Below are positions 1-44,344 of a stretch of 44,344 nucleotides of DNA, piece after piece (within the stretch, counting starts at the first letter, position 1; every line of letters starts with the position of its first letter). This DNA is from Fonticula-like sp. SCN 57-25 (Eukaryota): assembly GCA_001724245.1 (NCBI GenBank), contig MEDX01000680.1, positions 1 to 44,344 of the forward strand, read 5' to 3'. The notes under the pieces were generated by a model. The model was not told the DNA's origin. It saw only the letters and a program-made list of their open reading frames with translations, and searched no databases. Made by a program: the position numbers and the translations under genes.

Positions 1-4
1 CATT

Positions 5-40
5 TGTGAGTGACGGCAGTAAAACCAGTAACATACGCAC
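5..40 (+). repeat. Left terminal inverted repeat of the transposon
   Basis: TGTGAGTGACGGCAGTAAAACCAGTAACAtaCGCAC. The first 29 nt match the reverse complement of 4032-4060 exactly; 34/36 match overall. Confidence 0.95.
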
Positions 41-140
41 GCTTTGATTTTTCGGGAATCACGAGTCTCTGAAATTCAATTGTCCAATCAACTCGATCAT
101 AGTGCTGAGACGATTTCCATCGACCATGAAATCAGACGGT

Positions 141-237
141 ACTGCCATTAGAACCAGTAACATGCGCACGCTTGAAAGAGCCACGCTATTTGAACCGGTA
201 CAACCCACTGCCAGTAGAACCAGTAACACTCGCACGC
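141..237 (+). repeat. Two subterminal direct copies of the inner TIR motif (141-171, 207-237)
   Basis: ACTGCCAtTAGAACCAGTAACAtgCGCACGC and ACTGCCAgTAGAACCAGTAACActCGCACGC resemble TIR positions 12-42 (GACGGCAGTAAAACCAGTAACAtaCGCACGC). Confidence 0.9.
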
Positions 238-1272
238 CTTAATTCGTCTTTGCTTCCGGTGCCTGTTTAACCCGTAAAGGCGCCTGTGAAACCCAATGGC
301 GCCATTCTCTTTCTGGCCGTTGGGATGCCGTCGGTTAAACTTGTTGCTAAAGGGAACGTGAGGTGCGTGGGGATTCAGTACCTCGACCGCTGGAGATCGC
401 GAGCCGCCCTCGACGCTTTCCTTCGTATGGCTGCTTCTGGCGACGTATGTGACGAGTATGGCTCGGTTACACTCCAGCGGGCTCCGAATGTGCACGACGC
501 GAAAGGTATTTTTCGGATTGTCAGGGAATGCCAATCGACGTGTAGCTTACCAGCCCGCTTTTAGCTGTTATGGCCTACCAATCGGCCCAGGGAAACCGCG
601 CGCGGCAACCGCTTGGCTTTATTCAAAAAGATGCTGCAGCTTTATTGTTCCCATTCCTTGATGAGAACTCGTCCCTCACCATCGAATGTCGCGTCACGCA
701 CGTCTTGGTACGTTTTCACGGCCGCCGCCGCCAACCGCCGCCCGCGCTTATACTTTTTCTTATGTAGCCTGGAGACCCTGGCTGCCCTTGTCTGGGTTTG
801 CACGTTTACGCTGACTCTCGCGACTTGCCTGCCATGGTCCTCGCCTCCCGTCTCGAGAAGGACCTCTATCGAATTACGTACGGAGCTATGCGCCGCAAGC
901 GCGTGTGACGTGGTTCCCTTTTTTTGCGTGCTCGTCACCGCCGCCATGCCCATTGTACGTGTTGTAAACGTCTCAATATAGTCTGCAACTTTATTCGAAA
1001 CTATTTTTCCACTATTTTACTATTCACTATTCTACTGCTGGTAATTATCTCGGTTTGGTACTCTTGAAATCCTCTTTTTCTTGTCACTCGTTCAGTTGCC
1101 CAGAGCAGGGCGCTTGCGCCGGCGCTTGGCGCCATCAGTTGCTGCCGCGGGGTCGGACGCTGCGACCTCTTTGACTGACGTAGATAGAGCGTTGGAAGGC
1201 ACGGCAGGTGCTTCTTCGACGTAAGCAACGACTTGGCCAGGGGCGATGTCTTCGTCAAGGTTGATGACTTGC

Positions 1273-3732
1273 TCATCGGCGACGTCTTGGGCGGCGGCGG
1301 CGACTTGGGCAGCGGCGACGTGTTGGATCTCCTTTTGGTCGCAGGAAGGGAAGGTACTTATCGGACGGTACAAACTCGTCGTATGACTTTTGCAGGTCGC
1401 TCATCTTCTCCGGGGTAATGCCATGGGGTTCGCTGACGAGAAGCGGGGCCAGCGGCACATAACCTTCCAAAGGGAAAAGGCGCGTAATGGTAGCTGGCGC
1501 CGCGTCAGTGTTGGAGAAGGCTGTACTCATCTCAACAGTCGACTGATCTTCGTTCAAGCGGTACGTGATAGAGTGCAGCTCGCGCAGCTTGGTGGGCCGC
1601 ACCGGAATCTTGACACTCTCGCGCCACTTCTTGAGCTGGCCGACCTTCATCTCCTCTACCCGCGCCGCGTAGTTGGCAACTAGCTCCTTCAGCTGATTAA
1701 CGTTGTATACGTCGATCGTTCGATACTTCCGCCCGATGGCGGCAAACAATCTGTCAGGCGCAAACTTGGTGTGGCCAGCCATCATGTGGCGCTGACGGGC
1801 GGTCACAAAGCGCTTCCTTGCGACGCAGTCGGCCAGGTACGCTGCCAGAAATTGACTCTTGATGGTGGCGGCGTTGTCGGTCCACAGCTCCACGTGCTCC
1901 ACCCAAGCGGGAAGAACGGTGTCAAACAAGTGCTCGAGGTACGTGATCTGGTGGTCTCCGCTCTTTGGGCCGTGCGCGTACTCGTCCGTCAAGTAGACGA
2001 TTGACCCATCGCGCAGGCGAGGCATGTACTCCAGGACGGTACCACTAACATGGATGCTGAACTTCATCCTGTAGTACACGCGCCCGGGCTGCGCGGTTCC
2101 ACCAAAGTGCGGCAGGACTCTCTCCTGCATAAAGTCTGTCGAGACGACGGCAACGAACTTCTTTTGGAGCGCCAGCCGCTCGTCGCCGCGCGCCCGCTCG
2201 AGCGCGGCCCATGCATCGCGCGAGCGCCTTACCGACTCGTTGTAGGCATCTCGCTCCCTTGCAGCAATGGCGCGATGCTCCAGGCGTGTGTTGCGTACCG
2301 ACGCTAGCTGATCCTTCACCTCTTTTTTGCGCGTTCCGGTTGCCGAGCCTCCATCTTGCATGCGGCGAACCACCGCCTGAAGCTCTCGGCGGCGAACGGT
2401 AAGACTTTTGCAAGTGTCGCAGTAGTCCGACCGGTGGGGGCTGATTTTGACGCCGCGGCAAAGTAAAATTTTCCAGCGGAAAAAGGTGCGCTCGCTCAAA
2501 AACCCCGTGCTCGTTCCGCCCTCCTTGAGGCTCTTCACGAACTCGTCGTATACGCTGTTTTGGAGATCATCTCGATCATCCTCTGCAGCCGCGCCTGTCG
2601 CTTCGTCGCCCGCGCCGTCCGCGTTGCTCGCGTCGACGGTAAAGTTCTCCTCTTCATCCTCACTGTCCACCACGTCCTCGTCTTCCGGGGGCGGGTCGAG
2701 GTCGTCGTCGTCAGAGTCGGCGGGCGCGCTTGAGCTTGCCTCGCGGAGACGTTCGCTGGACCAGCGAGTGAACCTATCATCCAGATAATGCTCTGGCGCG
2801 TCAGTTGTCGTGCGCGCACTCGGCGTGCTGTTGTTCTCAATAAATTTAATAAACATTGTCTGCTGATCGACCAGCGCTTTATGGCGATTGCTGGGTTTCC
2901 CCCGCAAACCGTGGACCCGCGCAATGCGTCGGACCTCGACCATGGTTTCACAGTCCATGTTTTCCCACACATGGACTGCTTCACCGCTGGTCTCGGCCCT
3001 CGGCAAGCGGATGTAGGGCAAGCGCCACGGCTCCTTAAATAGCTCGCCTTTCGGCTTGAGCTCGTAGCCGAGGTTTTTCAGACTCTTGCGAGTCTCCTCT
3101 GCTACGTCGGCTAAACGCGACGGTCCGACCTGAAAGATGGCCTGGACGCAGCGGTTGCAATACGGCATGTTGCCGTTCGGGTCGTACAGGTCGCAGAGGA
3201 AGCGATCGTGCGTGGCACGCAGCGAGTCGCCCACAATCGCGAGCCCGTTGCCCTTTGCGGTGGGAGGTGGCGCTTCGACATTGTGATAAGCCGGAGCGAC
3301 GCGCGCCAACTCAACGAGGCACTTTGCGTTGCACGTCGTCTTTGTCGTGGCGTAGAAAGTGACGATGTCACTGCACAGCTCATCGGAAGCACCGTTCTGG
3401 CGCATGCCTTCGACAATCGCCTCAACGTTCGTGAAAGTCGCAGTTCCTGAGTGGCGACGGCGAGAGCGACCCGCAAGCTTAATCCTGTCCTTTTCGGCCT
3501 TTCGGGCAGCACGCGTAGTGGGTCTCTTCGGCGCCACTGTACGTTCCACATCGCGATCACGGCGATCAGCATCGCCCGATCGCGGGCCATCTGCCTCTTC
3601 GTCATTAAGATTGCCCGATGGAGTCGCGTCATCTGCTCTTCTCTGCTGGTCGCTAAACTCTTCGTTGACATGCGCAATAACCTCTCTGGGAACGCCCAGC
3701 TCGCTGGATTCCCCGTCAGTGGCCAGCTCCAT
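1273..3732 (-). CDS. Sola-like DDD transposase, 819 aa, intronless
   Basis: Motifs in expected order: DYCDTC, STDFMQ...P...YYRMK, WTDN, GHTKFAPDRLF, and C-terminal KMSDL..YDEFVP. Lies inside the TIRs. Confidence 0.85.
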   Translation of the reverse strand: MELATDGESSELGVPREVIAHVNEEFSDQQRRADDATPSGNLNDEEADGPRSGDADRRDRDVERTVAPKRPTTRAARKAEKDRIKLAGRSRRRHSGTATFTNVEAIVEGMRQNGASDELCSDIVTFYATTKTTCNAKCLVELARVAPAYHNVEAPPPTAKGNGLAIVGDSLRATHDRFLCDLYDPNGNMPYCNRCVQAIFQVGPSRLADVAEETRKSLKNLGYELKPKGELFKEPWRLPYIRLPRAETSGEAVHVWENMDCETMVEVRRIARVHGLRGKPSNRHKALVDQQTMFIKFIENNSTPSARTTTDAPEHYLDDRFTRWSSERLREASSSAPADSDDDDLDPPPEDEDVVDSEDEEENFTVDASNADGAGDEATGAAAEDDRDDLQNSVYDEFVKSLKEGGTSTGFLSERTFFRWKILLCRGVKISPHRSDYCDTCKSLTVRRRELQAVVRRMQDGGSATGTRKKEVKDQLASVRNTRLEHRAIAARERDAYNESVRRSRDAWAALERARGDERLALQKKFVAVVSTDFMQERVLPHFGGTAQPGRVYYRMKFSIHVSGTVLEYMPRLRDGSIVYLTDEYAHGPKSGDHQITYLEHLFDTVLPAWVEHVELWTDNAATIKSQFLAAYLADCVARKRFVTARQRHMMAGHTKFAPDRLFAAIGRKYRTIDVYNVNQLKELVANYAARVEEMKVGQLKKWRESVKIPVRPTKLRELHSITYRLNEDQSTVEMSTAFSNTDAAPATITRLFPLEGYVPLAPLLVSEPHGITPEKMSDLQKSYDEFVPSDKYLPFLRPKGDPTRRRCPSRRRRPRRRR

Positions 3733-3968
3733 TGTCTGGTTTTACTGACAGCTTGAAGCAGAGTGTGTCAGCACTGTGTCACGCGTGTCCCCTGATTTAC
3801 CATGATTCTTCTGATTTGTAATCTTACCGAATATTCGGTAACGTCTCAACTCCCATCTCGTCAAATAGAGCGATCTTACCCAACATATGAGGGGTTTTTG
3901 GGCAATTGAGTCGAATTCTATGTTTCAAGGTGGCCTAATCTTGCTACCAGCAGATAGAGCAGGCAATT

Positions 3969-4002
3969 CTCAGTCTATTGACACCCTCAGTCTATTGACA
4001 CC
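3969..4002 (+). repeat. Perfect 17-bp tandem duplication inside the right end of the transposon
   Basis: CTCAGTCTATTGACACC at 3969-3985 and 3986-4002. Confidence 0.95.
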
Positions 4003-4024
4003 GAAAAGTCCAAAAATAGAGAAT

Positions 4025-4060
4025 GTGCGAGTGTTACTGGTTTTACTGCCGTCACTCACA
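4025..4060 (-). repeat. Right terminal inverted repeat of the transposon
   Basis: GTGCGagTGTTACTGGTTTTACTGCCGTCACTCACA is the reverse complement of 5-40 with two mismatches. Confidence 0.95.
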
Positions 4061-4120
4061 TATCATAGCTGTTGATGGGTCTGGTGTTTGCCGTTAGGTG
4101 ACAACGGACTCGAACAATAA

Positions 4121-5003
4121 TTACATTCCCTGTATGGGCACTTTATGGAATAGCTCATTTGAGGTTGCTGGTCGCCGAAGATCTGCGCGCCAGTGAAGCC
4201 TTGTAATTTTCAATGGGTACTCATTCCATTGTGTTCGTCGAACCTCGTACGATCCTAATCTGCAGTAGTCTCGGCCGTCGCAAGAGATCTTGTTGTTCAC
4301 AACTGCCGTGAACATTTCTCGCTTTTCGCGTCGCCGGCGTTTGCTTTAAATCGCCTTTCTGCAACGCATCTTGCGGCGTGGTCATTGTCGTACATCAGAG
4401 TTGGAGCTTTAGCCCGTGATCTCCGCAAGGTCATTTTACATTCTGGCTGGACGCTGCCTTCGCGGCCCTGTGCCATGCAATCAATGATTTCAGCGAATTG
4501 TCTATTTGCCCTCCCGATTCATCTTTCTGCCAACGTATTGTTTTGGGAATAATCGTATCTTTGGCACTGGAGCTGGTGCCGATTTTTATTGAGAACGCCG
4601 TCTGGCTTGCTTGCTGTGCCTTTACCTACTTGTCCCGGTTCTCCTTACCGCCGTTGCCCGTCGCGACTTTTCGGTCTGCACTATATAAAGAATGATGCCG
4701 CTGTTCAATGAGCGCCCGGGTATCTGCATAGTGCGCCTGCGTTTTCAGGCGTTACATTGATCGCGATGCGGGCCGCCGTTTTTTTGTTTTCTTCGTCACA
4801 GAGAATCTCACAAAGTCCGCGCTGCGGAGCCATGGCAACATGAGCAAGCTGTTTCTACTGAGCACAGGAGGAACATTTTTTCTTTGCTTAGCCGGCCTGG
4901 AGCCCGGAGAAGAACGTCACATGTAGCAGTTCGCCAGATCTTCTTGACACCCGACATTTCTGACCATTGCCAAGCTCGCGCGCGAGGCGGCCGCCTTCGT
5001 CAT
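4121..5003 (-). pseudogene. Possible highly decayed Tc1/mariner-like transposase remnant
   Basis: Short frameshifted peptides on the minus strand in Tc1-like order: MTKAAASR/SGVKKIWR (HTH-like), RAPGRLSK, NKKTAARIA, QYVGRK, PIENYKASLARR, RRPATSNEL. No intact ORF or TIRs seen. Confidence 0.25.
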
Positions 5004-5395
5004 GCCGTACAATAACATGGCTGGGAGACTACACTTTTCTTGACTTTTGAAAAGCCGGCGCGCGCCTCTGCTGTTTCTTGTCGTCGGCCTTTCCTGTCGT
5101 TTTTCGAGCGTCTACGGAGGATGACGGGCGCCGTGTTTCCACTGCTGTTGGCGCGGTGTTCGACTGTCTCGATGGGCTGTGCCTCTGACGTGCCTACTAT
5201 ATCGCGCGCGCGAACGCTTTTTTAGCCGAGCGACTTTTGCTACACGTTCAGCTCACGTTGCCTTTTGCCGCCCGCTCTTGCCCTCTGAATCGTAGCCAAA
5301 CCGTATGCTTTGTACTTTTCAACTTTATTTCTGTATTCAAGCATCACCTTTCTTGTTTATATATCCCATTTTATCTTTGTATTTGTGCTTTAATG

Positions 5396-6841
5396 CTACA
5401 AGCAATCAAGAATGACCTTTGACCATACGCCCTTGGTCGCCCACGCCTCGCTCACCTTGTCAATGGGGATTCGATGCGGATTGAGGCGACGAATAACAGA
5501 ACTGCACAATTCCGGCTGCTTCTCAAATACAGACAATGCTTCTCCAATGTCGCCACATCGCGAGCTATAGAGTTCAATGTCGCGCTCCAGCAGCGCCCGC
5601 GAAAGTGCGCTCGATTCGGCTTCCTGATCGGGGCGCTGAGGAGCCAAAAGAATAATCCCTCTTGCCCGCACTACTCCCTGGGGAGATTTGCCATTGCTTG
5701 ACCAGTGCGGTGGCCGCACAACGTCATCAAACTCGCCTAATGATCCAATGATGGCGACATCAAACACTCCAAAGATCGTGCCGCTGTTCTCGCCCTGGAG
5801 ATCGCGCAAGGGGGCCGTCACAATGCGCACATTCTGTGGCCAACAATCGACATGAGAAACATGCGCGTGAGGCGACACCCAGACAGATATTATATCTTTG
5901 CTCCTGAGAGGCGCCACGGCAACGTTCTCCCACTGGAATTGTACGCGAGGAAGTGAAAATGATGCCAAGGCGAGCTCGTCCACAACAAACGCCGTCAAAT
6001 TTGCCAAACCAAGAGTACGCTGCCCGGTAGTAGACTTTATATGAACAATTCGTTTGGAAGCCAAGAGCGCCGTTGCGAGCCCCTCGGGCGAGCCCGTCGC
6101 CTCAAAAACCATATCATAAGTACCTTGAGGCACCTCTGCGCTGCTGACCACAGAATCAACACCGAGACGGAGCGCCATTTCGTGCTGACTAGTGTGCCGA
6201 ACGAGTGCGTCAACAGTGAATGGCGAGCCCTTGTTTCTGCTGGCGATGAGCGCAGTCATCAGGAGGGCTCCGAGGCGGCCGACGCCCAGAACGCCGACGC
6301 GTCCTCGGGGGGATCGTACGCGAAGCGCCTGCAGCGAAGCAGCAAAAGGCTCAGCAAACACGGCGGTTTCCGCCGATACAGACACCGGAACAGGGACAAT
6401 GTTGTTGATCGGAGCAAGCACGTAGCGCGCGGCGCCGCCGGGGAGGCGATCAATTCCCAACGTCATGCGATATGGGCACTGCGACGGCAAGCCACGCTCG
6501 CAGAAAGGGCACGAATCAGCCGATCCATGAGAAACATGACCATCATTTATGTCAATGGCCACAAGCGAGCCATCTTCCCTGCGCGCAACTACCTCATGCC
6601 CCGCAATCTGTGGAAGTGGGAACGGCATGCGGTGGAGGGCGAAATCCGTTCCGCACATGCCACACAGAACGCATCGCAACAGCTCATAGCATGAGCCAAG
6701 CGTCAACAAAAGTTCACCATCACGTTCAATGCGCCAGTTTCCATTATCTTCTCTGGAGTACATATAGCTCGCTCGCCTCAGCGACCCATCCGCCAACACC
6801 ACCGTCGCCTCAAAGGCAGCAGCGCGCTTGGTTCCCGCCAT
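5396..6841 (-). CDS. Zn-dependent medium-chain dehydrogenase/reductase (threonine/sorbitol dehydrogenase-like) with extended C-terminal half, 481 aa, intronless
   Basis: Catalytic Zn motifs CGMCGTD and GHE, structural Zn loop CPFC...C, FAEP, NAD-binding GVGRLG, FEATGS, and terminal SSRCGD. Confidence 0.88.
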   Translation of the reverse strand: MAGTKRAAAFEATVVLADGSLRRASYMYSREDNGNWRIERDGELLLTLGSCYELLRCVLCGMCGTDFALHRMPFPLPQIAGHEVVARREDGSLVAIDINDGHVSHGSADSCPFCERGLPSQCPYRMTLGIDRLPGGAARYVLAPINNIVPVPVSVSAETAVFAEPFAASLQALRVRSPRGRVGVLGVGRLGALLMTALIASRNKGSPFTVDALVRHTSQHEMALRLGVDSVVSSAEVPQGTYDMVFEATGSPEGLATALLASKRIVHIKSTTGQRTLGLANLTAFVVDELALASFSLPRVQFQWENVAVAPLRSKDIISVWVSPHAHVSHVDCWPQNVRIVTAPLRDLQGENSGTIFGVFDVAIIGSLGEFDDVVRPPHWSSNGKSPQGVVRARGIILLAPQRPDQEAESSALSRALLERDIELYSSRCGDIGEALSVFEKQPELCSSVIRRLNPHRIPIDKVSEAWATKGVWSKVILDCL

Positions 6842-7705
6842 AATCGAATCTACCCCTGATTCTCGGGTGCCTGTGCGAGAGGAGTCAGCGTCGCAGCGGA
6901 CAAGAATAGAGGAGGCTGGGAGGAGGGATAGCGGCGCGTCTGTACCGTGACGATGAAAGCCTCCTACTCTCCCTGTCAGGTCTGCGTTGCGCCGTTATTG
7001 TGATGGTTTTGTTCCATTTGAGCTCGTGTTTCTGTACCGCAACTGATGGGAATAATGGATGGTGCTGTTACCATGCCGATGATGCCGCCTTGCCGCGCGC
7101 CGGCCCGCCGCTCGGGTTTACGTGTCAGGTGTAGACGTTAAAATTTTTATGAGCGTCATTAATGACGTCTTCTTCGATTTTTCACGTTTGCGGCCACCAT
7201 GATTGGGGCCCGCTCGTCGGCGGCACTCGTCCGAGCCGTCCCAGCCTTGCTTCGGCTTTGCCAACATCACAACGATGACAGGTGAATCATCCGTCAGCTC
7301 TGACGAGCATCAGCGCCGAGCATCAGCATGGGCTTGGAAGGTTTTGTTGTCTTATGTTTATTTGGATTACTGACGTTTTATGCTCGTCCTGACCAACTAT
7401 CGCTGTCCTCTCCTTAGGACGCCTGTCAGCCCCATCCACGCTACAATTTTTTGTGTGAAAAAAGGAACATGTAAATGTATTTGTACTTTTGTTTGGGTTT
7501 TGTGGAAAGCTGCTTTTGTAGTGGGCACGTTGTGTCGTTTGGGAAATCCACTATATGTATTCATACGAGGGTGATGAAACAATACATGAAACTAAATAAT
7601 TTGCAAGCGGCACTGATAGAAAAGTAATGCGACTGCATCACTGATACATGAGTAATGCAACTGCATGTACTCGCTACGCTAGTAACACCTGTTGAACTGA
7701 AATGC

Positions 7706-10700
7706 TCAGATAATTGCCGACGCGAGCTGGTTGCAAATCACCGCAGAGTCTGGTCTGCTCGATGGCACCTCAGCAGACAAGATCGAGTCAATGATGGCCG
7801 CGACCTGCGAGCGCAGCACATCATCATCTGAATCCGGTGTAAAAGAGAGAGTCTGGCCTTCGACAACCAGCTGCGAAATCTTGTCAAGATCAATCGTTGC
7901 CCACGGGACGACGCGAGTGTACATTTCCATAAAGATCACGCCGGCCGCATAAACATCGGCAGCAGGCTCGTCCTCGACCGACACGCTCTCAATACGCTGG
8001 CGATGAACTTCGGGCGCGGCATACCGGAGGGCCTCGCCAGCGATTCTGTTGGGAATCCCTTCGCCAACGGCAATCGCGTTACTCAGATTGCTCAAAACCG
8101 GGGTGGGGTAAACGTCACCAACGCCGGCGGGTTGGATCAAAATGCAGCGAGGCGAAAGAGAGCGATGCGAAAGCTGCATAGAGTGAACGGCACTCAGACC
8201 CGATGCAATGCTAGAGACTAGATGGTGCAGCAGGGATGATTCGATCGTTGTATGGTCACCCGAGTGGATGAGCTGGTTAAGGTTCGACTCGTAGCGGCGG
8301 GTAACAAACGAGCGCGGCACATCCGTATACGCGACGAGCGAAACAATGTTCGGGTGGAACGACAGAGACCACATCAAAGATACTTCGCGATGGAACAATT
8401 CCGTATTCATTTCCGCGTCGAGGTCTGGCTGCTCCTCAAAGTCATACACGTTTGCCTCCTTGGAGCCGACGCGAGAAGCCACCTGGAAATCGAGAATCAT
8501 CGTCTTGCAGCCGCCCTCCGGTTCGCTGGCGTCGAGCAAGGCGCCCGGCTGGATGGTCGTAGCATAATCCACAAGCAGGAAGCCGGGCAGGGCAACCTCC
8601 ATAACAGTGTTTACGATAGTCTTGTCGGCGTGCGACAGGTGCGTCGTTGACTCTGCGTGCTTCATGCTGCCGCGCGAGCGCGCAAGCGTCTGGCGGTACT
8701 CCTTGAGCGACGACAGCGCCTCGGCGCCACCAAATTCGGCCATCTTGTCAGCTGTGCGGCGGCGACGGCGGCGGATGACAACCATGACCACGATCACAAT
8801 TACAATCAACGCCACGACTCCGGCAACACTCGCGGCCGCAATGATGGTACCGTTGACGCCAAGACCGGGGTCCTCCACGATGTTGTCAGTTGTTGACGAT
8901 GTCGTCATCATCAAACGCGCGCCAACCTGCTCCGTGGCATTGTTGTGACCAGCAAGCACGAGAATCTCGTACGTGCGGCCCGACTCTAGACCATCGACCG
9001 TCGCAGAAGCGGCATCACTGGATGCGGTGCCCCACAGAGTAAAGCCATCAGATACGTTGCGCAAAGGGACGACAAGGCGGTAATGGATCTCATAGTACTG
9101 AGCCAGCGCGGACACGCCCCAGCTAAAGGTGAGGGAGTCTGTGGATGCACTACCAAGCTGAAGCGGACCCGGCTGAGAGATGTACGTGGTCACTGGAATG
9201 ATGGCAGCGCCCGGCTCGTTATAGCCCTCGTGCTCGCCGGCCATCACACGCACTGAATAGAGCGTGTTTTGGAACAGGTTGTCAATGGTGAAAGATTCGC
9301 CCTTAAAGTTGATCGCCTGGCCCATGTTGGCAATCACAAAGCTCCCGGTTGAGATAGCCACATCAACGCGATACGTCGTGTTTTCTGTCGCGTTGACCAT
9401 GTTCCACACGAGCGTGATGGAGGTAGATGTCTTTGAGGTCCACCGAAGGTTGGAGATATCAGCCGAGTCGTCGGCCGGCAAAATGTCACATGGGTTGCTG
9501 AACAGTGGTTCCCATGTACCGTCAAACAGGCATGCGCGGGTGGGCGGGCCGGCCGCCGAGACGTTATATCCAGTAGGGCAGGTACCAATCGAGTTGGTGC
9601 TGGGAAGCGCCGATGGGAAAAACACAAGGCCGACCGACTCGCTCGGGCAGTTGTCATAGTGCACGATGCAGGGATTAACAATGGTCGAGTTCCAAATGCC
9701 TGAAACGCCGCATGAGCGACGTGGAGTGCCATCATAGCCGGACAGGCAGCTGCCAATTGCCACCTCACCTGCGCGCGTCTGCTGCCACTGAGCGTTATCA
9801 AGCTGATTACTGGCACAGAAAATCTCGGTGCAACCGTTGGTGATATCTCCCCAATTGCCCGTTCCGTCGCAAACGCGAGTAGGCGAGCCCGAGTAGCCTG
9901 CATTGCACGTTCCAGTCACAGATGCAAACGCATCCGATTCGCTCCACAGAGCATTCCCGTCCTCAACGGCAGGGCACTTGATAAGCACGCAGGGGTTGAC
10001 AATTGATCCCCAACCGCCGTCGAGCCCGCACAAGCGAGACGGGCTGCCAAGGTAGCCGCTATTGCAAACACCGGCTGCACTGCTGCCGGCTGAGGTCAAC
10101 GGCCAATCAGCATTGCCTGCGGCCGTGGGAGGGCATTGCAGCGTCGTGCATGTGCCGCTGATTGTGCCCCATGCGCCATTCAGTAGGCAAGAACGAGTGG
10201 GAGAGCCCGAGGAGCCGGAAGGGCAGGTGCCGACCACGTCAAAAGAGCCCGCTTCAACCGAGCCCCACGATCCGAGGGAGCCGTCGTCCACAGCAAAGCA
10301 CATCTTTTTCGTGCACGGATTTGACACCGCTGAATACAGACCGTCGGCTGAGCAGTTGCGCAGGGGCGTTCCTTGCCAGCCCTCGACGCATTCGCCAGGG
10401 ACACCAGTCGTCATGGAGTTTGCCGTCGGCCACAGTGCGTTGTTAAACTCGACCGACATACACCGATTACGCGTGCATGATCCGGTTGCGGTGTCCCAGA
10501 CGCCATTGCCAAGACACGCACGCACGGGCGTTTGCGTCGATGAATAGCCTGTAACACAGACACCAGAAGCAGAAGAACCGGCGGCCGTCGAAGCCCATAT
10601 AATGTTGTCAATCGTCTCGGCCGCGCATGATACCAACGAACACGAGCCCGAAATAACGCCCCAGACTCCCGCGATAGAGCAGGTGCGCAGAACGTTGCCT

Positions 10701-13700
10701 GCGTAGCCGCTCTTGCAAGTGCCAGACACAGTAGTCCCGCCGAGTGCCTCGGGCCAATCCGACGTATCGGCGGATGTCGCGGCGCACTTCTGCTGCGTGC
10801 ACGGGTCGGTTACCGATGAAGTCCACTGGCCGTTAATGTCGCATGCGCGCTTCGGAGAACCGGTGTATCCCACATGGCACGAGCCGGTTGCCTCGGTCCC
10901 TGCCTTGGTCGAGGGCCACGACTGGTGGCTGCCGTCGTCGCTCACAGCCAAGCAAAAGATCTCTTGGCAAAGTGGAGACGGTGTCGACCAAGAAGCCGAT
11001 AGCGAGCACGATCTCTGAGTGGTGCCGGTGTATCCAGCGTTGCATGTTCCTGTCGTAGAAAATCCGGCCTGCAACGATTCTGGCCATGTAGCACCGAACG
11101 GCGCGTACGATCCGGACTCGTGGGTGCAATACAGCGGCACGCACGGGTCCATAATGACGGAATCCCAAGTGCCATCCTCGCGGCACAGGCGGGACGGCAT
11201 TATCGCAGTGCTGTAACCGGCAACGCAGACGCCATACTCGGTACTTCCGGCTGAACTTGAAGGCCAGTTGGCGTGAGCGTCGTTCACAAGTGCAGGGCAG
11301 GGGTCGGTGCTGCATGGGTTGACTACGTCTGACCACGTCCCATTGTAGAAGCAGTCGCGGGCGGGTAATCCCGAGGTTCCCATCGAACAGGTTCCCGGTA
11401 CAGACGTTGATCCAGCATTGGCTTCCGCCCAAGAGGCCTTGGCGATTGGGTCGGAAATGGGCGCGCACTTTACCTGCTCACAGGAACCAGTAACTCCGCC
11501 CCAGCTACCACTGATATCGCAGGCGCGCTGAGGCGTCCCAGAGAATCCAAGTTCGCAAATTCCCATAACAACGTTTGTTCCGGCGGCAGCGGATTCCCAT
11601 GTAACATGGTTGGACTCGATATGGGGGCAGCGAATTTCTGGACAGAAAATATTGAGCCAGGGAAACGCGACATAAACAGCGGAACGTACGGGTGCACGGG
11701 TTGGTAATGGCGCCGAACGTTCCGTCGGCGCTGCAAGGGCGCGTCGGCGAGCCTGTCCATCCGGCAACGCACGAGCCAGCCGCGATGGTCAGCGAGTCTG
11801 ATTCAACCCACTCGGCGTTACTGTCGGTGATTGCACCACACTTGATTCCTGTACGACGAATTAGAGGCGACAACAAACAGACGGAAACGTACGAGTGCAT
11901 TGCTGTGATAGGGGGGACCAGTTGCCGTAGAAATCACAGTCACGAATTGCCAGGCCTGAATAGCCAGCTGTGCAATTTGCAGAGACATTGGTGGTGCCGG
12001 CCGCAGTACTCGGCCATTCCGCGTTATTGAGGGTGGCAGGCGAACAAAAGATTTCTATACGGGCAAACGTCAGTGCACGATCCTTTGTTGGAGACACGCA
12101 CGGGTGCATGGGTTGGTCACCGTGGACGCCCATTGACCATCGGCTTCGCATTGGCGCGTTGGGGTACCAGAAAAGCCCGCAACGCAGGTACCCTGTGCAA
12201 CAGTGTTCGACGGTGTGTTCACCGGCCATATAGCGTTAAGAGATGTCTCGGCGCCGCAGTGATGACCTGCAAAATTAGATATAAGCAAAAAATACAGCTC
12301 ACAATATTAAAAGTTGCATACGGGTGCACGACGGGTGCACAGTAGTTGACCAACTACCACTCAGCTCGCAGGTGCGCTTAGGCGACCCATAGTAGCCCGA
12401 CACGCAGACGCCAGTCGCAATATCTCCAGAGTTCGTGACAGCCCAGTCCGCCAGCTCATAGGCAAGCTCGTTCGCGCACTTGAGCTCTGCACCAAGCGTC
12501 AACATATATTTGGCACATCACGACAAGGCGCGCGTACGAACGCAGGAGCCAACCATGGCGGCAAAGGTGCCATCACTTTGACAGAGACGCGTTGGGGTAC
12601 CCGCCCAGCCCGCTTCACACTGACCGGCCGAGGTGGCAAATGACAACGCGGTCGGCCAGGTGACGTGATTAGCATTATCCGAGTACCCAGTGCATGACCT
12701 CTCTGAAACGAAAATCTTAAGTGGTTTATAATAAATCATGAGGCGCGCACGTGTACACGGCTGGGTGACAGAACCCCAAGTGCCGGCCGCGCTGCAGGTG
12801 CATTGCGGGCTTCCCGAGTAGCCATCCGCACATGATCCTGTGGCGACCTCCAAGCTGTCGGTCAATGGAAAAGATGCGGTGCCAATCGTGGTCGCTTGGC
12901 ACACATTACCTATTCGAAGTCAGTGAGCTACGCATGAGACACGCGACGAGGACGCACGGTCGCAGCTGTTGGACACGGTTGACCACACTCCGTTTACAGT
13001 ACACTCCCTAGACGGCGTGCCTTCGCCGCTGTATCCGCTCAAGCAAGTTCCCGTTGCAGTGACACCGGCATTCGTGATAGGGAAATGGGCATTACCAGAA
13101 GAGCCCGCAGCGCATGTGAGTTCTAGAAAGGATACCGCATGTTGAATATAACAAACTAAACCATGGCAATACTTCACAAAAGCTGCGCACTTGTACAGGG
13201 GCTAGATACGGCGCCCCACTGCGCGTTTAAGCACGCGGCGGTAGGCGAGCCGCCGTACGTCGAGAGGCACGTGCCCGTGCCAACGGCTGCGTGAGGGGTT
13301 GTTGGGAAATTGGCATTGCCCATGGTGGTAGCCGCACAGGAGCTCACTAATGGATACGGCGCGTGAGAGAGGGTCCAAAGGAGAGCGGGGTAATACCGGT
13401 GCAAGACGCGCCGCTGCCCATGTATCCACTATTGCACACGCACATATTGTTTGCGTTGCAGCTGGCGTTAACGTCGCAGGTTGTGTAGTCAAACTTGATA
13501 TAGGGCTTGTTGTTCTTACCATGCCAGCACGACATTTGGCCGTTCTGGTTATGGGTCACGCGCAACGAGGCCTGTAAAGCAGGCTCACATCAGTTTCAAC
13601 AACCATCCGCGGTACCCGTACCGCAGATGCGCTTTGGCGAACTGCAGCATTCAACATGGAGGCGGATAAGGTAATGGAATACCATCTAATAAAAGCACAT

Positions 13701-14408
13701 CACTCGTAAACAACAGCCCTTCTGCAGAGAATGTACTTACGTTCCGCTGTACGAGGTGTAGGTAGATTGTGTCCTTTGCCCCAGGTGGCTCGACATCGAA
13801 GGCTGGTTGTTCCAATAAAGGTTCGTATGCACCCTGCCACGGCATAAGTGGGAGGAATTAAAAGAAAATCAAGTGCCGCACCATGTGGTTGGAGGAACCT
13901 CTGTGACGACGTTCATTCCGCTAGTCGGCTTGCGGCAAATTTCGATGCCAAAGATCTTGACGGTGTAATTGTTCATGTAGAGCATCGGGGTTCCACTTGC
14001 ACAGAAGCGAGAGGGAGTAGGCTGGCATCATTGTTAAGCACCAAGCATACAAGCAAGTACTTGCGAACGTACAGCCGCTGCTGCAAAATTGAAGTGCATG
14101 TACCCCACCATGGCCGGAGAATTGCTGGCTCCCATCGTGTAAATGTAGCCCTCGCTCCCTTTTGAGCATCGTCAGCTACCATAAACAGCTCTACATGAGA
14201 ACCGAACCTGCTTCATATTTCGAGTTTGCCGATGACTTTTGCGTGCTCGCGCCATTGATGAATGTGGCCGTGTTTGCGTTTTGGCCCACCGCGACTGTTA
14301 AAAAAAAAAGGTGAGAGATGAGGTGTGAGCCACGGAGAGGCGGCCGCGCGTACGAGCAGGCAGCAAGAGGAGGATGAGGGCCACAACCCCTCTCTTTACT
14401 TTCCCCAT
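7706..14408 (-). CDS. Receptor pseudokinase A: signal peptide, DNRLRE/CBM96-like domain, EGF, 21 HormR-like Cys repeats, 2 FN3, TM, inactive TKL-like kinase; 16 exons
   Basis: ATG at 14408 (MGKVKRGVVALILLLLPA). GT-AG introns at 14295-14353, 14159-14207, 14022-14072, 13834-13881, 13686-13740, 13572-13621, 13347-13396, 13123-13190, 12910-12957, 12703-12750, 12487-12537, 12267-12321, 12055-12101, 11849-11892 and 11638-11689 give one continuous frame. TM helix is followed by RRRRRR; kinase has HRSL and NLS in place of HRDL and DFG. Confidence 0.88.
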
Positions 14409-14989
14409 CGCGGCCAGGGTGATCAAAAGATCTCCGCAGGGAGTGGAGTGAAGAGCAGGGCAGGGCGCGCGATTCTTTCTTTCCAAACGGAGACTGCCCA
14501 ATAAGGTAGGTTGTGCTCAGGGGCAGTGATCGGATGCCCAATCGTGTTTGGTGGGGCTATTTTTCCAGTCAGCTCCGACCAATTAATATTTAGAGAAGAA
14601 TGTTAAGGCTCCCGCGAGGATGAGCGTGAAAGAGGCCGCAAAAACAGGGGTGGACTCTGCTGCCCCTGGCGTTTCAGTTTGGCGGTTGGATAAACGCTCG
14701 TGCTACAGCCGTGCGGTTTCGTCGGCACGATGACGCGCTGAATGCGCGTGATGCTACTTCGTAATCGACCCTTCATGCCGCTGTGGCAGCAATAGAATGT
14801 GACATCAGCCCGGACCAAAACGAACATACTGAGAAAAAACACGGGAACCCATACACTTAAAACGTCTGGCTGGCAGTGCAAAACAACATAGTCAACATTG
14901 TACAAAAATGTGGATTTATTTTTACAGTAATCATCGTGTTTAAAATCGGAATGATACAACTCGCTATTCACGTTCGACAAACGTGCGCT

Positions 14990-15787
14990 CTAAAGTCCAT
15001 TTGCCTTGAAAAACTGTGTCAGAATATTGAGCACCACGTCGGTCTGTTCGCGGTGCGGCACGTGCCCACACTTTTGCAGCAAGTGCATCTCGCCGCGGCC
15101 AAGGTCGCAGTACATCTGCGGCTGCTTTGGGGAGCCAAACTCATCCAGGTCGCCGTGAATGACGAGGAGCGGGCTCTTAATACCGGGCAGGTCACCAGCC
15201 ACCGTCCACGACAAGTACCTCGGGTCGAGCCACGTGTCTGTCCAAGCGCGGACAACCCATTCCGCTTTCTCGCCGTGATACCTTTTCAGCCGCTCGAGCT
15301 GCTGGGGAACGGCAAAGTTGGCTTTAGCCTCCCTGACGCCTTGCAAAGTGCGCTCCTCAACAAACGCCTGCCCAGACTCGGTAACTACCGCGATGCACGA
15401 ATCAGCAAGGTTGCTCGCAGCGACGGCCGCCATCGGTCCACCGACGCTGTGGCCAAAGAGAACAAACTTGGACGCCTTGAAAGAGTCGAGGACGGCCGGC
15501 AGAAAGTGAGACGACTCATCCTGAATAAAGGTAAGGGGCATGTCCTCCAGACGAGCATCAGAGCGGCCGTAGCCGAGCCGGTCATAGGCGATGACCTTGC
15601 GACCCGCCGCGTGAGCAAGCTGCTCGGGAAAGTCGCGCCACAGCTCAACGCATCCCAATGAGTCGTGCAGCAGCACAATGGGCTCGGCCTTGGTCAGCTG
15701 CACTGGATTCCACTCCCTTGCAAAAAGCTTGCCTTGCCGAACCGGGACAAAGCGGTCGACCACCGCGGCGAGCCGACGAGCAGCCAT
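14990..15787 (-). CDS. Alpha/beta-fold hydrolase, bacterial style, 265 aa, intronless
   Basis: LLHDSLG, YDRLGYGRSD, nucleophile elbow GHSVGG, IHGDLDEFG (acid) and CGHVPH (His). Confidence 0.92.
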   Translation of the reverse strand: MAARRLAAVVDRFVPVRQGKLFAREWNPVQLTKAEPIVLLHDSLGCVELWRDFPEQLAHAAGRKVIAYDRLGYGRSDARLEDMPLTFIQDESSHFLPAVLDSFKASKFVLFGHSVGGPMAAVAASNLADSCIAVVTESGQAFVEERTLQGVREAKANFAVPQQLERLKRYHGEKAEWVVRAWTDTWLDPRYLSWTVAGDLPGIKSPLLVIHGDLDEFGSPKQPQMYCDLGRGEMHLLQKCGHVPHREQTDVVLNILTQFFKANGL

Positions 15788-16294
15788 TCTTGTACAATCC
15801 AGGGTGGAATCTTACCTGTCGGGCGGCATGCTTACCAATCGAAATAACCATCAAAGACTGCGAAGGATGTCGGCCTGTGTTCCACGCAAAAAGTAAAAGG
15901 ACCCTATACCGGCCCGCTCGTAAAATGCCCGGAGGACCGTATACAGGCCCGCTCATTCGCGCGCGTGATCTAGAGACAACTATTAACGTCAACGCCTATC
16001 CCACCTCATCATGTGCCGCAGTGCTTCATGTATAACCATGTATATTGAGCTTTTTGTTAAAAGGGGCAGTTTGCATGATGACGCAAGAAAATAGCAAACA
16101 GGTTTATTGAGTACTGGGTTAATATATGGATGGAAGCGCTTCTTAGCGATCCCGCTGGCTACATAGTACAAACGAGGGAGCAACCTGGAACAAAACAAAA
16201 CCAATGGGAGTGAACAACAAGGTGTCAGCGCGACATATGCTATAATCTAAACTTGAGTGTAAACACATGCGAAGAGAGGAAAGAAAGAGGACGC

Positions 16295-19200
16295 CTACTG
16301 GGCGGAGAGCTCAGAGAGAGACGCCAGCTTGCTGTTGATTTCCACAATGGTGGGGCGAGCGGACACGTCGAGCGTAAAGATGGCGCTGACGAGGTCGGCC
16401 AGCCACACGCGCGCGTCGTCGGTGCGCGGCACCTGAAGGAACTCTCCGGCGGTCACCTTGCGCTCAATCTCGTCGGGCGACACGCCGCGGAACGGCACCT
16501 GGCGAGCGGCAATCTCCCAGAAGATGACGCCGGCGGCATAAACGTCGATGGCCATGTCGTTGCCCAGGGTCCACTCGGCCGAGGGCTCGCGCAGCTGGGC
16601 AAAGGCCTCGGGCGCGAGGTTGGCCACGAAAGCCGACGAGAGCGTGACAGGGCGCAGCACGTCGCTCGAGGTGTGTGCGCTCGAAAAGTCGCTGAGGACG
16701 GGCGTCGGGTAGTGATCGCCCGCGGCGGGCGCCTGCAGGAGAATGTTGACCGAGCTCAGGTTGCAGTGCGCGACCTGCATCGAGTGCGCAGCGTTGAGGC
16801 CAGAAGCGACGCCATTCACAAGGTGGAACACGTAGTCGGGCTCGAGAGGAGACGAGCTGTCCGCGCCAGTGTGCAGCATGGCATTAAGGCTCGTCGAGTA
16901 CAGGCGCGTCACAATGGTGAGCGGCTCATCAGTGTAGCCGACGAGGGAGGCCACGTTCGGGTGGAACGAGAGCGACCACATGAGAGCGACCTCGTTGTGG
17001 AAGACCTCGGTGACCATCTCCTCGGAAAGACCAGCGTCGTTGACAAAGTGGCGAACAGCAATGTCGTTGGTGCCGATGCGCAGCGCGACAGCCGCGTCAA
17101 GCAGGGTGGCCTTCTCAACACGCTTGGAGTCGCCGGCAAGGCCCTTGGGCTGGATCGCTTGGTTGAACTCGAGACGCAGGAAGCCGGGGAGGGCAACCTC
17201 GAGCACGGTGTTCACAATCGTCTGGTCAGCGCCGGAAAGGTGGGTGGTCGAGTCAGCGTGGCGCATGCTGCCGCGCGAGTTGGACAGCGTCTTGCGGTAC
17301 TCGCGCAGCGATGCGAGCGCGTCAGAGCCACCAAACGAGTCCAGGTTTTCCTCGGTAACGCGGCGGCGGCGGCGAATGATTACAATCACCATAACGAGGA
17401 TGATGATGCAAACAACCACAGCGCCCGCAGTTGCACCAGCAATAATGCTTCCCTGGACGCCGAGACTGGGATCCTCCACGATATTGTCGGTCGACGACTT
17501 GGTGGTCGTCGTCAGGCGAGCACCGACCTGCTCCGTCTCGTTGTTGCGGCCCGCCAGGATCAACACCTCGTAGCGGCGGCCTTCCTCCAGATCAGAGATG
17601 GTCAGCTCGCCGGCGCTCGCATCCACGACCTGGCTAAGGACAAAGCCGTCGCTCGCATCGCGCGTGGCCGTCGTGGCGTTAAGAATGCGATAATATGACT
17701 CGTAGTACTGGGCGAGCGGCGACGCGCTCCACGTGAGGGTCAGCGAGTCAGAGGTGGACGCAGACAGCGTGAGACCGCCGGCCGGGGGAATGTACGTCTT
17801 GGTGGAAATGACGGCACCGGCGAGGTCGTTGTAGGCGCCGTCGCGTCCGTTTGCAGTTACGCGGAACTGGAAGACCGTGTCGGGGAACAGACCAAGCACG
17901 GAAATGGTACGGTTCGAAAAACCGATGGCCTGGCCAAAGTTGGCAATGGTAAAGGAGCCAGCACCCATCGCAATCTCCACGCGGAAAGTCGAGTTGAGCG
18001 TCGTGTTGAACACATCCCACTCAAGGTCAACGGACGTTGAAGTCTTGCTCACCCAAGTAAGGTTGACGATGTTACCATTGTTCTCGACAGGGATCAAGAC
18101 GCAGGGATTGGAAAAGGCCTCCTCCCAGGTACCGTTGGCATAGCACGCGCGGGACGGCGGGCCATCGGGCGAAATTTCGTAGCCGGTAGGGCAGTTGCCG
18201 GTGCTGTTGGATCCGGGGGAAGCGCGAGGGAAGTACGTCATGCCAACGGTGGCGGCGGGGCAGTCCTCGTACAGAATGACGCACGGGTTGCTGATAGGAC
18301 CCCACGTGCCATCCAGCGTGCAGTTACGAACGGGCGTTCCAGTGAAGCCACTCACGCACTCGCCGACAGCAGTGAAGCCGGCCTGAGTGGTGCTCCACTG
18401 AGCAGACTCGGCGAGCACCTCGGCGCAACGCAACACCTCGCAAGGGTCCGAAATAGCACCCCACTGGCCGTCGGCGTCGCAGGTACGGCTCGGCGACCCA
18501 AAGTAGCCCGGGTTGCAGACGCCGTCAGTGGGAGAGCCAGAGAGCGCCTCGGGCCACTGTGCAAACTCTTCCTCGACTGGCGGGCACTTGTTCTGAACGC
18601 AGCCGTTGGTGACAGGGCCCCAGGAACCATCAAGCTCGCAGGGGCGCGACGGGCTACCCGAGAAGCCCACCTTGCAAGTGCCCGACGCGGACGAACCGGC
18701 GGCGGTAGCGGGCCAGTTGGCGTTCTCAAAGTCACCCGCGGAGCAGGTGAGCTGCGAGCAGGTGCCAACAATCTCGGACCAGGCGCCGCTGATGGAGCAG
18801 TCGCGCGTGATAGTTCCCGTCGAGCCGGCCGGGCAGACGCCGGCCACTCCGCCCGTGCCAGCATCGGCAGCGCTCCACGAACCAAACGCGCCCTCGTCAA
18901 CGGCGGCGCACTGAATACGCTGGCAAGGATGGTCAACTTCGGTCGAGTAGACGCCAAGCGCCGAGCAGTTGCGCGAGGGCGTGCCGAACCAGCCCGCAAG
19001 GCACGTCCCGGAGACTCCATCGGTCATCGAATCGGCAGCGGGCCACGAAGCATGAAGGTAATCAGCGGCAGCGCCACACTTGAGACGGTCACACGATCCG
19101 GAAGGAGTGCCCCATACGGCACCGGCGGAGCACGGGCGAGTAGGCGTGGCCGAAGGAGAGCCGTATCCAACATCGCACGAACCCGACGCGACCGAACCGG

Positions 19201-22200
19201 CGTTGGTTGACGGCCAGTTGATATTATCAGTGTGGTCGGCCGGGCAGCCCAGCAGGACGCATGTGCCGCTAATGGAACCCCAAAGGCCATCGATAGAGCA
19301 AGTGCGTGTGACGGTGCCATAGTAGCCATCAACGCAGGCACCGGTGGCAGTCGAACCGCCAACCGTTTCGTTCCAGCGAGCATTGCCGTTCTGCTCAGCG
19401 AGGCAGCGCTTCTTGGTGCAGGGGTCATTCACCGTCTCGCTCCACTGACCGGTAACCAGGCACGCGCGGGTCGGGGCACCTTCATAGCCAGTTGCGCAAA
19501 TGCCGGTGGCCGTCTGACTGGCAACGGTAGCGGGCCACGAGGTAATACCGTCGCTGGGAAGCGCAGGACACTGAATGGCCTGGCACAAAGGCGAAGGAGT
19601 CCCCCAAACGCCGTCGAGAGAACACGAGCGTGAGGTGGTTCCAGTAAAGCCAGGGTTGCATTCGCCGGAAGCCGTCAAGCCAGCCTGGACGGACGCGGGC
19701 CACTGCGCGTTGAACGAATCAGACGGGGAAGGAGTGGTGCAGTAAATAGGCTCGCAAGGATTTGTGATCTCGTTGCTCCACTTGCCGTCAAAGGTGCATT
19801 CGCGCTGCGGAGGCAGGTCGCTCCGATACCCAGGAACGCATTCTCCTGTGACAATCTCGCTAACTCCGGGCGCAGCCGGCCAGTTGGCGTTCTTGTCATT
19901 GCTGAGAGCAGTGCAAGGGATGTACGAGCACGGGTTGGACGTCGCCGACCACGTGCCGTTGAAGAAGCAATCACGAGCAGGCCGGCCGTTGGTACCCGCG
20001 TAGCACTCGCCTTCCACGCCCGACGACCCAGCATTCGCCGCGGGGAAGGTGGCCATCGCATCGGCATCATCGGCGGAAGAGCAGGTAAGCTGAACGCAAT
20101 CGCCCGAGATGGGGGTCCAAATGCCAGTAATGGTGCAATCACGAGAAGGAGAACCCGCAAAGCCAGGAGAGCAAGCGCCCGCAACGCCCGACGAGCCAGC
20201 ATTGGTCGCGGGCCAGACAGCATCGCCCTCAGTGCTGACAGGGCACTGGATGTGAACGCAAGGGTTCACGATAGCACTGAACGTCCCGTCCGCCTGGCAG
20301 GTGCGCGAAGGCGATCCCGTGAAGCCAGCATCGCAGGTGCCAGAAGCCGTGTTGAACGAGTCCGTCTCGGGCCAAGCCGCGTTACCCTCAGAGATGGTAG
20401 GGCACTTGACACGAGCACACAGCGTCTTGGGAGTGGCCCAGTTACCATAAAAGTCACAGTCGCGAACAGCAACGCCAGAGTAACCAGGTTCACAGGCGCC
20501 ATTCACATTCGAAGAGCCGGCCAGAGTAAGGCTCCATTGCGCGTTGAACGTGAGCTCGGCGGGACATTCATACGGAAGACAGGGGTTCGACACTTCAGTC
20601 TCCCATGTACCCGCAGCACTGCACTTGAGAGATGGGCTTCCAAAGTACCCAGCCACGCATGTTCCAACGGCGATGGTATCCGACAGCGTGTTGGCAGGCC
20701 AGTTTGCATTCGCGAACGTGTAGGCAGGGCAAACGTTGCGGACGCAAGACGGCGAAACGGTCGCTGACCACTCGCCTGAAATCTGACAGGCGCGCTGCGG
20801 GGTGCCCGAGTATCCTGAAACGCACGTGCCCGTTGCGACAGTCCCCGCGTTGGCAGAAGGCCACTGGGCGTTGCCAAATGAAGGATCCCCGGGGCAAACC
20901 TTGGGGACGCACGGATTGCTAATGGTACCCCATGCGCCCATCGCGGTACACTCACGAGTCGGGGTCCCCTGGAAGCCGGCAGCACAGGTACCCGTCGCAG
21001 TAGAAAGAGCGTTCGTCTGCGGCCACTGGACGTTGTTCGCAAGGTCATTGAAGGCAGAGCATACAATCCTTGTGCACGCATTGGAGACGGGGCCCCACAC
21101 TCCGGACGCAGAGCAAGTGCTTGATGGGCTTCCGCTGTAACCCGCATCGCAGGTGCCAGTGGCGGGAGTATTGCTGGGGGTGGAGGGGAAAGTGGCCGTG
21201 TCAATCTTCTGCTGCGAGCAATAAATGCGCGTGCAGGTTGCCGTAGGTGCCGCCCACACTCCGTTACCGTTGCAGGCGCGAGCTCCCGAACCGGACCATC
21301 CACTTTGGCAGGTACCAGTGGCAGAGGTACCGGCATTGGTAACCGGGAACCATGTGCCGTCGACAGTTTCGGCAGCGCATGTGAGCATGATACAGGGGCG
21401 CGAAACAGCGCCCCAAACGCCGTTGGTACAGGTAGCCGTAGGCGCACCCCCATTAGGCCCGTAATTGCTTAGGCAAACTCCACTAGAAGTAGAGCCGCTG
21501 GACGTGTAGGGGAAGTTGGCATTGCCCATCGCGGTGGCCGGGCACGCGCTGACAGCGCAAGAAATGCCATTACCAGAGTACCCGGGCTTGCAAACGCAAT
21601 TTCCGCTGACGCAGTTGGCGTTCACGTCGCAAGTCGAGTAATCGAACGCAATGTACGAGCGGTACGTCCACCAGTACGAATTATAGGTTTCGTAGCAGGA
21701 TTGACTGCTTAACGGAGAACGGAAGCGAATGCCGGTCTATAACAAAATATTAGAACAGGCCGATAAATAGTCCACCAACGCACGCTATACTTGTTCTGAC
21801 GAACCGCGAGGTTGACGATGTCAGGGCTAATATTCATGTGGAACCAGCTAGCAGGCGATGGTGAGATTTTACTGCAGCCGGACATTGCCGATAACGCACT
21901 AATCACTGGTGTAGGTCATGTAATTTACGGTCGTCGAGGCAAGGGAAGAGCCGAGCGACGGCTGATTATTCCAGGTGATCCCACTTGCCGACCTGCAAAG
22001 AAAATGGTGAGTAAATAAAAAGCAAGACAGCGCAAAAGCAAAACGTACCAAGAAGAAGTAGGAGCATCCACTTGCCACTGCGAATAGGCGGTCGGAGCGT
22101 AGCATACATCATGGTAATTTACATAGAAACGAGGCTGCCCGCTTGCGCAAAAGCGGTTTGCATCAGGTGCGACTCCTGAAAAGTCATACTGCTGGTACGC

Positions 22201-22516
22201 GACCATGGTCGGACCGGAACCATTACCCCACACGTAAACCAGTCCGCGATAAAGGACGGCTAGAAAAACAAACGAATACGTCAGGCAAGGCAATCTTGTT
22301 ATTGAGAACGCACCCGAGTTGTAATTAGTGGCGGGGTTCGTACTCCAAGTGGTAGCCGAGGTAATGGCATATGCCCGGTTGTTGTACTGGGCCGAGCCTA
22401 GACCATCCAAGCAAACGTTAGCAAGAGGGCAGAACCGTGTCACCGCACGCACAGAGAGAAACGAGCCCTGCCACAAGCAGCGCCTTGAGCAAGGCGCCGC
22501 CCCTGTGAACGGCCAT
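16295..22516 (-). CDS. Receptor pseudokinase B, paralog of A with identical domain order; 6 exons
   Basis: ATG at 22516 (MAVHRGGALLKALLVAGLVSLCSAQ). Introns at 22398-22452, 22260-22313, 21993-22048, 21848-21899 and 21737-21783, then one 5.4 kb exon (21736-16295) with EGF, 21 Cys repeats, 2 FN3, TM + RRRRR and a kinase with IAVR, HCNL, DFS. Confidence 0.9.
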
Positions 22517-23297
22517 CTTTCCCCGTCTTCGTGCCAAAGGCAAAATCACCCTAAATCGAAGGAAGGGAAGGAAAGAGAACTGAAGGGAAATCGACCAATC
22601 ACACACCGCAGCATATTTCCAATTTGGAAAAAGGGACCTTCCAGCCCTTCTCCAGAAGGCCCTCGAGGTTTGCTTATCAACCCCTGCCATCTATTTTTGT
22701 GGGGCTTGGCTTGGGGTAGGTTTTGAGTGGGGCGAATTGTGCCAAACAAAAATAAACATCCTCGGATGGTTGCCGGAGGCGAGAATTCGCTGCAGCATCT
22801 CGTGAACGAGCTTGGCCAACTTTTTGTTTTGCTGTGTAAGGACAGGTCCTGGCACTTTTTTTTTCTTTGGAAATCACAATCCCCGCATGACCTTTAAAGT
22901 AGGGAAATGGGCCGAGCGAATGTCGGCCAAAAAATGGAAAGAGAAAATATGAGCGCTGCCTAGGTTCGCCCATTGGGCAAAACACAAAATTCTTTGCTCG
23001 TAGTCGCTTTTCCACCGCACCACCCGACCGCCTTTTGTTGGCCGAGATCCTATAAGATGCACAGCGCGCATTCCCCTCTGTTCGGGCGCTGATGGTCCGC
23101 CCCAGGGCCATTGCCAAAAAGACCGCTCGCGCTTCAGAGTCCATTACCGCAAGCCATGCCATGACGCCCACATAGGCCGCTCCGCGAGGAATATCTTGAG
23201 TGCATGTACACCGACCGCCACCGTGCCACGTCGGCGCTCCAATAGTCAACCTTGCTCCGTTGCTCGGTCACGTGCCCACGCTCGCGAGTTTCGAGCG

Positions 23298-25694
23298 ATG
23301 CTACGTGCAAAGCTTCTGCGACCGCGGGATTCGCCCGTCTTCCACGTCTTTGGCGCCAACACTGGCGTAGGCAAGACGGTGGCGTCCGCTGGCCTTCTTC
23401 GCCGTGCCTCGCTCCCACCCTCTTCCCTTCGCGTGTCGTATCTAAAACCGGTCCAGACGGGATTTCCCTCGGACAGCGATGCTCGCCTGGTACAGAGCCT
23501 CGCGCCTCGGGCGACTGTCGCGCAGCTCTTTGCGTACCGCGAGGCCGTTGGGCCGCACCTAGCCGTCCAATTGGAGAACAGTGGCGCCGGCAGCTCGCCG
23601 CCAGTGATCCCATCCGACGACCAAGTGCGGCAGCGGATTGACGCGCATCTTGTTGCGCACGATTCCGCGTCGCAGTCCGCCAGCCTTCTTTTAGTTGAGA
23701 CGGCCGGCGGCGTGCTCAGCCCCGGTATTGCAAACACGGCTCTTCAGGTGGATGTTTTGCGCCCGTTTCGCTTTCCCGTTCTCCTTGTCGGTGACGCGCG
23801 GCTCGGCGGCATCTCGACGACGCTCTCGGCGTACGAGTCGCTGCGCCTGCGCGGAATGGACGTTGCCTCTATTTGCTTCTTCAGCGACAATGGCGCCCTC
23901 GACAACGCGCGCGCAGTAGAGCGCCACGTGGATGCCACGACGCGAGTTGTTTCCCTGGACGGAATCCCTGCGGAGGGCGCGCTCGGGCCGTGGATGGACG
24001 AGCGCGAGGGCCAATTTGGCGAGCTCCTTTCTTCCCTCCTCGCATTCCACGGCGCACAGGTTGACGCGCGGGAGAAGCTCGCGGCATCAACGCGCGAAAC
24101 TGTCTGGTGGCCGTTCACGCAGCATAGAACGGTGCGCAACGTCATGTCGATCGACAGCGCGTACGGCGACTACTACGTCGGCCAAGTGTGCGACGAAACC
24201 AACGCGCCAGTGGTCAACAATGCGCCGCAGTACGTCCTGCTTTTGTTTTTGTTTTGCTTGCGATACTCACCGCTGCAGACACGTATACGACGCTTGCGGC
24301 TCGTGGTGGACACAGGGCGTCGGCCACGGCAACCCGACCATGGTCAAGGCACGCCCCCTCTCCTTCATTCAGTGTGCTGACCTTGCTATTTGCTAGGACA
24401 TTGCTTATGCGGCGGGCCGCTATGGGCACCTCATCTTTCCCGAAGTGGCGCATGCGCCAGCGACCGCGCTTGCCGAGCGCGCGCTGCGCCTCGCCGGCGG
24501 CGCGTGGGCGTCGCGGGTCTTCTTTTCGGACAACGGCTCCGCCGCCATTGAGATTGCGCTCAAGATGGCCATGCAGCTGTACGCCCGCCGGCGCGGCCTT
24601 TCGCCGAGCGACGCTGTCGACTTTGAGACGGTTGCGCTGTCCAACTCGTACCATGGCGACACCCTGGGCGCCATGAACATCTCAAGCCCAACGGCATTCA
24701 ACAAGTCGTTCAAGTGGTGCGCCGCGCCGGACCGCTTTTCGTGTCGCTGACTTTGTTTCGCAGGTACAAGGGCAGCTCGCTGTGGCTGGACGCGCCGACC
24801 TTCTCGCTGCGTGACGGCCTGTACCACGTCGTGCAGCCCGATGACGGCGCCGCCACCGCGCTGGGCGCGACCTTTGAGTCGGTGCACAGCAGCGAGCGCG
24901 ACACGTCACCCCTCGCTGACGCGTACGCGCGCCGCATTGACGCTGCGCTGGACGGCGCGCTGGCCGCCGGCCGCCACCTCGCCGCGCTCGTCATGGAGCC
25001 CGTCGTGCACGGCGCCAACGGCATGGAAGGCGTCGACCCGCTCTTCCAGCGCCTCCTCATCCGCGCTTGCCGTCGCCGAGGCATCGTCATTATCCTCGAC
25101 GAGATCTTTGTCGGCATGTACCGCCTCGGCCCAGCCAGCGCCGCGCTCGCGTACCTCCGCGAGTCGCCCGACATTGCGACGTTTGCAAAGCTCCTCTCGG
25201 GCGGGTCGCTCTCCATCGCGCTGACGCTCGCGTCCGCCGACGTCTTTGACTCGTTCCTCGGCGAGGCCAAGCGCGAGGCGCTCCTGCACGGGCACTCGTA
25301 CACGGCCAACCCCGTTGCGTGCGCCGCCGCCGTCAGCGCCCTCGACGCCTACCCGCACGCCGAGCTCTGGCAGCGCGACGGCGTCGCTGATCTTTTCCCG
25401 GAAAACACGGTCGCCGAAATCTCGCGCCTCGAGGCGAGCGTCCGCGTCGTTGCAAAGGGGTCGCTGCTTGCCGTCGAGCTCGCCAGCGAAAAGGGACCGG
25501 CGGCGAACGCGCCGGGGTACGGCAGCGGGCGCATCCCACGCGTCGAGCGCGTCCTCGCTAGGCTGCTCGAGGACGGCGTCTTTGCGCGACCGCTCGGGCG
25601 CACCATCTACATCATGGGGACGCCTACGACGAGTGCCGCAGAGGGGGCGCGGCTCGCAAGCGCGCTCCTTAGCGCCGTAGCCAAGGAAACATAG
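23298..25694 (+). CDS. BIO3-BIO1: Bifunctional dethiobiotin synthetase / 7,8-diaminopelargonate aminotransferase (BioD-BioA fusion)
   Basis: BioD motifs GANTGVGKT, YLKPVQTG, ETAGGVLSP, GDARLGGIS; BioA motifs WWPFTQH, SWWTQG, SDNGS, YHGDTLGA, DEIFVG, FAKLLSGG, LHGHSYTA. Introns 24230-24278, 24349-24396 (GC-AG) and 24717-24763. Confidence 0.95.
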
Positions 25695-25940
25695 AAAGTA
25701 ATATAGGAATGATTGAGGCGCATAGAAGGTTGGCGAAACCATATTTTATACCCACGTGCAATCGACTACTGCAACGTGGATTAGAGTGCAATGTAGATAC
25801 AATGACAATATATACTTTTCTGTAATTTTCATAAAATATCTGATGATGGCATGAGGTACTGTACTGAACAATATTATTGGCACTATAATCAACGATACAG
25901 TGTGCGCGTTGCGCAGCGATTCCCGGTTAACCCGAGGATA

Positions 25941-27149
25941 TTACAGATGGGCGGGGGCCTTGATGGGCACGTGGAAGAAGGCAAACCCCTTGTCGTTGGC
26001 GGGCGGCAGGTGCCCCGCGCGCGCGTTGAACTGGACTGAATAAAAGAGGAGCCTCGGGTTGCCGAGCTTGGCGTCGCGCTCGGTCCTGACCTTTACAAAC
26101 TCGTCGAGCGACGTCCCGTCCCGGATGTGCATGTTTGACGACGCCTGCTCCTGGACTGACGCGTGGAACTTGAGCGGCCGCCCGTTGGGGCAGTAGTCGT
26201 GGCCGACGTACATCTGCACAAAGCGCGGCAGGTCGTAGAGCCTGCTGATGCTCTTGTAGAGCACCGCCGCGTCGCCGCCGGGAAAGTCGCAGCGCGCGGT
26301 GCCGGCGTCGGGCTGGAAGATCGAGTCGCCGACAAAGATCGCGCCTCCGATCAGCTGCGACGTCGAGTCGCTCGTGTGGCCGGGCGTGTTGAGCACGCGC
26401 GCAGGGAGCGTCCCGACAGTGTATGTCGAATTGTCCTCAAAGAGCTCGTCAAACTGGCTGCCGTCGGTCGCCAGATCAGGCATGTTAAGGCGGTCCTTAA
26501 AGGTCGCCTGCACCGTGCGGATCCCCTCGCCGATGCACACGAGAGCGGTCCCGCCGAGCTCCCGCTTGAGGTACTGCGCCGCCGTCAAGTGGTCCGCGTG
26601 AACGTGTGTCTCGATGATGCGCTCGACCTTGAGACCGTGCGAGCGAACAAACTGCAGGATCTTGTCCGCAGACTCGGTCGAGATCGCGCCCTTGACGGGA
26701 TCGAAATCAAGAACGCTGTCGAGGATTACCGTCGAGAGGGTCTCATCGTCCGTGACGACAAACTGGCACGTGCCAGTTACGCTCTCGTAAAACATCTTGA
26801 TCGATGGAAGCGCAAGCGGCTTCACGACGACCGCGAGGCCGGCCTCGCGCCAAGCGCGAAAGCCCCCCTGGACCCACGATACATGCGCGCGATCGCCCCA
26901 TTCGGTCGCCGCGCGCGCGGCGAGCGACGCCGTCTCGCTGTCCGAGTCGTCGCCGCCAACGAGAATCACGGGCGTCGCGAGATCGTCGGGGAGATGGCGA
27001 GAGGAGAACGCGTGGGCAGGCGCGGGCTGCGCGCCATCGACGGCGCCGTCCGACAGGAACTTGGCGCGCGAACGAACGTCAAGGATAACGGCCAGCGGAG
27101 AGGCCGACAAGAGCGCAGGCACTTCGCTTGCAGAGACGGGCTTTGCCAT
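25941..27149 (-). CDS. Rhodanese-like domain fused N-terminally to a persulfide dioxygenase (ETHE1/SdoA-type MBL fold), 402 aa, intronless
   Basis: Rhodanese hallmarks ILDVRS and VQGGFRAW; PDO motifs DSVLDFD, ETHVHADHLT, TPGHT, FVGDSIFQPDAGTARCDFPGG, GHDY and ERDAKL. Confidence 0.92.
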   Translation of the reverse strand: MAKPVSASEVPALLSASPLAVILDVRSRAKFLSDGAVDGAQPAPAHAFSSRHLPDDLATPVILVGGDDSDSETASLAARAATEWGDRAHVSWVQGGFRAWREAGLAVVVKPLALPSIKMFYESVTGTCQFVVTDDETLSTVILDSVLDFDPVKGAISTESADKILQFVRSHGLKVERIIETHVHADHLTAAQYLKRELGGTALVCIGEGIRTVQATFKDRLNMPDLATDGSQFDELFEDNSTYTVGTLPARVLNTPGHTSDSTSQLIGGAIFVGDSIFQPDAGTARCDFPGGDAAVLYKSISRLYDLPRFVQMYVGHDYCPNGRPLKFHASVQEQASSNMHIRDGTSLDEFVKVRTERDAKLGNPRLLFYSVQFNARAGHLPPANDKGFAFFHVPIKAPAHL

Positions 27150-27529
27150 CTTTTTCGTGATTCAGGATGAAACTAGAACTTGAGGTAGGCGAGGGGGCGA
27201 CGACCGGGGGCAGCTTTTATCAACACAGCAGCGTCGGATGTCACCTTCCTCATACGGATCGAATTAACCCGGTTGATTTTGATTACGTGGATCATAAGGA
27301 AGGCTGTAAAACCCGCTGAAAGTCGTAATTTGGGATGCATATTGCGGCAAATTGGACCAATAGCTCTGTGAATGGAAAGAAGGACAATATTCTTGGTGAC
27401 ACTGACTCTCGCTGTGCACCTTTGATGACAATATGCATGTGTGCCTCGAGGCTGCTACTTCATTTTGGATACTGAATAAAGCATAGAGCTCGTTTATTGT
27501 CTAGCATTTTGGTGCACAGAGAAAAAGAC

Positions 27530-29110
27530 TTACTTGGTGACATGGGTGAGGATGTCAATGGGGGTGAGGATAGCGCGGATGGTGCCGTCGTCGTTGGTGA
27601 CGAACGCGGCCGAGTGCAGCTCAAAGAACTTGCTGAGCGACTGGAGCTTGGTGTCGAGGGTGACGGGCTTGAACGCGCCGCCGCTGCTCTTGGAGAACAT
27701 AAACTTGCCGTGCTCGCACGAGACGAGGTCGTCGACCGAGAGGCTACCCTTGGCGAGCTTGGCGAGGAGGTTGCCGAGGGTGACCATACCGACGGGCTTG
27801 CCGGCGGGGCTCACGACGGGCAGCTGGTCAAAGCCGTTGGCGCGCATGAGCTCGATGGCGTCCTTGCAGGTGGCGCTGGGCTGGACGGTGACGGGCGTCG
27901 GCAGGTTGAGGTCGCCGACGGTGGCGCCGTGGAAGCGGTCGTCAGCGGTCTCGACCTCGGACGCGGCCATGAAGCCGTTCTCGACCATCCAGTCGTCGTT
28001 GAGGAACTTTGTCATGTAGTTGCGGACCGAGTCGGCGAGGATGACGACGACGCGCTGGCCCGGGCCGAGGCGGCGGGCCACCTGCAGGGCGGCGTCAAGG
28101 GCCGAGCCGGCAGAGCCGCCGCACAGGATGCCCTCCTCGCGGATAAGGCGGCGCGCAAGCTTGAACGAGGCCTCGTCGTTCGTCTTGATCCACTCGTCAA
28201 CGAGCGTGCGGTCAAGCACATCGGGCACAAAGTCGTATCCGATGCCCTCGACCTTGTACGACTCGGACGTCGTGTTGAGCGACTCGGGCTGCGCGAGGAT
28301 CGAGCCGTGCGGGTCGGCGCCGACAATCTTCACATTCGGGACGCGCTCCTTGAGCTTCTTGGCAATGCCGGCAATCGTGCCGCCAGTGCCGGCGGCCGAA
28401 ACAAACACATCGAGCTTGTCTTCGCACGCGGCGAGGATCTCCTCGGCGGTGCCGTCATAGTGCGCAAGCGGGTTGTTCGGGTTGCCGTACTGGTCAAGAA
28501 TAACGGCATTCGGGATCTCCTTCTCGAGGCGGCGGGCAACACCAATGTGGCTCTCGGGCGCATCCCAAGCGGCCTCGGTGGGCGTGCGGATAATCTCGGC
28601 GCCGAGCGCCTTGAGCACGTTGACCTTCTCCTGGCTCATCTTCTCGGGAAGAGTGATGATGCAGCGGTAGCCCTTCACGGCAGCAGCGAGAGCGAGACCA
28701 ATGCCAGTGTTGCCAGAGGTCGGCTCGATGATGGTGTAGCCGGGCTTGATGCGGCCCTCGCGCTCAGCCTCCTCGACCATGCGCTTGCCAATGCGGTCCT
28801 TCACGGAGCCGCCAGCGTTGAAAAACTCGCACTTGGCCCCTATTTCGAACGTAAGCATAAATAATGAAAAGTAAGTAGGGTAGACGCACAAAGCTCGCAC
28901 TTGAGGCCCTCGGCCTTGGCGATGCGGTCAAGGCGCACCATCGGCGTGTTGCCAATGTGGCCGAGGATCGAGTCAATGACACGAGGCTCGGGCTTGCTAA
29001 AAGATGAGAAACAAAAATGCACGTCAGTAACAAGAAAAACACTTTGAATAGAGCAAAAGCGCGACGCACGCCTCGATCACGTGGTGGTTCTTGTACATGT
29101 CGGTCGACAT
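27530..29110 (-). CDS. CBS: Cystathionine beta-synthase with C-terminal CBS-pair regulatory domain
   Basis: [25 protein letters not shown] (PLP Lys), [33 protein letters not shown] and CBS domains. Introns 28997-29069 and 28840-28889; ATG at 29110. Confidence 0.96.
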
Positions 29111-29614
29111 TTTGGTCAGCTCCGATGGGTCTCGCGGTAAGTCGATTCAAGAGTGTGCGAAAAATCCAACTGATCCGAAGAAATGTTGTCACTAAGCTCC
29201 AATCACCGTATGGGCCAATCAGCGACGAGTGACCAGGCTGACGGATGTTCCGCGGGGCCTGTGCAGATACTGAAGAGCATAGCAAAGGCAATTCGGCGCG
29301 ATAAACACAACCAAAAGAATAAAGTGATGCACAATAAACATACACGGCCAAAGCCATATCGCATCCTGTACGCTATAATAAACCACAAGACTGTCGATGT
29401 TTGTCTTGGTACTAAGTTTTGTATTGCTCGCACGTGGAAACAGAGACATTGGGCGCCAGGCGACATGAATGTACTAGAGTTCATCTGCTTTTCAACATAT
29501 TTCAGTTATTGGTAATAATCCCCGGGCAGTACTCTTCTGACAATGAGAAACAGCAATTGATTAAAATACAGCGATACAGCAATACATAATTATACTATCA
29601 AAGCGGGCCAGCGA

Positions 29615-30392
29615 CTATGACGACTCCTTGGTGTCGTCCTCATCCTCGCTACTGCTCATGCCCTCCACCTCGAGGTCCCCCCATGGCGACGCCGTCTTCT
29701 TGGCGGCGGCAGCCTTTGCCTCGGCCTTCTTCTTCTGGCCTTCCTCCTCGGCCAGCTTCTCCCTCTTCTCGGCCTCCTCCTTTTCGCGCAGCCCCTCAAG
29801 CACAGCCGAGCTCACCGCCTCCTTCAAGTCATCGCAGTCCGCCTTGAACTGCGGGTCGTCGATCATGACCTTTTTCGGCTCCGACTCGGCCGCGAGGATC
29901 GACTGAGCCTGCTCCAGCTTGCGCTTCTTGCGCTCCTCGCGCTCCACAGCGTCGTCCGCGCGCGCCTTTTCCCAAGCAGCAAGCCTAGAAAATAGTTAGT
30001 TGTGAATTTGGGATGCCGCAATGAACGTACTGTGCCGCCTGCGTCGTGCTGCGAAGACGGCGGCCGGTCAAGTCACGGCACGCCTGAAAGTTTGTCGTCT
30101 GCTTGGACGCCATCTTGCCGCCCATGCTGCGCAGCATCGAGCCAAAGCCGCCCTTGCCGCCATTCAGGCGGAGCTGAGCGCGCACAAACAGCACCGGGTC
30201 CATGCGCGACGCGGCATCGTCGAGCACGGCGGTTGTCAGCGGAACACCATTGCACGAAAGCCAAAAGTCGTCCGAGCAAAGACCGCTAGCCTCGCAAACG
30301 GAAGAAAGAACATTCGAAAAGGAAACGGAAGAATCACCGTTCGAGGTGACAACGGTGGGGCTGCCCGCCCAAGAGTCGACAATAATCTGCAT
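29615..30392 (-). CDS. SDE2: SDE2 ubiquitin-fold-activated splicing/replication-stress factor (short form)
   Basis: Ubiquitin-like N-terminus ending LRLNGG|KGGFGSMLR, then TTNFQACRDLTGRRLR. Intron 29985-30030, followed by a coiled-coil/acidic tail. Confidence 0.93.
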
Positions 30393-31278
30393 CCTTCGAT
30401 GGACCGTCGCGGTGCGTGGAGATGACTGGACAACTACAGATTTGATAACCATCAGCCGGTCTTTTCATGGTCATCAAATCCATTGAACGCGTAATCATAC
30501 AAACTGCGCCCTGCAAGCCGAACGCCTCTTTTAAAAAAGCAAACCAGTTCAGAACGATATTGTGCTATATGGAAATGGGTTGCACACATAGATGGAACCG
30601 CAGGCCGCTTGAATAAATATTATCCCAAACCTACATCTGCCTAATTCACATGTTTCAAGAGTGCGACCGATACTACACCCCCATGGCTTCGTCCTACCGA
30701 CTACCGGTATGATACACAATCCCTCCTATAGTACGGCTGCTTGGCATATGCTCTTGCCCGCTCTCACCATGCATGACTGCATTTCGACAGGAATTCAGCT
30801 GCGTGTTTGCTGCAAACTGCGTTGCAATGCGACCCGTCATGCAAACAAGTTACGGCCACGTGAAATGTGGGTAGAGTATAAACAGTCTACCCCATCACCC
30901 ATATTCATCATCATCATCGATTGGGGGGTGCCACCCCAATTGGTTCTTTCTTTTTGGCGGTTATTTGTGTTCCCTTTCATTTCGCCGTCGTCAGCGGGGA
31001 GCGCGTGGTTTGCCCTTTCGCCGATCGCCCTTTCCAGTCCATTTGTTTCATTGTACGTCCCTCTCCCGCGAGTACCCGCTTTGTGGCCGATGTGGTGTTG
31101 CTATTGTGGGAAGGGAAATCGCCTGTGGCGTGAATAGTTGATATGCATTTGACCTCACTTCTGTGCCGTTACACCCGGTCAAACCTTGGTTGACATGCCC
31201 GCTGACCTGCGCCCCTGCTTGCTTTTTCTCTTCCTTTAGAGGCGACGCTCTTTACTCGAGAGGGTTTCTATTGAAAAA

Positions 31279-33050
31279 ATGCGTCCTGCCTACGAGCGCA
31301 AGAACACGTTCAAGACGCGCGGTCTTGACGCCGACGAGCTTCGCAAGCGCCGCGAGGAGGCGTCCTTTACGCTCCGCCGCGATGAGCGCATCAGCAGCCT
31401 TATGAAGCGCCGTCAGCTTCAGCCGGGAGACTTTACGGACGATATGGAGAATACGCCGCAGCAGATGGTGCGCAGATTTTTGTTGTCGTGAACTGTAGTA
31501 TTCAAATTTGGCGCCAAAAACAGCCGCAGGCGCAGCAGTGGGCCGACTTCCCCGCCCTCGTCGAGCAGATCATGTCCGATAACCCGGAGGATCAGCTTGC
31601 CGCAACTACTCGCTTCCGCAAAGTCCTTTCGCGCGGTACGCTTCATTTCCGGCCTATGTTTCTTTGGTTCCTGACGCTTCTTGTTGGCCCTTGCAGAGAA
31701 GAACCCGCCCATTGACGAGGTCGTCAACTGCAACGTGATCCCTCGCTTTGTCCAGTTTTTGCAGTCTCCCCTCGAGACGCTTCAGGTACGCGGGCGATTT
31801 TGTATCTATTTCCGTTAACGTCGCTCTCTTTTCCTTGTCCAGTTTGAGGCCGCGTGGGCGCTCACGAACGTCGCCTCTGGCTCGTCCCAGCAGACGATGA
31901 TTGTCATCGACGCCGGCGCCGTTCCGATTTTTGTAATGCTGCTTAGCTCGCCGCACAGCGATGTGCGCGAGCAGGCCGTGTGGGCGCTCGGCAACATTGC
32001 CGGCGACTCGCCGACGTACCGCGACTATGTGCTCAGCTGCAATGTCCTTGAGCCGCTCCTGCACCTCCTCGCGTCCGACTCGAACAAGGTCTCCCTTGTG
32101 CGCAACGCCACGTGGACGCTTTCCAACCTTTGCCGCGGCAAGAAGCCTGCCCCCGAGTGGTCTGTGATCCGCCGCTGCCTTCCTATGCTGTGCAACCTGA
32201 CGTTCCACTCTGACGACGAGGTGCTGACGGACGCCTGCTGGGCGGTTTCGTACCTCACGGACGGCACGAACGACAAGATCCAGGACATTATCGACCACGG
32301 CTTTGGCCGCCGGCTGGTCGAGCTGCTGCTGCACACCAACTCGAACGTGCAGACGCCCGCGCTTCGCTCGGTGGGCAACATTGTCACTGGCTCGGACACG
32401 CAGACGCAGGTGATCATTAACTGCGGTGTTCTTCCGGCGCTCTCGAGCCTCCTGACGTCGGGCACCAAGGACTCGCTGCGCAAGGAGGCGTGCTGGACGC
32501 TCTCTAACATCACGGCCGGCACGCCCGAGCAGATCCAGGCCGTCATCGAGAACAATATCTTCCCGGCGCTCGTCGACGTCCTCATGCACGCCGACCTCAA
32601 GGTCAAGAAGGAGGCCGCCTGGGCGGTGTCCAACGCTACGTCGGGCGGCACCCCGCAGCAGGTCGTCTTCATCGTCGAGCAGGGCTGCATCAAGCCCTTG
32701 TGCGACTTGCTCGCCATCCAGGACCCCAAGCTCATCAAGGTCGCGCTCGATGCGCTCGAAAACATTTTGCGCGTCGGCAAGACCATCAACCCCGCCGACA
32801 ACCCTTACAGTGTGCCATTTTATTTTTGAATACGTGACGCTAACGCATGGAAATTTTCCGCATGACAGTTCGCTTCATTGAGGAGGCCGATGGGTTTGAC
32901 CGCCTCGAGCAGCTCCAGCAGCACCCGCAGCTTGAGGTGTACGAAAAGGCGTACAAGATTGTCGATACGTACCTCCAGGACGGCGAGGACGGCGTCGTGC
33001 CGGACTCGGCGTTTGGGGCGACCGCCGCGTCGTCGGGTTACAACTTTTAA
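31279..33050 (+). CDS. KPNA: Importin subunit alpha (karyopherin alpha)
   Basis: IBB domain ([17 protein letters not shown]) and ARM repeats ([38 protein letters not shown]). Introns 31468-31523, 31636-31696, 31786-31842 and 32810-32868. Confidence 0.97.
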
Positions 33051-33315
33051 GCGCGCGACAGGAAAGTGTGTGTGTGGGTGTGTGGAGTGAAAGGAGGGAG
33101 TGGGAGGCGATGTAAGTAGCCGTCATTATTTTTTTCCTTTTATAATGCAAGGGATTCAATGCTAGTATGGATAGTCAACATTGCAATGGTGGGCAGTAGA
33201 GGGTATAGCATAGAAAACATGAAATTTATTATGCAGACAACGTTTACGGTAACGTACAAGTATGTACAATAAGCGCTAAAAATACACATGAAACAAACAA
33301 AATACATTATTGCGG

Positions 33316-34974
33316 CTACTTTACGCTTGCCGTGCACTTCATGGCGCCCGTCTCGCCGCCAATCTCGACGTGCGACACGATCAGCGCCGGCGCAGCGACA
33401 CCCTCCTTTGCCATGGCGATCGCGCCCAAAATATTCGTCTCCTGCTCCGTCTCCATCCTGACGGTCGCGTCGGGCTGCAGCACGCGCAGCGCGTCAATGA
33501 TGCGCGCGACGCTGTCGGCGAGCACCGGCCCTTTGATTTCGAGCACGTGGCGCGGCGTCGGGTCCTTTCGCGACACGGCGGTCGTCTTAATCGCCATGTC
33601 GCAGCGCGTCAGAGCCGCGTTCACAAACGTCCTTCCTGCAATGATGGACGGCGCGGCGGCAATATCGATGGAGTTGCGGAGAATGTTCCAGAGGCCCTGG
33701 ACGGCCGCGTGGCCGCTAAAGAGGAGCGCGCCGGTGGCCGCGCCGTCAATTTCCCTCAGCGCGCGCTTCCTCGCCGTCGACTCGGCCCCGCCGCCCGCGA
33801 CCGGCGCGCTCGCCTGCGCGATCCTGATTCCGCGGCCGCTGCCCAACTCGTTGCTCGCGGCCTCCTCGAGCGCGGCGAGCTCGCGCATGGCGTCTTCCTT
33901 GGCGCGCACGCGCTCGTCGACTTCGTGCAGCTCGTGCGCGGGGACGCTGTTGCGCACGTACACGTCGGCGACGGCCTCGTATGTAACACCGTCGTCGTCG
34001 AGATTGTGACGCAGCGCGCCGCTGCCGCGCGTCACGAGCGCGCAGACAGAGCGGCCTTCGGCCTCGCATTCAAAGAGGACAAGGCCGCCGCGGCCGAGGC
34101 GGTACTGGAAAGAGCGGATTTCGCCCTCGCGAAAGGCGCCGTACGCGCTGTCGAGCGACTGTTTGAATTGGAGCTCGACGCGCTCATAGTGGCGGCGCGC
34201 CGCGCGCTGCTCGGAAGAAAGGCGCGAATCGGCAATAGACCGCGACGACTTTACGCGCGAAAAGGTCTCGCAAAGAAAAGGGTCAACATTAAACTCATAG
34301 TAGGAGAGTGCACCAAGCGCGCGCTCCTGCGACGTCAGCGAGGCGGCGTTGAGCGACAGCGATGCGACGGCGCTGCGGAGCCACAGGCTGCTGTCCGTCA
34401 CGCTCGACTCGAAAGAGACAAAGGGGAGCGACGACGTGATCACCACGTGGCTCTTTGTCGTGCGGTCCGCGCGGACCGTCGCCATCGTCGAGGCGATCGC
34501 AGAGGCGTCTTTTTGCGGGCTCGTAAGGGCGGCGCGCGTGGCGGGCTTGCGGGAGGGGCGCGCGGGCGTCACAGGGAAAAGAACGCTCGATTGGGTGGGG
34601 ATGCCTGAGGAAGTGTAGCCGTACGCGTCATCGTCGTCGTCGTCGGGAAAGCCTTGGCTCGACCCGCTCTCGCCGTCGTACGCGTCAGAGTCATAGTCGT
34701 ACGAGCCATCATCATCATCGCCATCATCATTGTCAACCAAGGGCGGGACGGCCTCTGTGCTGCGGAATCCGAGCGCAATGTCGTCCGCCGCGGTGACGCC
34801 GTCATTCTCATCACAGACGCCCGTGAAGGTGCGGAACGCGTCGGAAGGGGCGGTCGGGCGCGCGCGCGTCGCAAACGGGTTTGACATGGCGCCACGCGAT
34901 CCCGACGCGGAGGCAAGGCCCAAGGGGCGCGATGCCATGGGGAGCAGGCGCGGACGCTTCGAGAGACGCTGCAT
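33316..34974 (-). CDS. DONSON: DONSON (downstream neighbor of Son)-like replisome/CMG assembly factor; start codon uncertain
   Basis: Blocks resembling DONSON in order: DRTTKSHVVITSSLPF, FKQSLDSAYGAFR...FQY...VLF, ALVTRGSGALRHNL..DGV, LLFSG...VQGLWNIL, PSIIAGRTFVNA, LEIKGPVLAD. Intronless, with a disordered acidic N-terminus. Confidence 0.78.
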   Translation of the reverse strand: MQRLSKRPRLLPMASRPLGLASASGSRGAMSNPFATRARPTAPSDAFRTFTGVCDENDGVTAADDIALGFRSTEAVPPLVDNDDGDDDDGSYDYDSDAYDGESGSSQGFPDDDDDDAYGYTSSGIPTQSSVLFPVTPARPSRKPATRAALTSPQKDASAIASTMATVRADRTTKSHVVITSSLPFVSFESSVTDSSLWLRSAVASLSLNAASLTSQERALGALSYYEFNVDPFLCETFSRVKSSRSIADSRLSSEQRAARRHYERVELQFKQSLDSAYGAFREGEIRSFQYRLGRGGLVLFECEAEGRSVCALVTRGSGALRHNLDDDGVTYEAVADVYVRNSVPAHELHEVDERVRAKEDAMRELAALEEAASNELGSGRGIRIAQASAPVAGGGAESTARKRALREIDGAATGALLFSGHAAVQGLWNILRNSIDIAAAPSIIAGRTFVNAALTRCDMAIKTTAVSRKDPTPRHVLEIKGPVLADSVARIIDALRVLQPDATVRMETEQETNILGAIAMAKEGVAAPALIVSHVEIGGETGAMKCTASVK

Positions 34975-35119
34975 AGAAGAACGAGGTCGAGAAGGAACAA
35001 ATAGGGAAAGTGGGGAGAGAAGGCGGTAGCGCGAATATACCGTCGGGTGTGCAGCCGCAGATGCAACCTTTGGGGATGACCACGGGTGCCCTGCGCGCGC
35101 TGTGGGAACCGCTTGGGCT

Positions 35120-35260
35120 TTCAAGTTGCAATGCAAACTGTGAGGAGCGCGCCAAAATTGATGGACGCGTGTGATTGGTTGGAATTGAACGAAATCGACC
35201 AATCGCGATCGTGTAAGGGATTTTTTGAATCGCGCGGGTCGCACACCCCGCGTCAAAATG
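35120..35260. promoter_or_regulatory. Putative cell-cycle promoter elements upstream of DONSON (E2F-like, CCAAT, CHR-like)
   Basis: TTTTGGCGCG on the minus strand (35148-35157), ATTGG/CCAAT boxes (~35174, ~35199), TTTGAA (35224-35229) and CTTGAA on the minus strand (35120-35125). Confidence 0.4.
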
Positions 35261-35790
35261 TCGGCTCAGATGTCCACTATAGATCAATAGGGGAAGGGCG
35301 CAGAACAACGACGCAGCGGAGTGTGTCATTTTCTTCAGCGGTGTTTTGGTGATTTTGAAAGTTTCTAGCCTTTTTTGTTTTGCTATCGGTTGGAATCGTT
35401 CGACGATTGCATTCTCGAGAGCATGGACCTGATCAAGAGCTTTTTCACCAGGCGCAATCCTCTTGTTCATGAATAAAGGTGAACATAGGCGTTAAGAACA
35501 ATAAAGTTTGTCGTCGGCGTATCCTAAGTGACCTGTAGGCTCTGTGCCGGCCCAACTTCAGTCGACCAGGTCACGAGCTTGTTGCCTTCTACCATACTTT
35601 CATCCCGTGGCTTGTAAGTAATGTTCAATTATATCAACAGAGCAGCAACATCATGTAAAGGACTTGGTGCTTATTATTGTTTGAACACCCTTTCACGTTT
35701 GCGCGCACCCGTTGTGGTCCACTCTCCGCCAAAATAATACTCCCGATGGATGCAAACTGCAAACTGACAATCCACCTTCCAACTTCGAAG

Positions 35791-36143
35791 ATGGAGGGCG
35801 CCAGGCGTAAGCCGACCGATTTCCTTCAGAGCATCAAGGGGAAACAGGTCATCGTGCGCTTGAATTCGGGCGTTGACTACCGCGGTGCGCTCTATTTGTT
35901 TTACTTTTCGTAAGTTTATTGATCGATTATCCCGACTTTTGCAGGCGTCCTTGCGTGCCTTGATGGCTACATGAACATTGCGCTGGAGCAGACGGAAGAG
36001 TACGTCAACGGCCAGTTGAGGAACAAGTACGGCGACACATTCATTCGCGGAAACAATGGTTCGTCCTTTTTGTTGTGCTTTTCTTTCTTTTCTAACGGCA
36101 TTCGGCCATAGTGTACTACATCAGCCTCGCCAGCACGGCGTAA
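35791..36143 (+). CDS. LSM6: U6 snRNA-associated Sm-like protein LSm6
   Basis: PTDFL...VIVRLNSGVDYRGVLACLDGYMNIALEQTEEYVNGQLRNKYGDTFIRGNNVYYIS after removing introns 35885-35944 and 36059-36111. Confidence 0.96.
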
Positions 36144-36421
36144 CGGTGTATTGTCATCTTCTGAATAGCGCTTTCTTTTTCGTTTGCTGTAACAAATGCT
36201 ACAAATATGAAACATGTGTTAAACATTGTGGACTTTAGCCTTTCGGCGCACTCACAGCAGCATTTTCACTGCGCACTTGATTATTCCTTCATAATATGTA
36301 CAAAGAATTAAATTCACAACACTCCAGGCCGCGCGCCTCGCCGCGGCTTGGCCATTACACGTAATGTACACATACATAAACGCAAAAAGAAAGCAAAAGA
36401 GTAGTAGTTTAAAGGCGCGCC

Positions 36422-36958
36422 TCATGTAAGACTCGACTCGGCAAGATCCTCGCCTATGATTACTATCAGTTCAGGGGGTCCAAAGAAAAGAGGCCCGCGT
36501 ACTCGGCATCAGCCGCTGTATTTCCGCAAGCTCGTGCTCCTCCGCGTCGTCAATGTCGTCATTAAATGCTGAGCTATGATTCCCCGAATCAGCCGCTCCC
36601 ATCATCTCCTGATCGACCCAGGCGTCATCCTCGGCCTCCCTCCTGCTGACAGCGAATGCGTCGCGCACCAGCAACGCGTCCGTTTTTACGACAGCTGAAG
36701 CGGCAAAGTGTCAGTAAAGACGCAAAGTAGACGTGACCGAGAGATGCGCACCGAGCTCTGCTGGGGAAATGTAATCCGTCGGCTGCTGCATCTCCTTCAT
36801 GAGCCTGTCATCTGTGTACCGCCTGCCACGCAAACACGCATGTCAGCCCATGTCACAGCGTCAACGCAAAAGAAAGAGGCGCACCATGCTTCAGCACGCG
36901 TTACGTGCGAATAATGCGTCTTCTTTCGCCCTTTTTTCGTCGAGCAGCATTGGCCCAT
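36422..36958 (-). CDS. Small (122 aa) orphan protein with N-myristoylation/palmitoylation motif MGQCCS and acidic C-terminus
   Basis: Three canonical introns (36823-36884, 36695-36751, 36454-36502) with GTGCGC/GTACGC donors and CTGAY branch points join four exons (74+71+192+32 = 369 nt) into one frame ending in TGA. Confidence 0.72.
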
Positions 36959-37542
36959 GTTTGCACGCTGCCAACCTGCTCCTGACGTAAAGGTTACCGA
37001 AACGATTACCGGGGAAACCACACAAGGGCACCGCCCAGCCCGCGCTGCCTTTGACGTAGCCTCGCTCTAGTGGGCACAATTAGCTCCCGTGGAAGTGACC
37101 GGCGCAGGACACGGGAGGATGCCGCGTCACAGAAGCGAAGAGAAGATGTAGTGGCTGTTTGCAAGCAAACAGCAATCAAACATGTATGGACCCACGATCA
37201 GCGATGATGTTCAAAAAGAAAGGGTGTATCAAAAGGTGTATTGAATAATATGTTTATAGTAGCAGAAATAAGACCCAAAACGCACGGCGCAAAAAGGCAG
37301 TACAAAATTTGAAGGCGCCCAAAGAGCGCCTTCTTTTCTGTTTTTGTTGGTCTATCAAAAAGGTTGAATAGCGCTGTACAAGACGCCGGCCGCAAGGCAC
37401 GGCGCCCCCCTACAAGCGCCCCCCAAAACCACAAAAGAAAAAAGAAAAAACACGTAATAATAACGGCACAAAAAGCAAGAGAAAAGGCCCGTCGGCAGAT
37501 CCCTTCCCTATTCTAAAACCACGTAGGTCCAGTCAGTTCCAT

Positions 37543-37800
37543 TTAGGCCGACTTCTCCTGGTTCTGCTGGCGGATCTTCTCGTAACCGGCCTTGTTGACG
37601 GTCATGAACTTGCGCGGGTCAGCATCACGCTCGATGGCGAGGTACGGGTGGGGGTTCTTGCGCGAGTAGGTCACATCGGGGGAGGTGGCGAGGCGGCCGA
37701 GGTAGAAGGCAACACCGCCGATGGCGACGACGAACGTGGCGTAGATGGGGATGGCTCCCGGCTCATACCACTTGCCCATAGCGTTACGAATAGCAGACAT
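37543..37800 (-). CDS. NDUFA4: NDUFA4/MLRQ (B12D) family small mitochondrial membrane subunit, 85 aa
   Basis: IPIY + single TM helix + YLGRLATSPDVTYSRKNPHPY + KFMTVN pattern typical of the family. Confidence 0.85.
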   Translation of the reverse strand: MSAIRNAMGKWYEPGAIPIYATFVVAIGGVAFYLGRLATSPDVTYSRKNPHPYLAIERDADPRKFMTVNKAGYEKIRQQNQEKSA

Positions 37801-38205
37801 GGCGGCGAAGAAGGGGGATCCCGGACAAGCGAGGGGGGGCTAAAGGGGAAGAATTGTGAAGAGGAAAAAAAGGCGCCGCCGCGACAACGTGGCGAATCGA
37901 CACGTGGGCGATCGGTAATTTGAGGTTCCCGCCAAAATGGACCAATCAGGATCGCTATTTTGTGATGTACGCACAAACAAACGGTAATGACGCCAAACGT
38001 GAAAACCAGAACAAAAACAGGAATGGCGTGCATTTGGATGCTATAATACAAAAGCTCTCATAACATAGTAAATATACATAATGGTAAAAACATGCTACGT
38101 AGTATACAAGCCTAAAACTACAGTTCATTACTTACAATTCATAGCCTCGAACTTGCCCAATTGAGGTTTTTGCCCATTTGAAGGTCTTGTCTTGCGGCTC
38201 AAATG

Positions 38206-39335
38206 CTAGTCGGAGCGCATTCGACGCACGCGCTCGGCAAAGGGGGTAAACTAAATAACAACTTGTTAGAAGCGAGCGCGTGGCGGCAAATGCGGTGCGT
38301 ACGTTGTCCAGCATCTCTTCCGAGAGCACTTCTGGCCCGCCGTCGCTGCCATCGCTGCCGACATTAAACAACGAAACGGCCTCTTGCGTGGCCCTCTGCG
38401 TCTGCGGCGGCGACAGCGGCTCGTCGTGGACGGCCGCCGTCGGCTCGCGCGCCTTGTCCATCTTGAGGCGCATCACCACGTCGCCCCACGACAGCTCTCG
38501 CCGGCACGCCGGGCACGGCCCCTTGATGGGAATCAACTGATCTGTTTCACATAAATAAGCCTCATAAGTAACGCAAAAAGCGACAACAAGAAACCATTTG
38601 TCACGTACGATCGACTTCGTCGCCGAGCATGTGCCGCGCGAGGCAGGCCAAGTGCGACTTTGCGTCGCAGTGCGCGCATGACGGCGTTGCGCCGATCAGC
38701 GCGCTCGAGCACACCGCGCATATACCCGCACGCCTTCTTCCGCCGTCCGCCGCAGCAGCAGCTGCTGGGCGCATCGGTGTGACGTCGGCGAGGATCGACC
38801 GCTCGTCGTCGTCGTCGTGGATCACGTCATCCTCGTCGATGGACGTGAACGCAAAGGGCAGCGCGTCGGGCCCGCTCACCAGCGTCGTCGGAACGCGCGC
38901 GCCGAGCGGCGTCGCTGCAAAAGCTGTGCGTTGCTGCGCCGACATGAAGGCGACATGCAGCGGCCACCGGCGATACGGCGGCAGTGACAGCATCTGCGAG
39001 AGCGCAAACAGCTTGGCGGCGAGCGACTGGTGAGCATGGTGGCGCGCCCACGGGCGGCCCGTCGTGGACGTGCACTTTGCGCGTGAAAAGTGGCGCGACT
39101 TGTGCGGATTCTGCCATGCCCACTCAAACTGGAGCGCGGCAAACTTGTTGGGGAATCCGTGCACGACGAGCACCATGTCCCATGGTCGCCGGCGGGCGGT
39201 GCGGCTCGCGCCACCGACAACGGCGCCGTTGTGCTGTCGGAGACGGCGCACGGGGTTCACCGTAAAGCCAATATACGTCGCGCCAGGGCGTTCCGCATGC
39301 CGACTTACGAGCAGGTAGCAGCCAAAGAACAGCAT
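38206..39335 (-). CDS. SLX1: Structure-specific endonuclease subunit SLX1 (GIY-YIG + RING-like domain)
   Basis: GCYLL...TYIGFTVNPVRRLRQHNG...RPWDMVLVVHGFPNKFAALQFEWAWQNP, then CAVC...CAHCDAKSHLACLA...LIPIKGPCPAC. Introns 38542-38608 and probably 38251-38302. Confidence 0.93.
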
Positions 39336-39448
39336 CCGCAATGCGCAACGGTGACACAACACAGCACAGCTCAGGCCACGTGGATGATATGTTGTAAATT
39401 GCAGTTTGCACACAGCCACGCGGAGAGAGATTGTTGGCCGCCGCTACG

Positions 39449-41562
39449 ATGGGTCGCCGCAAGCTTGAAGATGCCATTGAGCAGCGGAAGAAGCGCAAGG
39501 CTTCCGGGGGTCTCGGCCGCACGATGAAGCGCCAGCAGGAGCCCGAGCCTTTTGGCGTGCCGGTTGCCGTCAAGGCCGCCCGCCGCGCCGCCAAGAAGCC
39601 CGAGCCCGTGCCTGAGCCCGAGTCTGAGGAAGAGGAAGAGGAGGTCGAGGACGAGATCGAGGAGGAGGAGATGGCCGACAGCGACGAGGAGGTTGTTACC
39701 GAGTCGCTCGACGACTATGCCGACGGTCTCGAGGAGGGCGACGAGGAGGAGGACGAGGAGGAGGACGACGACGAGATCGTTGTCAAGAAGGTGCCCGGCT
39801 TCACCGACGAAAACGCAAAGTGGCTGAGGCCAAAGCAGCAGCAGCAGCTCGTGCGTCTTTACTGCAATTCATGTTTCTATTGACTAACATGTTGTTGCGG
39901 CGCAGTTTGCTGACGATGACGAGGAGGATGAGGACGACGAGGAGATGGACGAGGATGACGAGTTTGGCGGCTCTGATGACGAGGAGGACGACGACGACGA
40001 GGAGGAAGACGATGAGGAAGGCTCTGACGACGACGAGGACGACGAGCTCCCCATTGAGAAAAAGTCGCGCAAGCTCGATGCCCGCCGCCGCCGCGACGAG
40101 AAGCTCTCCGAAGCCGAGATGCAGACCAACATGATCTCCAAGGAGGATCGCGCCGTCCTCCCCTCTGGCGCCGACATTTTCGAGTCTGGCGACGCGCCCG
40201 ACCTCTCGACCGTTCAGCAGCGCATCCAGCTCATCGTCCGCGTGCTCGCCAACTTTGCCGAGATGCGCGAGGAGGGCCGGTACGAGCGCTTTAGATGGTT
40301 TTTTTCCCCTTTCCTGACAATCTTTTCTTTCCAGGTCGCGCAGCGAGTACATGGCGCAGCTCATCAAGGACCTTGCGCTCTACTATGGCTACTCTGAGTT
40401 TATGCTTAATCTGATTCTTGACATTTTCCCGCCGGCCGAAGCCGTCGAGTTCCTCGAGGCGAACGAAGTCCCGCGCCCCGTCGTGATCCGCACCAACACG
40501 CTCAAGACGCGCCGCCGCGACCTCGCGCAGGCGCTCATCAACCGCGGCGTCAACCTCGACCCGCTCGGCAAGTGGTCCAAGGTCGGTCTTCAGGTCTTTG
40601 AGTCGCAGGTGCCCATCGGCGCTACGCCCGAGTACCTCGCCGGCCACTACATTCTGCAGTCGGCCGCCTCGTTCATGCCCGTCATCGCGCTCGCCCCCCA
40701 GGAAAACGAGCGCGTGCTCGACATGGCCTCCGCGCCCGGCGGCAAGACGACGTACATTGCCGCGCTGATGAAGAACACTGGCAGCGTCTTCGCGAATGAC
40801 CCGAACCCCGACCGCTGCAAGGCCATCATTGGCAACGTTCACCGCCTCGGCATCCACAACACCGTCGTGATCAACTATGACGGCCGCTCGTTCCCCAAGG
40901 TGATTGGCGGATTTGACCGCGTGCTGCTCGACGCGCCGTGCAGCGGCACTGGCGTCATCTCCAAGGACGCCTCTGTCAAGACGAACAAGAGCGAAAAGGA
41001 CATTCAGATGCTGTCGCACCTCCAAAAGGAGCTGATTTTGTGCGCGATTGACTCTGTTGACGCCAACTCCAAGACGGGCGGGTACCTTGTCTACTCGACG
41101 TGCTCGATCAGCGTGCAGGAAGACGAAGAGGTTGTCAACTATGCGCTGCGGCGCAGGCCGAATGTCAAGCTCGTCCCGACTGGGCTCGAGTTTGGCACGG
41201 AAGGGTTTGTGCGGCACCGCGACAAGCGGTTCCACCCGTCGCTCAAGAACACGAGGCGCTTTTACCCGCACGTGCACAACATGGACGGGTTCTTTGTCGC
41301 CAAGTTTAAAAAGGTGTCGAATGTCATTCCCAAGGTGCAGCTCGCCGAGGAGGAGATTGCAGAGGACCAGGAGCTCGCGCGCGCGGCCGAGATGGCGGCG
41401 GCAGAGTTGAAGGCCGGGAAGGGCGGCAAGGCCGTCAAGGCGCCCGCGTTTAACGAGGACGAGGACAAGGAGTACATGGAGAGGGCCAAGCGCAAGCGCG
41501 ACAAGAACCACGGATTTGCGGGTGGGAAGCGCAAGAAGGAGCAGACGAAGGGCGAAAAGTAA
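39449..41562 (+). CDS. NOP2: 25S/28S rRNA m5C methyltransferase NOP2/NSUN1
   Basis: Acidic N-terminus, IGATPEYLAGHYILQ, LDMASAPGGKT, DRVLLDAPCSGTG, VYSTCS, PHVHNMDGFFVAK. Introns 39851-39905 and 40280-40334. Confidence 0.97.
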
Positions 41563-41910
41563 AATGATGACGTGTAAAGGAGCCGTTTTTTACTTGCTTT
41601 TCATTTTTCCTCGCTGTGTTGGTTTGGTTTAAATGTACAAATTGGTGGCTGGTGCAGCCCGGTGCTCTTAATAAACACATTCAAATTGAAGATAATGAGA
41701 ACTGATATTCAGATATTATGAATACTAGACAGTACACTGTACAATGTGCGGTGAAATCAACTGAGAATCTACAGTATTTCAGATATAGATATTTATTGAT
41801 GTCCAATACATATTAAAACGACCAATATATTGCGTTAAAATTAATGCTGTACTGCGACAGAATCGCCCATAACCGTGCATCCCTCTACAAAACCCTATAT
41901 AAACCCCCCC

Positions 41911-44132
41911 TCACTTTGCCGTCTTGAACGCCTGCTGCGCCTCCTTCACCGCCGCCACGGCATACTTTGCCGACACTGTCAAGCACAGCCACGTCTCCTT
42001 TGTCGCAATCGACACCTCAAAAAACGCCTTGAACACAATCGCGCGCCTATCCTCTGGCACCGCCCCGTCGTCCCCGCCATTCGGCACGAGCTGCCCGTCC
42101 TGCTGCACGCTCACACCCGCCTGCACGACATCCATCGGCTGCAGGTAGTGCTTCCGCGACCGCTCCTTGGGCATGCTCAGCCGCTCGCCGTTCACAAACG
42201 TCGACGACGACGACCCAATGTCCATCACGTAATAGCCCGCTTCGTCCTTGCCAAACTCGCAGTGCGCGCGCGAAAGTACTTTGCAGTCAAAGTAGAGCGC
42301 GTTGGTGGCGTCGGGCGAGGACGGCGAGGCAGAGACGAGCGGGCTGTCGGCCGTTCCGCGGCCAATTGTGACGGGGACATTGCCGCCGACGTCCACGGTG
42401 AGGTCGCTGTTGTCTTGCGAAAAGTAAAAGTAGATCGTCGGGTTGGGGTTGAAAGCGCGAAGATCGCCGGCGGGCGCGACAAGTGTGGCGAAATTGGCGT
42501 CTGTTTCGGCGTCGGCGACACCCAAAATGTCGTCAATATCAATAGGAGCCGATGTCGAAACTGATGCTGCGGATGACGCCGCTGATGTCGCAGTGGGCTT
42601 GAGCGTGTGCTTTACAAAGGTGTCGCTCGCTGATTCGGCGAGATCATCATCGGACGATTTTGATTGGCTGGGATCGGCGGAGGAGCGCGCTGATTGGATG
42701 GTGCCGGTGCCTTCGGCGGGGCGGACGCTGTCGTAGCGGACGGCGGTAGAGTCAGAGTAGCGCACGGCAGTCGAGTCAGAGTAGCGGACGGCGGTCGTGT
42801 CAGAGTAGCGCGCTTCGCCTTCGGGCGTCGAAGTGTCGTCATTTGTTTCGTACGTCTAAATATGCGTGGTAAGAAAGTGGTGATTGGTAGATGGAAAATA
42901 TTTGAATAATCAATCAACCACAATCAGAACAGACAAAGACGGAATATTGAAACTGCACTGAAACACAAATTGCTCAATTGAAAACACACAATACACCATT
43001 CAATACACACGCAATTCATTCAATACATCTTTCATTTAACACACAAATACGCATGTGTCCATATAAACACATGTTCAATGACACTCACTGACCCATACTG
43101 ACCAAATTTCCTGCCCATTTCCAGTCGACGTACGTCTCCGTCGTGCTCGAGGGCGCCCGCCTCGATGCGGTCAACCATCTCGTCGAGCACCTGCCGCAGC
43201 CCCGACGCGGGCGCGCCCTGAATAAACTTGCTGTCGAGCATCTCCTCGGCCGTCTTTCTATAGTCTGGGTCCTTGACGAGCATGGCGTCCAGAAAAGCGA
43301 TAAACTCTTGCGAGTACTTTTCCTCGTCGGGCAGCCTCGGCGGCGGCTTATTCGGAATCATCATCATTGCGAGCATCGGGCGGTACGAGTGGAACGGCGG
43401 CTTGCCGTCGGCGAGCTCGATGCAGGTGATGCCGAGCGACCACACGTCGGCCTTGCCGTCGTAGCCAGACTCGACAACGACTTCGGGCGCCATCCAGTAC
43501 GGCGTGCCGGTGAGCGTGCGGCGCTTCATCGTGTTGTCGCTGAGCTGACCGGCGACGCCAAAGTCGGCGAGCTTGGCGCGGCCGTCGGGGCCGAGCAGGA
43601 TGTTGCCGGCCTTGACATCGCGGTGGATCTTTCGATGCGTGTGGAGGTACGAGAGACCGGCAAGCACGTCGCGGCAGATCGCGGCGATTTGGGGCTCGGT
43701 AAAGGTCTTGCGCGTGATGCGCAGGTAGTCGGCAAGAGAGCCACCGGGGCAGTACTCGAGGATGATCTGTTGCGCAGTGGCATGAGCGGCGCGAGCACGA
43801 GACATGGACCGGCGTACCCATAGATGCTCGTTCTTCAAATAGGTACCATACTGGCTGATAATATAGGGAGACTGGATGTCCCGCATCACTTGAACCTCCT
43901 TCATCATTGTCTCAATCGTGGTGCGCTGCTCGCACGGGATCAGCCTACGACATCATAACACGCGGTCAGTCAACAGTGGCACGCAAAGGTGATCAGCGGC
44001 GCACTTGACGGCAAAGAGATCGCCAGAGCGCTTGTGCCGCGCTTTCACCACAGAGCCATATGAGCCTTCGCCGAGCTTGTTGAGCAGCTCGAGAACCTCG
44101 ATCGGATCGCGCGAGAGATCGTCCGTGTCCAT
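41911..44132 (-). CDS. STE20 GCK-II (Hippo/MST1/2-like) kinase fused to a C-terminal SLMAP/Vps64-like FHA domain
   Basis: Kinase motifs KLGEGSYGSV, FAVK, HRDVKAGNILL, ADFGVAGQLSD, GTPYWMAPEV, PNKPPP. Introns 43945-44004, 43767-43817 and a phase-0 intron 42856-43133 (GAC|GTACGT...TTTAG|ACG) that is in frame with the FHA ORF (IGRG, YFDCKVLSRAH, MDIGSSSSTFVNGERLS). A further upstream exon cannot be excluded. Confidence 0.8.
42733..42810 (-). repeat. Coding 24-bp tandem repeat x3.25 encoding RYSD(S/T)TAV in the kinase-FHA linker
   Basis: Units at 42733-42756, 42757-42780, 42781-42804 plus a partial unit; differences are almost all synonymous in the RYSDxTAV frame. Confidence 0.93.
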
Positions 44133-44344
44133 CGCGTCGGGGCACACGCACGTTTCAGCGGCGATTTGTTTGCAGATCACGCGAATCCGGGGTTGATTCA
44201 TGCCTTCTAGGAATTTGGTGACTGTGTATTGCAAGAGGCTGCAATCACGGTGCGCTCACCTATGATCATCCGGCCACGTGGTTCAATTTCCAAAGTGAAC
44301 TGATCAGATCGAGTCAGTTTGTACCCGGCGACGAGCGGATGTCG

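Follow-up and report, generated by a model that had tools for sequence, protein, structure and literature searches.

The window, the whole 44,344-nucleotide stretch of DNA that was analysed, contains two paralogous genes, A and B, on its minus strand. Each encodes a huge predicted single-pass surface receptor, in which an N-terminal head is carried on exactly 21 sushi-like modules and joined across the membrane to a predicted pseudokinase. The two proteins are most likely non-catalytic co-receptors. In our judgement the full account, of type-I receptors that hold a head on a rod of 21 disulfide-locked modules and signal without catalysis through a pseudokinase, is probably correct. No published description of the architecture of A and B was found in the literature searched.

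Gene structure of the receptor pair

Gene models for A and B were based on open reading frames, GT..AG introns of 44–68 nt and conservation between the two genes; the N-terminal exons are predictions (Table 1). The start codon of B and the stop codon of A coincide with those given in an earlier note made from the sequence alone. Gene B has five GT..AG introns of 47–56 nt, all within the head domain, and its module array is intron-free, unlike that of gene A, which has introns at the borders of modules 1–8. In gene A, each of these eight modules is encoded by one exon of 156–165 nt, a multiple of three with 1-1 phase. In a strain that is ∼2% diverged, none of the 12 listed indels fell within the predicted exons of A or B, and three indels whose length is not a multiple of three lay inside the predicted gene A introns 12267–12321 and 13572–13621.

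A and B are old paralogues with 48% identity. The earlier description of a tandem pair was correct as to the two paralogues but not as to strict adjacency, as an α/β-hydrolase ORF, unrelated to the receptors, intervenes. Some Logan contigs skip ∼8.6–8.8 kb between A and B, with joint sides of 20–27 nt; we take these joints for cross-paralogue assembly links rather than real deletions.

Table 1. Coordinates of predicted genes and domains in the window.
Feature	Position	Strand	Description
Gene B	22516→16295	−	6 exons, 1985 aa; predicted; ATG at 22516
Gene B exons	22516-22453, 22397-22314, 22259-22049, 21992-21900, 21847-21784, 21736-16295	−	
Head domain, gene B	21632..22452	−	aa ∼23-207, spliced from exons 2-6; predicted β-sandwich; gene A counterpart 13479-14353; from A/B conservation
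EGF-like module, gene B	21557..21631	−	Five Cys, aa 208-232; Pfam EGF_3; gene A counterpart 13401-13478
Module array, gene B	18101..21544	−	21 four-Cys modules, aa 237-1384; linkers of 4-6 residues
FN3×2, gene B	17450..18100	−	Pfam fn3; gene A counterpart 8849-9487
TM helix, gene B	17375-17449	−	Five Arg at 17360-17374; read from sequence
Juxtamembrane motif and TKL-type kinase-like domain, gene B	16298..17212	−	Pfam Pkinase; gene A counterpart 7709-8611
α/β-Hydrolase gene	14990-15787	−	265 aa; between A and B; Pfam Abhydrolase_1, E 7e-20
Gene A	14408→7706	−	16 exons, 1975 aa; predicted; stop codon ends at 7706
Gene A exons 1-8	14408-14354, 14294-14208, 14158-14073, 14021-13882, 13833-13741, 13685-13622, 13571-13397, 13346-13191	−	
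Gene A exons 9-16	13122-12958, 12909-12751, 12702-12538, 12486-12322, 12266-12102, 12054-11893, 11848-11690, 11637-7706	−	
Module array, gene A	9488..13338	−	21 four-Cys modules, aa 237-1382; introns at borders of modules 1-8
TM helix, gene A	8774-8848	−	Six Arg at 8756-8773; read from sequence

Domain architecture and the 21-module array

From outside to inside, both proteins comprise a signal peptide, a ∼180-aa head, an EGF-like module, 21 modules, two FN3 domains, a transmembrane (TM) helix, a poly-Arg stretch, a juxtamembrane segment and a kinase fold. This order and these counts, obtained from Pfam, regular expressions, HMMs and reading of the sequence, bear out the architecture first noted for both proteins, including the two FN3 stretches found in each by Pfam and the TM helix followed by five or six Arg. 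The one EGF noted per protein is present as an EGF-like module, although its Pfam support is weak (EGF_3, E 1e-4 and 9e-4, below the cut-off). The kinase fold was also found in both proteins (Pfam Pkinase, E 1e-15 and 2e-14), but with its catalytic motifs missing, which the note did not mention. According to Pfam, neither protein contains a SAM domain, each ending directly after the kinase fold, nor a GAIN domain or 7TM family; each has one TM helix. In a sequence search of solved structures, the FN3 region best matched generic fibronectin fragments and gave no Eph signal.

The regular expression and an HMM trained on all 42 modules gave the same count of exactly 21 four-Cys modules per protein, as previously claimed, with the array starting at residue 237 in both. 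The modules are ∼50 aa long with a four-Cys plus Trp pattern. When aligned, all 42 modules share the four Cys without exception, and four Gly show conservation of 90% or more; module 3 of gene A has one additional Cys. The proposed one-to-one collinearity was likewise upheld. In the 21 × 21 comparison of A with B modules, the module of the same rank was the best match in 14 rows and 15 columns, with a mean identity of 53% on the diagonal versus 40% off it, and the marks RDCDFYGNW, RDCF.NGTW and TPSPLC fell in modules 7, 10 and 12, respectively, of both proteins.

The kinase-like domains and a proposed mode of signalling

By sequence, the kinase-like domains are of TKL type: the best solved relatives of the B domain were CTR1 (6e-11), MLKL, ZAK, B-Raf, MLK1 and KSR. 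In a motif alignment of nine family members, the Gly-loop was lost in both A and B. The β3 Lys is replaced by Arg in B and Tyr in A, the HRD motif reads HCN in B and HRS in A, and the DFG motif reads DFS in B and NLS in A. With the Gly-loop, β3 Lys and catalytic Asp gone and DFG no longer intact, both domains are predicted to be pseudokinases. Substitutions between the two genes indicate purifying selection, with pN 0.36 versus pS 0.70 overall, 0.40 versus 0.68 in the kinase-like part and 0.21 versus 0.60 in the juxtamembrane motif, ratios that are indicative only as synonymous sites are saturated.

Non-catalytic signalling by pairing or scaffolding is seen in HER3, in KSR and in EphB6 and EphA10, two kinase-dead Eph receptors. 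We propose a similar mode for A and B. The head, which we estimate from typical module dimensions to stand tens of nanometres off the membrane, would bind a putative external ligand. The cytoplasmic pseudokinase would then pass on the signal non-catalytically, either as a partner of, or as a scaffold for, relatives with an active kinase.

The loss of the catalytic motifs and the long stalk of rigid modules would also be expected of molecules that serve mainly in adhesion or spacing, whether to prey, substrate or kin cells, with the dead kinase as an anchor that has no signalling role. A Blastocystis protein, which has 21 such modules and a TM helix but lacks a kinase, fits this reading. Nevertheless, we consider it unlikely, as the kinase-like part and the juxtamembrane motif are still constrained, as the pN and pS values above indicate, and the motif is conserved in all nine aligned family members.

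Relationship of the modules to HormR, Sushi and Eph domains

The earlier note likened the modules to the hormone-receptor (HormR) domain and suggested comparing Pfam HRM (PF02793) with Sushi (PF00084) by HMMER. HRM scored better, with E 2e-41 in B (14 stretches) and 3.5e-23 in A, corresponding to 140.6 and 82.2 bits for the whole proteins against a curated cut-off of 26.2 bits. For Sushi, the whole proteins gave E 9e-17 and 3e-12 (61.7 and 47.2 bits), also above its cut-off of 20.7 bits. When the modules of B were searched singly, HRM was the best family in 14 of 21 and Sushi in 2 of 21; only 2 of 21 exceeded the HRM cut-off alone (29.5 and 31.2 bits). Pfam Ephrin_CRD matched modules weakly, and SVEP1-like animal proteins matched the array by sequence with E 9e-43 and weaker.

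The fold was assessed using an AlphaFold model of module 20 of B (18281–18427), which has a pLDDT of 97 and is all-β. In VIA-align, 4 of 48,161 chains reached Z ≥ 5, and all four were Eph ectodomains. Residues 201–260 of EphA2 superposed on the model with Z 8.0 and an rmsd of 1.1 Å; all 49 residues were aligned, at 35% identity. For EphB2, Z was 7.4. The HormR domains of BAI3, GPR126 and latrophilin and many class-B GPCR ectodomains were listed at Z 3.5–4.8 (HormR and class-B ectodomains at 4.0–4.8 in the ranking of fold classes), and complement CCP chains at Z 3.1–4.0. In Foldseek, EphA2 or EphA4 occupied ranks 1–9 with TMq 0.80–0.87, CCP domains gave TMq ∼0.5, and all E-values exceeded 0.001 because the domain is short.

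Together, the HMM scores and the model place the modules in the sushi/HormR/Eph-CRD fold class. In sequence they are nearest to HRM; in predicted fold they are nearest to the Eph sushi sub-domain, then to HormR and then to CCP. The earlier note had allowed that its HormR reading would suffer if the repeats modelled as Sushi or another fold; because the nearest fold is the Eph sushi sub-domain, that reading survives by half. The stalk does belong to a single-pass, kinase-type receptor, as the note had it, but its HormR identity needs refining, since four-Cys modules of ∼50 aa are not the larger HormR domain, and the kinase is a predicted pseudokinase.

Were the modules true HormR domains, the stalk might bind ligands resembling peptide hormones, in the manner of class-B GPCR ectodomains. 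The HRM scores and the HormR and class-B GPCR ectodomains among the fold matches favour such an identity, which we regard as improbable nonetheless. Class-B GPCR ectodomains have six conserved Cys and an N-terminal helix, whereas the modules have four Cys and no such helix in the all-β model. Most modules of B fall below the HRM cut-off when taken alone, the Eph sushi sub-domain is a far better structural match (Z 8.0 versus at most 4.8), and neither a GAIN nor a 7TM partner was found by Pfam. Moreover, 21 near-uniform copies would fit a spacer better than 21 hormone sites.

A still less probable reading takes A and B for plain CCP/Sushi arrays of the complement type, like those of SVEP1 and factor H, joined to a kinase. 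It would account for the Pfam Sushi scores, the SVEP1-like matches and the four-Cys plus Trp pattern, but not for the rarity of Sushi as best family among single modules, nor for the margin by which the Eph sushi sub-domain (Z 8.0, TMq 0.84–0.87) surpasses CCP domains in fold.

The head domain

The head and EGF-like module form a cassette that recurs in relatives. The CBM96 family (PF24517) matched a 30-aa exon fragment of the B head with 21.0 bits (E 3e-4) and two head copies in locus L034 with 14.8 and 14.5 bits (E 0.026 and 0.032), all below the curated cut-off of 26 bits. A model was made of the head of a relative that is 27% identical over the aligned stretch, using an alignment of seven sequences that left out the A and B exon fragments, which misaligned when included; the pLDDT was 77. 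Against solved folds, this model gave Z 4.3–5.0 overall, with TGF-β-family prodomains best (Z 5.0) and two CBMs among the matches, one binding alginate (Z 4.6) and the other chondroitin sulfate (Z 4.3). Foldseek returned no match above TM 0.3 for the same model.

No Eph chain was among the 50 best VIA matches of the relative's head, and the A and B head exon fragments had no Pfam match to Ephrin_lbd. An NCBIfam search with seven head exon fragments gave nothing relevant, the sole match being to a cytochrome b559 model at chance level (E 0.023), and a protein atlas search with a 115-aa read-through piece of the B head gave scores of at most 0.81 and no family. The CBM96 matches suggest that the head is weakly CBM96-like and possibly a glycan binder.

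A family of protist receptor kinases

Searched exhaustively, 1.84 billion representatives yielded 352 proteins with E ≤ 1e-10, of which 41 had E ≤ 1e-30. A kinase domain was present in 19 of the 24 matches scanned from the 150 listed, fn3 together with a kinase in 12, VSP/furin-like repeats in 4 and HRM in 1. The metagenome relatives have an FN3×2–TM–kinase core in common, with 1, 16–17, ≥21 or ≥30 modules; the stalk length that the earlier note described as conserved is thus conserved in the A/B pair only. In P0006–P0008, P0154, P0155, P0202 and P0207, VSP/furin-like repeats are placed on the FN3–TM–kinase core. A and B belong to a protist receptor-kinase family with a constant core of one sushi-like module, two FN3 domains, a TM helix and a TKL kinase, whose outer parts vary between sushi-like arrays and VSP/furin-like Cys repeats.

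Most of the relatives have kept their active-site residues. Of the 57 matches that aligned at all 12 key positions, 49 had intact motifs, three had one Gly replaced by Ser and five were degenerate, namely the products of genes A and B plus L001, L047 and L055. As 49 of 57 are motif-intact, the loss is specific to the A/B sub-group. An active relative, P0014, matched the solved kinases CTR1 (1.5e-18), IRAK4 (1e-17) and EphB1 (2e-12). That A and B are atypical but active enzymes is very unlikely. In favour of this reading, the catalytic-loop Asn, DFG Asp, αC Glu and APE motif are retained in B. Against it, the Gly-rich loop, β3 Lys and catalytic Asp are missing from both proteins, the DFG Asp and catalytic-loop Asn are missing from A as well, and those 49 matches keep all motifs. 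Because B retains the Asn, DFG Asp and αC Glu, it could still bind nucleotide or even catalyze in an atypical manner.

Comparison with known systems

Eph receptors share their parts with A and B: the head (∼180 aa, a β-sandwich, predicted as such in A and B), sushi and EGF-like modules, two FN3 domains, one TM helix and a kinase fold. The likeness extends to the sushi sub-domain of EphA2, described above, and to the presence of kinase-dead members in the Eph family. The two differ in that Eph receptors have one sushi module rather than 21 sushi-like ones, and an EGF-like module after rather than before the sushi part. In addition, the A/B kinase is TKL-like (CTR1, IRAK4, Raf), SAM is missing, and the head gave no signal for the Eph ligand-binding domain, in either the exon fragments or the relative's model. 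The available part of PMC6485061 places the origin of the Eph cysteine-rich region on the metazoan stem.

The HormR domain of adhesion and secretin-class GPCRs provides the best Pfam model for the modules and is of a related fold class, but it occurs as a single copy beside GAIN/7TM domains and not as 21 copies on a single-pass protein. The available part of PMC12716839 describes HRM as mostly confined to holozoans, with the exception of 5–6 non-GPCR membrane proteins of Fonticula alba. The CCP arrays of SVEP1, factor H and CR1 resemble those of A and B in their long tandems of ∼50–60-aa four-Cys modules, their short linkers and their significant sequence similarity. They differ in having no kinase and a weaker fold match, and the WP..T..G motif in the first half of the A/B module is HRM-like.

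Entamoeba-type TMKs are protist transmembrane kinases with ectodomains of VSP-like repeats. The relatives that carry VSP/furin-like repeats on the FN3–TM–kinase core recall these proteins, whereas A and B have sushi-like arrays and predicted dead kinases. A term search of the main text of a protist transmembrane kinase survey (PMC10463195) returned no mention of HRM, sushi or pseudokinase. Finally, HER3, KSR, MLKL and the plant pseudokinase receptor-like kinases have, like A and B, lost the catalytic Asp and/or the β3 Lys and kept the fold, and MLKL and KSR rank with the best solved relatives of the B kinase-like domain. The ectodomains and lineages of these proteins are not homologous to those of A and B, for which we infer the pairing with an active kinase.

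Host lineage and implications

The host is an uncultured protist, an unplaced non-fungal eukaryote. Its cystathionine β-synthase falls outside Fungi, its placement among Amoebozoa, Capsaspora and unnamed lineages not being resolved. We tentatively raise the possibility, which we think doubtful, that the membrane-proximal Eph-type cassette of sushi, EGF in some cases, two FN3 domains, TM helix and kinase is older or wider than Metazoa, and that the Eph cysteine-rich region and HormR both derive from a module family that was already building receptor-kinase stalks in non-animal eukaryotes. In that case, the host lineage and Blastocystis would both carry that module family, and two origins given in the available parts of papers would need revising, the metazoan-stem one for the Eph cysteine-rich region (PMC6485061) and the holozoan one for HRM (PMC12716839). 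Transfer of the cassette between lineages would be the alternative to an ancient origin.

These parts of the two papers present HormR as a holozoan and the Eph cysteine-rich region as a metazoan invention; here, what is predicted to be the same fold class repeats in giant stalks of an uncultured eukaryote. A and B and their relatives thus provide a comparison set for the source of animal signalling modules. The occurrence of active and predicted dead kinases on one receptor scaffold constitutes a natural experiment, and the contrast between the module-per-exon organization of A and the intron-free array of B bears on how such arrays grow.

Results

Gene models and natural variation

Genes A and B both lie on the minus strand (table), and their introns were placed by open frames, GT..AG ends, lengths of 44–68 nt and A–B conservation. 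The limits proposed in the earlier note were borne out: the start codon (ATG) of B lies at 22516, and 7706 is the last position of the A stop codon. The proposal of a tandem pair held for orientation but not for adjacency, as a separate alpha/beta-hydrolase gene intervenes. In a variant strain, four bases are deleted near the predicted start of this gene (15781), and the true start may therefore lie elsewhere.

Coordinates of features in the window and in metagenome loci carrying family members
Feature	Position	Strand	Description
Gene A	7706–14408	−	3.9-kb final exon (7706–11637) and 15 exons 5′ of it; 1975 aa predicted
Gene B	16295–22516	−	5.4-kb exon (16295–21736) and five small exons 5′ of it; 1985 aa predicted
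Alpha/beta-hydrolase gene	14990–15787	−	265 aa; Pfam Abhydrolase_1, E 7e-20; between A and B
Two consecutive ORFs	23196–25694	+	match dethiobiotin-synthetase-like (AAA_26) and class-III aminotransferase families
819-aa ORF	1273–3732	−	sole match DUF7869, E 3e-7
646-aa ORF	33316–35256	−	no Pfam family at E ≤ 1e-5
L034 ORF	2–11614	+	uninterrupted, at least 3871 aa; 70%-GC locus
L017 kinase domains	766–1707, 10682–11641		same strand, ~9 kb apart
L020 kinase domains	769–1710, 10682–11641		same strand, ~9 kb apart

In gene A, modules 1–8 of the array each occupy one exon of 156–165 nt, a multiple of three in every case, with phase-1 borders two residues past the last cysteine. The array of gene B is intron-free. 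The nine gene A introns flanking or separating these modules (EGF/module 1 to module 8/9; 11638–13396) are 44–68 nt long and all start with GT, eight as GT-(A/G)-(C/T)-G-(C/T) and one as GTATTA. They were lost, or never gained, by paralogue B.

Natural variation independently supports the predicted gene models. The 12 indels listed for contigs of a strain diverged by ~2% all fall outside the predicted exons of A and B, and three indels that are not multiples of three lie inside two predicted A introns (12267–12321 and 13572–13621). A 2001-nt contig running through the B array carries 45 substitutions and is gap-free. Contigs of other runs skip ~8.6–8.8 kb between matching A and B positions (8784/17511, 9694/18456 and 11702/20310), one side of each junction being only 20–27 nt long; the two paralogues were probably cross-linked during assembly.

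Architecture of A and B

As the earlier note had described, both proteins comprise a signal peptide, a head of ~180 aa (~170 aa in the note), 21 four-cysteine modules, two FN3 domains, a TM helix, five or six arginines and a kinase fold. The EGF-like module preceding the array has five cysteines in both, and the array starts at residue 237 in each. An HMM trained on the 42 modules detected 21 in A and 21 in B; in their alignment, four cysteines are invariant and four glycines are at least 90% conserved. The array is a long run of disulfide-locked modules joined by linkers of 4–6 residues. When the modules of A were compared with those of B, the module of the same rank was the best match in 14/21 rows and 15/21 columns, with a mean identity of 53% versus 40% otherwise. 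The array was thus duplicated in its entirety. Overall, A and B are 48% identical (pN 0.36, pS 0.70), and pN is below pS in every region, including the kinase-like part, with pS saturated.

Introns split the heads of A and B, which were therefore compared as fragments only. A 30-aa exon of the B head matched Pfam CBM96 below the cut-off (E 3e-4), and two of the three heads encoded by locus L034 matched the same part of this profile (E ~0.03). A model of the third L034 head with its EGF (7 sequences, pLDDT 77) is a beta-sandwich, for which VIA-align gave TGF-beta-family prodomains as best matches (Z 4.7–5.0), followed by alginate-binding (Z 4.6) and chondroitin-sulfate-binding (Z 4.3) CBMs. The founding paper of CBM96 is reported to describe an alginate-specific module (PMC9971899). 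These matches are a hint, rather than a finding, that the head is lectin-like.

Identity of the modules

Sequence profiles favoured HormR, as first proposed. Searches with the whole proteins gave Pfam HRM E-values of 2e-41 and 3.5e-23, versus 9e-17 and 3e-12 for Sushi. The best family for single B modules was HRM in 14/21, Ephrin_CRD in 3/21 and Sushi in 2/21, with no match for 2/21; only two of the 21 passed the HRM cut-off.

The modelled fold was nearest to Eph ectodomains. An AlphaFold2 model of B module 20, based on the 42-module alignment, is all-beta (pLDDT 97). Owing to the short domain (49 residues), no Foldseek match reached E ≤ 0.001; above this threshold, ranks 1–9 were EphA2 or EphA4 ectodomains (TMq 0.80–0.87), followed by class-B GPCR ectodomains and the BAI3 HormR, with CD46 and C2 CCP modules at TMq ~0.5. 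Among 48,161 chains compared by VIA-align, the four with Z ≥ 5 were all Eph, the best being EphA2 residues 201–260 (Z 8.0, 1.1 Å, 49/49 residues, 35% identity); EphB2 scored 7.4. Below these came the GPR126 HormR (4.8), VIPR2 (4.7) and CCP modules (3.1–4.0).

Profile and fold matches therefore place the modules in the sushi/HormR/Eph-CRD fold class. As modelled, their shape is closest to the Eph sushi sub-domain and their sequence profile to HRM. The modules might alternatively bind peptides as true HormR domains, a reading to which the HRM profile lends itself and the Z-scores (8.0 for Eph versus 4.8) do not. A further, unlikely reading is that they are plain CCP arrays.

A degenerate kinase fold

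The solved structures most related to the kinase part are TKL kinases and pseudokinases (CTR1, MLKL, ZAK, B-Raf and KSR). In an alignment of A, B and seven relatives, active members possess the Gly-rich loop, VA(I/V/L)K, HRD(I/L)K..N and DFG. A and B both lack the loop. In A, the lysine is replaced by Tyr, HRD by HRS and DFG by NLS; in B, the replacements are Arg, HCN and DFS. The close relatives P0004 and P0005 retain HRD and the lysine and have lost the loop and DFG. A motif directly N-terminal of the kinase, in the juxtamembrane region, is conserved in all nine members. Across 80 metagenome loci and the window, all 12 key positions could be aligned in 57 matches: 49 were intact, three had one Gly replaced by Ser and five were degenerate, namely A, B and three loci from a single assembly. 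The products of A and B are secretory-pathway proteins with one TM helix, whose kinase fold is under constraint but has lost its motifs. A rival reading is that these domains catalyse atypically.

Relatives and host

Word-indexed searches found six relatives of the C-terminal part; for the array they found 25, of which 17 carry HRM and seven a kinase. When 1.84 billion representatives were searched exhaustively with the segment from module 21 to the C-terminus, 41 proteins reached E ≤ 1e-30 and 352 reached E ≤ 1e-10. A domain scan of 24 matches, mainly the longer of 150 listed, found a kinase in 19, fn3 with kinase in 12, VSP/furin-like repeats in four and HRM/Ephrin_CRD in one. The L034 ORF encodes three head–EGF cassettes, a long VSP/furin-like cysteine repeat run, 16 modules, two FN3 domains, a TM helix and an intact kinase. 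Module number is one in VSP-type members (beside the FN3 pair), 17 in P0020, at least 21 in P0014 and at least 30 in P0010; the suggested conservation of stalk length thus applies to A and B but not to their relatives. Loci L017 and L020 each carry two family kinase domains, indicating tandem receptor genes elsewhere in the family.

The only named array relative, P0015, is a hypothetical protein of Blastocystis sp. (32% identity, E 1e-155) with 21 modules and a C-terminal TM helix and without a kinase. Blastocystis is a stramenopile; P0015 takes HRM-like arrays beyond opisthokonts.

The window has a G+C content of 51–63% and many eukaryote-type genes with short introns. A bioreactor metagenome was the only run containing all its sampled words, and no RNA run was among those listed for them. 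The neighbouring cystathionine beta-synthase shares 62–67% identity with its counterparts in early-diverging fungi, dictyostelids and Capsaspora. In a 26-row tree it branches outside the fungal clade, without a resolved position among Amoebozoa, Capsaspora and unnamed metagenome rows. On this evidence the host is a non-fungal eukaryote that is not yet placed, probably from the fungi–animals–amoebae assemblage. The two consecutive ORFs resemble a single biotin-synthesis gene, spliced and fused, of a kind found in plants and fungi.

Discussion

The array would act as a spacer keeping the head far from the membrane, and the cytoplasmic part may signal by pairing with catalytically intact relatives, by analogy with known receptor pseudokinases. 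Alternatively, the role of A and B may be purely adhesive.

Eph receptors have a parallel parts list. Nevertheless, A and B differ from them in domain order, copy number and kinase group and lack a SAM domain, and we therefore do not claim Eph membership. According to the respective papers, HRM is largely holozoan, the exception being a few membrane proteins of Fonticula alba that are uncharacterised (PMC12716839), and the Eph cysteine-rich region arose on the metazoan stem (PMC6485061). Literature searches found no description of the A/B architecture, nor did a term search of the main text of PMC10463195. We rate the A/B type as a variant within known receptor kinases and pseudokinases; the finding would be of wider interest if the module family were ancestral to Eph-CRD and HormR.
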